Virus record (IMG/VR): IMGVR_UViG_2061766007_000905
Length of the DNA stretch: 41,437 nucleotides
Reading direction: 5' to 3' (one strand)
DNA from: an uncultured virus (IMG/VR IMGVR_UViG_2061766007_000905)
Taxonomy: Duplodnaviria > Heunggongvirae > Uroviricota > Caudoviricetes
Shown here: in pieces, positions 1 to 41,437 of the stretch
Numbering within the stretch: position 1 is the stretch's first letter
Layout: each line of letters starts with the position of its first letter
Notes under the pieces: model-generated
Told to the model about the DNA's origin: nothing
Database searches by the model: none
The model's input: the letters and a program-made list of their open reading frames with translations, nothing else
Translations under genes and position numbers: made by a program

Positions 1-22
1 CTTATAATACTAAATGTGAGCA

Positions 23-267
23 ATGCATACTATTGATTTAAGCATTAAAAAATATGTAAATCGGCATAATTTTGATATGTTGTGCAGACTGTATCATGAT
101 GTTGCGGGAAAACTTGAAGAACAGGGCTATGAAACAAATGGTTTAAATGATGAGCTTTATATAAAACTAAAGGTCAGCGAAAAGGAAAAATTATATCTAT
201 ATATTCATTGCACTAGTGAAAATAATAAGATTGAAGTTGAAGATCAACAGCTAGGTATCAGGATTCC
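23..267 (+). CDS. Partial near-identical copy of the 2026..2415 gene, truncated by an N-gap
   Basis: Nearly identical to 2026-2270 apart from a few substitutions; ends at a 10-N gap. Confidence 0.5.
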
Positions 268-280
268 NNNNNNNNNNAAT

Positions 281-365
281 GGAAGCGTAGGCTAATTGGT
301 AAGCCAGCACTTTGCTAAAGTGCCGTGGAGAAATCTGCTTGGAGGTTCGAGCCCTCTCGCTTCCG
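281..365 (+). tRNA. tRNA-Ser(GCT)
   Basis: Acceptor GGAAGCG/CGCTTCC, anticodon arm GCACT-TTGCTAA-AGTGC, long variable arm, T-loop TTCGAGC, G73. Confidence 0.93.
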
Positions 366-373
366 CTAATTAA

Positions 374-463
374 CGATCTGTGATTGGAATTGGTATACAG
401 CGTCGGCTCAAACCCGGCGGCCGAGATAAAAACGGATTGAGGGTTCGAATCCCCCCAGATCGA
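374..463 (+). tRNA. tRNA-Leu(CAA)
   Basis: Acceptor CGATCTG/CAGATCG, anticodon arm GTCGG-CTCAAAC-CCGGC, long variable arm, TTCGAAT T-loop, A73. Confidence 0.88.
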
Positions 464-471
464 TAATATAT

Positions 472-557
472 CCCTGTGTGGCGAAAATGGTTAATACGCG
501 TCAGACTTAGGATCTGGTGGATTAAATTCCGTGGGAGTTCGAGTCTCCCCTAAGGGA
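472..557 (+). tRNA. tRNA-Leu(TAG), acceptor stem with two mismatches
   Basis: Anticodon arm TCAGA-CTTAGGA-TCTGG, T-arm GGGAG-TTCGAGT-CTCCC; acceptor CCCTGTG/CTAAGGG has G.A and T.T mismatches. Confidence 0.78.
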
Positions 558-618
558 CTATAACGGTCGTTCGCTATCAGTTATTTTTTACGGAACTGGT
601 ATTATGACAATTCATAGA

Positions 619-626
619 TATAAATA
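619..626 (+). promoter_or_regulatory. T4-like late promoter TATAAATA
   Basis: Exact TATAAATA 4 nt before ATG at 631. Confidence 0.7.
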
Positions 627-630
627 ATAT

Positions 631-1841
631 ATGAATTTGACTGAAGCTTTAGATTTATTAAAGAAAAATAAATACCTAGTAGAATTAACAGCATTGCCTA
701 AAATCTATGACGATGATTATGGCAAGTATGCAAAGTTGACTAAAAAGGTCGTGAAAAACGTAACGTAAAAAATATTTATAAAGATGATCAACATTACCAT
801 GACTATGAAGGAAAGTTATGGCTAAATGTTAAACAAAAAGATCATACTACTCTAACTTTAGCTGCATTATCAGGATTATTAGATTCAGGTAAAATCAATA
901 ATTATAGTGATGGCCTTAAATATTATCCTGCTGGTAAAACCATGAAAGATGTATTTAATTTAGATACTATCGAACACAAGGCTGACTTATTAGAGGAATT
1001 ATCTTATTTTCCGAGTTTAAAAAAATTAATTAATAAAATATGTGGATTCCTGGAAGATAACATGAGTAAAAAACATCTTAGAGTATATAGAGGGCTAAGA
1101 TTAGATTCTCGTGGATTAGCACAATTATATAAGAAAGATAAATTTATATTTCAGTCACCTATAAAGCTCGTTCAATATCTCGATAATACCACAAAAGAAT
1201 TTAATTCATTTAGCGTAGATAAGAATGTTGCAAAAGACTTTGGTGACTATAATGATCATATTATTTTTTCTGGCGAAATAGATAATAATGATGTAAACTG
1301 GGCTTTCAGTGCATATCTTATGGGNNNNNNNNNNTCAATAGCTGAATCAGAATTAAATCTTAATAATTTAAAGCGTTTAAAAAATATAAGAATTGATAGT
1401 TTTAATATTACTGAAGAAACTAAAAAGGAAGCTAGACTATTTGTTAAACACCCAGATTTAAATGCTGCCTTCAGTCTTCCGACTAAAGCTAATTATTTCA
1501 TGATACGTAATAATAATTCCCGTAAGTATTTTTTATGCGATAACGACTGTAAAAAAATATTAGATAAACCAGTTCAAACGTTTAATATTATAGAGCGTGG
1601 TTATATTAAAATACTGTTCGATGATGATACATCCTGTTTAATCATACAAAAAACTGGAAAAATATTATTTAAAAACGGCTGCGATGAAATATTACGTATA
1701 CGTGAAAACAATATATATGTAAAAAATGGCGGCTATTATTATATCTTTGATGAAAATGAAAACGTATTATATAAAACACAAAACTATAATGACCTACGAA
1801 AGCAATATATCATTAAAGCGATTTCAAAATATTTGGGTTGA
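631..1841 (+). CDS. R-S-E family ADP-ribosyltransferase (Alt/Mod-like), apparently interrupted by a -1 frameshift near 741-765
   Basis: Motifs LRVYRGL, FNSFSVDKNVAKDF and AESEL in the 942..1841 ORF. That frame is open from 744, while the ATG behind the late promoter (631) is in another frame ending at 768. N-gap at 1325-1334. Confidence 0.72.
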
Positions 1842-1866
1842 CGAAAGTCAACCTTTTTTCTATATT
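1836..1866 (+). promoter_or_regulatory. Sigma70-type promoter with -35 inside a terminator-like hairpin
   Basis: TTGACG(1838-43)-17nt-TATATT(1861-66); hairpin GGTTGAC-GAAA-GTCAACC followed by a T-tract. Confidence 0.75.
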
Positions 1867-1871
1867 ATAAA

Positions 1872-2001
1872 ATGACGATAGTTTAGTAAATGGTGCTGAA
1901 AATTCGGTTCGAGTCCGATTAAGCCATGGACTGGTAAAAGCTGTTCGACTCAGCGTTTGATTTGTGGATTATCTGGCGGTTCGATTCCGCAATATCGTCA
2001 T
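1872..2001 (+). ncRNA. Putative tRNA-mimic RNA with three tandem D-like/T-like hairpin pairs
   Basis: Closing stem ATGACGATA/TATCGTCAT; T-arms TCGG-TTCGAGT-CCGA, GCTG-TTCGACT-CAGC, GCGG-TTCGATT-CCGC, each preceded by a TGG-loop hairpin. Confidence 0.75.
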
Positions 2002-2025
2002 ATTTTATAATATTAAATGTGAATA

Positions 2026-2415
2026 ATGCATACTATTGATTTAAGCATTAGAAAATATGTAAATCGACATAATTTTGATATGTTGTGTAGACTGTATCAT
2101 GATGTCGCGGGAAAACTTGAAGAACAGGGCTATGAAACAAATGGTTTAAATGACGAGCTTTATATAAAACTAAAGGTCAGTGAAAAGGAAAAATTATATC
2201 TATATATTCATTGCACTAGCGAAAATAATAAGATTGAAGTTGAAGATCAACAGCTAGGTATCAGGATTCCGACGATAATAGATGATTTTTCAAAACTGTT
2301 TAATACAGAAAGTCATCTTGTAAAAGGAATACTTGAATATAGGCAATTATGGAAACAGTTTAAAATATCAATGTCATCAAAGTTTGATATGGCTATAAAA
2401 ATGGATAAAATTTAA
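2026..2415 (+). CDS. Hypothetical protein, MH-start paralog family member 1
   Basis: Shares the (A)xxLExxG(Y/F/I)xTxGxNxxL motif with the next four ORFs. Confidence 0.8.
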   Translation: MHTIDLSIRKYVNRHNFDMLCRLYHDVAGKLEEQGYETNGLNDELYIKLKVSEKEKLYLYIHCTSENNKIEVEDQQLGIRIPTIIDDFSKLFNTESHLVKGILEYRQLWKQFKISMSSKFDMAIKMDKI

Positions 2416-2416
2416 T

Positions 2417-2845
2417 ATGCATATATTAGAAAACGATAATGTCTGGCGTGGGCCGTCAGATAGCGTATTTTTTAACAGAAAACGCGAGAGCGTGCATAAC
2501 CTGGCATTACGTCTTGAAAAGTTTGGCATAACTACATATGGTACGAATACTGAACTTGAGGCTGAACTTGATCTTGGCAGGCGTAAAATTACTATAATTC
2601 CGAGTTGGCGCTATGATGAATGGGATTCAGATGACAAGAATGACAAATACGATGTTGATATTTCGATTCCGGCATTAGGCGTAACTATTCCGATACGACT
2701 TTCAAAATTCAAAAAGACATTCAATAAGGACGGTTATTTGATGAAAGCAATAGATGAATATGAAGCATCATTATCCGCAGCGAAAGCAGCTTTCGCTAAT
2801 AATATAGAAACCGCTAGAATAATTGACGAGGCCGACGATGCATGA
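2417..2845 (+). CDS. Hypothetical protein, paralog 2
   Basis: MHILENDNVWRGPS...LALRLEKFGITTYGTNTEL. Confidence 0.8.
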   Translation: MHILENDNVWRGPSDSVFFNRKRESVHNLALRLEKFGITTYGTNTELEAELDLGRRKITIIPSWRYDEWDSDDKNDKYDVDISIPALGVTIPIRLSKFKKTFNKDGYLMKAIDEYEASLSAAKAAFANNIETARIIDEADDA

Positions 2846-3287
2846 AATTAAAAATGACCACGTATTTCGTGGACCGTCAGAAGGTATGTATTTCGATATG
2901 CGTGTTGAACATATTCATGAGCTTGCGGAAAAACTTGAAGCTAAAGGTTTTAAGACATATGGCGTAAATGAAGACCTAAGTATTTATATACCTAGCGAAG
3001 CTGAAGAAAAAAATGGTGTTAAATTCGGTAGAATGGATGGCATCATATTAAAACCATATTATTTAGGATTAGGCTGTTACGGCGGCCTAAGCGATCCTGA
3101 TAAAATTGGTGTAAAAGTTCCGGAGCTTCAGTTAACAATGCAGACGACGCTGGAAAATTTTAAAAAGACATTTGCTAAAAATGGACTTGTTGTCAAGACT
3201 CTCCGAGAATATAAGACTACTTTAGAAACACAGCGTAAAGTTATGTGTGAGAATCTTTCACTTGCTGTAACATTGGTCAATACATGA
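2838..3287 (+). CDS. Hypothetical protein, paralog 3
   Basis: Start moved to ATG 2838 (MHEIKNDHVFRGPS...LAEKLEAKGFKTYGVNEDL) by similarity to its paralogs. Confidence 0.8.
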   Translation: MHEIKNDHVFRGPSEGMYFDMRVEHIHELAEKLEAKGFKTYGVNEDLSIYIPSEAEEKNGVKFGRMDGIILKPYYLGLGCYGGLSDPDKIGVKVPELQLTMQTTLENFKKTFAKNGLVVKTLREYKTTLETQRKVMCENLSLAVTLVNT

Positions 3288-3299
3288 GGTAAACAGATA

Positions 3300-3758
3300 A
3301 TGCATACGATTGAGCGTGATAATGTAATGCGTGAACCATTTGAACGAGTCCAATTTAATAAAAAATGTGATCAGTTGCATTGGTTAGCGCAATGGCTTGA
3401 AGAACATGGCTATAAGACATTTGGTCAGAATGACCATATGTATGCACATATACCAGTGGGCAAATATGTATACGGTGCATATCCAAAATGGAAAAGCGAT
3501 GACGATCATTCGGAAATTCATCTAACTATTCCGTCACTTAGCAATGAAGTAATTAAGATAAAAACTGAAAGTTTTACAAAAGCATTTAGTCCGGATAGTT
3601 TTTTGACTAATACTATTCTTAATTATGCCAATGCGATTGCAGACTATAATATTAAGGTTGAACCTTTTAAGAAGTCGCTTCATTCAGCAGAACAGGCGTT
3701 TTTGAATAATATTGAGTTGGCAATGACGCTTGATGGGATAGAAGATGCACAAAGTTGA
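3300..3758 (+). CDS. Hypothetical protein, paralog 4
   Basis: MHTIERDNVMREPF...LAQWLEEHGYKTFGQNDHM; GAGG RBS. Confidence 0.8.
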   Translation: MHTIERDNVMREPFERVQFNKKCDQLHWLAQWLEEHGYKTFGQNDHMYAHIPVGKYVYGAYPKWKSDDDHSEIHLTIPSLSNEVIKIKTESFTKAFSPDSFLTNTILNYANAIADYNIKVEPFKKSLHSAEQAFLNNIELAMTLDGIEDAQS

Positions 3759-4155
3759 TTTTAACCAAGATAACATGAAAAGGGAATTCCATGACGCTAT
3801 AGCATTTCACAAGCGTACTAATGAGCTTCATTTTTTTGCTGAAACACTTGATGGTTATGGATTTAGAACTGAAGGCTTAAATGACGAGTTATATTGCATT
3901 GTTGATGATTTTACAATAAAACCAAGGCCAAGTCTTAATGGAAAAGAAGTTATTGTAGATATTCCAATACTTAAAACCAGTTTACGTATGTCATTTGAAA
4001 AATTTATTAAAACTTTTAATGATAAAAGCGGTTATGCGATTAAAGCAATTAAAGAAAATATTTCAACGGTAAAAGAATATAATAAGGCTATTGAACAATT
4101 GTTAAAATCTTCCAAAGAAAAAATTAACATGGCATTAACTATGGACGAAGTTTAA
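3745..4155 (+). CDS. Hypothetical protein, paralog 5
   Basis: MHKVDFNQDNMKREF...FAETLDGYGFRTEGLNDEL. Confidence 0.8.
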   Translation: MHKVDFNQDNMKREFHDAIAFHKRTNELHFFAETLDGYGFRTEGLNDELYCIVDDFTIKPRPSLNGKEVIVDIPILKTSLRMSFEKFIKTFNDKSGYAIKAIKENISTVKEYNKAIEQLLKSSKEKINMALTMDEV

Positions 4156-4173
4156 ATACGCATTTTTAACATT

Positions 4174-4320
4174 ATGTCATACAAAGAAGACATGTATACT
4201 GAATTTGAGCAGTTCAAGAAGGAGCATCCTGGATGTGGCCCGGCTGACAAGGCAATATTCTGGGAAGAAAAAGCGAACGAGCTTGCCGATATACTTCAAT
4301 GGACAACTGGTGGACGATAA
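4174..4320 (+). CDS. Small hypothetical protein (48 aa), not in ORF track
   Basis: MSYKEDMYTEFEQFKKEHPGCGPADKAIFWEEKANELADILQWTTGGR*; fills the gap after the paralog array. Confidence 0.6.
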   Translation: MSYKEDMYTEFEQFKKEHPGCGPADKAIFWEEKANELADILQWTTGGR

Positions 4321-4334
4321 ATAAAAATTTAGGG

Positions 4335-4363
4335 TTTACAAGTCAAGGATAATTTACTATATT
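4335..4363 (+). promoter_or_regulatory. Phage early/middle promoter
   Basis: TTTACA-17nt-TATATT, the consensus repeated through the window. Confidence 0.75.
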
Positions 4364-4369
4364 ATAACA

Positions 4370-4525
4370 CGTTAAATGAATCCTCTCATTAAGAACTAAG
4401 GTTGGTAATTCGTTTCACAGCAGGAAGTTCCTCATGGAATGCTACTTACCGTTAAACCGGATGTGCAAACTGCGCGTCATGTAGAGAACGGAATCCCGTA
4501 AAGTTTGGTTGTTCTTTGGATTTTA
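4370..4525 (+). ncRNA. Putative small RNA with its own promoter
   Basis: No convincing ORF; lies between two promoters; ends can pair (AATCC/GGATT, AAGAAC/GTTCTT). Confidence 0.45.
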
Positions 4526-4548
4526 AAAACAACTAAAAATTTTTAGGG

Positions 4549-4577
4549 TTTACAAAACTTAAAAAATTTATTATATT
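4549..4577 (+). promoter_or_regulatory. Promoter for the leader peptide and tRNA array
   Basis: TTTACA(4549-54)-17nt-TATATT(4572-77). Confidence 0.75.
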
Positions 4578-4640
4578 TAACATAGTTAAAAAGCGAAAAC
4601 GATGAAAAAGTTTTTATATATAATATAAAAGGTAAAAGCA

Positions 4641-4733
4641 ATGAACAACACTCAGTTTTATACATATTCATGTAATTCGATTTGTGGACAGCAGTCCTCA
4701 ATTTATTGCATGTATATCAAGACTGGTGGGTGA
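4641..4733 (+). CDS. Putative attenuator leader peptide (30 aa) MNNTQFYTYSCNSICGQQSSIYCMYIKTGG
   Basis: AAGG RBS upstream; TGA stop lies in the antiterminator 5' strand; codon content mirrors downstream tRNA anticodons. Confidence 0.75.
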   Translation: MNNTQFYTYSCNSICGQQSSIYCMYIKTGG

Positions 4734-4771
4734 CACCAAGAAAGTTCATATGTAACTTTTAAGGCGTCACT
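4729..4771 (+). promoter_or_regulatory. Putative antiterminator hairpin
   Basis: GGTGACACC(4729-37) pairs with GGCGTCACT(4763-71) with one mismatch, plus inner AAAGTT(4741-46)/AACTTT(4754-59); mutually exclusive with the terminator. Confidence 0.7.
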
Positions 4772-4791
4772 GAGAAAGTGACGCTTTTATT
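4761..4791 (+). terminator. Intrinsic terminator (attenuator) upstream of the tRNA array
   Basis: GCGTCACT-GAGAA-AGTGACGC followed by TTTTATT. Confidence 0.82.
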
Positions 4792-4868
4792 ATATGACTG
4801 AATAAACCCTTGAGACGTTTGTTGTATAGGATCGTTTATTCGGGCAATCGGTGAAAGCCCGATATTAT

Positions 4869-4953
4869 GGCAGTTTCGGATAGCGGCAATTCCTGGAGGC
4901 TGTAACCCTCCCGCCCTAACGGGCTTCCGTAGGTTCGAGTCCTACAGCTGTCA
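4869..4953 (+). tRNA. tRNA-Tyr(GTA)
   Basis: Acceptor GGCAGTT/AGCTGTC, anticodon arm GGAGG-CTGTAAC-CCTCC, long variable arm, GTAGG-TTCGAGT-CCTAC. Confidence 0.9.
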
Positions 4954-4962
4954 CTAACATTT

Positions 4963-5050
4963 GGGTAGGTAAGCAAGTGGTTTGAAGCAGAGTGACTGTA
5001 AATCACTTCCCTATGGGTAAACATCGGGGGTTCGAATCCCTCCCTGCCCA
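4963..5050 (+). tRNA. tRNA-Tyr(GTA), second divergent copy
   Basis: Acceptor GGGTAGG/CCTGCCC, anticodon arm AGTGA-CTGTAAA-TCACT, T-loop TTCGAAT. Confidence 0.9.
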
Positions 5051-5055
5051 CTAAA

Positions 5056-5136
5056 TGCAGAGAATGACTGATCATCATTGGGTTAATCTTGTCCTACACG
5101 GTTTCCTAGGACTAAGGATGGGGCACTCTGCAACCA
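5056..5136 (+). ncRNA. tRNA-like element with a 7-bp acceptor-like stem and ACCA end, no T-arm
   Basis: TGCAGAG/CTCTGCA + ACCA; internal hairpins AATGA/TCATT and GTCCTA/TAGGAC. Confidence 0.45.
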
Positions 5137-5139
5137 TTT

Positions 5140-5530
5140 AGATCGCAGTGACGCTATGCGAAAAGGAGGAATCCTAAAATAGCGGTCGTGTTTAAAAGAG
5201 GTAACAAAGGCGGAAGTCCGCTGAAGTTTTTCGGAATCTTCGGTAAAAACCGTAAAAAGAATTTAACACAAATGAGAAGAGCCCCGTGTTGCATCATTCT
5301 TGATTTCATGCTAACGGGTAGTAACCCTGATGAAGAAAACTCAGGGAGGAGGAATCTGTTTCTGCGAATTAGATGAATACCAGAATGATGGTCGCAGAGG
5401 CGTAGTATTGGCTCTACTAAAATATGCCACGTGAAGCCTTTTGAAATAGGAAAGGTCGGAGAACAACTAAGGAGTAACTACCTTAGATACTCGTTAAATG
5501 GTCCTTGCAATTAGGACGCCTGTAAGTTTG
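5140..5530 (+). ncRNA. Large structured ncRNA candidate within the tRNA array
   Basis: GC-richer than flanks, no credible ORF, many helices (CGCTAT/ATAGCG, CCCGT/ACGGG, CCCTGA/TCAGGG, TCTGCGA/TCGCAGA, CTAAGG/CCTTAG, GTCCT/AGGAC) and loop-loop complementarity. Confidence 0.6.
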
Positions 5531-5537
5531 TGAATAT

Positions 5538-5625
5538 GCGCTCTTGGATCGAGCCCGGTCGAAGATCATGGCCTGCAAAGCCACTGGAGGAAACTCCCAC
5601 GTAGGTTCAAATCCTACAGAGCGCT
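5538..5625 (+). tRNA. tRNA-Cys(GCA) with a long variable arm
   Basis: Acceptor GCGCTCT/AGAGCGC + T73, anticodon loop CTGCAAA, variable hairpin GGAG-GAAA-CTCC, T-arm GTAGG-TTCAAAT-CCTAC. Confidence 0.85.
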
Positions 5626-5630
5626 CTAAA

Positions 5631-5721
5631 TAGCACCGGATGTTCCTATTAATGGATGATAGGCCACCAGGCCTTGATTCGGTTCAAATCCGAAAGCCGA
5701 AAGGCAAATTACATCCCGCTA
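5631..5721 (+). ncRNA. Y-RNA-like/tRNA-mimic RNA, motif copy 1
   Basis: TAGC-ACC-GGATGT-TCCTAT...ATT-ACATCC-C-GCTA; interior has a D-like hairpin, T-arm TTCGG-TTCAAAT-CCGAA and GCC-GAAA-GGC. Confidence 0.7.
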
Positions 5722-5734
5722 AAAAATTAAAAAA

Positions 5735-5801
5735 TAGCATAAGAAGTTCCTATACGCCCAGTGGGCATCCGACTTGAAATCAGACCAATTACTTCTCGCT
5801 A
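5735..5801 (+). ncRNA. Y-RNA-like RNA, motif copy 2
   Basis: TAGC-ATA-AGAAGT-TCCTAT...ATT-ACTTCT-C-GCTA; interior has an anticodon-like arm TCCGA-CTTGAAA-TCAGA. Confidence 0.68.
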
Positions 5802-5807
5802 TTTAAT

Positions 5808-5879
5808 GGCAGTATAACACAATGGTTAGTGTAGCGGAATCATAATCCGTTAATATTGGTTCGAATCCAGTTATTGCTA
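5808..5879 (+). tRNA. tRNA-Met(CAT), elongator; Ile2 not excluded
   Basis: Acceptor GGCAGTA/TATTGCT, anticodon arm GCGGA-ATCATAA-TCCGT, T-loop TTCGAAT; lacks the initiator 3 G-C pairs. Confidence 0.82.
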
Positions 5880-5940
5880 TAATAATATAAGGGACAGATA
5901 GTTACCGCTATTTGATAAAATTAACCATTTTATCTAACCT

Positions 5941-5948
5941 TATAAATA
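5941..5948 (+). promoter_or_regulatory. T4-like late promoter for the homing endonuclease
   Basis: Exact TATAAATA, followed by hairpin TGTAGTTA/TAACTACA before the ATG at 6001. Confidence 0.65.
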
Positions 5949-6000
5949 TTGTGTAGTTACGGTAATAACTACATAAAAATAAAGTTAAAATAGGTTAAAT

Positions 6001-6807
6001 ATGGAATTAAAATATAAATATCATCAATATGGTGAATATATTTGTGAATTTTGTGGATTTAAAACAATTACAACATCAAGTAGAACTCAGCATTTAAATA
6101 AATGTAAAGAAAACCCTAATACTGAACAATATAAAATATATCATAGTAAATGTATATGTGAAATTTGTAAAAAAGAATTTATCGCAAAAAAAGGAACTAG
6201 ATTTTGTTCAAGTAAATGTTCACATTCACGTAAACAAACAGAAGAAACAAAAAATAAAATTAAAAATAGTATAAAATTAAATTATATCAAAAACGGTAAA
6301 GATAAACGCACAAAATTTTGTAAAGATTGTAATAAAAAATTAAAAAAATATGGCAAAGCAGAATATTGTAATTTATGTTGGCGTAAACATAAAATATGGT
6401 CAAATGAAGAAAAAGAAAAACAAAGTATAAATGGTAGATATGCTGCATCATGCATAAAACGGCGTTCTAAAAATGAAATAGCATTTTGTGAATTATGTGA
6501 AAAATATTTTAATAATGTTAAGCATAATGAAGCAATATTTAATGGTTGGGATGCAGATATTATTATTGAAGATTTAAAGATAGCTATTTTATGGAATGGT
6601 AAATGGCATTATGAAAAAATAATGGAAAAACATTCATTAGAGCAAGTTCAAAATAGAGATAAAATTAAAATAAAAGAAATAGAAAATGCGGGTTATACTC
6701 CATATATAATAAAAGATTTGGGAAGTGCAAATAATGAAAAAGTAAATATTGAATTTAAAAATTTTTTAGAATACTTAAAAATAAATTTTAATTATCGCGG
6801 CAACTAG
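6001..6807 (+). mobile_element. Free-standing homing endonuclease-like gene (Cys-rich Zn modules, NUMOD3-like motif, C-terminal Vsr/DUF559-like nuclease)
   Basis: CxxC repeats, KQTEETKNKIK, DADIIIEDLKIAILWNGKWHY...RDKIK; more AT-rich than neighbours; inserted in the tRNA array. Confidence 0.72.
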
Positions 6808-6871
6808 CTCAATTGGTTAGAGTTTCCGTCTGATACGCGGGAGGTTCCAGATTCGAGTTCTGGGTTGCCGA
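6798..6871 (+). tRNA. tRNA-Ile(GAT)
   Basis: Acceptor CGGCAAC/GTTGCCG, anticodon arm TCCGT-CTGATAC-GCGGG, T-arm CCAGA-TTCGAGT-TCTGG; overlaps the endonuclease stop codon. Confidence 0.88.
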
Positions 6872-6875
6872 TTAT

Positions 6876-6952
6876 CCACAGACAATAAGCCGATTGGTGC
6901 GGCAGCAAGTCTGATAAACTTGTAAGTGTTTGTTCAAATCAAACTCTGTGGA
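6876..6952 (+). tRNA. tRNA-Ile(GAT), atypical (6-nt acceptor-D linker)
   Basis: Acceptor CCACAGA/TCTGTGG, D-arm GCCG/CGGC, anticodon arm GCAAGT-CTGATAA-ACTTGT, T-arm GTTTG-TTCAAAT-CAAAC. Confidence 0.75.
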
Positions 6953-6963
6953 CTAAAAATTAT

Positions 6964-7049
6964 TGAGGATTACCCCTAATTGGTAAGGGACTGGTTTGGA
7001 ATGCCGGCGTGGGCTTGCTCACATGAAAGTTCGAGTCTTTCATCCTCAG
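6964..7049 (+). tRNA. tRNA-Ser(GGA)
   Basis: Acceptor TGAGGAT/ATCCTCA + G73, anticodon arm CTGGT-TTGGAAT-GCCGG, long variable arm, GAAAG-TTCGAGT-CTTTC. Confidence 0.86.
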
Positions 7050-7054
7050 CTAAC

Positions 7055-7441
7055 AAGCAAAGCTATAGGAATCATAATAGACTGCCGGATCCTATACACG
7101 TAGCATGCAACGTCGAAGATAAGGTCTAAGATTTATAAGTTTGGGAAAAGGTAAACTTATCCAGCATGGTTCACTGGTAACTATGAACCATTTTTTAGAA
7201 TTTGCCTAATTATACTTCTCGATAAAGTATATAATTCATGGTTTGTACAGACTATGATTAGATGCGGTGCCCGGCGGTCGGGACTGGCCGAAATCGAAAA
7301 TGTATCTAGTGAACCTAATAAGTAGTTCTTAAAGGGTGAAACTCTAGTTGCCTTCGGCTTCGTAAAATGGAGTTCAAACGAAGTCATCCCGGTTTCTGGA
7401 ATGGTCTACCAAGACAAGTGCTTAACTAGCTCAAGAAACCA
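7055..7441 (+). ncRNA. Second structured non-coding block within the tRNA array
   Basis: Serial helices TATAGGA/TCCTATA, ATAAGTTT/AAACTTAT, ATGGTTCA/TGAACCAT, CATGGTTTG/CAGACTATG, GGCTTCGT/ACGAAGTC, GGTTTCT/AGAAACC; no credible + strand ORF. Confidence 0.5.
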
Positions 7442-7447
7442 TTTTAT

Positions 7448-7540
7448 GGCGGTGTGGTCCGAGTGGCTTAAGGCGGCTGATTTGAAATCAGCAGAGGGTA
7501 GCGATCCTGTCCTCCGTGGGTTCGAATCCTACCACCGCTT
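7448..7540 (+). tRNA. tRNA-Ser(TGA)
   Basis: Acceptor GGCGGTG/CACCGCT, anticodon arm GCTGA-TTTGAAA-TCAGC, long variable arm, TTCGAAT. Confidence 0.88.
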
Positions 7541-7549
7541 CGAATTTTT

Positions 7550-7633
7550 GGAAGTGTCCCGCAACTGGTGGCGGAGCTGCTTCGAACGCAGTGAGTCAGA
7601 GATGACTTGGAGGTTCGAATCCTTTCACTTCCG
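7550..7633 (+). tRNA. tRNA-Ser(CGA)
   Basis: Acceptor GGAAGTG/CACTTCC + G73, anticodon arm GCTGC-TTCGAAC-GCAGT, variable arm GAGTCA/TGACTT. Confidence 0.9.
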
Positions 7634-7640
7634 CTATTAT

Positions 7641-7711
7641 TGCCGGTTGGTGTAATGGTAGCACAGGGGTCTCTGAAGCCCTTAGCATTCGATCGTAACG
7701 AGTACCGGCAA
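7641..7711 (+). tRNA. tRNA-Gln(CTG), non-canonical T-loop
   Basis: Acceptor TGCCGGT/ACCGGCA (U1-A72), anticodon arm GGGGT-CTCTGAA-GCCCT, T-loop ATCGTAA. Confidence 0.85.
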
Positions 7712-7719
7712 CTTTATTA

Positions 7720-7753
7720 AAGGGTTTACAAAAAACCCTTCTTTTTTTATATT
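7720..7753 (+). promoter_or_regulatory. Terminator/promoter cassette closing the tRNA array
   Basis: AAGGGTTT/AAACCCTT hairpin + T-tract containing TTTACA(7725-30)-17nt-TATATT(7748-53). Confidence 0.72.
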
Positions 7754-7788
7754 TAATTTATGTTTATTTAAAGTAAAGGATTGAAAAT

Positions 7789-8229
7789 ATGTTGATTGAA
7801 AAGATAAATGCAGATATTATTGCTAACATGAAGGCAAAGAATTCTATAGATGCAACTATCCTGAAAACACTTAAGGCAGATATTCAGAAGGTATCTATTG
7901 ATACTAAGAAAGATATCGATGATATCATGGTCATTGATGTAACAAGTCGGACAGTTAAGCAATTTAATGATGCGCTTGATATGTATATTAAGGCTAATCA
8001 AGTTGAACATATTACTGAAACTAAGCATCGTATCGAAGTTGTTTCTGCATATTTGCCAGAACAGGTTTCTGAAGAAGAAGTAATTGCCGCAGTCAATGAA
8101 GTTAAGATTAAAATTGGCGCTACTACAAAGAAAGACATGGGTAATATGATGAAAGAATTGTCGCCTATGTTCAAAGGTAAGTTTGACCAGAAAAAGCTGT
8201 CACAAATTGTTAGCTCTGTTTTAGTTTAA
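7789..8229 (+). CDS. yqeY: GatB/YqeY domain protein
   Basis: 146 aa; INADIIANMKAK, EVVSAYLPEQVSEEEV and KKDMGNMMKEL match the YqeY pattern. Confidence 0.85.
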   Translation: MLIEKINADIIANMKAKNSIDATILKTLKADIQKVSIDTKKDIDDIMVIDVTSRTVKQFNDALDMYIKANQVEHITETKHRIEVVSAYLPEQVSEEEVIAAVNEVKIKIGATTKKDMGNMMKELSPMFKGKFDQKKLSQIVSSVLV

Positions 8230-8331
8230 CAGATTTTAAAATATTCAAATAAAAATATCGTTCATCAACATGAACGATATTTTTTTATATTTGTAATATG
8301 GATTTAAAATTGATTTAAATAAGGATATCAG

Positions 8332-9268
8332 ATGAGCCATTTTACAACATTCGTTATTTCGAAAACGGATAATAGAGAAGAACTTGAAAGATTGATGTTG
8401 CCATATCATGAATATGAATGCACAGGAATTACAGAATACTGTATTCACCAGGACATAACAGATGAAACAGTTACTGATTATAATGAAAATAAAGAAGATT
8501 ACGAGTCGGTAGAAGATTTTCTTGATAGCTGGCACGGTATAACTAATGTCTATGAGTCTGAACCGGAAACTAAGCCGGAAGATTCGTATGCTGTCATAAA
8601 GGATGGTCAGATTATAAAGGCATACAGGTTTACCAATCCTAACAGCAAATGGGATTATTATGGCCCATATAGTTGGGAACGTAGTGAATATGTCAATATT
8701 GATGGAGAAACAGACGTAATTAAGAAGTCTCAGTTCGACATAGACGCATTCATGGCTAAGAGAAAGGAATATTATACGGAATTATATAATAAGCTAAAAC
8801 CGTATTTTACGAGCGACTTTATTACGTGGGAACAAGCACGAAAAGAAAATGAAAATCTTGACGCGGCCAGGGATGTCTATAATAACCAGCAGTCCATGAA
8901 GGATATGAACGAAAAACTTGGCTCCGGTGAAGTATTCCATATTAGGTGGAATATCAATATTGACGATGTTGCTACTAAGACCTTAGACGAATTCGTNNNN
9001 NNNNNNCGAAGTATTTCATCTTAGATGGAATATCAATATTGACGATGTTGCTACTAAGACCTTAGACGAATTCGTAAAGGCGAATTTAGATACGGTTGCG
9101 CCGTTCTGGGCAATGGTTACGCCGGACGGTAAATGGATTGAAAAAGGCAAGATGGGCTGGTGGGCTATTTCTTGGGACGAAGATAATAATTTCAATAAGA
9201 CATGGACCGAAGTCTGGAAAGAAATTCCGGATGACTATTATATCTGGAAATGCGATTGCCATATTTAA
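8332..9268 (+). CDS. Conserved phage hypothetical protein (NPNSKWDYY, GKMGWW, C-terminal DCHI), split by an assembly gap
   Basis: Frame broken at the N-gap 8997-9006. Post-gap sequence repeats about 8929-8996, then continues ...AMVTPDGKWIEKGKMGWWAIS...CDCHI*. Confidence 0.75.
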
Positions 9269-9274
9269 TAAGAG

Positions 9275-9640
9275 GTGCTTATGTATTATAATAATATTGA
9301 AGATACTTGCTGGGAAATCAAAGACATTATTAAAGAAAATTTTTTGGACGAGAATGACAAAGAAAAAGATACGTTTGTCTTGTCTAAGGAAGACGCGCAT
9401 AATATCCTAAAGAAACTGCGGGAAATCGAAAATGAAGCCGATGACTTGGAAGCTGATATAGACAATAAAGAAGATGACATTTCAGAACTTGAAGATCGAA
9501 TATCTGATTTGGAATTTTATGACGATATTCCTGACGAGCTTGCGATGTTATTACATGACCGTAACTATGATTTAGGAACAGTTCTCGAATTAAAAGAAAC
9601 GATTATAAATGTCTTAAAGAAACGCGGCTATAATGTTTAA
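9275..9640 (+). CDS. Acidic coiled-coil hypothetical protein
   Basis: GAGG upstream; heptad pattern LEADIDNKEDDISELEDRISDLE. Confidence 0.7.
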   Translation: MLMYYNNIEDTCWEIKDIIKENFLDENDKEKDTFVLSKEDAHNILKKLREIENEADDLEADIDNKEDDISELEDRISDLEFYDDIPDELAMLLHDRNYDLGTVLELKETIINVLKKRGYNV

Positions 9641-9652
9641 TTCGATAAAGGG

Positions 9653-9681
9653 TTTACAAAAACCCTTTATTTTTTTATATT
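9653..9681 (+). promoter_or_regulatory. Terminator/promoter cassette
   Basis: TTTACA-17nt-TATATT with -35 in hairpin AAAGGGTTT/AAACCCTTT. Confidence 0.72.
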
Positions 9682-9688
9682 ATAATCT

Positions 9689-9907
9689 ATGGGAAAAGAA
9701 CAAGTAAAACTAAAAGAATACTCTTTTGAAATCGGACCGATTGACGATACTAGCGAAACTGTCGCTATTGTCGGAGAAGAGTATTCCAGTGTCGGAAGCG
9801 ATGAAAAGTTTTACCGCAAGGAAGACGTCGATAAGCTGATTGCGGAAAAAGATAAAGAAATCAAGATGCTGGAATACATGTTGCATATTTCTTCGAAACA
9901 GGTATAG
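9689..9907 (+). CDS. Hypothetical protein
   Basis: ORF starts 7 nt after the -10 box, possibly leaderless. Confidence 0.7.
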   Translation: MGKEQVKLKEYSFEIGPIDDTSETVAIVGEEYSSVGSDEKFYRKEDVDKLIAEKDKEIKMLEYMLHISSKQV

Positions 9908-9908
9908 T

Positions 9909-10316
9909 ATGAAATCGATATTTATCAGCGGTAGTTCGTCTATTCATGAATTGACAACGGACATGGAAAAAAGCCTTGACGAAATTATCAAGCGTAAAAT
10001 TCCAGTTCTTATCGGTGATTGCTATGGCATAGATTCATTAGTCCAGCGGTATTTTCATGAAAGAAATTATAAAGATGTTACCGTCTATTATGTCGGCAGT
10101 TATCCCAGATGTCATTTTATCGAATTCAAGAAAAAAGACTGTAACGACCTAGTATCTAATGAAACAGGTCGTGCGTTCTATGAAGTCAAGGATATTCAAA
10201 TGTCGGAACATTGTACTGGCGCATTGATGTTCTGGGACGGTAAAAGCCAAGGCACAAAAAACAATATCGAGCGCTGTAAAAAATTAAAAAAGAATTATAA
10301 AATTGTAAAAGGTTAA
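9909..10316 (+). CDS. SLOG superfamily (YspA/DUF2493-like) protein
   Basis: IFISGS, IGDCYGIDSL, KDIQMS and FWDGKSQGTKNNI motifs; start reassigned to ATG 9909. Confidence 0.72.
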   Translation: MKSIFISGSSSIHELTTDMEKSLDEIIKRKIPVLIGDCYGIDSLVQRYFHERNYKDVTVYYVGSYPRCHFIEFKKKDCNDLVSNETGRAFYEVKDIQMSEHCTGALMFWDGKSQGTKNNIERCKKLKKNYKIVKG

Positions 10317-10318
10317 TC

Positions 10319-11140
10319 ATGGATATTAAAGCAGAAAATTTAAAAGTATTCAACGATACGCTTAAGCAGATTAAAAACGATAAGACTTTGAACGAATCTG
10401 TCGGAAAGTCGGTCTCGGATTCTAAGGTCTATAGCGATTTTTATTTCCGGACATTTGAAATGCCGAAGTTTGAAAACATCGGCCCGGCAAAGGTAAAGGT
10501 CACAAAGAACAGTTCGTTCAATGCGGCAAGAAATTATAACGGGAAAGTAGCGGTCCTTAACTTCGCATCGGCTACGAACCCGGGCGGTGGCGTTACCAAG
10601 GGTTCTACCGCACAGGAAGAATGCCTTTGCAGATGTTCGACTCTTTATCCGGTGCTTTCGGATAGCAGATTTGACATTCCGTACTATGGCTTGCATAAGC
10701 GTGACGGAGACGCATTGCATAATAATGATATTATCTATTCTCCGAACATTTACATTATCAAGTCCGATAATTACACTAATCTTTTCAGGCCGTCAACTGT
10801 AAATGTCATTACATGTGCCGCGCCGAATCTTCGTGAAACGCCGGCTAACGCTTATAACCATGAACGCGGTGAAAGACCGAATATCAGCGATAAGGAATTG
10901 CTGAAGCTTCATGAAAATCGCGGCAGGTGTATTCTTCGAGTTGCTGCAGAAAATGGCAATGAAACAGTTATTCTCGGCGCTTTCGGTTGTGGCGCATTTA
11001 AGAATAAGCCGGAAATTGTTGCACAGGCATACAAGAATATCCTTCCGGAATTCGTAAATCATTTCAAGAATATCGAATTCGCGGTATTCTGCGGGCGCGA
11101 TACTGTAAACTATGATACATTCAAGAGGATTTTAGGTTAA
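10319..11140 (+). CDS. TIGR02452/DUF2263 macrodomain (bacterial-type poly-ADP-ribose glycohydrolase-like)
   Basis: VLNFASATNPGGG, AQEECLCRCS, IYSP, ITCAAPNL, ILGAFGCGAF. Confidence 0.9.
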   Translation: MDIKAENLKVFNDTLKQIKNDKTLNESVGKSVSDSKVYSDFYFRTFEMPKFENIGPAKVKVTKNSSFNAARNYNGKVAVLNFASATNPGGGVTKGSTAQEECLCRCSTLYPVLSDSRFDIPYYGLHKRDGDALHNNDIIYSPNIYIIKSDNYTNLFRPSTVNVITCAAPNLRETPANAYNHERGERPNISDKELLKLHENRGRCILRVAAENGNETVILGAFGCGAFKNKPEIVAQAYKNILPEFVNHFKNIEFAVFCGRDTVNYDTFKRILG

Positions 11141-11141
11141 T

Positions 11142-11699
11142 ATGAGCGAAACAGTTAATGAATTCGTAAAAGCGGCAATTCTTAACACAAAAAAGAATAT
11201 TCCAGATTATTTTGTAAAATGCCTGGAACAAAGATTGTGTAACGGTCAAGGTAGTGTTACAGATTTTGATAATGTTGAAGCCCTTGAAAAGCAGCTTCTT
11301 GAATCGGACTGGAAAGAATATCATCATCCGAATATCGCCGATGGCTGTTCAGCATATAAGACTGAATCGTTTGGCGGATATATCGGTATGATTCCGCTCG
11401 GATGCTTGCCTGGCGATACGATTTGCCGATTCACGGATGTCAAGGGAACTGGAACTTTGTCACTTACCTGTTATGCCGATACGGATAGACACCCGGTCAA
11501 TTATAATATATTGATTGTCGGTGATGACGGTTTTGGCCCATGTATGTTTACGTTCCATCCGGGTGAACCATTGCGTCCGTCAACTTTGTCGTCTGATGGC
11601 AATAATGAATTCGGGTACAAAGAAGGTACGACTATTACTGTTGCCAAAGCAATCCTTCTCGGTTTCAGGTATGCGAAGCTCCAGACCACAAAAAATTAA
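11142..11699 (+). CDS. Hypothetical protein
   Basis: 185-aa ORF abutting the previous gene; MFTFHPGEP motif. Confidence 0.75.
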   Translation: MSETVNEFVKAAILNTKKNIPDYFVKCLEQRLCNGQGSVTDFDNVEALEKQLLESDWKEYHHPNIADGCSAYKTESFGGYIGMIPLGCLPGDTICRFTDVKGTGTLSLTCYADTDRHPVNYNILIVGDDGFGPCMFTFHPGEPLRPSTLSSDGNNEFGYKEGTTITVAKAILLGFRYAKLQTTKN

Positions 11700-11719
11700 A
11701 ACTGATTTAATTTTAGGGG

Positions 11720-11748
11720 TTTACAAAAGTAAAATTTTTTACTATATT
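11720..11748 (+). promoter_or_regulatory. Phage early/middle promoter
   Basis: TTTACA-17nt-TATATT. Confidence 0.75.
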
Positions 11749-11767
11749 TAATCTCACAAAATGAATA

Positions 11768-11822
11768 ACGCATAGAGGGTTCCTATGAAATGGTTCTAGG
11801 AAATCAAGTTTACCCTCCGCTA
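11768..11822 (+). promoter_or_regulatory. 5'-leader RNA element, motif copy 3
   Basis: GC-ATA-GAGGGT-TCCTAT...TTT-ACCCTC-C-GCTA immediately before AAGGA RBS; same architecture as 5631 and 5735. Confidence 0.72.
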
Positions 11823-11836
11823 AAAAGGAAACAATT

Positions 11837-13801
11837 ATGTCTAAGTTGTCTAAGTCCACTCTCGTTAAGATTATTTCCATGTTCAATGTCGCCCCAGAAG
11901 CGACAAATGAAAATCGACTTTCATTTGAGGAAGTCAACAAGGAATCGTCTAAGTACGGCTATTTGATTCATCCGGATTGCTGCTCCGATATTACTCTTCA
12001 GTGGGTTAAGGATGTTGCACGTACTAACTATAACAAGACTTTCTATAAGAAGTGGGAAGATATTACCTCCAAGACTCGTTTTGAGCTCTTGATTGATCAG
12101 TTGCTGCATTATGCATCTACCTACGGAACTAATTTTACCGAAGGTAACGGTTATGTTCCGAATGACGGTCCGGATGTAGAAATTCCGTTCGAAAACTTCA
12201 AGGTTATTATGCCGGCAACCGATCGTGAAATCTACGACCGCGCAGTAGGTATGTTTGCTAGCGGTATCGCTCTTGAAGGTGATACTGTAGATACATTGTC
12301 TGATTTTGTTCTTTATCATGTAAAGAACTCTGGTTTCGAACTTGATGTTGATAAGATTAAGAACAAGGAAGTTCAGGTCAAGTTCTGTGATGAACTCAAT
12401 GTTACGCCGAAGGATGCATTTGCGCTCTTGCGTTATCTCATCTATAAGGCAACTGGCAAGTTCATGCTCATCAAGGACCGCGCAACAATCAAGGCCTTGA
12501 AGGAAAACCATGACAAGTACAGCATCGTTGGCCTCACCCAGGAGCAGAAGATTTCTTTGGCTTCTATCTTCTATCGATTCAAGCCGTTGTTCCTTGCAAT
12601 GAAGTCGTCTGAAGGTACTTCTAAGTCAATGATGACTGACGCCTTTAGGAAGGCCGCTGCTAAGGTCGGCGTTAAGTCCTTGACCAAGGTTACAAACGCT
12701 TCGGTCATCAACGAGATCCGTCGTCTTGCAAAGACCTATCATAAGCCGTTTAAGGCTGGCCTCTGGGAAACTGTCCTTTGCGAAGAGAAGGACTTGGACC
12801 AGGTAAAGGCTCATCTTGGCGATATTACTAACTTCAAGAAGATTACGCTTATGCAGGGCATTCTTGCTAAGCTCCAGAAGTGTAATGGTAAGATGTATGT
12901 CATTCGTAACGGCCGTATGTGGGTTGACGAAAACTATAAGCCGAAGAAGGATAAGACTTCTTACTTGATGTCTCTTTATGGATTGCTCGAACAGTCTATT
13001 GTCGATTCTATCAAGTCTAAGGCTGGTCTCGTCGTTGTACCGAAGAACGTTAACTTTACCATTCCGACTTCGGAAAAGAACTTCATCGGTAACTATCCGT
13101 TTGGCACGTCCGTTGACCTTGGCGACAAGAACAACGTTATCGGTATCTACTGGCGTAACGAATGGGGCACTCGTGACTTCGACCTTCACATGTATGACCT
13201 CGAAGGCCATTCTTATGGATGGAACTCGTCTTATACGAACAGCAAGAACACTGTCATCTATTCCGGTGACATGACTAATGCTGAACCGGAAGCAACTGAG
13301 TTGTTCTATTTCAGTAAGGCTGTCGGTTCTGCTAAGGTTTCTGTTAACCAGTTCTCTGGTCAGCCGAAGTCTCAGTTCAAGCTCTTCGTGGCTACTGAAG
13401 ACATGACTTCTAAGCTCGGTTCTAGCGGCTTCGGTCGTCGTAACGGTGGCAACATCGTTATGTGTGATCCGAACAACGTCAAGGCTGAATTCATTATTCC
13501 GGTCGACAACGAATCTTGTAAGGAATGTGCATTGATTACCGATAATAAGGTTCATCTCATGGATCTTACTTCAGGCAGCGGTCGTGTTCCGAATTCAAAG
13601 TATAGCAAGGTTTACCTTGAACAGCTTGAAATCAAGAGCCGTACGTTCATCGACTTGAATGATGTTCTCGTTAAGGCTGGCTTTACGCTGGTTAACGAAG
13701 TTCCGGAAGTAGCAGAAGGCGAAACCGCTCCGAAGGTAGTTCTTGATTTGACCAATCCGGCTAAGGATGATCTTATCAAGCTCTTCAGCGACGCTAAGTA
13801 G
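11837..13801 (+). CDS. Large helical protein with C-terminal TerD-like domain (possible divergent Ro/TROVE-TerD fusion)
   Basis: GIYWRN..RDFDLH..YGWNS..YSGDMTNAEPEATE resembles TerD motifs; the N-terminal ~400 aa look helical; strong high-expression-type codon bias. Confidence 0.68.
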   Translation: MSKLSKSTLVKIISMFNVAPEATNENRLSFEEVNKESSKYGYLIHPDCCSDITLQWVKDVARTNYNKTFYKKWEDITSKTRFELLIDQLLHYASTYGTNFTEGNGYVPNDGPDVEIPFENFKVIMPATDREIYDRAVGMFASGIALEGDTVDTLSDFVLYHVKNSGFELDVDKIKNKEVQVKFCDELNVTPKDAFALLRYLIYKATGKFMLIKDRATIKALKENHDKYSIVGLTQEQKISLASIFYRFKPLFLAMKSSEGTSKSMMTDAFRKAAAKVGVKSLTKVTNASVINEIRRLAKTYHKPFKAGLWETVLCEEKDLDQVKAHLGDITNFKKITLMQGILAKLQKCNGKMYVIRNGRMWVDENYKPKKDKTSYLMSLYGLLEQSIVDSIKSKAGLVVVPKNVNFTIPTSEKNFIGNYPFGTSVDLGDKNNVIGIYWRNEWGTRDFDLHMYDLEGHSYGWNSSYTNSKNTVIYSGDMTNAEPEATELFYFSKAVGSAKVSVNQFSGQPKSQFKLFVATEDMTSKLGSSGFGRRNGGNIVMCDPNNVKAEFIIPVDNESCKECALITDNKVHLMDLTSGSGRVPNSKYSKVYLEQLEIKSRTFIDLNDVLVKAGFTLVNEVPEVAEGETAPKVVLDLTNPAKDDLIKLFSDAK

Positions 13802-13837
13802 TCTAGTAGAAAATAGAATAATAAAATATTCTTTTTA

Positions 13838-13869
13838 GGGTTGACGAAAGTCAATCCTTTTTCTATATT
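13838..13869 (+). promoter_or_regulatory. Terminator/promoter cassette
   Basis: TTGACG(13841-46)-17nt-TATATT(13864-69); hairpin GGGTTGAC-GAAA-GTCAATCC + T-tract, nearly identical to 1836. Confidence 0.72.
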
Positions 13870-13893
13870 TAAAATATAAAAAGGAAACAATCA

Positions 13894-14043
13894 ATGAAAA
13901 ATCTTTTAATTCTCCTCGTATTAATCCTCTTCGTTCTCTTTATGCTCAAAGTACTGTTCACGTATATCCTTCCGATTGCGACAGTTATTGGCCTTATAGC
14001 GATTATCGTGTTCGTAGTAAAGCATGTAATTCTAAAAGAATAG
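13894..14043 (+). CDS. Small membrane protein (49 aa), not in ORF track
   Basis: AAGGA RBS; MKNLLILLVLILFVLFMLKVLFTYILPIATVIGLIAIIVFVVKHVILKE*. Confidence 0.7.
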   Translation: MKNLLILLVLILFVLFMLKVLFTYILPIATVIGLIAIIVFVVKHVILKE

Positions 14044-14158
14044 TTGTAAAAGCGAAATTCGTTTTTTAAAAACCATATATACTATATAACATTTAACAAG
14101 ACGCTTGGCATTTTGACCAAGCGTATATTTATTTTTTTTTTAAATGAGGTGATTGTAT

Positions 14159-14530
14159 ATGAGAAATGTTGTACAAGTAGTAAGGTTTTACTTAATTTGT
14201 AAAACGACGGGACCGAGAACAATAGAAAGCCTGCTCGATAAACCGGATTATAACCCATTACTTAAAAAATGCGTAGACGAAATTAAACGTTATCCAGATG
14301 CCAGCATCCAAGACTGTAAGTATTACAGAGCGCAACTGGATAAAGGCATATTTAAGTTCGATTCTGGTTCATGGGCAATGGATATCAGAGAAGAAGATTT
14401 GCCAAAAGGCACTACTCTTGAATATCTTGACCTGAAAAATGCGTTTCAGGCAATAATCGACTGGATTAAGGATAATCGGGCAGTATTTACGAAAAGACTG
14501 CAACTCGATGAAGAATTTCGGAATTCTTAA
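14159..14530 (+). CDS. Hypothetical protein
   Basis: GAGGTG RBS before ATG 14159. Confidence 0.7.
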   Translation: MRNVVQVVRFYLICKTTGPRTIESLLDKPDYNPLLKKCVDEIKRYPDASIQDCKYYRAQLDKGIFKFDSGSWAMDIREEDLPKGTTLEYLDLKNAFQAIIDWIKDNRAVFTKRLQLDEEFRNS

Positions 14531-14592
14531 TTATAAACCTGGTTAAATGCCAGGTTTTATTATAAATAATATAAAGTTTGAGGATTTTAAAT

Positions 14593-16998
14593 ATGGCACA
14601 AGATTTTGAACAGTATTTGACCGAAAAGAAGAATAACAACGAATATTCTTCAGACGTTCAGTCCAATTTCTTAACTGAACTGTTTGGCTTCGGCAACAAG
14701 AAGGATGAAAAGCCTTGTATCAGCGTCACTATAGATTTTACTAATGACAGGGTTGTTAACCATATCGCTGATAGCGTAAAGGGGTCAGATAATATAAAGG
14801 ACGCGATAAAGAAGACAATCGTCGACTATATTGCCGATATCAACTACGCATTCAAGAATACCGATGGCAATTTGTTCGCCAGGGGTCTTGAAAATGGCGC
14901 ATTAAGATATTACTTTAAGAAATATTCCAGAAAGACGCCGGAAGGCAACGCCAATGATTTTATTTCCAGAATCGATACGAACCTTGATATGTCCTTTATC
15001 AAGAACAGTGCCGTAGTTAAAGATGATACCTATTCCGACGCGGAAAAGGAAAATCTCGAGTCGTCCTTAAATGCGCTTAATCCGCCTAAAGATTTAGTAA
15101 AACAAGCCAAAGCCAATAAGAATTCTGAAGTATTCAAGCAGGCATTGAAAGATTCTAAATTTATCGGTCAAATTATAGAGAAAATCACAAAGCCAATCAG
15201 TAAAAAGCTTGAAAATGAAAAGACTATCGAGGACAATGGCGAACTCAAGCAAGTCTACTGTGCTCCATTCAAGATTTCCGAAACTCTCATTAAGAAATGT
15301 CTTGATGACGCAAATACCCTTAATGACTTCTGGTATAATATAACAGCTGACGTAGCAAACAAGATGTTGAATGCATTGGAAAATATTGACGATATGATTA
15401 ATTCATATATCGGCTTTGCTCCTATTAAGACATATGGTTTCAATATCTACTTTACAGATATGGACGCTGCTGAACAGTTTGCCGAACAGCTTACTGAAGA
15501 AGGCAAGCCGGAAATCACAAGCAGAAAGCGTTATGCTAATAAGATTGCAAAATATCCGCAGCTTTTGCAGCAGAAAAATGAAGAAATCGGCGGTAGGACA
15601 TTAGCCGCGATGGATGATCCTATTAAGTATTTCATGAATACGATGTTTGCAAAAGAAAAAATCGAACCTGTCATTAAAGAAAAGTTCCCGGGCGCAGATG
15701 ACGCGACATTGGTTCGCCGTTATAGTTTAAAGTGTCCTAAAGAAATAATAGATACTATTATGCAGAAGCATGATACCAATCTTTCTAATTGCTATAATGA
15801 TTATATCAAGCCGATTATTGAACCATTCTTTAAACTGGAAGAATTCATTGGCGCCGGTTCTGAAAAAGATACGTTTGAATTTATCTTTACAAGAAATGCG
15901 TCCGTTGACAATGTAAAAGACCAGCTTATTAATAGCTTGAAGATTAACCGCACGGATATCAGAGTCGAACCATGGGTTTTAACACAGAAAGAAATAAAGG
16001 CAGCGTCTGAATATATCAGGAATGATAATACGGCAGCAAATAACTTCAAGTCATTTATTTCTGAAATTTTGAATAACGGTGTACATAATAAGATTGAATT
16101 AAGCGCACTGGAACTCACATTGCCTGAAAAGACAAGACAGACCTTGGTAAGCACCAGAAACGATGCCAATCCGGACCGTTTTAAAGGCGTTGTAAAAACT
16201 ATTATTGAAGCCATTGAAAATAAATTTATGAAAGCCATCGATTCATGCATTGGTTTTATATTCAATGACGATTATAAGGTAACGGTATATTTTAAAGACG
16301 ATAGCGGTGTATCTTATGCCAAAGAACATTATAAAGCTGATGATGAATTTACGATAGGCAGTTCTGGTAGGGTTACGGTAAGTAATACGGAATTAAAACG
16401 AATTAAGGAATTGCATTTAAGCGACGGCCTATATAAATCAGTCGATAAGAGCATTGACGATGCGCAGAACAACGCAAATAATAAATGGTATACGTATGCC
16501 GTTCAGCTGACGCTGCCGCGCGATATACTTGTGCGTGATCTTAGAGCTGCTTATGACGCTATTCCTAATAATATTAGGTTTGAATCGTTTAAGGCTGCAT
16601 TGTTCGGACATTTATTAACTGAAATGAATATTGTTAACGAGGATGGCGCTCAGACATTATTCCAGACTGCTAAAAACTGGCTATATAATAACGAAAATGC
16701 AAATAATAATGTAAGTACGATCGATAAAAACATATATGAAAAATATTCTGCAATACTTGTGCGCGCTAAGATAGGTAATATAATTGAAATGCTGAAACGA
16801 AATTATAGCAAGGTATTTAAATTCGAGCCTACAAGTATGGATAGCATACGTACGGGCAGTACACAGCTAGGGATTATTAAGTGCCATGAATCGATAAAAG
16901 AAAGCGTGGACAATAATCTTGTAAAGCCGATAAATACTACAGAAGCTAAAAATATAGTACAAATAATAGAAGTTACAAAATATCAAGAAAATAATTAA
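14593..16998 (+). CDS. Large late protein, probable virion/internal head protein
   Basis: TATAAATA at 14561-68, GAGGA RBS, N-terminal FEQYLTE / FLTE motifs. Confidence 0.7.
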   Translation: MAQDFEQYLTEKKNNNEYSSDVQSNFLTELFGFGNKKDEKPCISVTIDFTNDRVVNHIADSVKGSDNIKDAIKKTIVDYIADINYAFKNTDGNLFARGLENGALRYYFKKYSRKTPEGNANDFISRIDTNLDMSFIKNSAVVKDDTYSDAEKENLESSLNALNPPKDLVKQAKANKNSEVFKQALKDSKFIGQIIEKITKPISKKLENEKTIEDNGELKQVYCAPFKISETLIKKCLDDANTLNDFWYNITADVANKMLNALENIDDMINSYIGFAPIKTYGFNIYFTDMDAAEQFAEQLTEEGKPEITSRKRYANKIAKYPQLLQQKNEEIGGRTLAAMDDPIKYFMNTMFAKEKIEPVIKEKFPGADDATLVRRYSLKCPKEIIDTIMQKHDTNLSNCYNDYIKPIIEPFFKLEEFIGAGSEKDTFEFIFTRNASVDNVKDQLINSLKINRTDIRVEPWVLTQKEIKAASEYIRNDNTAANNFKSFISEILNNGVHNKIELSALELTLPEKTRQTLVSTRNDANPDRFKGVVKTIIEAIENKFMKAIDSCIGFIFNDDYKVTVYFKDDSGVSYAKEHYKADDEFTIGSSGRVTVSNTELKRIKELHLSDGLYKSVDKSIDDAQNNANNKWYTYAVQLTLPRDILVRDLRAAYDAIPNNIRFESFKAALFGHLLTEMNIVNEDGAQTLFQTAKNWLYNNENANNNVSTIDKNIYEKYSAILVRAKIGNIIEMLKRNYSKVFKFEPTSMDSIRTGSTQLGIIKCHESIKESVDNNLVKPINTTEAKNIVQIIEVTKYQENN

Positions 16999-17005
16999 CT
17001 TAATA

Positions 17006-17032
17006 AAAACCGGATAATAAATCCGGTTTTTT
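17006..17032 (+). terminator. Intrinsic terminator
   Basis: AAAACCGGAT/ATCCGGTTTT + T-tract after the 16998 stop. Confidence 0.75.
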
Positions 17033-17048
17033 CATTTATAAATAAGAC

Positions 17049-17624
17049 ATGAGCGGAATAACACAACATATTAACGATTTTACCAATAACAAGTTTGAGG
17101 TCAGGTTTTCAAATATCGTAAACATGACCAATTTTGAATTGGATAGCCATATACTTGATAACTACGTGAAGAACGTAAGCGTTCCAGACCTTTCTATCCC
17201 GATGCTAGACAGTAGGTATAAGCACGAACGTCAATTGCACCCGAATCCGATTGGCGCACGTGAGTTGCAGACTATGAATATCGAATTTATCCTTGACGAG
17301 CATATGTGCAACTATTTCCTATTTTATTCATGGATTTATTGGATGCGTTTTGGCGAGCCGTGTGGTAAAACCAATCTCAAGGGACAAGAACTTCTTAGAA
17401 TGGACTGCGTTGACGCTATCGAGCTCGTATCGCTGAACAACAATAATAAGATTATGTCCAAGATGAAATTCAAGCATGCGATACCGACAACATTATCAAA
17501 TTTGAGTCTACAATATGGCTCTGCAGAACAAGTAACATTTGTCGTTACGTTCGAATACGAAATCATCGACTTAATGCTTGAAAATACTGAAGATATTACC
17601 GGTTCTACCGAACATATACAATAA
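17049..17624 (+). CDS. T4 gp3-like tail completion/sheath stabilizer
   Basis: TNNKF, VSVPDLSIP, IEFILDEHMCNY..FYSWI, P..LSNLSL, VTFEY pattern; late promoter at 17037-44. Confidence 0.72.
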   Translation: MSGITQHINDFTNNKFEVRFSNIVNMTNFELDSHILDNYVKNVSVPDLSIPMLDSRYKHERQLHPNPIGARELQTMNIEFILDEHMCNYFLFYSWIYWMRFGEPCGKTNLKGQELLRMDCVDAIELVSLNNNNKIMSKMKFKHAIPTTLSNLSLQYGSAEQVTFVVTFEYEIIDLMLENTEDITGSTEHIQ

Positions 17625-17706
17625 AGATTTTTAGAATTTTTATTTCGCAATGTTAAAAACAGTTTACAAAAACTGTTTTTTTCTTATTTTTATAAATATA
17701 TTATAG

Positions 17707-18201
17707 ATGTTAAAAGATAGCTTAAAGATACCAGTAAATAATGAAGAGTGCGACCGAACTAATAACATAGTCAACGGTTTCTTTTATATTTTGCAGTATA
17801 GGGCAACATCGAGCACGTCGACAAAAGAAGGTTTTGACAGAATGCCAGTCATATATTGCTTCGCGCCAGATATCAGGGATATAAATTGTTTCTGGGGAAT
17901 AAATTTTCATTATTTTAATCCAACCGAACAGGAATTGATTTTTACGAACATGTTACGATATTATAATATTATGGAGCACGACAATAAAAGAGTTTTGCTG
18001 TCGAATGAACAGCTTAATAGAATTTATACGAATATTGGAATTGGCGCCAGGTGTTATAATAGAAAAAATGTTCTTGACGCTTATAGGATTAAAAACCTAT
18101 ATATTCCTAAATATTTGAATTTTAATCCAGAATTCTATATTAAGAATAAAGAGCTAATTAATATTAAATTCAATTTGGCACCAGGTAATAAAGGATTTTA
18201 A
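17707..18201 (+). CDS. T4 gp2-like DNA end protector
   Basis: GFFYILQY, FDRMPVI, FWGINFHYF; late promoter at 17691-98. Confidence 0.62.
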   Translation: MLKDSLKIPVNNEECDRTNNIVNGFFYILQYRATSSTSTKEGFDRMPVIYCFAPDIRDINCFWGINFHYFNPTEQELIFTNMLRYYNIMEHDNKRVLLSNEQLNRIYTNIGIGARCYNRKNVLDAYRIKNLYIPKYLNFNPEFYIKNKELINIKFNLAPGNKGF

Positions 18202-18203
18202 TT

Positions 18204-18509
18204 TTGAATTACGAAAAAATTTATTGGGATATCATTTTTAGAGCACAAAAACGTAACAATAATTTAATTCTTGAGGTCGAAAAACATCATATAATACCGC
18301 GAAGCGAAGGCGGTTCTTCAAAAAAGACAAATCTTGTTGAGCTGACGATGAAAGAGCATTTTATCGTGCATATGCTATTGATTAAAATGGGTAGATGTTT
18401 AAAATACTGCTATAGGCATTTAGATTCGAGTAAGGAATACGTCAAGGAAAAACGTAAAGAACGAAAGAAGAAAGGCCTATATTATGAAGGGATGGAAGAG
18501 CAGGTATAA
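18204..18509 (+). CDS. Small HNH endonuclease
   Basis: EKHHIIPRSEGG..NLVELTMKEHFIVH. Confidence 0.8.
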   Translation: MNYEKIYWDIIFRAQKRNNNLILEVEKHHIIPRSEGGSSKKTNLVELTMKEHFIVHMLLIKMGRCLKYCYRHLDSSKEYVKEKRKERKKKGLYYEGMEEQV

Positions 18510-18516
18510 ATAGTAT

Positions 18517-20823
18517 ATGAATTTAATATATGAAGTTTCAAGCAGCGTAATAAAGAACACTTATAAGGTATTCGCCAGCCTGTTATTTGATAATAACTTT
18601 ACTTATGGCGAACAGATAATGAAACGAGATGGCGAGCCGGTTCTCGCAAACGGCGCTCAACAGACAATTAATCAGTTTGCTGAACGCGCATTGGCAAATA
18701 CGTTTTTTAGAAATGGCGCCGACCGACGTTTTGAACCAGGTGCGGCAAGGATTGCGATTACCGAATGTGGCTGGAATCCATTTAAAGATGGCGATGTCGA
18801 CGTATTAAAAATATCCAGGTTGAAAAAAGTTCTGGAATTTATTAGCGCAAACCATAATGACAGAAATAAGATAGACAATTACTTAAACAATAAAAGTCTA
18901 TCTGAAATATACGCTGTATATAAAGATGAGCTTAATAAAAATAAAGATGTCGAAAATAAGAAGCTGTCGGCAGAAGTTTTCGATAATGAACATAAGTATA
19001 AAATTATCAGAATTGACTCATTCGCACAATCAAAAAAATATAGCGATTTTACAAATCCGAAATCAAGATGGTGCGTAACGTATAATTCAAGTAACTATAG
19101 AGACTATACTGAATCTGGTACTTATGCCATGTATTTCTGTTTACGCGATGACATAAACACGGTGAAGTATAAAATTGGAGAAAATTGCCCGTTAGACGAT
19201 TATGGCAAATCCATGTTATGCGTTATCGTCGACACTGAAGGCGATCTGGTTACGTTCACTACGAGGTGGAATCATAAAGACGCAAATAATAAGCCAGTTC
19301 CGGCAGACAAGGGTGTTGGCGATAAAATGACAGTAAGCCGAATTGTCGGCGTAAATTTTAATGAAGTATTTAAGCCGTATACGCCAGAAGTTCTTCAGAA
19401 AATCAAAGACGCCAGAACAGATGCCAGGATAATAAAGTCATATGAAGAACTTACGGCTAATAATAAGCCTTCAGCTGATTTTGATGAATTTATAAGCGCA
19501 GTTGCTGACTACTTCGGTGACAAAAATGATGATTTACTTAATGACGGCGCAGGCGAAGACGATTTATATCCGATAGATACGTATGACGATATTTTTAACC
19601 TGATTGATGAATATGAAGAAGATACGAATGACTTAGCAAACGACTATTCATTTGATATATCGAGATGCACCGCATATGGAGACAAGGCGATTATTGCGTC
19701 GACCAACGGCTATTATAAGCTTGTTACATTTAAGACAGAGTTAACCGATTGGTGTGATAAAATTCTTTTATTTAATAGAAAATCGCCAATATATTTTGTA
19801 AAAGAACATGGCGCTGATTCTTATTCTATCCGCGGATTTAAAGGAACCATAAATGCAGACGAGTTAAAAGGCAAAAAGATAACTAACGCCCGATTAGAAC
19901 CTGGTTTATACGAAAATCGAAACGGACGATATTTATTTATAGTGCAATTGGATTCCGGCGATGAATATCTTGCCGAAGTATATGAGAACGTATTCCATTT
20001 GTCGTCAAAATTTGACCTTCCGAATGATTATGTAATAAAAAATGATTTATATATAGATTCTGCTAACAGGTTTAATTATCCAGAACAACTATATGGCGTA
20101 TGGAAAATTCAGCGGAAAGACAGCAATGAATTTAACCTATGTTCAACCGGTAGTGAATTTAGGCCAATACTAAAAGATGAGTTTAGTAGCTTCGTGTCAG
20201 GTCTATCAAATGCGGCTACCGATATGATGTTATTAAAAAAGGGCGACGACTATATAGTATGTAGGCTGAGCAAGGATCTATCGGAAGCCGAATATATAAC
20301 AGATTCACCAGTAGCTAATAAGCCATTAAAACTACGTGATGGTACATATATAATAGTCAATAATATGACGCTGGCTGGCAAATTAAATAGGCGTGAAGAT
20401 ACCATATATAAATATGACTTAACAGTATGCACAAATTATAAGATATTTAAATTAAATGGCATATATGCGACTGAAAGGATGTTGAGCCATTGGTTTGAAC
20501 CTACATGGGTACATCCGACCGGCTATATAGAAGCGCCGAAAGAGGTATTGTCCAATAACTCAGGGGCATTAGGCATATATTTAAAAGATTTAAGTAATAT
20601 GGAATATGTTATAATAGATACGCGCGGCAATACACTTTATACAGACGCAGTAGGCCGGCAATATAGTCCATGTACAATAACAGTTGAATGGGATGTATCT
20701 TATGATATAGCCGCAATAGTAAAAATTGGTTATTCTTATGAAAAACGCGTGCATCTAAAAGATATGTTTAAAAACATAAAAAGTGAATCGGCTATGTTAA
20801 ACTATGCAGCATTTTTGTGTTAA
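18517..20823 (+). CDS. Large late protein, paralog of 25193..28210
   Basis: Late promoter at 18505-12; shared WCVT..YFC..GKSMLCVIV..TTRWNH domain. Confidence 0.75.
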   Translation: MNLIYEVSSSVIKNTYKVFASLLFDNNFTYGEQIMKRDGEPVLANGAQQTINQFAERALANTFFRNGADRRFEPGAARIAITECGWNPFKDGDVDVLKISRLKKVLEFISANHNDRNKIDNYLNNKSLSEIYAVYKDELNKNKDVENKKLSAEVFDNEHKYKIIRIDSFAQSKKYSDFTNPKSRWCVTYNSSNYRDYTESGTYAMYFCLRDDINTVKYKIGENCPLDDYGKSMLCVIVDTEGDLVTFTTRWNHKDANNKPVPADKGVGDKMTVSRIVGVNFNEVFKPYTPEVLQKIKDARTDARIIKSYEELTANNKPSADFDEFISAVADYFGDKNDDLLNDGAGEDDLYPIDTYDDIFNLIDEYEEDTNDLANDYSFDISRCTAYGDKAIIASTNGYYKLVTFKTELTDWCDKILLFNRKSPIYFVKEHGADSYSIRGFKGTINADELKGKKITNARLEPGLYENRNGRYLFIVQLDSGDEYLAEVYENVFHLSSKFDLPNDYVIKNDLYIDSANRFNYPEQLYGVWKIQRKDSNEFNLCSTGSEFRPILKDEFSSFVSGLSNAATDMMLLKKGDDYIVCRLSKDLSEAEYITDSPVANKPLKLRDGTYIIVNNMTLAGKLNRREDTIYKYDLTVCTNYKIFKLNGIYATERMLSHWFEPTWVHPTGYIEAPKEVLSNNSGALGIYLKDLSNMEYVIIDTRGNTLYTDAVGRQYSPCTITVEWDVSYDIAAIVKIGYSYEKRVHLKDMFKNIKSESAMLNYAAFLC

Positions 20824-20905
20824 TTGAAAAAACTAAATAAAATTTACAAAGTATTGCAGTCAGCAATACTTTTCTATATTTATTGTAAAAATAAGGAAAC
20901 GTAAA

Positions 20906-21742
20906 ATGAAAGTATTAATATTTGACATATCAAACTTAATGATGCGTTGTCTTTTTGCACAAAAAGTAGATCCTACCGAAAAACGTTTTGATTTATTCAA
21001 ACTTACATTTTTAGGGTCATTTACGAAAGCATTAAAACAACATATGCCAGACAGGGTCATTTGGGTAGAAGACTCGGAAAGCTGGAGAAAGGAATTGTGT
21101 CCGGAGTATAAGGCGAACCGCGCTGCGAAGAGAGAACAGTCGGTCGTCAATTTTGATGTATTTTTCCCGGTAGCTACTGAATTTTTTGAAACATTGCATA
21201 AATGCTTTAGAAATATTCCGTTTATCCGCGTGCCAAGGGCAGAAGCTGATGACTGTATAGCCACCATTGTCAAAAACAAGCCAGAATGGAACATTATAAA
21301 TATCTCGTCTGACAAGGATTTCTATCAGTTGTTCAAGTATGCCAACTATTCGCAATATGACGCGGTTAAGCATGAATTCGTACAGTGCCTTAATCCTGAA
21401 CATGCACTGTTGCTTAAGATTATAACTGGCGACAAGTCTGACAATATTGCCGGTCTGAAACGCGGCATAGGTCCAGTAAAGGCATTAAAGATAATTAACG
21501 AAGATGTCGATAAATGGATAGAAGAAGAAAATCTTAAAGAAAAGTACGAACTTAATACAAAGCTTATTTCATTTAATTGCATACCTAAGGAAATAGAGCT
21601 TGATATTATGAAAGCACTGGATTCGTTCGAATATCAGGAATTCGATACTAAGGCTTATTTTAAGTTTGTACAGATGAATGGCCTTGTCGAATTAATGGAC
21701 AATATGACAGAATTTACAAACTTGATTAAAGGATTAAAATAA
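20906..21742 (+). CDS. rnh: T4-type RNase H / 5'-3' flap exonuclease
   Basis: FDISNL, WRKELCPEYKANR, EADDCIA, SSDKDFYQL, GDKSDNIAG, GIGP. Confidence 0.9.
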   Translation: MKVLIFDISNLMMRCLFAQKVDPTEKRFDLFKLTFLGSFTKALKQHMPDRVIWVEDSESWRKELCPEYKANRAAKREQSVVNFDVFFPVATEFFETLHKCFRNIPFIRVPRAEADDCIATIVKNKPEWNIINISSDKDFYQLFKYANYSQYDAVKHEFVQCLNPEHALLLKIITGDKSDNIAGLKRGIGPVKALKIINEDVDKWIEEENLKEKYELNTKLISFNCIPKEIELDIMKALDSFEYQEFDTKAYFKFVQMNGLVELMDNMTEFTNLIKGLK

Positions 21743-22218
21743 TGGAAACTAAAAGTGAACAGAACTATTTAAAAGAAGGCCTTGCCGCGCAGCATACTAT
21801 TTTTGAAAGGCTTAAGTGGTATTATGACAAGTTGCCGCGATATACAATCGAAGAATCGCCTGAAGGCTCAAGGAAAGACCTTATTGAAAAAATCGATATT
21901 ACTGTTACTGACACGTTAAATGATACTGAAATAAAATACGATATAAAGAGCACGAAATACGAAGACAAAATTACATATACATATATAAATCCGCTTGGTA
22001 GAAATAGTAAGCTTGCAAATGGTGACTTTTCCATAGATTTTATTTTTACTTTCGGTACATATAATATTGGCTATATTGTAAAGGCTGAAGATTTGTATGA
22101 TGTTCTTCAGGACCGAATTAGGGCCAAGAAAACATATAAAGGTAAGACAAATCCTAAAAGCAAATATATTTGGCTTACGGTAGACGACATCAAAAATATG
22201 GCGGTTGGAACAATATGA
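21742..22218 (+). CDS. Putative PD-(D/E)XK nuclease-like protein
   Basis: DLIEKIDI...YDIKS motif. Confidence 0.45.
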   Translation: METKSEQNYLKEGLAAQHTIFERLKWYYDKLPRYTIEESPEGSRKDLIEKIDITVTDTLNDTEIKYDIKSTKYEDKITYTYINPLGRNSKLANGDFSIDFIFTFGTYNIGYIVKAEDLYDVLQDRIRAKKTYKGKTNPKSKYIWLTVDDIKNMAVGTI

Positions 22219-22721
22219 GTAATATAAATTATAGCATAATTGTAGCGGTTTCTGACAATAATGTAATCGGCAAGAATGGCGGCATGCCTTGGCATTTGAA
22301 AACCGATTTGCAGCGATTTAAGAAATTGACTGACGGTCATTGCATTATCATGGGGCGTAAATGCTTTGAATCAATTGGAAGACCTTTACCGAACAGGACG
22401 AATATCGTTGTTTCGTCCAATCAGGATTTGGAAATTCCGGGATGCATCGTTAAGCCTTCTTTACAGTTCGCTGCGGACTATGCGAATTCGAAGAATGACC
22501 TTACGCCATTTATTATCGGTGGCGGAACCTTATATAAGCAAGCGATAAACCTCGTAAATTACCTATATCTTACACGAGTCCATACGACGATTCTGGACGG
22601 AGATACATTCTTTCCTGATATCAATATGGGTCAATGGGAAATATTGTCCCAGGAAGAGTTTAAAGCAGATATGGATAACGATTTTGATACGACATACATG
22701 GTTTTAAAAAGAAAGCGTTAG
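22215..22721 (+). CDS. folA: Dihydrofolate reductase
   Basis: IVAVSDNNVIG, MPWHLKTDL, IMGRK, PLPNRTNIVVS, IIGGG, GDTFFP; start ATG 22215. Confidence 0.96.
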   Translation: MSNINYSIIVAVSDNNVIGKNGGMPWHLKTDLQRFKKLTDGHCIIMGRKCFESIGRPLPNRTNIVVSSNQDLEIPGCIVKPSLQFAADYANSKNDLTPFIIGGGTLYKQAINLVNYLYLTRVHTTILDGDTFFPDINMGQWEILSQEEFKADMDNDFDTTYMVLKRKR

Positions 22722-22740
22722 CTCGTATTATAAATAATGT

Positions 22741-23076
22741 ATGATAGTTAATTTTAAAGAAGTCGACAAAAAAATTGAAAAAATCTTAAACATATTGGTC
22801 TCCAAAGGATTCTCGTATGAGATTTTTTCGGAAAAAAGATTTAATATAATCGATAACAACGTAAATTTCGCTGAAAAGAGAAATATCGGAGTTATTACAC
22901 AGTATAATGATGGTAAGATTTCTGTAAGGATTTATGGCCATAAAAACCGTCATAAGCTTAAGGATATTATGAAGGTCAATGAAATAGTAATTAAACCATC
23001 CGAAGGCGTTTCTGATGCTTCTTCCAAGACGACTAAGTTGGTTAATCATTATATTAAATCTGTAAAATCATTATAA
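22741..23076 (+). CDS. Hypothetical late protein
   Basis: TATAAATA at 22729-36. Confidence 0.7.
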   Translation: MIVNFKEVDKKIEKILNILVSKGFSYEIFSEKRFNIIDNNVNFAEKRNIGVITQYNDGKISVRIYGHKNRHKLKDIMKVNEIVIKPSEGVSDASSKTTKLVNHYIKSVKSL

Positions 23077-23106
23077 ATATATAAAGAAATTAGGAGATTA
23101 ATCACT

Positions 23107-23493
23107 ATGGACTATAAACAGGATTTCAAAAATTACTACGAAAAGAAGCTTCAGGAAGAATTCGAAGCTGCTCAACAGGCTACAGCACAGCAAAGCTATC
23201 AGGCTTCACAGACAGCTAGCAGCAGCCTTGACAGCGTTGTAGCAAGATATATCGGCAACGATATTAAGGAAGGTCTTAAGCAGCTCGCTACTGACCTCGG
23301 TACTGCCATTTATAACTATATTATTTCTGACAAGTACATTCAGGACGAACTCTTCAATGCGCCGGACGATAAGACAAGCTATATTGACTTGATGACTCAG
23401 AAGATTCAAAAGGGTGCCAATATCACGCTCGTTGACCATCTTCGTAAGATGGCTATCGATATTTCTAACGCTAAGAATACTATCACTAAGTAA
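23107..23493 (+). CDS. Hypothetical late protein, possibly virion-internal
   Basis: TATAAATA at 23072-79, AGGAG RBS, biased codons. Confidence 0.75.
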   Translation: MDYKQDFKNYYEKKLQEEFEAAQQATAQQSYQASQTASSSLDSVVARYIGNDIKEGLKQLATDLGTAIYNYIISDKYIQDELFNAPDDKTSYIDLMTQKIQKGANITLVDHLRKMAIDISNAKNTITK

Positions 23494-23556
23494 TTTTCAG
23501 AAAAATTTATAAATAAACGGTGTAAAAACCGTTTATTTTTTCTATATTTGTAAACA

Positions 23557-23874
23557 GTGTTTTATAAGCCAATGGTGAACATATTAGATCAGTGTAATTA
23601 TACTAGGCTATCAGCTCTTTTTTATATGAAGAATATAAAATCTAACGAGGTGATGGGCGATATCATATTTGTAGATTTATTAAGACATAAGATAGACGTG
23701 TTGTCCTTGAAAGATAAATTTCTATGGTTTAAATGTAAACCTAAGCTTACAAAGAAAGAATACCAGTTTTCTACATTTTCTGAATTTAAGCGTATCGTAA
23801 TTAATAATGAAAAAATAGTAAACGACTTCATTGACAAGTCTATAGACTGGGAGAACAGAAATGAATCCTTATGA
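23557..23874 (+). CDS. Hypothetical protein
   Basis: ORF following a terminator hairpin and TATATT box. Confidence 0.6.
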   Translation: MFYKPMVNILDQCNYTRLSALFYMKNIKSNEVMGDIIFVDLLRHKIDVLSLKDKFLWFKCKPKLTKKEYQFSTFSEFKRIVINNEKIVNDFIDKSIDWENRNESL

Positions 23875-24082
23875 ACAATACATGTATAACGGCTCATTAA
23901 TCGAAAGCATAAAAGATACATTACAAAGTTATGGCTATACCTATGATGAACGTCATGGCTGGTATAACGAGAATGAAAGCAGGCTTAATAGCGAGCAAAA
24001 ACGTATCGCGAAAATCGGTATCGAAAAAATGAAGAAAGCCGTCGACGAAAATAATAAATTGATAAAAGAGCTTAATATCTAA
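23861..24082 (+). CDS. Hypothetical protein
   Basis: Overlapping start with GGAG RBS. Confidence 0.65.
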   Translation: MNPYEQYMYNGSLIESIKDTLQSYGYTYDERHGWYNENESRLNSEQKRIAKIGIEKMKKAVDENNKLIKELNI

Positions 24083-24089
24083 ATTAAAA

Positions 24090-24108
24090 ACCCCAGGTTG
24101 ACTGGGGT
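24090..24108. terminator. Bidirectional terminator between convergent genes
   Basis: ACCCCAG-GTTGA-CTGGGGT flanked by A- and T-tracts. Confidence 0.72.
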
Positions 24109-24113
24109 ATTTT

Positions 24114-24581
24114 TTATGCTGCTTTTACTTCAAGCTTCATATATTTATTCTTCGCGTTGTCGAGGTCGTCAGAACCCCAGTGCTTGTCGCCACCCGCGAA
24201 TAATTCAAGACATTTATCGGCTACGCCGGCTTTGAACCTGCTGATGCCGCTACAACGCCAGATGCCACGAATAAAATCGTCCGCTTCTTCACGGCTGAAT
24301 ATTCCGCAACCTTTAAGCGTATAAAGACAGTCGTGGACAATCGCGCCGCAATTATATTTCATGTTCTTGCTGTCCCATTTCGGAAGAAACCATGTAAATG
24401 CGGACGGGATAGACGCTCCGTCTGTCTGGAAACCTTTTTCCAAGTATACATTAAGCTTATAAGTCTTTTTATTTTTTGTATACGTGACAATGATTGTGGC
24501 CGGATTTACAAATGTATATATTCCGTCTTTTTTGCCGACTGTAATTTTAGAGTAGTTGACGCTCTGTACTGTTATTGCCAT
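24114..24581 (-). CDS. DUF1353 family protein
   Basis: GFQTDGASIP...GAIVHDCLY...SREEAD; GGAGG RBS. Confidence 0.85.
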   Translation of the reverse strand: MAITVQSVNYSKITVGKKDGIYTFVNPATIIVTYTKNKKTYKLNVYLEKGFQTDGASIPSAFTWFLPKWDSKNMKYNCGAIVHDCLYTLKGCGIFSREEADDFIRGIWRCSGISRFKAGVADKCLELFAGGDKHWGSDDLDNAKNKYMKLEVKAA

Positions 24582-24628
24582 AATATACCTCCTTTGTGGC
24601 CTATATATTATTTATTATAAATAATTAT

Positions 24629-25096
24629 ATGATGAATTTTGTAGACTATAAGAAACAGTATGAGCGATATTTGAATCTTGTTACCAAATATCTGCAGACA
24701 TATTTGTTAATCGTGTATATAGGCAATTATGAAGCATTACATGATAAAACTACATCTAAATATCATGTAGCTAAGAAATTTCTGGATTATATGTTCTATG
24801 ACGCCTATATTAAGGAAATACCTCCTGATGGCAGTACAAGCCTTCCGGCAAATATGCAAGGCTATCCGTACTATCATTTTTATGATCCTACGCACCTGGA
24901 TAATATATTCCTTAAAGAATCGTTGCTGAAAAATACGTGGCTGAGGTTCAGACTGTTCATCGATCATGATTATTGCAACTTTATAGAAAACGCAATGCAT
25001 GCATACAAGGACGCGAACCAATGCTATCTTGAACTTTTACCGATTCTGTGCCAGTCGATCGGATTGCCGACATATAGCGACGGAAACCTGGAATAA
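24629..25096 (+). CDS. Hypothetical late protein
   Basis: TATAAATA at 24616-23; start reassigned to ATG 24629. Confidence 0.65.
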   Translation: MMNFVDYKKQYERYLNLVTKYLQTYLLIVYIGNYEALHDKTTSKYHVAKKFLDYMFYDAYIKEIPPDGSTSLPANMQGYPYYHFYDPTHLDNIFLKESLLKNTWLRFRLFIDHDYCNFIENAMHAYKDANQCYLELLPILCQSIGLPTYSDGNLE

Positions 25097-25192
25097 CGTA
25101 TATCTAAATTATTTTTAAACGTCAAGTTAACTTGACGTTTATTTTATTATATTTGTAAATTGTTATAAATATATTAAAATTATTGAGGTATT

Positions 25193-28100
25193 ATGAGGTC
25201 AGTTCTTGATATCGCTGCTGGTTATTTAACTGAAAATCTGATGACATTATCAGAATCATTCCATGATGAAAGTGTCAACCAGGCTAGAAAATATATTGAA
25301 ACAAATTATGAAAAATTTTATGTAGTTAAAGGGTTTGACGAATTGACTCCCCCTAAGCCGGCAAACTTAAAGGAATTTGCTGCAAAAAAAGTCAGAGATA
25401 TTCAGCAGCTGATTGTTTATCCAATCAATTACGGTGCAAGAAATGAATTTAAATGGCTTAATTCTTATGTATTAGGCCTTACAAGAATATTATATACTGA
25501 ATTAAACTATGACAAGCCGAAATTTAAAGTCAGTATGCTTAGTGACTTAAAGAAAGTATATTTTAGCGCGGTATATGCAAGGCAAGAGGGTATTCAAAAT
25601 AATGACAGTTCATTAATGATGGACAAAAATATGAACGGGTTTTCATTCGCCGAATTGAAAGCAAAATTTATGCCATATTATGAAAAATATCATGCCATAT
25701 ATGAGAAAAATAAAAGAGAATATATAGCTGCAAATAAACATACGGAACAAAAAGAAAAATCTAAACTTGGGATGGCGGAAGGCGCTATATATGACGGCGC
25801 AGGTAATATAATTATTGATTTCGAAGAACCGTATCATGAAAATACATTTAAGATTGGCACTTATAATGCCTGTATGATTCCAACGCATAAGGCAGCGGCG
25901 ACATGGAATAAATTTACCAATAAGACAAGTAGCAATATGGGATGCAACTGGTGCATTACTATTCCTGATAACAGCACTAACTGGGAATCATACGGTTGCG
26001 GCGAGACTAGAACAGTATATTTTTGTTGGAAAGACGACTTCTTAAATTTAAACGTGAAAGATTTTAATGATGGCAGTGCGCCGTATAATGACTGGGGTAA
26101 AAGTCTTATATGTGTAATGGTCAATGACTCCAGTTCGCCAGAATCAAGTATTCAGCAAGTTACATCAAGATATAATCATTATAATGGCGAAGGTAAAAGT
26201 GCACAAGCTTCATTAGGTTTTGGAGATAATTTCTGTGGCGAAGCCGGAAGCGAAGGACTGAATAACGAACTTGCCAAATTATTAGGCTGTTCGTTAGAGG
26301 ATATAGAAGAAAAATTAGTATATACTGGTGAAACTGCAGATACGGAAAATAATAAAGTGACAGCGTTTGCCGGAGCAATGGAATCAGTTGAATATTATGT
26401 TGACGAGTGCAGATTTGATAAATTCGAAATAGTAGCAAGATTACCGGATAATTATTCTATTCTTGAATATTATGACAGGGAATATGAAATTACTATAGAT
26501 ATTCTATTTAATGGCACTAAACCAGTTGAAAATTTTACATATAACGAGATAAGCGTTATACGCAGAGGCAAGACAATTAACGATTGTATATTTAGGGTAG
26601 CCAGCGGTAATGATGTAAACATTGTCATCGGCCCGAATATAAATCCTATATTCGGTCATGCATATAATAAAGTTTTGCAGTTGTCTAAGGCATTTGAACT
26701 GTACGGCTATGTAATTCCTAATGAACTATCACGTGAACTGGAACAACGATATGTTCTTTGTACTTTAAACCATGCTACTGGCGAAAAATGCAATCTATAT
26801 GATTTACAGGAAAACCATTTTGTATTTCCAAATTCTGTATTTTTATTAACAGCATTCGAAGACGATGACTTAAATTTAGTTGTAACAACTAATATGACCA
26901 ATCGTAATATTTTACCTGATAATGTCATAATTTATAATATTAATAAAAATACGTCAAAGACAATGCCTGCAGAATTTATTAAGCAAATAAATGACAGACT
27001 TGCTGAAGTACATTATAAGGTAAATTATCATAAAGGCTATATTTTGGCTAGAGCTGTAGATAATATAGTTCTGTTTGATTTATATAACATGAAAATGGTA
27101 AATGACAACGTTGGCGTATCTACCAGTTATTGTGGCAGAACTCCAAATAATTATGCCCTTTTAACAATAGACGGCGATCAGAAGCATTGTTATGTTTATT
27201 ATAAAGGTAAAAAAATAGATGAAGTATCTAGTTATGGCGCAATAAACTATGTAACAATTAATGTATTAGATAATAATAAAGCTTTTATGCTATCGATGGA
27301 TTATGATAAAACATATAAAATTTATAATGACGGTAAATTAGTATATAGTGAATCCAGCAATGATTTTAATTCCAGTAATCAGCCAAATATTATAGGCAAT
27401 ATATTAATCGCTCCTGATATAGAAGATTCAAAAACGATTAGTATCTATGGCGACGCGGCATATAAATATACTCTTACTAATACAAAAACTGGCGAAAAAT
27501 ATAAGGATATATATTTTGACCATTGGCAAATTCAAGACTGCATATATTATAATAACTATACTATTATCGGTTATAAGTTAGACGAAAGTGGCGAAAACGT
27601 ATCGTATGTATTTATTAATTCGAATGATACTGTTGTGTTTACAAATGAAAAATATAATATGTATGATTTATATGAAGGTTTTGCATTTATATCGAGCGGT
27701 GATTGCGATTTAATTGTCTTTGGCGGTACTGCTACTAGAAATACTGGCCATAGCGATATACCGCAAATTGAATTTGTAGACTTTAATGAATCGCATCCGT
27801 TGATTTATAAAAAAGACGGAACTTTATTCCTTGACTATAAAAAGCTTGTTCAAGAACGTTCATTTAAATGCAAGTTCGGGCTTTTGCCGTTAGGCTATGG
27901 TTTTTGGCTGCTTAGAACGGCAAGAAGGGGTTATAATGACGACTGTGATTCTATGATACTTGATAAAGATGGCAATATCCTTATAGGAAATAATAAAGAT
28001 ACTAAGGTCTTCGATATTGATATATTGAATGGATTTGCTGACGGTAAAGATTTGAGATTTTACGTAACATATTTAATGAAAAACGCAAAATACTTAAATC

Positions 28101-28210
28101 TGGGTTACAACGAAACTAGTCCGACATATACATTGTCAAAAAACGGCGAAATAAAAATACTTAGGGAATCGACATCTATTTTAAATAAGGCCGCATTATT
28201 ATTAGGATAA
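25193..28210 (+). CDS. Large late protein (1005 aa), paralog of 18517..20823
   Basis: TATAAATA at 25164-71; WCIT..YFC..GKSLICVMV..TSRYNH; beta-rich C-terminal half. Confidence 0.78.
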   Translation: MRSVLDIAAGYLTENLMTLSESFHDESVNQARKYIETNYEKFYVVKGFDELTPPKPANLKEFAAKKVRDIQQLIVYPINYGARNEFKWLNSYVLGLTRILYTELNYDKPKFKVSMLSDLKKVYFSAVYARQEGIQNNDSSLMMDKNMNGFSFAELKAKFMPYYEKYHAIYEKNKREYIAANKHTEQKEKSKLGMAEGAIYDGAGNIIIDFEEPYHENTFKIGTYNACMIPTHKAAATWNKFTNKTSSNMGCNWCITIPDNSTNWESYGCGETRTVYFCWKDDFLNLNVKDFNDGSAPYNDWGKSLICVMVNDSSSPESSIQQVTSRYNHYNGEGKSAQASLGFGDNFCGEAGSEGLNNELAKLLGCSLEDIEEKLVYTGETADTENNKVTAFAGAMESVEYYVDECRFDKFEIVARLPDNYSILEYYDREYEITIDILFNGTKPVENFTYNEISVIRRGKTINDCIFRVASGNDVNIVIGPNINPIFGHAYNKVLQLSKAFELYGYVIPNELSRELEQRYVLCTLNHATGEKCNLYDLQENHFVFPNSVFLLTAFEDDDLNLVVTTNMTNRNILPDNVIIYNINKNTSKTMPAEFIKQINDRLAEVHYKVNYHKGYILARAVDNIVLFDLYNMKMVNDNVGVSTSYCGRTPNNYALLTIDGDQKHCYVYYKGKKIDEVSSYGAINYVTINVLDNNKAFMLSMDYDKTYKIYNDGKLVYSESSNDFNSSNQPNIIGNILIAPDIEDSKTISIYGDAAYKYTLTNTKTGEKYKDIYFDHWQIQDCIYYNNYTIIGYKLDESGENVSYVFINSNDTVVFTNEKYNMYDLYEGFAFISSGDCDLIVFGGTATRNTGHSDIPQIEFVDFNESHPLIYKKDGTLFLDYKKLVQERSFKCKFGLLPLGYGFWLLRTARRGYNDDCDSMILDKDGNILIGNNKDTKVFDIDILNGFADGKDLRFYVTYLMKNAKYLNLGYNETSPTYTLSKNGEIKILRESTSILNKAALLLG

Positions 28211-28276
28211 TTTTCAAAATTTATTATATCAGTTTACATGTCTATAAAAATTAACTATATTTTATAATCAAGATAG

Positions 28277-28618
28277 GTGAAAGTTATGGTTAAAGAATTC
28301 TTTAAAAGCATTTTTGCTGGAAATGACAAAATCTATACAGGTAAGTGTAAAAAGGTAATCGTAGAACCTGATACGTATTTCTTTTACTTTACAGAAACCA
28401 CATCTGAACATATAGATAAGTTTTTAGGCGATTATTTTGATTATGATTTCTATGACGGCGGCATAGTCATATGGCCTGAACCAAATAACAAAATCTATAT
28501 TCATAAGCCATATTTTTTCCCTTATAATACATACATTATTAAATATACAGAAACGACAGAAACTATATTGAAATGTGTTTCTGCCGACGAATTTAAAAAA
28601 ATATACCGGATTGTTTAA
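28277..28618 (+). CDS. Hypothetical protein
   Basis: Preceded by TTTACA(28233-38)-17nt-TATATT(28256-61). Confidence 0.65.
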   Translation: MKVMVKEFFKSIFAGNDKIYTGKCKKVIVEPDTYFFYFTETTSEHIDKFLGDYFDYDFYDGGIVIWPEPNNKIYIHKPYFFPYNTYIIKYTETTETILKCVSADEFKKIYRIV

Positions 28619-28630
28619 TCCGGTTTTTTA

Positions 28631-29776
28631 TTACTCTTGTTTCTTAACGCATACCGTAAATCCGATAAATCCTATCAGATATAATAGGCCAAGTACTAGA
28701 TATAGGTTATTGTCGGTAAATATGTTAGCTAATGCAGGGCCTATCAGGCCAGCGAGGCCCCAACCAGAAAGGGTCATTGCATGTATCGTAGAAACGGCCG
28801 ACTGTCCAAAATACTTTGACAATAGGCTAGGCAAGACTGAAAAGTTTCCGCCATATGCGAATTCGCATAGCATGATGCCGATTAAAGCGAGAATCGGGTT
28901 TTGTGTAAAGCACAAGAAAGCTGCGATGATTCCCAATGAACAGACCCAATGATATGCTGCCTTTCTGCCGATTTTATCGGATGCTGTAGACATTCCGAAA
29001 CGGCCAAGAATATTGAATACGGCGGTGGCTGACATTAATACTGCAATTTCCTTAAAGCCGAGATTAAGCAATAAGCTCTTTTCCTGGGAGATTAATGCAA
29101 GACCGCATGAAATATTGATACAGAACATGAGCCATACAGAAAGATATTTCTTCGTAAGGAATACGTCCTTTATAAGATACTTGTATGGTATGGCCGTATG
29201 CACCGTGCTTATAAAAATCGGGTTAGGCTTATATAGCCATGAGCATAGTGACATTATTGTCAGGAATATTCCGGAAAGTATAAGGAACATATATGGCAAC
29301 GAGAAATTCGCGAGCAGGTATTCGATTACCGGCGCAAATACGAATTTGCCAAGTCCGAATCCCGTTATGGCGAGTCCAGATGCAAGTCCTTTATGGTCTT
29401 CGAAATTGCTTAGCAGCTGTTTTATAGGCGACGTATAGCCTATGCCTGTTCCAGTACCCATAAACGCGCATGCCAGATAATATAAAGGCAATATGACGAA
29501 ATTGGTTGCAAGGAACATCAAACTCATGCCGATAGAAAAGAGCACAGTCGAAACTATAGCCATTCTTTTCGGATTGAGCTCTACCATTCGACCGAACGCT
29601 GCTGCTCCCATTCCAAGGAAGAAGATAATGAGCATGAAGCCGATATCGCCCTGGAATTTAGATATGTCGAATAATTGTTGGATATTTGCCGAATACTGTG
29701 AAAAGTTATAAACTGTGCCCAATGACATCGGCAAAAGAATGCCCGGGATCAGTATTTGAGTGAATCTATTTGTCAT
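28631..29776 (-). CDS. MFS transporter, OFA (oxalate:formate antiporter)-like
   Basis: About 12 hydrophobic segments; GTGIGY, KGLASGLAITGFG, FNILGRF..ASDKIGRK, YGGNFSVLP. Confidence 0.88.
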   Translation of the reverse strand: MTNRFTQILIPGILLPMSLGTVYNFSQYSANIQQLFDISKFQGDIGFMLIIFFLGMGAAAFGRMVELNPKRMAIVSTVLFSIGMSLMFLATNFVILPLYYLACAFMGTGTGIGYTSPIKQLLSNFEDHKGLASGLAITGFGLGKFVFAPVIEYLLANFSLPYMFLILSGIFLTIMSLCSWLYKPNPIFISTVHTAIPYKYLIKDVFLTKKYLSVWLMFCINISCGLALISQEKSLLLNLGFKEIAVLMSATAVFNILGRFGMSTASDKIGRKAAYHWVCSLGIIAAFLCFTQNPILALIGIMLCEFAYGGNFSVLPSLLSKYFGQSAVSTIHAMTLSGWGLAGLIGPALANIFTDNNLYLVLGLLYLIGFIGFTVCVKKQE

Positions 29777-29782
29777 ACAGTC

Positions 29783-29794
29783 TATTTATAAATA
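29783..29794. promoter_or_regulatory. Palindromic bidirectional late promoter
   Basis: TATTTATAAATA carries TATAAATA on both strands between divergent genes. Confidence 0.7.
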
Positions 29795-29808
29795 ATAAAG
29801 AATAATTT

Positions 29809-29922
29809 ATGAAAGTCGAAACGGAAATAAAATTACTTGAAATTGCAATAGTCCTGATGTCAATCGGGATTGTTTCCGGCTCAATCTTTTTGGTATATAG
29901 GGGTTTAACTAATGCTAATTGA
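29809..29922 (+). CDS. Small single-TM protein (37 aa), not in ORF track
   Basis: MKVETEIKLLEIAIVLMSIGIVSGSIFLVYRGLTNAN*; overlaps the start of the SLT gene. Confidence 0.5.
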   Translation: MKVETEIKLLEIAIVLMSIGIVSGSIFLVYRGLTNAN

Positions 29923-30820
29923 CCAGATTCGTCATATTACAGAAGAATTAGGAATGGAATTGCCAATTGACAACGCATTGCTGAAATTGGTTCGTGAAGG
30001 ATATTTGATATACGATAGAGAAGGAACACTTTTGAACGAAGGAATCCTGAAAAAGGCTTTGGGTGTCGGCGCATTGGCTGCGGGAATGGCATTCGGTAAT
30101 AGCGGCGTAAAGCAGCAAGTAGTTCAGGACGATTCTTTCGGCAAGGGCAATACCGTTCATGTCCAGCAAAGGTATAATTTTCCGCAAGATAAATATGGTG
30201 TTCCTACCAGTTATAAGCTTCCAGGTGATGTTGATCCGAAAATGATGAACCTTAAAAAAGAAATCGAACTGACTAAGAAAAAGATTCTTGCGACGCCGGA
30301 CTCGTTTTTGAGAAAAGAAGGCAAGAGAGACGCTGAGACGATCGCCAAGTATATTACCGCCACAGCGAACAAATATAATATCGACGTCGATATCTTTCTT
30401 GCCATCGCGGCTACTGAATCCAATTTCAAGCATGACGGCACGAAGAGTGGCAAAGGTGCAAGAGGTCTTATGCAGATGATGCCTATCGCTGCCAAGGATG
30501 TTCATGTCAGGTTAAGAGGCAATCCTGCCGAAACGTTTGACTTCGACGAGATGCTTGACCTTAAGAAAAATATCGATTTTGCCGGTCACAAGCTGGCCAA
30601 CCTGTCCAAGTCGCACAATAATGTTATCGAAATGATGCTCGCTGCCTACAATGGCGGAAGAAAACAGGCTACGGCTTGGCGTGCAGAAAAGTCAAATACG
30701 ACAACTGATAAAGACGGTAAGCCATTACCTAAGCTGACAAAAGAAACTAGAAGATATGTAGAATTGTGCATGCGCTTTTATAAGCTATATAAGAAAATCG
30801 ATAAAGAAGCTTCAACATAA
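29912..30820 (+). CDS. Lytic transglycosylase (SLT domain), probably virion-associated
   Basis: AIAATESNF, SGKGARGLMQMMP, LAAYNGG, ETRRYV. Confidence 0.92.
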   Translation: MLIDQIRHITEELGMELPIDNALLKLVREGYLIYDREGTLLNEGILKKALGVGALAAGMAFGNSGVKQQVVQDDSFGKGNTVHVQQRYNFPQDKYGVPTSYKLPGDVDPKMMNLKKEIELTKKKILATPDSFLRKEGKRDAETIAKYITATANKYNIDVDIFLAIAATESNFKHDGTKSGKGARGLMQMMPIAAKDVHVRLRGNPAETFDFDEMLDLKKNIDFAGHKLANLSKSHNNVIEMMLAAYNGGRKQATAWRAEKSNTTTDKDGKPLPKLTKETRRYVELCMRFYKLYKKIDKEAST

Positions 30821-30828
30821 AATTTAAA

Positions 30829-30863
30829 AACAGGTTTACAAAACCTGTTTTCTTTTCTATATT
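30829..30863 (+). promoter_or_regulatory. Terminator/promoter cassette
   Basis: AACAGGTTT/AAACCTGTT hairpin containing TTTACA(30835-40)-17nt-TATATT(30858-63). Confidence 0.72.
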
Positions 30864-30888
30864 TTAATTGTTATAGAAAGGATTTATT

Positions 30889-31254
30889 ATGTCAAACGTG
30901 CATGACGATAATGTAATTTTGGTTGGCCGATTAGACGCGCTGTCTGAAGACCATAAAAGAGTATGTGCAGAAAATTCGGAACTTAAGAACCAAATAAAGG
31001 CGCTCAAGAACGAAATCGCGACAAATCAATTTTCGAATTACATGTTTACAAAGCAAGAACTTATTGACTTGATTATGCGACAGGCTATTACATGGGCTAA
31101 GAAATTCGATATTAAAATTGACACATATAAGACCGAAGGAACAAAGACTGTGCTTATTCTCGATAGCGAAGAAACCGACGGCGATTTATATAATAAAATC
31201 AAAACAACGCTTCAGTCTGAAATTACCAGAGAAATCGACCAGGAAAGTAAATGA
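30889..31254 (+). CDS. Hypothetical protein
   Basis: AAGGA RBS; first of a tightly coupled run of ORFs. Confidence 0.72.
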   Translation: MSNVHDDNVILVGRLDALSEDHKRVCAENSELKNQIKALKNEIATNQFSNYMFTKQELIDLIMRQAITWAKKFDIKIDTYKTEGTKTVLILDSEETDGDLYNKIKTTLQSEITREIDQESK

Positions 31255-31556
31255 GTTATCAATTAGATAGATATGTCACGGTCAAGAATATATTTAGTTA
31301 TATTGCGACGCTCCAGGACCCTGCATTTTGCAATATGACAAGTTATAAAGAAAATAAAGACGCTTTGGCATTATGGCTTTCGATTAAAGACCAAAATAAT
31401 AAACAGCTCGATTACTATTATATATTCGGTGATTTGCAAATTCATAGGTACATCGACGATAAGGACCCGAGGGTATTGGGTATAGACAAAGAAAAACTGT
31501 GTAAACACATCTTAATGGAAATCGGCGACTTTATTAACGGAAAGGTAGTGGCATGA
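31251..31556 (+). CDS. Hypothetical protein
   Basis: ATGA overlap with the previous gene. Confidence 0.7.
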   Translation: MSYQLDRYVTVKNIFSYIATLQDPAFCNMTSYKENKDALALWLSIKDQNNKQLDYYYIFGDLQIHRYIDDKDPRVLGIDKEKLCKHILMEIGDFINGKVVA

Positions 31557-31762
31557 TTGCAACGGACGAAATTCAATATACGATTAACAGATGTGGACTC
31601 GTCGTAAATAATAGCAGTTCAGAAGAAGAAAAGTTTATCGCTGTCCAGACAGTTCAAGCTTTACAGCAAGTATTGCAAGGCATTAAACAACTGGAAGGAC
31701 ATCCGAAACTTAAACAAATGGCTTCTGACTTTTTTAAAGATGAGGTGAATAATGATACTTAA
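31553..31762 (+). CDS. Hypothetical protein
   Basis: ATGA overlap. Confidence 0.68.
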   Translation: MIATDEIQYTINRCGLVVNNSSSEEEKFIAVQTVQALQQVLQGIKQLEGHPKLKQMASDFFKDEVNNDT

Positions 31763-32033
31763 TTTTTTCAGAAAGATATTTGGCTGTTACCATGACTCAA
31801 GGCTGGACGTTCAAGAACCGGAAATTCCGGAATCACATGTTCTTGATATGAGTGACACTATTGAATTGTGTCAGAAGATTATCGATAAGCTCGAAAACGA
31901 GCAAAAGACTGCAATCGGTAATATCGTTTCCGCAGTAATCGCGCATAAGCAAAAGGGTTTTATCTCTTATGACGAAGAAGCGATGGCTAATGTAACTGGC
32001 GGAAAGTATAAATTTATTAAATACCGAAATTAG
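31752..32033 (+). CDS. Hypothetical protein
   Basis: GAGGTG RBS, overlapping start. Confidence 0.68.
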   Translation: MILNFFRKIFGCYHDSRLDVQEPEIPESHVLDMSDTIELCQKIIDKLENEQKTAIGNIVSAVIAHKQKGFISYDEEAMANVTGGKYKFIKYRN

Positions 32034-32086
32034 CAAAATTTTGACGATATTCGGCATAAATACAACAAGATTTTAAAGGAGTTTTT

Positions 32087-32314
32087 ATGTCGAAATATTA
32101 TACTGAAGAACGTTGCGTATTTGATGACGATATTGACGCAGATGAAATTTATGAATCAATTATTTCCGATATCGAGAATAATCGAGATGAAAAAGTAAAC
32201 TGGCGACAAGGAAAGTCAGTCATTAAATACATAAAAGAATCAATCGACGAAGGCATCAATCCGGATGATATTTACGAGACGGCGATGCACCAGCTCGATG
32301 AACTAGAACTTTAA
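32087..32314 (+). CDS. Small acidic hypothetical protein
   Basis: AAGGAG RBS; D/E-rich. Confidence 0.7.
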   Translation: MSKYYTEERCVFDDDIDADEIYESIISDIENNRDEKVNWRQGKSVIKYIKESIDEGINPDDIYETAMHQLDELEL

Positions 32315-32315
32315 T

Positions 32316-32513
32316 ATGGAATTTATAAAAGAAACTTTATATTATGGGATAATTCTCGGTATCGTAGAAGTAATCCTTATAATAATTTCTTCAATAAGTT
32401 ACAATAATATAGATACGAGTGACCCGATACAAACGGTTTACTCGTTTTTAAAATTTATATTCATTTTTATGTGCCTTAATGTAGTATTTATCGGCATATT
32501 AAATTATAGGTGA
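32316..32513 (+). CDS. Small two-TM membrane protein
   Basis: Two hydrophobic segments. Confidence 0.65.
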   Translation: MEFIKETLYYGIILGIVEVILIIISSISYNNIDTSDPIQTVYSFLKFIFIFMCLNVVFIGILNYR

Positions 32514-32517
32514 CAAA

Positions 32518-33285
32518 ATGGCAGAAAAAACACGAAATATAGAATTTACGGCAGTAGTTTGCGGATATAAGGCTTCAAGAGCTTTCAAGCTTTGTTTACA
32601 TCAATTAGCCAGATACGGTTTTTCAAAAGACAGCTTAATTATTTCAGAAAATAGCCCGACATATTTTACAAGCAACCGTGCTTTGCTGGACCAGTATAAT
32701 ATTTCATATGTCAATAATCCAGACATGAATCTTGTCGACGCGCTTAACGCAGTTCTTCCGACTGTCAAGACTAAATACGCTCTCATTCTTGACAGTGACG
32801 CTTTCTGTGTAATCGACCCGGTTAAAATTTTTGAAAAAGTAAAAACACATAATCTGCAGCTTTATGGCGAAATTTCCAGCAGTCGTGGTGGTTTCAATAT
32901 TCATAAAAGAGTAAATCCTTGTTATTGCTTTGTCGATGTCGAGTTCTTAAAACAGAACGATATCAAGTTTAATGATCCCGAAAGAATTGCGGCGACAAAT
33001 TCTATTCCGATGGTTGACCGTGCGCATTTCATGGACAAGAAGAATCCAAAAGTTACATATTATGATGCAGGTTCTACGATGTACGAGGACATCCAACGAG
33101 CCGGCGGCATAGTAGGCGATATAGGTGAATTCTTGCCATATATTCACATTGGTGCCGCAAGCTGGCAAGAACAACTAAAAAATCCAGAACTTACAGCCAG
33201 GAAAGATAATTGGATTGATTTGCTTTACAATAAGTTACAGTTCAATGAAAAGTATTTGCCGCTCCTAGGGAAATCAAATAAGTAA
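32518..33285 (+). CDS. GT-A fold glycosyltransferase-like protein
   Basis: LIISENS, VKTKYALILDSDAF (DxD), YYDAGS, YIHIGAASW. Confidence 0.72.
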   Translation: MAEKTRNIEFTAVVCGYKASRAFKLCLHQLARYGFSKDSLIISENSPTYFTSNRALLDQYNISYVNNPDMNLVDALNAVLPTVKTKYALILDSDAFCVIDPVKIFEKVKTHNLQLYGEISSSRGGFNIHKRVNPCYCFVDVEFLKQNDIKFNDPERIAATNSIPMVDRAHFMDKKNPKVTYYDAGSTMYEDIQRAGGIVGDIGEFLPYIHIGAASWQEQLKNPELTARKDNWIDLLYNKLQFNEKYLPLLGKSNK

Positions 33286-33304
33286 AATTCAATCATGAAA
33301 AATT

Positions 33305-33335
33305 AAAGACGGTATTTAAAATACCGTCTTTTTTA
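33305..33335 (+). terminator. Intrinsic terminator
   Basis: AAAGACGGTATT/AATACCGTCTTT + T-tract, followed by promoter TTTACA(33340-45)-17nt-TATATT(33363-68). Confidence 0.75.
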
Positions 33336-33387
33336 TAGGTTTACAAAACGGATAAATTTTTCTATATTATGGTCCGAGGTAAAATAT

Positions 33388-33678
33388 ATGTTAACACCGC
33401 CGCCGGATAGTCGTGATAGGCCAACTCAATATTATATAGACCTTGGTAATGGCGAAGTTGATCCGCAAAATATTATAAACGATATCAAGCATTATGAAGA
33501 ACAGCTTAATGACCTGAGAGACAGATACGAAAAGGCTATTATCGCACGTACCAAGCTTACGAATGAACTTACGCATACTGAGAAATGTATAGCTAATTAC
33601 GCCAAGGATATCGAGAATGCACAACATATTCTAGCTGCTCTCGGAATTTCACTGGCACACAACAAACACTTAAAATAA
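33388..33678 (+). CDS. Coiled-coil hypothetical protein
   Basis: GAGG RBS. Confidence 0.7.
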   Translation: MLTPPPDSRDRPTQYYIDLGNGEVDPQNIINDIKHYEEQLNDLRDRYEKAIIARTKLTNELTHTEKCIANYAKDIENAQHILAALGISLAHNKHLK

Positions 33679-33691
33679 AGGAATAATAAAA

Positions 33692-33961
33692 ATGAAAAAA
33701 CTATTGATGATTTTATTGTTGGCAGCAACTTCTATTTTTGCCGATGTTAAGCTTGACGTTATGGTTTCGGCAAGACGTATGGGTTGCTATGTCACGAAGT
33801 GGGTTCAAAACGATTATGTTGGCCATGTAAAATGGCAATATTATGCGCAAATTACATGCAAGGAACCGATTAACGTCCCGGCGAAAATTGTTGGATTGAA
33901 ATTTATCGATATTGAACGAAGCGCTAAAGGTGAATACGTCTATACGTATGGCAACGACTGA
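33692..33961 (+). CDS. Small secreted protein
   Basis: Signal peptide MKKLLMILLLAATSIFA. Confidence 0.72.
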   Translation: MKKLLMILLLAATSIFADVKLDVMVSARRMGCYVTKWVQNDYVGHVKWQYYAQITCKEPINVPAKIVGLKFIDIERSAKGEYVYTYGND

Positions 33962-34145
33962 TACGAAATGTAAATATTGCCACTTTAACGGCTTTGACGG
34001 TCCGAACATATTCTATGACGACTACGCTACGGATATGTTCCATTTGATTCATGATTCAAAAGGCGTATGGCTTATAGGATGTTACGCCGATCAAAGTTCA
34101 CAAATTTATTACTGTCCTATGTGTTCGAGGAAACTTGATGACTAA
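33948..34145 (+). CDS. Small Zn-binding protein
   Basis: CKYC...YCPMCSRKL; start ATG 33948. Confidence 0.68.
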   Translation: MATTDTKCKYCHFNGFDGPNIFYDDYATDMFHLIHDSKGVWLIGCYADQSSQIYYCPMCSRKLDD

Positions 34146-34686
34146 CGATAATATTATACGTCATACTACTGGCACCACGTTTTTCGTAAATTTTGATAAC
34201 CATAGTTATTGCTGTACTTTTCCGGCATCAATTAACGAACGGAAATGGTTGGTTGAACATAACTTTGTCGTTATCGACGAGGCGATTGCCGCCCCAATCA
34301 TTGTGCTTAATGATAACGGATGTACGACGGAATATTGTTGTTCCGGGCACATCGGCGGCGTCGTATGTTCTCCATATATTCTTTTTACGAAAATTAGTAA
34401 AGAAATTGACGATAAGTTTAAAAAGACAAGGCTATGGGGAAGGGAAGTCGACGAGCGTAACCGTGTAACTTGGCGTGCAAGAGCATCAACTTTAAAAGAA
34501 TGGCGATATGCGTTAAATGAGCTTTATGCGATTACGGACTCGCTTAATGACAATTTTAAGCGTATTGTAAAGATTATCGCCAGATATAGGTCTGGTAAAG
34601 TAGAATATCAGTTTATGGAAAGTACGGAAATTGACAGTTGGTGTAACGAACACGAAAATGAATTACTGTGCGTACAATTGGAATAA
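34135..34686 (+). CDS. Hypothetical protein with LNxxGxxTxYCCSGH motif
   Basis: ORF overlapping the previous stop. Confidence 0.68.
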   Translation: MMTNDNIIRHTTGTTFFVNFDNHSYCCTFPASINERKWLVEHNFVVIDEAIAAPIIVLNDNGCTTEYCCSGHIGGVVCSPYILFTKISKEIDDKFKKTRLWGREVDERNRVTWRARASTLKEWRYALNELYAITDSLNDNFKRIVKIIARYRSGKVEYQFMESTEIDSWCNEHENELLCVQLE

Positions 34687-34758
34687 TTAAAATATTTTTT
34701 AACTATTTACAAAAACTATTTATTTTTTATATTTAATATAGATTAAAAGGAATCGTTT

Positions 34759-35562
34759 ATGATTGATAAAATGGGTGATAGATTAAAGTATCTTGAAGGT
34801 ATCGAGGCAGGACGTGTTTTAATTCCACATTTGCCTATCTGTGTGCGTGTTGACGGTAGGGCTTTCCACACCTTCACACGAGGCATGAAACGCCCATATG
34901 ACGAGAATATGAGCAATTCGATGATTGAAACAATGAAGTATCTTGTCGAGAAAACAAATGCATGTATCGGTTATGTTCAATCCGATGAAATCAGTCTCGT
35001 ATTGTCAGATGAAAAAGATTCGCTGTTTAACGGTCGTATTCAAAAGTTGACATCGATTATCGCGTCGATGGCTACGGCTAAGTTCAACGAAGAAATACAT
35101 AAGTATTATCCGGATAAGCCATTGGCCGAATTTGACTGTCGTGTTTGGAATGTTCCTAACAGAACTGAAGCTGCTAATACTATTCTCTGGCGTGAATTCG
35201 ACGCGACCAAGAACAGTATTTCTATGGCCGCCAGAACATATTATTCAGATAAGCAATGCCTTGGGAAGAATAGTTCCCAGAAGCAGGATATGCTCATGGA
35301 AAAGGGCGTAAACTGGAATAACTATCCTGTATTCTTTAAGAGGGGAACTTATGCACGCAGGGTTAATATCCAGCGTAAGCTTACTCCAGCTGAACTTTCA
35401 GAACTTCCTGAAAATCATAACGCCAGGAAGAACCCGGACTTGGTCGTTACCCGTTCGGAAATTAAGGTAATCGATATGCCGATTTTTTCTTCGGTACTTA
35501 ATAGAGAAGCTGTTATTTTCGACGGTGCTGAACCAGAATTACCAGAATTCACTCTTGAATAG
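34759..35562 (+). CDS. thg1: tRNA(His) guanylyltransferase Thg1-like 3'-5' polymerase
   Basis: VRVDGRAFHTFT, GYVQSDEISL, GRIQKLTS, FDCRV, WREFDATKNSI, KGVNWNNYP. Confidence 0.93.
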   Translation: MIDKMGDRLKYLEGIEAGRVLIPHLPICVRVDGRAFHTFTRGMKRPYDENMSNSMIETMKYLVEKTNACIGYVQSDEISLVLSDEKDSLFNGRIQKLTSIIASMATAKFNEEIHKYYPDKPLAEFDCRVWNVPNRTEAANTILWREFDATKNSISMAARTYYSDKQCLGKNSSQKQDMLMEKGVNWNNYPVFFKRGTYARRVNIQRKLTPAELSELPENHNARKNPDLVVTRSEIKVIDMPIFSSVLNREAVIFDGAEPELPEFTLE

Positions 35563-35570
35563 GAGATATT

Positions 35571-35849
35571 ATGGTTAAATTTAAACTTAATATATTAAAA
35601 AAGAAAACTAAAATCGAAGTCGTCGATGATGCTGAATCTATGCCAGGTGAATCAAGACAATATACAAGATTCAAGGAACATATTACCGATTTTGAACAGG
35701 CATGGAATAATACGGTTGGCTATAGTGTAGAACTTGCGGGGAAGACAATAGCTCAATGTATGTATGGGTATAATTTTAAAATTGTCGGCCTTATGGAAAC
35801 TGATAAACCGGGTGTAGTTTTAGTCTATGCCGATTCTATAGAACCGTAA
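35571..35849 (+). CDS. Hypothetical protein
   Basis: AGGAG RBS. Confidence 0.68.
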   Translation: MVKFKLNILKKKTKIEVVDDAESMPGESRQYTRFKEHITDFEQAWNNTVGYSVELAGKTIAQCMYGYNFKIVGLMETDKPGVVLVYADSIEP

Positions 35850-35850
35850 T

Positions 35851-36114
35851 ATGGAACCTAAGAATTTTCCGCCGTATCTTGATTGCCCGAAACCGGATCC
35901 GCTTGACTGTCTTGCGACGGTCGAGTTAAATCCACTTGAAAAAAAGTATAGCAAGATGAGCGACAACAAACTGTGTAAAGAACTTCAAAAAATTCAGGCA
36001 CAGCAAAAAGAACTTAAGGAAAAAGAAAAAATCATTCAGCGTATTCGTTCATATCGTTATACACACAATAACTGGTTTAACGAAGAACTGAATTCTTGTG
36101 AACCGCATATCTAA
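35851..36114 (+). CDS. Hypothetical protein
   Basis: Abuts the previous gene. Confidence 0.65.
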   Translation: MEPKNFPPYLDCPKPDPLDCLATVELNPLEKKYSKMSDNKLCKELQKIQAQQKELKEKEKIIQRIRSYRYTHNNWFNEELNSCEPHI

Positions 36115-36126
36115 GAAGGAAAAATA

Positions 36127-36735
36127 ATGAAACATGTATTTACATCATGTATAATTGTATCGGCTATAATGATGGCATATGTGATATTGTCAGGATGTTC
36201 AAATGATGACACTATTGGAACGCAACCGTTAACTTTTGAAAAAGATGAAACATGTAACGAAAACACGGACTGCTGGCAGCCTGATACGTTATTTTATTAT
36301 AAGTTGCAATGTAGGTTGACCGATGAGGCATGTGACTATCTTTATAATGAATCATTTAACGATACGATTCTTGGCGAACCGGACGCATATAGCGTTGAAG
36401 ACATTAAGCAAAGGCTTAACAATGTCAAGAAACTGTATTGTCCGGAAATCGGTTATTATAACGAGCAAGTCGAATTTACCGATACGGTAAATATTTACAT
36501 TCCGAATAACAAGTTCAGGGTCAGGGGAATAAAGCAGATACCGGCAGTCGAATTGGCCAAGATTCTATATTCTGTTACTGGTGTAAACAAGGATATACCA
36601 GAGATTGTAAGGATGTGCAAGCTTAAGTCTAAGGCATATCGAATAAATCCGGAATTGCCGATTGACAAGAAAGACAGTTTAAATAACGAATATACTATAG
36701 AAGAACAATTATGCCAGGAGGAACAGCTATGTTAG
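36127..36735 (+). CDS. Putative lipoprotein
   Basis: Hydrophobic leader ending in lipobox-like LSGC. Confidence 0.68.
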   Translation: MKHVFTSCIIVSAIMMAYVILSGCSNDDTIGTQPLTFEKDETCNENTDCWQPDTLFYYKLQCRLTDEACDYLYNESFNDTILGEPDAYSVEDIKQRLNNVKKLYCPEIGYYNEQVEFTDTVNIYIPNNKFRVRGIKQIPAVELAKILYSVTGVNKDIPEIVRMCKLKSKAYRINPELPIDKKDSLNNEYTIEEQLCQEEQLC

Positions 36736-36753
36736 GATTTATGNNNNNNNNNN

Positions 36754-36979
36754 GTAATCCAGACATGAATCTTGTCGACGCGCTTAATGCAGTTCTTCCG
36801 ACAGTCAAGACTAAATACGCTCTCATTCTTGACAGCGACGCTTTCTGCGTAATCGACCCGGTTAAGATTTTTGAAAAAGTAAAAACACATAATCTACAGC
36901 TTTATGGCGAAATTTCCAACAGTCGCGGCGGTTTCAATATTCATAAAAGAGTAAATCCTTGTTATTGCTTTGTCGATGT
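36754..36979 (+). repeat. Near-identical copy of glycosyltransferase segment (about 32714-32939), bounded by N-gaps
   Basis: Same sequence with scattered substitutions; probable assembly bubble. Confidence 0.7.
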
Positions 36980-37409
36980 NNNNNNNNNNNNNNNNNNNNN
37001 NNNNNNNNNNNNNNNNNNNNNNNNNNNNNNNNNNNNNNNNNNNNNNNNNNNNNNNNNNNNNNNNNNNNNNNNNNNNNNNNNNNNNNNNNNNNNNNNNNNN
37101 NNNNNNNNNNNNNNNNNNNNNNNNNNNNNNNNNNNNNNNNNNNNNNNNNNNNNNNNNNNNNNNNNNNNNNNNNNNNNNNNNNNNNNNNNNNNNNNNNNNN
37201 NNNNNNNNNNNNNNNNNNNNNNNNNNNNNNNNNNNNNNNNNNNNNNNNNNNNNNNNNNNNNNNNNNNNNNNNNNNNNNNNNNNNNNNNNNNNNNNNNNNN
37301 NNNNNNNNNNNNNNNNNNNNNNNNNNNNNNNNNNNNNNNNNNNNNNNNNNNNNNNNNNNNNNNNNNNNNNNNNNNNNNNNNNNNNNNNNNNNNNNNNNNN
37401 NNNNNNNNN

Positions 37410-37832
37410 CTTGGTAAATGCGCGCATCCGACTGACTTGTATATAATACTTATCGTCGGGCTTCTTTTCTTTGTTCCTCCGACGATTTATTATATCTATG
37501 ACTTTATGTCTCGCATTGTAAAGAAATGCCGTGGCGAGTCGGTACCCAAGATGGATAAAGACGACATAATATTTAACATGGTTATGCTATTGACTGCCGG
37601 AATTACGTCAATGGTTCTTAGCTACATATTGATGTCGCATGAAATGATATATTTGGTAGCGGAAGAACAGGTTAATAATTATGAATATGCGTTAGACCAT
37701 AAGGTAATAGAGTATTGTGATTTGCCAGCTACGTCTGAAGAAGACTGTAACAAATTAAAGGCTGAATATACCAAGAAACGAGATTGGTGGGCCGAGTTAA
37801 AAGATTATGAACTTAAAAAATCAATGGAGTAA
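37410..37832 (+). CDS. C-terminal part of a membrane protein (5' end in the gap)
   Basis: Open frame with two TM segments after the 430-N gap. Confidence 0.6.
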   Translation, partial: LGKCAHPTDLYIILIVGLLFFVPPTIYYIYDFMSRIVKKCRGESVPKMDKDDIIFNMVMLLTAGITSMVLSYILMSHEMIYLVAEEQVNNYEYALDHKVIEYCDLPATSEEDCNKLKAEYTKKRDWWAELKDYELKKSME

Positions 37833-37834
37833 TT

Positions 37835-38494
37835 ATGGGTTCTAATACTTTCTATATTTTAAGATTCCGTAAAATGCATTTTGTAGGCAAGGGCGATCCT
37901 GACCATTTCGAATATCATGAAGTTGGTCGAGTAGCAGTCAAGTCCTACTTCGAATATCATGAAGTCGGTCGAGCAGCAGTCAAGTCCTACTTAGTAGATA
38001 TTATTAATAAATATCATTTAAAAATGGTCAGCAAGAATGATGAGTATGGCGACGGTTATGAGTTGATTGAGCAGAAGACAGTTACGGATATTGACCTTGA
38101 ATATATCCTGACACATAAGGATTCTAACCATATTTGTAATGTCGCAGTAATGTTTCCAGAAGAAGTAGATAATAAGCTTGAACATTGGGACTTGTTCAGA
38201 AAAGATAATTCCTTATATACTGGAAAAAGCTGGCCATATTCGCTTCAGGGCTGTATTGCGACATTTTTCAATTATAATATAAACTATTGGAGCGTCCGAG
38301 TAATAGAAAATTTTGCAGTAAGTCATTATAAGGGTAAGCCAGTAATTGAATGGTATAATACTTGGACTGAAGTAGATGCGGATAAATTTGTAGAATATAT
38401 GGATAATTTCCGCGAAGTAGTAACTCATTCAAAATTAGCAGAGCATGAAATGCAGTTAGGCAATGCATTAAAGAGAGGAAATAATGGAAATTAA
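37835..38494 (+). CDS. Hypothetical protein containing a 42-bp tandem duplication
   Basis: GGAG RBS; FEYHEVGR(V/A)AVKSY twice. Confidence 0.7.
   Translation: MGSNTFYILRFRKMHFVGKGDPDHFEYHEVGRVAVKSYFEYHEVGRAAVKSYLVDIINKYHLKMVSKNDEYGDGYELIEQKTVTDIDLEYILTHKDSNHICNVAVMFPEEVDNKLEHWDLFRKDNSLYTGKSWPYSLQGCIATFFNYNINYWSVRVIENFAVSHYKGKPVIEWYNTWTEVDADKFVEYMDNFREVVTHSKLAEHEMQLGNALKRGNNGN
37907..37990 (+). repeat. 42-bp in-frame tandem repeat, 2 copies
   Basis: Copies 37907-48 and 37949-90 differ at two positions. Confidence 0.85.
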
Positions 38495-38897
38495 TTTTAA
38501 ACAAGGCGATGTATCTTTACATAAGATATTGCCAGCCGGTTCAACTCGTTTTATTATAGCTGATACCGAAGAAGAAATCGCTAAAGATTATCTTTCGATG
38601 ATTCGTATATCCAACGAAGCAATAGATGATGAAGGTGATGAATGGCGCCGTTGTAAAGAATGCGGTCAATGGAAGCCATTAGATCAAATGACAGGTGCAG
38701 TATATTTGTCTTATCCGGGACAATATGATTGCAAAGAATGCGCAAAGAATTTATTTAATGAAAAACCGGAAATTAAAACTATATCTGATACGAAGCTTGC
38801 TGATTATTCTTTGTTATCAGTTAAAACAAACATTAAAGGAAAAATCAAAAATAAACCGGGCGTAATTTTCTGCCCATTTAAAGGAGATAAAAAATGA
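38484..38897 (+). CDS. Hypothetical Zn-ribbon protein
   Basis: RCKECG...DCKECA. Confidence 0.7.
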   Translation: MEINFKQGDVSLHKILPAGSTRFIIADTEEEIAKDYLSMIRISNEAIDDEGDEWRRCKECGQWKPLDQMTGAVYLSYPGQYDCKECAKNLFNEKPEIKTISDTKLADYSLLSVKTNIKGKIKNKPGVIFCPFKGDKK

Positions 38898-39268
38898 CAA
38901 GTTCTTTAATCTATCTATTTAACCTGTATGAAAATATCGCAAGTTTTCTTACGATTTCATATATAGTTGTAATTATTGCATTAGCAGTAGTTGGTATTGT
39001 TAGTTTAATGAATTATTTCATAGAAGGCCGAATCGCACAGGAAAAAACAATACCGAAGATTAAGAAGTTGGTTACTATCTTGCTTGTTTCATTTGGTATT
39101 TTGACAATTCCAGCAATTTTCATGCCGACACCAAAGACAGTAGCTATGATGTATGGTGTTAAAAAGATTAATGAGATGAATGTCAATGCAAACACATCAG
39201 CAACACAGCTTTATAAGGATATTACTACTATTATCCATAATTATGCTGCAGAAAAGGAAAAAAAGTAA
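38894..39268 (+). CDS. Membrane protein
   Basis: Two TM segments followed by PTPKTVAMMYG. Confidence 0.72.
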   Translation: MTSSLIYLFNLYENIASFLTISYIVVIIALAVVGIVSLMNYFIEGRIAQEKTIPKIKKLVTILLVSFGILTIPAIFMPTPKTVAMMYGVKKINEMNVNANTSATQLYKDITTIIHNYAAEKEKK

Positions 39269-39694
39269 ATGGATATCAATGAAGTATACAAGAATGCGCA
39301 AAAGATCGTATTAAAGCCGAATCCTGAATCAACAGGTGATTGGTCACAGCTTCGTTTTGGTACAATTGTTGCAAAAATTATACAAGTTGCGAATGATTTT
39401 ATTTCGCAAAATCATTTTGAATCTTCTGGCAATGTATTATACGTTAACGAATCAATGGCAACAGTATTAAAATGTGCAATGCCATTCTTTTGGCCAACTT
39501 CAGAAGTAAAAGACAACGAAATCGGTAAACTTAATGCTACGATTACTGTATATCTTGAAAAGGATTTACCTAATGAACACGGTATCGCAATTGTCGGTTT
39601 TAAGCCGATTGATGGCGAAGTAGACTTTACACAATGTAAGGCTATTGATTTTGAAGGCCTTGTATTGGAGGACGTAAATGATTGTTTTGGATAA
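39269..39694 (+). CDS. Small protein resembling the C-terminal part of T4 gp23-family capsid proteins
   Basis: GDW..RF..IVAKI..VAN....SGNVLYV..MA..L...IGKLN..ITVY......IVGFK matches the gp23/gp24 pattern by eye. Confidence 0.5.
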   Translation: MDINEVYKNAQKIVLKPNPESTGDWSQLRFGTIVAKIIQVANDFISQNHFESSGNVLYVNESMATVLKCAMPFFWPTSEVKDNEIGKLNATITVYLEKDLPNEHGIAIVGFKPIDGEVDFTQCKAIDFEGLVLEDVNDCFG

Positions 39695-40055
39695 AGAAAA
39701 AATTATTACATATGAAGAACCAGGTTATTTCGGTAATCCGCCAACTTCCAAATCTTGTATCAGCCTAGATTATGCACATGAGCTGATTCGTGAAGCCAAT
39801 CTTGAAATCGAAGAACTTTATAATAAGATTGCAGAATTTTCAAAAAGTGACGCAATAGGTAAAGTTCCATTGACATTAAATCATGTATGTTCTGCCGTTG
39901 CTACATTTACTAGATTACCATTTAGTAAAGTTAAAGAATATGCGGAAAAAGTTTATCAGCCTGATAACTGGTCTCTTCATTTTGTAAGCATTGATGGCTT
40001 GTGGACAATTGAAAGCGCGGTAAAGATTAAAGATTGTGATTTAGTAACGTTTGTT
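39678..40055 (+). CDS. Hypothetical protein, truncated by a gap
   Basis: GGAGG RBS; runs into an N-gap at 40056. Confidence 0.62.
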
Positions 40056-40065
40056 NNNNNNNNNN

Positions 40066-40187
40066 AAAAAACCGGAAATTAAAACTATATCTGATACAAA
40101 GATTGCTGATTATTCTTTATTATCAGTTGAAACAAATATTAAAGGAAAAATCAAAAATAAACCGGGCGTAATTTTCTGCCCATTTAA
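40066..40187 (+). repeat. Near-identical copy of about 38760-38881, bounded by N-gaps
   Basis: KPEIKTISDTK...PGVIFCPF repeated with a few substitutions. Confidence 0.7.
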
Positions 40188-40313
40188 NNNNNNNNNNAGA
40201 AATTTCAAATCTATGGTTGACTGCAGCGCAGAGTCTAGAATGTCTGTCGCTAAATTTGAAGAGTATACAAAGATGTTATTTGCAGAATTTAAGAAACTGA
40301 ATAATCTTGAATA

Positions 40314-40496
40314 ATGACGGCTGAAGATATTTTAAATTATCAGAAATATAAAAGAGCCATGGCAATGTCAAAGTATTGTTATGCAATGGCTCATACTGAA
40401 TATGTAGAATATCGTGAAGAAATTCCATTTTATATGCGATGGTATGAAAAATGGTATAAAATCGCTAATATTTTAAAATCTAAAATTGGTGAATAA
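40314..40496 (+). CDS. Small hypothetical protein
   Basis: TAATG coupling to the upstream frame. Confidence 0.6.
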   Translation: MTAEDILNYQKYKRAMAMSKYCYAMAHTEYVEYREEIPFYMRWYEKWYKIANILKSKIGE

Positions 40497-40497
40497 T

Positions 40498-40668
40498 ATG
40501 AGCAAATGTGAAAAATGTAAAGAAGATATAAATTTACTCAATGCTTATGTATATTTTGGACCAGGATGGATTAGATGGGAATGTCCAAAATGTAATTATG
40601 CATTGAATTATGAAAGAACTGGCACTAAACCAATAGACCCTTATGTAAAGAAAATAATTGGGGAATAA
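40498..40668 (+). CDS. Small Zn-ribbon protein
   Basis: CEKC...WECPKC; start ATG 40498. Confidence 0.62.
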   Translation: MSKCEKCKEDINLLNAYVYFGPGWIRWECPKCNYALNYERTGTKPIDPYVKKIIGE

Positions 40669-40669
40669 T

Positions 40670-40963
40670 ATGAGTTTACATACNNNNNNNNNNAAACTTA
40701 CAAATGAAGAATTAGACAAAGAATTAAATTCTGCTAATAGACTTTTCGTAGATTTGAATTGGCGTTATGAATATAATAGAAGAATAAAAGAATTTAAAGA
40801 AGAACATCCTGATGCAACAGAGACTGAACTTAGATGTCAGTATTCTAAAGAAGCTCATCATCTTGCTGTTTTACTTAATGCTGTAGGTAATGATTATATC
40901 GATTTGTTAAAAGCTTATATTGAACTTAAGAAAAAGGTCGAAAATGAATCAACGGGAAATTAA
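40670..40963 (+). CDS. Hypothetical protein (contains an N-gap)
   Basis: ORF spans a 10-N gap. Confidence 0.55.
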   Translation: MSLHXXXXKLTNEELDKELNSANRLFVDLNWRYEYNRRIKEFKEEHPDATETELRCQYSKEAHHLAVLLNAVGNDYIDLLKAYIELKKKVENESTGN

Positions 40964-41303
40964 TACAAAAATGAAAGAAATTAAAGCTGCTCTTAAAGAG
41001 TTTGGCTTTAAGAAAGGTAGAACACCACTTGATGATGATTATAGGTATATAGTAGGCGGACATTATTGTCTTAATGTTAGTTTTATGCCAGAACAGATGT
41101 ATTGTCCAGTTCAAATAATTCTTAAAGCAGATTATCGTGACAATACTTATGACGATACTTTGTCAACATACACTAATTTTGCACCAGATAAGCTAGATCG
41201 TGTAATTCCTGCTCTTAAAAAGAGTATTAAAATACTTGAAGACTTAAACAAGAAGTTTAAACAGATAACTAACCAGATTGAAGTATTTAAAAGTTTAAAT
41301 TAA
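40944..41303 (+). CDS. Hypothetical protein
   Basis: AAGG RBS before ATG 40944. Confidence 0.68.
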   Translation: MNQREINTKMKEIKAALKEFGFKKGRTPLDDDYRYIVGGHYCLNVSFMPEQMYCPVQIILKADYRDNTYDDTLSTYTNFAPDKLDRVIPALKKSIKILEDLNKKFKQITNQIEVFKSLN

Positions 41304-41309
41304 GCTAAC

Positions 41310-41437
41310 ATGTATACTGGATATTTTGCTAAATTGAAAACATACGAGAAAGCTGGGTTAGTCCCGGTTTCTATTGCGCTAAAAACACCGGAATGGTATA
41401 CTGGTCTTGAGTATAAAAGACTTGCGCCTACCTGGAG
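41310..41437 (+). CDS. DUF488-like protein, N-terminal part (runs off the window)
   Basis: MYTGYFAK...VSIALKTPEWYTGLEYKRLAPTW. Confidence 0.65.
   Translation, partial: MYTGYFAKLKTYEKAGLVPVSIALKTPEWYTGLEYKRLAPTW

Follow-up and report, generated by a model that had tools for sequence, protein, structure and literature searches.

Introduction

Leader-peptide attenuators, including multivalent ones, are well known from enterobacterial amino-acid operons such as ilvGMEDA and thr, as well as trp, his, leu and pheA. Attenuation also regulates phenylalanyl-tRNA synthetase, through the pheM leader of pheST. The tRNA sets carried by T5 and other phages have been proposed to offset host tRNA loss or the activity of anticodon nucleases, although we know of no such account that describes a sensing circuit. 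A spare tRNA array is also found in Anabaena, in which the trn operon is reportedly induced by translational stress (PMC8421152, PMC10272220).

A literature search returned no published account of leader-peptide attenuation for phage tRNA arrays. The DNA analysed here is a stretch of 41,437 nucleotides, hereafter the window, from an uncultured virus of the Caudoviricetes (IMG/VR record IMGVR_UViG_2061766007_000905). Its sequence indicates that a ribosome-mediated (leader-peptide) transcription attenuator probably gates the tRNA array of this phage, resulting in a demand-driven tRNA supply. This large uncultured phage would then probably make its tRNA set only when ribosomes decode the matching codons slowly.

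Organisation of the leader unit and tRNA array

The features of the locus are listed by position, with strand.

4331-4363, +: upstream copy of the promoter motif (AGGGTTTACAA ... TATATT), heading a non-coding unit (4364-4540)
4545-4577, +: leader-unit promoter (AGGGTTTACAA, 17-nt spacer, TATATT), with TTTACA-17-TATATT at 4549-4577
4617-4633, +: leader-specific 5'UTR motif TATATAATATAAA, then Shine-Dalgarno sequence AAAGGT (4628-4633)
4641-4733, +: leader ORF of 30 codons, MNNTQFYTYSCNSICGQQSSIYCMYIKTGG, then a stop
4729-4737, +: antiterminator 5' strand GGTGACACC, containing the TGA stop (4731-4733) and pairing with GGCGTCACT at 4763-4771
4741-4759, +: inner hairpin AAAGTT/AACTTT within the antiterminator (4741-4746 with 4754-4759), fitting both states
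4761-4795, +: intrinsic terminator, with an 11-bp stem and GAGAA loop (hairpin 4761-4787), then a T-run
4798-4863, +: conserved, structured RNA spacer of 66 nt separating the terminator from the first tRNA, not promoter-like
4869-5051, +: two tRNA-Tyr (GTA); ARAGORN, Rfam
5538-5626, +: tRNA-Cys (GCA); ARAGORN, Rfam
5807-5880, +: tRNA with CAT anticodon, elongator type by sequence; Met or Ile2
6001-6807, +: HNH-like endonuclease ORF inside the array, missing from the same place in relative L010
6798-6871, +: tRNA-Ile (GAT); ARAGORN, Rfam
6876-6953, +: non-canonical tRNA-like structure with GAT anticodon and a cloverleaf fold; no ARAGORN call
6964-7050, +: tRNA-Ser (GGA); ARAGORN, Rfam
7448-7712, +: tRNA-Ser (TGA), tRNA-Ser (CGA) and tRNA-Gln (CTG); ARAGORN, Rfam
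7720-7753, +: terminator-like hairpin closing the array, overlapping the next promoter-motif copy, ahead of a YqeY-like gene

The promoter, ribosome-binding site, 30-codon ORF and terminator all lie where an initial annotation, made from the sequence alone, had placed them. This succession of promoter, ribosome-binding site, short ORF and downstream genes is the layout of an attenuator, and is shared by all 51 units found by motif in the survey described below. The promoter motif AGGGTTTACAA occurs five times on the + strand of the window, where 0.81 copies would be expected, and the promoter module stands in front of every leader found. The 5'UTR motif has a single exact copy in the window, and is common to all leader classes. 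The non-coding unit headed by the upstream promoter-motif copy is kept in relatives L010 and L039, with a fold z-score of -1.38 and no match in an Rfam search. Across positions 1-12000, Rfam (E <= 1) identified tRNA-clan matches and one weak chance match, with no match to a leader family (His, Trp, Leu, Thr or others) or T-box.

The ten tRNAs originally proposed were reduced to nine by ARAGORN and Rfam, the second GAT gene having only a partial Rfam match (30.5 bits). A role as initiator was ruled out for the CAT tRNA by its sequence.

Correspondence of leader codons and array anticodons

Excluding the start codon, 18 of the leader's 29 codons have a cognate tRNA in the array (19/30 with it), 17 of them among codons 7-26 and ten in an unbroken run, and all eight distinct anticodons have a codon in the leader; in each respect the original count was correct. 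The enrichment that it implied is also real, as relative to the codon usage of the phage the number of cognate codons has a binomial P of 9.6e-7, and the leader ranks first among 536 small ORFs. None of 200,000 simulated ORFs contained as many as 18 cognate codons, and the chance of covering all eight anticodons is 0.002. One supporting argument of the initial annotation is weak: that all Gln codons are CAG was considered telling in an AT-rich genome, yet the long ORFs of the phage use CAG 158 times versus 131 for CAA.

A near-identical record (G001; 99.7% identical over 278-8996) contains a second unit, in which leader B, MNVLSLNILLLSSLLLSWLLRRSIVGTR, lies ahead of Trp CCA, Leu TAA/GAG/CAG/GAG/CAA/TAG and Ser GCT. 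Leader B has 16 cognate codons out of 27, covers 7/7 anticodons and again ranks first of 536 small ORFs; it includes all six Leu codons, one TGG and, for Ser, solely AGY codons. The Ser codons of leader A, that of the window, are 4/4 TCN and those of leader B are 5/5 AGY, fitting the location of the Ser tRNAs, while cross-matches between leaders A and B and each other's arrays number just 0/29 and 1/27.

The survey pattern consisted of the promoter and 5'UTR motif, and was blind to codons and tRNAs. It matched 43 stretches on 35 metagenome contigs, comprising 51 units, every one of which has a short ORF of 19-35 codons. Downstream tRNAs are present in 47, and the remaining four stop at contig edges. 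Each isotype-sorted array of the phage family begins with this module, the leader differing from array to array, and the leader classes combined cover all 20 amino acids. These classes share a recent common module, so instances inside one class are not independent. Across six independent classes the mean match of a leader to its own array was 0.54, compared with 0.11 for other arrays, and the true pairing of leaders and arrays ranked first of 720 permutations.

The expectation that leader content would co-vary with array anticodons in relatives was also borne out by individual tRNAs that have relocated. Where a Leu/Trp array holds a tRNA-Cys, its leader has two additional Cys codons. The Ile GAT tRNA occurs with leaders A and EAFVI (three and five Ile codons) and is missing with A2 and EAF (none in either); Val tRNAs occur with EAFVI (four Val codons) and are missing with EAF (one); and the Gln CTG tRNA is in array A (three CAG) and not in array A2 (none). 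In L036, four uncovered anticodons predicted a hidden leader, and MKQFVKQVKQIRKQQIAVCFAMGDE was then found directly before the Gln/Lys/Arg/Arg tRNAs, complete with a promoter and a terminator of its own. Codon-level matches are weak in YDM_L061 (7/30) and KQR_L036 (7/24), in the latter of which three of the five Gln codons are CAA, a codon that a tRNA with a CTG anticodon would not be expected to read. Anticodons lacking a cognate leader codon are CTC (EAFVI, EAF), CAT and CGG (NPTV), CAG (B2) and CCT (KQR).

These patterns bear on whether the switch reports the supply of specific tRNAs or, with the RNA mechanism unchanged, general translation capacity (ribosome availability, translation inhibitors, global stress). 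Any stall, or the absence of translation, would free the antiterminator, and the Anabaena reports describe a spare tRNA operon induced by just such general translational stress (PMC8421152, PMC10272220). However, a sensor of this kind would need no particular codons, yet leaders match their own arrays, the Ser TCN/AGY split tracks those arrays, and leader content follows relocated tRNAs. Hence a general sensor is unlikely.

Alternative RNA structures

The two mutually exclusive states anticipated by the initial annotation both exist on folding. In the antiterminator, the strand containing the TGA stop pairs with the 5' arm of the terminator, enclosing the inner helix, as had been proposed. The energies in the window are -15.8 kcal/mol for the antiterminator versus -16.2 kcal/mol for the terminator, and in the second unit of G001 they are -15.9 versus -15.0 kcal/mol. 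The minimum-free-energy fold of the window has a small hairpin at 4724-4738, and no 1:2-type (anti-antiterminator) hairpin could be established as conserved across the leader classes. Were the leader to go untranslated, the default state would be read-through.

The terminator is present in 18/18 folded representatives, and an antiterminator recurs at the end of the ORF in all of them, with unrelated sequences, its 5' strand lying -23 to +12 nt from the stop codon. In class B2 this strand precedes the stop codon by 16-23 nt, such that a terminating ribosome would mask it only partly. In alignment A1 (10 sequences), all cells pair (100/100 for the terminator, 80/80 for the antiterminator), with three-way co-variation at one position (column 77 C>U, 87 G>A, 8 G>A). 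Compensatory changes also affect the inner hairpin, which is AAATTC/GAATTT in L039 and L050.

The leader is presumably translated in vivo, and its ORF bears the marks of a reading frame. Between the window and L010, it has accumulated five synonymous changes, no non-synonymous change and one whole-codon deletion, and length differences inside leader classes are always multiples of three. Another explanation would be that the short ORFs are small functional peptides, or incidental, with the hairpin a constitutive leaky terminator insulating the promoter, and with leak-through, or phage-specific promoters that went unrecognised, accounting for tRNA expression. The hydrophobic leader B might be taken for a membrane peptide, but other leaders are charged instead, and class A leaders conserve codon class rather than peptide sequence, their amino-acid changes mostly exchanging one array-cognate codon for another. 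Nor would this explanation account for the codon-level match, such as the Ser split and the six Leu codons, or for antiterminators of unrelated sequence at the ORF end in every representative.

Regarding promoters, a strong independent one between the terminator and first tRNA would have contradicted the initial annotation, and a sigma-70 scan found none of consensus type on the + strand over 4578-5984, although phage-specific promoters would escape such a scan. The conserved 66-nt element preceding the first tRNA of Tyr-headed arrays could be taken to favour one, but its stems co-vary among classes A, A2 and YDM, as RNA structure would, and it is absent from L028, in which tRNA-Tyr directly follows the terminator. 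Furthermore, in classes B, B2, DGKH, EAFVI and NPTV, the first tRNA abuts the T-run, 60-76 nt past the stop codon, and therefore a separate promoter has no room. Hence a functional peptide, or an incidental ORF, ahead of a leaky terminator is highly improbable. Contigs from RNA libraries span the leader, terminator and tRNA in two of four runs (X1, 4668-4885; X2, 4627-5254), although Logan contigs are blind to RNA ends, strand and level, and RNA libraries may contain DNA. Weak promoter-like matches (9/12) within the array, at 5985, 6231, 6366 and 7050, mean distal tRNAs could have extra inputs.

Proposed regulation of the array

As the reading held up in each computational test that the initial annotation had set, the sequence analysis supports a leader-peptide attenuator whose codons mirror the downstream tRNA array. 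Building on the observed anatomy, codon statistics, alternative folds, replication and co-variation, regulation might proceed as follows. Transcription would begin at the promoter (4549-4577), and a ribosome would load at the strong AU-rich ribosome-binding site to translate the 30-codon leader, the codons of which are those read by the tRNAs encoded downstream. With fast decoding, the ribosome at the stop codon would mask the antiterminator strand (4729-4737), allowing the terminator (4761-4787) to form and leaving the array off. Were any one cognate codon to be decoded slowly, owing to scarcity of the matching charged tRNA through phage mRNA demand, starvation or tRNA cleavage, the ribosome would stall upstream of the stop codon, the antiterminator would form first, and RNA polymerase would enter the array. 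The new tRNAs would relieve the stall, and hence the circuit would represent negative-feedback, multi-input (OR-gate) control of tRNA supply. Host anticodon nucleases may be its natural trigger.

The switch presumably operates in this direction. Reversed polarity, with the ribosome melting the terminator such that leader translation promotes read-through and abundant tRNA turns the array on, is the least probable alternative. Terminator suppression by coupled ribosomes is known, for example from pyrBI, but here the terminator 5' arm starts ~30 nt past the T of the TGA stop (4761 vs 4731), out of reach of a ribosome at that codon, and it is the antiterminator strand that a terminating ribosome covers.

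Only one hint points to the host, a 1.6-kb contig that was placed in a bin with an Acutalibacteraceae MAG. Should that host be a Firmicute, ribosome-mediated attenuation would be more difficult, given that Bacillus subtilis does not couple translation to transcription.

Comparison with known systems

The phage unit is similar to the enterobacterial attenuators in having a promoter-proximal short ORF with regulatory codons for several amino acids, and an intrinsic terminator with a mutually exclusive antiterminator, between which ribosome position would decide. It differs in several respects. Firstly, it would regulate tRNA genes, rather than biosynthetic enzymes; these lie outside the classical scope of attenuators, which is amino-acid biosynthesis or aminoacyl-tRNA synthetase genes, and hence the locus would be novel among leader-peptide attenuators. 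Secondly, the product, tRNA, would itself be the sensed molecule. Thirdly, there are up to eight anticodon inputs. Fourthly, the unit is phage-borne and modular, with one leader per isotype-sorted array. Finally, it is without an identified 1:2-type hairpin or an Rfam leader-family match at E <= 1.

The pheST operon is likewise an example of a leader-peptide attenuator controlling a component of the translation machinery through charged tRNA supply, but it responds to Phe alone, its target is a synthetase and not tRNAs, and it belongs to a cell, not a virus. T-box riboswitches also sense tRNA status to toggle between terminator and antiterminator, but bind uncharged tRNA directly, without a ribosome or ORF. 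The Anabaena trn operon is similarly an accessory tRNA array that is off until translation is in trouble, but according to the abstract it is under the repressor TrcR, and neither text contains the words attenuat-, leader or terminator (PMC8421152, PMC10272220). Accounts of phage tRNA compensation share the rationale for phage-carried tRNAs, to which arrays of the type in the window would add a built-in, putative sensor.

Anatomy of the leader unit and its array

Features of the leader unit and tRNA array
4549-4577, + strand: sigma-70-like promoter, TTTACA-17-TATATT (sequence scan)
4641-4733, + strand: leader ORF of 30 codons (leader A), preceded by AAAGGT
4761-4795, + strand: terminator, an 11-bp hairpin followed by a T-run
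4869-7712, + strand: nine-tRNA array (array A), Tyr GTA x2, Cys GCA, CAT, Ile GAT, Ser GGA, Ser TGA, Ser CGA, Gln CTG
6876-6953: non-canonical tRNA-like cloverleaf with a GAT (GAU) anticodon, missed by ARAGORN

The promoter, ribosome-binding site, 30-codon ORF and terminator described by the initial annotation were borne out by sequence scans and ORF calls. Nine of the ten tRNAs it listed were called by ARAGORN and Rfam within 4869-7712, but the tenth is the non-canonical cloverleaf, in which 6 nt separate the acceptor stem from the D stem and the anticodon stem has 6 bp, and which is kept in the related record L010 (G003 2102-2158). Judged by its sequence and by identity rules, the CAT tRNA is not an initiator, leaving Met or Ile2. 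The leader promoter is contained in a longer motif, AGGGTTTACAA, with five + strand copies in the window versus 0.81 expected, and the 5'UTR 3' of the promoter carries the window's sole exact copy of TATATAATATAAA. Weak promoter-like matches are present inside the array, and none of the window's eight N-runs falls in this region.

Leader codons match the anticodons of the downstream array

Cognate codons were scored by standard wobble (G34 reading C/U, U34 reading A/G and C34 reading G). By this measure, array A has cognate tRNAs for 18 of leader A's 29 internal codons, and each of its eight distinct anticodons has a cognate codon. As such codons have a frequency of 0.20 in the phage's long ORFs, the enrichment relative to phage codon usage corresponds to P = 9.6e-7; leader A ranked first among 536 ORFs of 20-60 codons (six frames, 54.6 kb), and 18 cognate codons were not attained in any of 200,000 simulated ORFs. 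The chance probability of full anticodon coverage alone was 0.002. One supporting argument of the initial annotation, the use of CAG despite an AT-rich genome, is weak, as the phage uses 158 CAG versus 131 CAA codons.

The nearest record, G001, shares 99.7% identity with the window over 278-8996 and reaches 13 kb further upstream, where a second such unit is found, the window itself beginning within this second array (array B: Trp CCA, Leu TAA, GAG, CAG, GAG, Ser GCT, Leu CAA, Leu TAG). Array B is preceded by the promoter and UTR also seen with leader A, and then by the ORF MNVLSLNILLLSSLLLSWLLRRSIVGTR (leader B), in which each of the six Leu codons occurs, along with a single TGG and five Ser codons, all AGY. 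Sixteen of its 27 codons are cognate and seven of seven anticodons are covered (rank 1 of 536, P = 1.9e-9), whereas scoring each leader against the other's array gave 0/29 for leader A and 1/27 for leader B. Leader A has four Ser codons, every one of them TCN, matching the Ser GGA, TGA and CGA genes of its own array; this TCN/AGY split between the leaders is not predicted by an amino-acid-level explanation. The tRNA-Trp gene of array B begins within a few bases of the T-run, and therefore array B is reachable only through the terminator.

The leader-array correspondence across a family of units

Relatives were sought with a pattern limited to the promoter core, the UTR motif and an ATG. This returned G001 and one further record, L010, in viral_contigs; a looser pattern (promoter core plus CAATGAAC) returned both again, along with three chance matches that carry neither leader nor tRNAs (L022, L023, L027). 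The genome_contigs match, L071, was likewise a chance match. In metagenome_contigs, 43 stretches matched on 35 contigs. A short ORF of 19-35 codons was present in 51/51 units, with tRNAs downstream in 47, the remaining four reaching contig ends.

Leader classes and the arrays that follow them
MKMLSLTILLLSSLLLSWLLRRSIVGTK: Trp/Leu/Ser-GCT
MKKVCLTSLLLLSLLSWCFVVHSRDKVTNL: Trp/Leu/Cys/Ser-GCT
MLHSYSYSWSLVPSSMFGYSMYYMGCRD: Tyr/Met/Ser
MNKNFNIEIVAFAAERIAVFAERVFAIDNSVHRFK: Glu/Ala/Phe/Val/Ile
MTMNVFAHEFFAAERAAFAERAFAEFMSRLRA: Glu/Ala/Phe
MQSIVTTNVTPVNNPKVTFD: Asn/Pro/Thr/Met/Val
MTKFVVDTHDCKTRRDGRGFGKHDKDRYLHRVI: Asp/Gly/Lys/His
Leader A homologues: Tyr/Cys/Met/Ile/Ser

The initial annotation had proposed that the leader appears to sense exactly the tRNAs encoded downstream, and leader codons do co-vary with array anticodons in relatives: across six independent classes the mean match of a leader to its own array was 0.54 versus 0.11 to other arrays, the true assignment ranking first of 720 permutations, and the location of individual Cys, Ile, Val and Gln tRNAs is tracked. 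With tRNA-Cys in the Tyr array, as in the window type, there are three Cys codons in leader A and none in leader B; where tRNA-Cys lies in the Trp/Leu array, the leader of that array carries two, and the Tyr-array leader of the same genomes retains one, within the antiterminator strand. Ile GAT accompanies leaders of classes A and EAFVI (three and five Ile codons) and is missing for A2 and EAF (none in either); Val tRNAs accompany EAFVI (four Val codons) and are missing for EAF (one). Gln CTG, the last tRNA of array A (three CAG codons), is missing from array A2, the leader of which has no Gln codons. In contig L036, four anticodons (CTG, TTT, TCT, CCT) lacked a cognate codon in the first-assigned leader, and therefore a hidden leader was predicted in a 730-nt gap; an extra promoter, the ORF MKQFVKQVKQIRKQQIAVCFAMGDE and a terminator were found there, directly 5' of Gln/Lys/Arg/Arg.

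The correspondence is weak in YDM_L061 (7/30 codons) and KQR_L036 (7/24), the KQR leader having three CAA codons, which a CTG anticodon should not read. The anticodons CTC, CAT, CGG, CAG and CCT are without a cognate leader codon, each in one or two classes.

A predicted RNA switch

The two mutually exclusive folds anticipated by the initial annotation were found. In both leaders A and B, the best fold before the terminator's 3' arm is made is an antiterminator hairpin, in which the last codons and the stop codon pair with the terminator's 5' arm; its energy (-15.8 kcal/mol in A, -15.9 in B) is comparable to that of the terminator (-16.2 and -15.0), and the minimum-energy fold of the full sequence is the terminator state. 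A ribosome that has arrived at the stop codon would mask the antiterminator strand, and would be out of reach of the terminator, the 5' arm of which begins ~30 nt beyond; a ribosome stalled at codons 5-25 would leave the antiterminator strand unmasked.

Among folded representatives, the terminator was present in 18/18, and the antiterminator 5' strand lay -23 to +12 nt from the stop codon in 18/18, with sequences varying by class. An alignment of ten Trp/Leu attenuators had paired cells in 100/100 cases for the terminator and 80/80 for the antiterminator, these counts excluding the alignment of classes A, A2 and YDM, in which the helices are out of register between subclasses. At one position of the shared 5' arm C changes to U, and both partners change from G to A; this is a single event, yet it is the kind of change that a pair of alternative helices should produce. 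A terminating ribosome would only partly reach the antiterminator strand of class B2, and no conserved 1:2-type hairpin was found across leader classes.

Signs of translation and transcription

Between the window and L010, the leader differs by five synonymous changes, no non-synonymous changes and one whole-codon deletion, and wherever leaders of one class differ in length, they do so by a multiple of three. Distant class A leaders do not share a conserved peptide, the changes mostly exchanging one array-cognate codon for another (Tyr>Ser, Ile>Cys, Asn>Ile), a pattern better explained by a codon track than by a functional peptide.

Eighteen RNA-labelled runs contain part of the stretch, seven of them more than a small share; the four examined, as contigs only, were all labelled bovine gut metatranscriptome. 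In two of the four, a single contig runs from the leader through the terminator into the first tRNA (X1, 4668-4885; X2, 4627-5254), and a contig covering 4868-7559 crosses the array spacers at 5051-5538, 5626-5807 and 7050-7448. RNA libraries thus contain the read-through form, although contigs reveal neither RNA ends nor strand nor level, and DNA may have been carried over. Array contigs were deeper than the leader region and the flanks were uncovered, contig depth being unable to rank expression.

Additional elements of the arrays

A conserved element of ~66 nt (4798-4863) separates the terminator from the first tRNA-Tyr, with conserved loops (CCCUUGAG, UGUAUAGGA, CGGUGAAAG) and stems that co-vary across classes A, A2 and YDM; it is absent from L028, and may be a processing or stability signal. 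Just 5' of the leader promoter, a second promoter copy drives a ~170-nt non-coding unit (4331-4540), kept in L010 and L039, and in the same place other leader classes have a different conserved, promoter-driven unit of ~140 nt with a co-varying hairpin (L044, L045, L052, L069). Neither the leader nor the spacer element nor these non-coding units matched a family in Rfam.

An HNH-like endonuclease ORF (6001-6807) lies between the CAT tRNA and tRNA-Ile, overlapping the start of the latter by 10 nt; in L010 these tRNAs are 67 nt apart with no ORF between, and hence it looks like a mobile insertion. The spacers at 5051-5538, 5626-5807 and 7050-7448 (180-490 nt) contain no called tRNA or ORF above 70 codons, and some array spacers have T-arm-like motifs. 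In L034, the full Rfam tRNA model aligns over 114-117 nt (1054-1170, 1180-1293), indicating tRNA genes with ~45-nt insertions, which are under a separate promoter 5' of a leader; TTCCTATTAAT occurs in these insertions and in the window's array spacer near 5641. The tRNA-Asn of L052 appears interrupted 3' of its anticodon. Window bases 2-267 are 96% identical to elsewhere in the same phage (~2005-2270), and therefore the first 267 bases look like a separate, gap-joined piece.

Genome and host

Megablast of 4300-5100 against phages gave no match to cultured relatives, a more distant search matched only tRNA-Tyr genes (65 records), and tblastn of a 1005-aa ORF gave no match. Serratia phage BF was rejected as a relative, its tRNAs being interspersed with ORFs without a comparable unit. 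CheckV completeness values of 7% (30.8 kb), 26% (105.7 kb) and 4% (18.7 kb) point to a genome of several hundred kb. Few window genes were named by PHROGs and Pfam, RNase H-like and SLT proteins being among the products, together with the following.

Further protein-coding features
7789-8229: YqeY-like protein, directly 3' of the array
10319-11140: microbial PARG-like protein
34759-35562: Thg1-like tRNA-His guanylyltransferase or tRNA 5'-repair-type enzyme

The Thg1-, YqeY- and PARG-like proteins suggest that the phage invests further in tRNA biology and in counteracting the defences of its host. A YqeY homologue in G002 is 81% identical, yet that record has no tRNAs in 105.7 kb. The only pointer to a host, a 1.6-kb contig binned with an Acutalibacteraceae MAG, is a hint. 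Transcription and translation are uncoupled in Bacillus subtilis, which would be a difficulty for attenuation if the host is a Firmicute.

Meaning and comparison with known systems

Proposed isotype-sorted arrays (about six)
Tyr/Cys/Met/Ile/Ser/Gln
Trp/Leu/Ser-AGY
Glu/Ala/Phe/Val/Ile
Asn/Pro/Thr/Val/Met
Asp/Gly/Lys/His
Gln/Lys/Arg

A tentative joint reading, which we regard as possible rather than probable, is that this phage family has a near-complete tRNA complement divided among these arrays, each gated by a codon-matched leader, forming a virus-run, per-codon monitor of host decoding that would replace exactly the scarce tRNAs, including those cut by host anticodon-nuclease defences; the attenuators would then serve both as counter-defence sensors and as an economy. 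If so, large phages would gauge decoding speed per codon and tune tRNA supply to match, giving a reason for tRNA genes being sorted into blocks, a connection, open to direct testing, between the tRNAs of phages and the depletion or cleavage of those of the host, and small natural sensors with which synthetic biology could read out individual tRNA pools.

The inducible trn array of Anabaena is reported to be controlled by the repressor TrcR (PMC8421152, PMC10272220), and 'attenuat-', 'leader' and 'terminator' occur in neither text. Neither an Rfam leader model nor the T-box model matches the phage unit, and a full-text search, with subscription journals outside its scope, turned up no description of tRNA genes under leader-peptide attenuation.

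The proposed mechanism is that of leader-peptide attenuators, which are textbook regulators of amino-acid operons. The multivalent leaders of ilvGMEDA and thr are closest in form to the phage unit, and the nearest example with a translation component under control is pheST. Unlike these attenuators, the phage unit would regulate tRNA genes, such that the product would be the sensed molecule itself, forming a closed loop.

Follow-up and report, generated by a model that had tools for sequence, protein, structure and literature searches.

Results

Two tandem RNAs in a phage tRNA cluster share a terminal stem with a third copy in a gene leader

What are the two tandem tRNA-mimic RNAs that lie among the tRNA genes of this phage, and do they belong with the Y RNAs, as the label Y-RNA-like in the original prediction suggests? 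The window, that is, the whole 41,437-nucleotide stretch analyzed from an uncultured virus (IMG/VR record IMGVR_UViG_2061766007_000905), is, judging from its sequence, part of the genome of a large T4-like phage. Besides 12 tRNAs, it includes genes for a tail tube, a DNA end protector, an exonuclease, DHFR, and Thg1. The tRNA cluster (4869..7712, + strand) has the order Tyr, Tyr, Cys, copies 1 and 2, Met, Ile, Ser, Ser, Ser, Gln. Copy 1 (5631..5721, +) directly follows tRNA-Cys (5538-5626, +), and copy 2 (5735..5801, +) directly precedes tRNA-Met (5807-5880, +). Between these tRNA genes, both copies reproduce exactly the tandem sequence pattern that had been described, and both are defined by sequence, predicted fold, and covariance model.

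We refer to the shared terminal stem as the handle and to the interior as the cargo. In copy 1, the handle consists of an outer stem (5631-5634/5718-5721), a bulge (5635-5637), a helix (5638-5643/5711-5716), UCCUAU (5644-5649), and a bulged C (5717). Its elbow-type cargo comprises a D-loop-like UAAUGG (5650-5655), a hairpin (5661-5674), a T arm (5678-5694), and a GNRA hairpin (5696-5705). The T arm and the GAAA hairpin that had been described both appear in the predicted fold. A 5-bp D-like hairpin, also claimed for copy 1, is absent from it and overlaps a previously missed AGGCC-ACCA-GGCCU hairpin; only the D-loop-like UAAUGG of the claimed structure survives in relatives. Copy 2 carries anticodon-type cargo: a 4-bp D-stem-like hairpin (5756-5766), one base, and an anticodon-like stem-loop (5768-5784) with UGA (Ser) at 5775-5777. 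The anticodon-like arm with UGA stands as predicted, except that its stem pairs at four of five positions and contains one C-A mismatch.

A third copy had been placed at 11775. Its helix is indeed found there, within a handle at 11770..11820 (+) that lies in the leader of a protein gene, 16 nt upstream of the ATG, and holds no tRNA cargo; its outer stem has only 2 bp, and the TAGC and ATT of the described pattern are missing. Just upstream is a promoter-like site, TTTACA-17-TATATT (11720..11748, +), a consensus match only, which is kept in relatives. Repeats of this promoter-like sequence occur at 4335, 4549, 7725, 9653, and 11720, often within a hairpin doubling as a terminator.

The three copies have a common fold made of an outer stem, a 3-nt bulge facing one C, and a 6-bp helix. 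For the motif GCA-N8-TCCTAT, the window contains 3 occurrences where 0.26 would be expected, and 0 of 100 shuffles reached 3. When the window was searched with a covariance model, a check proposed along with the prediction, exactly the three copies were recovered (42.8, 38.0, and 33.5 bits; next best, 10.7 bits), copy 1 having been left out of the training set. Copy 1 is more stable than its shuffles (z −3.44), and copy 2 alone folds no better than shuffles (z −0.81). UCCU is predicted to be paired in copies 1 and 3 and is mostly unpaired across the family described below. In Rfam, no family matched the three copies at E ≤ 5, and copies 1 and 2 were called neither by ARAGORN nor by Rfam, which do call the flanking tRNAs. 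By the standard of a tRNA cloverleaf, which has free ends and an acceptor stem of 7 bp, neither copy qualifies as a tRNA gene. A possible degenerate unit at ∼4411-4457, noticed by eye, was unscored by the covariance model and was dropped. Among relatives of the window, L005 and L064 lack copy 1 as a unit, and L066 has a different D/hairpin/T cargo in its place.

The handle defines an RNA family in phages and bacteria

Is the handle conserved as a structure outside the window? We assembled 221 loci with homologues (27 to 100% identical) of the protein encoded downstream of copy 3, comprising 63 viral loci, 80 metagenome loci (the best 80 of 328), and 78 GTDB loci (from the best 80 of 198); the set contains close relatives and duplicates (e.g., L009 and L070). 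Descriptor matches in these loci numbered 417, compared to 34.5 in shuffled DNA, and 396 of the 417 were on the strand of the gene. The architecture is GC, 3-nt bulge, 6-bp helix, UCCU ... helix, bulged C, GC, with the consensus GGC-AWA-RRRWGU-UCCUAU ... U-ACYYYY-C-GC. Beside the gene, handle arrays range from single units to nine, separated by A/T-rich spacers of ∼10 nt, and units are gained and lost whole between relatives.

We then asked about pairing with a test blind to it, in which the strands were picked by sequence anchors (360 5′ anchors, yielding 232 distinct handles with a 3′ anchor). Over these 232 handles, the four variable helix pairs were Watson-Crick at frequencies of 0.79 to 0.94, versus 0.33 to 0.44 in shuffles (highest shuffle, 0.53), and the outer stem at 0.74 to 0.94, versus 0.29 to 0.78. 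With pairing so far above shuffles, the shared terminal stem with a covarying helix, the core of the original prediction, is upheld. Pairing was also retained at 353 of the 459 positions that differ between units of one array; a figure of 97.4% paired comes from units chosen for pairing and is not independent evidence. At two handle positions, G-U pairs exceeded A-C pairs (36 versus 6 and 20 versus 5), indicating that the handle acts as plus-strand RNA.

The search for homologues that preserve the pairing revealed the family in many phages and bacteria; handle and protein family occur in Bacteroidota, Fibrobacter, Actinomycetota, and large phages. An Rfam scan of the window and 20 related loci (E ≤ 0.5 to 5) returned no family that fits the handle, and the Rfam matches in handle loci concern cargo only (tRNA, YrlA below its cutoff, and tmRNA). 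The literature searched, mostly other than subscription papers and supplements, contained no description of the handle RNA family. We conclude that the handle RNAs are a real, widespread, and apparently undescribed family with a candidate partner protein.

The handle accompanies the gene for a TerD-domain protein

How closely is the RNA tied to the protein gene? Of the 221 homologue loci, 182 had a same-strand unit no further than 1.5 kb from the gene (48 of 63 viral, 59 of the best 80 metagenome, and 75 of the 78 GTDB loci from the best 80), most commonly directly before the start codon; by the descriptor, 39 loci had no unit within this distance, some of them truncated at contig ends. In a motif-first search of viral sequences, 30 of 36 loci contained a complete handle and 22 of these 30 the gene, with 3 of the other 8 on contigs carrying the gene further away. 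Among 150 Chryseobacterium genomes, the RNA model matched 91 and the full-length protein 90, and all 90 were among the 91. The RNA occurred alone in one genome (G134, with the RNAs at a contig end) and the full protein alone in none; two further genomes gave weak partial protein matches only. Chryseobacterium arrays mostly have two or three plain units. Among 101 Flavobacterium genomes, protein and strong RNA matches coincided in one, and six others gave single weak RNA matches (23 to 29 bits). The proposed tie of the RNAs to the protein at 11837-13801 is thus strongly supported by co-occurrence in both the homologue loci and the Chryseobacterium genomes, with the caveat that adjacent elements are expected to co-occur in any cassette.

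An actinobacterial subfamily has a variant handle, with a 4-nt CAUG bulge, an 8-bp helix, and unchanged UCCU and C-GC, located directly after the stop codon of a distant NF041916-like Streptomyces gene. Model R1 gives no score for this variant, which rests on pattern and pairing. In three of four Streptomyces plasmids (0.4 to 2.8 Mb), it was found solely after that gene, and the match in the fourth was a fragment adjoining a transposase gene; in a motif-first scan, 12 of 16 loci had both variant handle and gene and 4 had neither. A handle type that changes with the protein subfamily fits recognition and, equally, shared descent of a cassette. Units also lie kilobases away from the gene among tRNAs, in the window, in genome G005 (8 matches), and in genome G007 (7 matches), and so not all of them can be cis elements.

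The gene at 11837..13801 (+) encodes a 654-amino-acid (aa) protein that gene linkage, structure, and family searches single out as the candidate handle-binding protein. Residues 1 to 400 are mostly helical, with no clear structural match, and residues ∼429 to 597 have a TerD-like beta-sandwich fold. A relative of the phage with a complete 424-kb genome (L005/G005) encodes an 81% identical copy, and the family numbers 1,655 clusters at 50% identity (E ≤ 0.001). Sequence comparison points to a distant relationship with NF041916 (RING_SCO0854) proteins, and the Prok-RING_4 family is among the nearest clusters. The window protein itself matched nothing in Pfam, PHROGs, or PDB sequences, and it differs from the NF041916 RING proteins (Prok-RING_4, PF14447) and from TerD proteins (PF02342) in having neither a RING nor an NF041916 match (NF041916 cutoff, 600 bits). 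Against NF041916, its relative P0260 scored 29.5 bits and the Streptomyces relatives scored 342 to 357 bits, both below that cutoff. No nuclease family was detected in the protein, none of 77 family members scanned gave a match to the TROVE Pfam domain, and Ro60/TROVE was not among the matches listed in structure searches of solved chains; the top Foldseek matches (TM ∼0.09, rmsd ∼30) were disregarded as chance. The Pfam entry for Prok-RING_4 proteins refers to ROT/TROVE-like repeats. Among the control genomes, Deinococcus radiodurans, which has Ro60 and Y RNA, gave an NF041916 match below the cutoff. The literature searched named no RNA partner for MXAN_6230/SCO0854-type RING proteins or for the window protein family. 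The terD genes of Jug phages are described as encoding Pfam TerD proteins, with RNA going unmentioned in the available part of that report (PMC12880540).

TRNA-like cargo is exchanged on a conserved handle

A modular family, as had been predicted, should carry different tRNA parts on one handle. Among 306 units, we found a T arm in 41 (versus 0.6 in shuffles), a D arm in 18 (versus 0.2), and an anticodon-like loop in 39 (versus 9.5; highest shuffle, 18), an enrichment that argues for exchangeable tRNA-like cargo. The anticodons on display include UGA, GUU, GUA, GAU, UUU, UAA, UUG, GUC, CGA, and CUU. Most units are short and A/U-rich, without a recognizable tRNA part.

The simple cargo classes are plain A/U loops, an anticodon loop alone, and a T arm with a hairpin. 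The class of copy 2 (D-stem, one base, anticodon arm) recurs with other anticodons in L032, L034, L035, L229, L230, L238, L242, and L251, and that of copy 1 (D loop, hairpin, and T arm in canonical order) recurs in L035, L154, L229, and L251. A YrlA-order class (T arm, closed acceptor, D arm) is also present on the actinobacterial handle (L287 and L299); the V-T-AS-D order was seen in L013, L032, L034, L035, L089, L121, L137, L218, L222, L226, and L287.

In a circularly permuted, loop-closed form, the handle also lies within tRNA-like genes that are otherwise canonical (22 cases) and within tmRNA-like ends (3 cases); these 25 are the rows kept by eye from 46, with 21 dropped as unit junctions or chance. 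Its presence inside such genes indicates a portable structural tag that is independent of RNA ends. The tRNA-like genes with the handle in the anticodon stem (L186, L187, L189, L220, L232, L242, L270, and others) are likely annotated as odd tRNAs or pseudogenes. The tmRNA-like ends (alanine acceptor plus T arm) surround the permuted handle in L238 (∼4240-4294), L251 (7724-7801, where Rfam reports a tmRNA match), and L273 (near 330, − strand). In these, the permuted handle replaces the mRNA-like domain, and they are possible bait for SmpB or AlaRS.

A codon-matched leader precedes the tRNA operon

Upstream of the tRNA operon that contains copies 1 and 2 lie a promoter-like site (4549-4577, +; a consensus match only), a 30-codon leader open reading frame (ORF) (4641-4733, +), and a terminator hairpin (4761-4787, +). 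Of 29 codons in the leader ORF, 18 match tRNAs of the operon, versus a background of 19% (P = 4e-7), and the UGA loop of copy 2 fits two UCA codons. The ORF is present in relatives L001, L002, L004, L005, and L064. On these sequence features, 4549-4787 is a candidate attenuator or tRNA-shortage switch.

Window sequence was found in RNA runs from bovine and sheep gut metatranscriptomes. One RNA-library contig covers 4868-7559, including copies 1 and 2; the ends and strand of an RNA are not visible in such contigs, which might also stem from DNA carry-over. Among the contigs listed, one spanned both copies in one of the four RNA runs examined, and a contig in run X12 skips copy 1. Most of 7870-11500 had no contig cover in runs X8 and X9; we did not rank expression from uncovered parts or from the depth figures of RNA contigs.

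Several other features of the cluster were noted. A structured, ORF-free stretch between tRNA-Tyr and tRNA-Cys (5053-5537), without an Rfam match, probably represents one or two more uncharacterized RNAs; two parts of it (∼5057-5258 and 5255-5532) are kept separately in relatives at 78 to 93%, and portions of the stretch were covered by RNA contigs in four of four runs examined. The ORF-free stretch at 7060-7445, which is covered by RNA contigs in several runs and has no Rfam match, is a candidate RNA. A tRNA-like gene at 6880-6955, uncalled by ARAGORN (Rfam, 30.5 bits over model positions 9 to 63) and with a GAU-type loop, is a candidate degenerate tRNA or handle-less mimic. An A+T-rich ORF of 268 aa (6001-6807) that interrupts the tRNA cluster, with zinc-finger-like motifs and a weak HNH-family match, resembles a homing endonuclease. 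Elsewhere in the window, an MFS transporter gene (28631-29776, −) runs against an otherwise plus-strand phage region and is possibly host derived or an assembly matter. Runs of N (scaffold gaps or masks) at 268-277, 1325-1334, 8997-9006, 36744-36753, 36980-37409, 40056-40065, 40188-40197, and 40684-40693 do not touch the handle copies.

RNA repair genes are found beside a minority of loci

Which genes neighbor the handle-protein pair? Among the 70 commonest neighbor clusters within 5 kb, we found the RlaP nucleotidyltransferase at 11 loci, RtcB at 10, a WYL regulator at 9, Rnl1 at 8, an AAA_33 kinase-like protein at 4, and phosphoesterases at 19 and 6. RNA repair neighbors thus belong to a minority of the 221 loci. 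The fullest layout, in L221, consists of a divergent WYL gene, rtcB, the RNA array, the gene, and two rlaP genes; L210 and L187 are similar. No RtcB, RlaP, or Rnl was found among the window ORFs scanned, and the window instead shows PARG and YqeY genes. No recurrent recombinase was present among the 70 clusters. In bacterial chromosomes, tRNA arrays occur downstream of the rtcB-array-gene-rlaP operon (L210, 9510-11294; L221, 9063-9643) and are possibly inducible spare tRNA sets.

Handle RNAs resemble Y RNAs in design and are distinct from them

Y RNAs are marked by a Ro60-binding motif, GNCGAA(N0-1)G, near the 5′ end (PMC4201824). GNCGAA was found in 0 of 307 handle units (first 25 nt). Using linkage to a TROVE-domain Ro60 gene within ∼4 kb as a second criterion, we detected PF05731 (TROVE) in none of five records with a handle, among them two complete phage genomes. 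In Chryseobacterium, TROVE was present in 112 of 150 genomes, with and without the handle, and absent from some handle genomes; its distribution there is independent of the handle. The suggested comparison with Rfam YrlA gave no window match (E ≤ 5). Relatives scored 54, 37.2, and 35.9 bits, below the cutoff of 69; the 35.9-bit match spans the full model, and the other two cover the tRNA part only. The V-T-AS-D order is absent from the window copies, copy 1 having the canonical order and copy 2 no T arm. Because the GNCGAA motif and a linked TROVE gene are missing and the Rfam scores fall below the cutoff, we conclude that the handle RNAs are not Y RNAs; on all three counts, membership in that family found no support.

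The handle family differs from YrlA in having UCCU after the helix, a bulged C on the 3′ strand, and no GNCGAA; in Y RNAs, the bulged C is on the 5′ strand. Its cargo range is wider, extending to lone anticodon loops, D-stem plus anticodon arm, whole tRNAs, and tmRNA-like ends, and up to nine units stand beside the gene with others scattered among tRNA genes. Unlike Ro60, the candidate partner combines a TerD-like domain with a helical region that matched nothing clearly, and it gave no TROVE or vWA match. Like YrlA, handle RNAs form sets of several same-strand RNAs beside a protein gene, share the rtcB neighborhood, and include members with the V-T-AS-D arm order. Both have been found in phages and bacteria, with a phage example of YrlA in PMC12135203. 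As in YrlA (RF02553)/Ro60-Rsr (PMC4201824), a terminal bulged stem, predicted here, serves as the handle for a tRNA-like module.

The handle RNAs probably work as Y RNAs do, as tRNA-mimic ribonucleoproteins (RNPs) for tRNA damage. Host anticodon nucleases are countered by tRNAs that phages encode and by phage enzymes of RNA repair (Rnl1, RtcB, Pnk) (PMC7824862); the handle RNAs share with them the tRNA clusters of large phages and a probably similar purpose. In contrast to phage tRNAs, handle RNAs have a candidate protein handle and mostly lack an acceptor end, and so they could not replace a tRNA in translation.

Discussion

Our computational data establish the structure and strand of the handle, its tie to a protein family, its cargo classes, its RNA repair neighbors, and its position in a tRNA operon. 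How might these fit together? The reading that we consider reasonably probable is that tRNA mimics, bound through their handle, are displayed by the protein as bait or sensors and/or as repair adaptors, with the leader copy acting as an autogenous operator. Small RNAs acting in trans would be tagged with a common handle recognized by the 654-aa TerD-domain protein, and such a handle would allow one protein to hold a repertoire of tRNA look-alikes. Binding of the handle by this protein seems very likely to us, and a role of the handle RNAs in tRNA damage seems likely; we further infer processing into discrete RNAs and autoregulation through copy 3, a candidate autogenous operator. Copy 1 would present a D-loop/T-arm elbow, and copy 2 would present a D-stem with a Ser-UGA anticodon loop. 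The RNP would respond to tRNA damage, the mimics serving as bait for host proteins that cut or sense tRNAs (anticodon nucleases and elbow binders) and/or as adaptors through which enzymes of RNA repair reach their substrates, in the way that Y RNA serves Ro60. Ribosome stalling in the codon-matched leader would lead to the production of copies 1 and 2 alongside the spare tRNAs, and surplus protein would bind the cargo-less leader copy and repress its own synthesis.

Could the arrays instead be sponges? CsrB and RsmZ are protein-sponge small RNAs, each one long RNA with GGA loops, and handle arrays similarly repeat candidate protein-binding stem motifs and include a possible operator in an mRNA leader. 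Arrays might then titrate the protein to control its own or other mRNAs, with the tRNA parts only stabilizing the RNA or aiding its processing. The short units with A/U-rich loops that form the majority, the cargo-less unit just before the start codon in most loci, and the mainly two or three plain units of Chryseobacterium arrays would all suit this explanation. We nevertheless regard it as unlikely, since loops of many anticodons are enriched and are unnecessary for stability, handles are built into entire tRNA-like and tmRNA-like genes, and phage units are dispersed among tRNA genes; handle arrays also differ from CsrB/RsmZ in being built of closed modules, each with separate and often tRNA-like cargo. 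It is less probable by far that the handle travels with the gene as a REP-, attC-, or cassette-like repeat at the DNA level and has no RNA function. Tandem arrays with ∼10-nt A/T-rich spacers and the gain or loss of whole units are what such a repeat would produce; the strand bias (396 of 417 matches on the strand of the gene), the excess of G-U wobbles, the tRNA-specific cargo, the circular permutation within tRNA genes, and the lack of a recurrent recombinase among the 70 neighbor clusters make this reading exceedingly improbable.

Two further explanations take the tRNA connection at face value. The handle might be a protein-assisted tRNA intron or tag that marks precursors for cutting and ligation by RtcB/Rnl, allowing tRNAs to mature under stress, with free units as by-products or competitors. 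Permuted handles do interrupt complete tRNA-like genes, at the 5′ strand of the anticodon stem, and several of these genes keep an intact loop (L220 CAU, L232 UAU, L242 AUC, and L270 UGU), and RtcB and Rnl1 are among the neighbors. The insertion borders and linkers vary, however, L186, L187, L229, and L230 have no clear 7-nt anticodon loop, the protein has no detected nuclease family, and the window copies have no acceptor stem; we judge this explanation, including its account of the free units, quite improbable. Similarly improbable, in our estimate very much so, is a diverged branch of true Ro60/Y RNA in which the helical region derives from TROVE and TerD takes the place of vWA. It would account for the scores of YrlA-order cargo on Rfam YrlA (54, 37.2, and 35.9 bits), the rtcB operon context of the same type, and the Pfam remark on ROT/TROVE-like repeats given Prok-RING_4 among the nearest clusters. 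Against it stand the absence of GNCGAA from all 307 units, the absence of the TROVE Pfam domain from all 77 family members, TROVE genes that are separate from and independent of the handle, and YrlA scores that all lie below the 69-bit cutoff, two of them on the tRNA part only.

Returning to the protein-displayed mimics, we tentatively propose a broader form of this reading, which we regard as possible: a second tRNA-mimic RNP system, independent of Ro60, in which a portable handle supports an evolvable panel of bait or sensors against tRNA-attacking nucleases and is coupled to RNA repair. The handle would then fit any tRNA-shaped cargo, from anticodon loops and elbows to whole tRNAs and tmRNA ends, and this phage would add coupling to a tRNA-shortage switch.

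A portable, permutable RNA tag with its binding protein is a potential laboratory reagent. Since cultured carriers exist, among them Synechococcus phages S-CRM01 and S-CBWM1 and isolates of Chryseobacterium, Flavobacterium, and Streptomyces, direct testing is possible. For an uncharacterized TerD/RING-associated protein family, the handle RNAs provide a candidate RNA partner and a testable role, and the tRNAs that host defenses attack would be predictable from the displayed anticodons. The data suggest that the Ro60/Y RNA design has apparently arisen a second time, and the contrast with the Ro60 system may help explain why Y RNAs mimic tRNAs.
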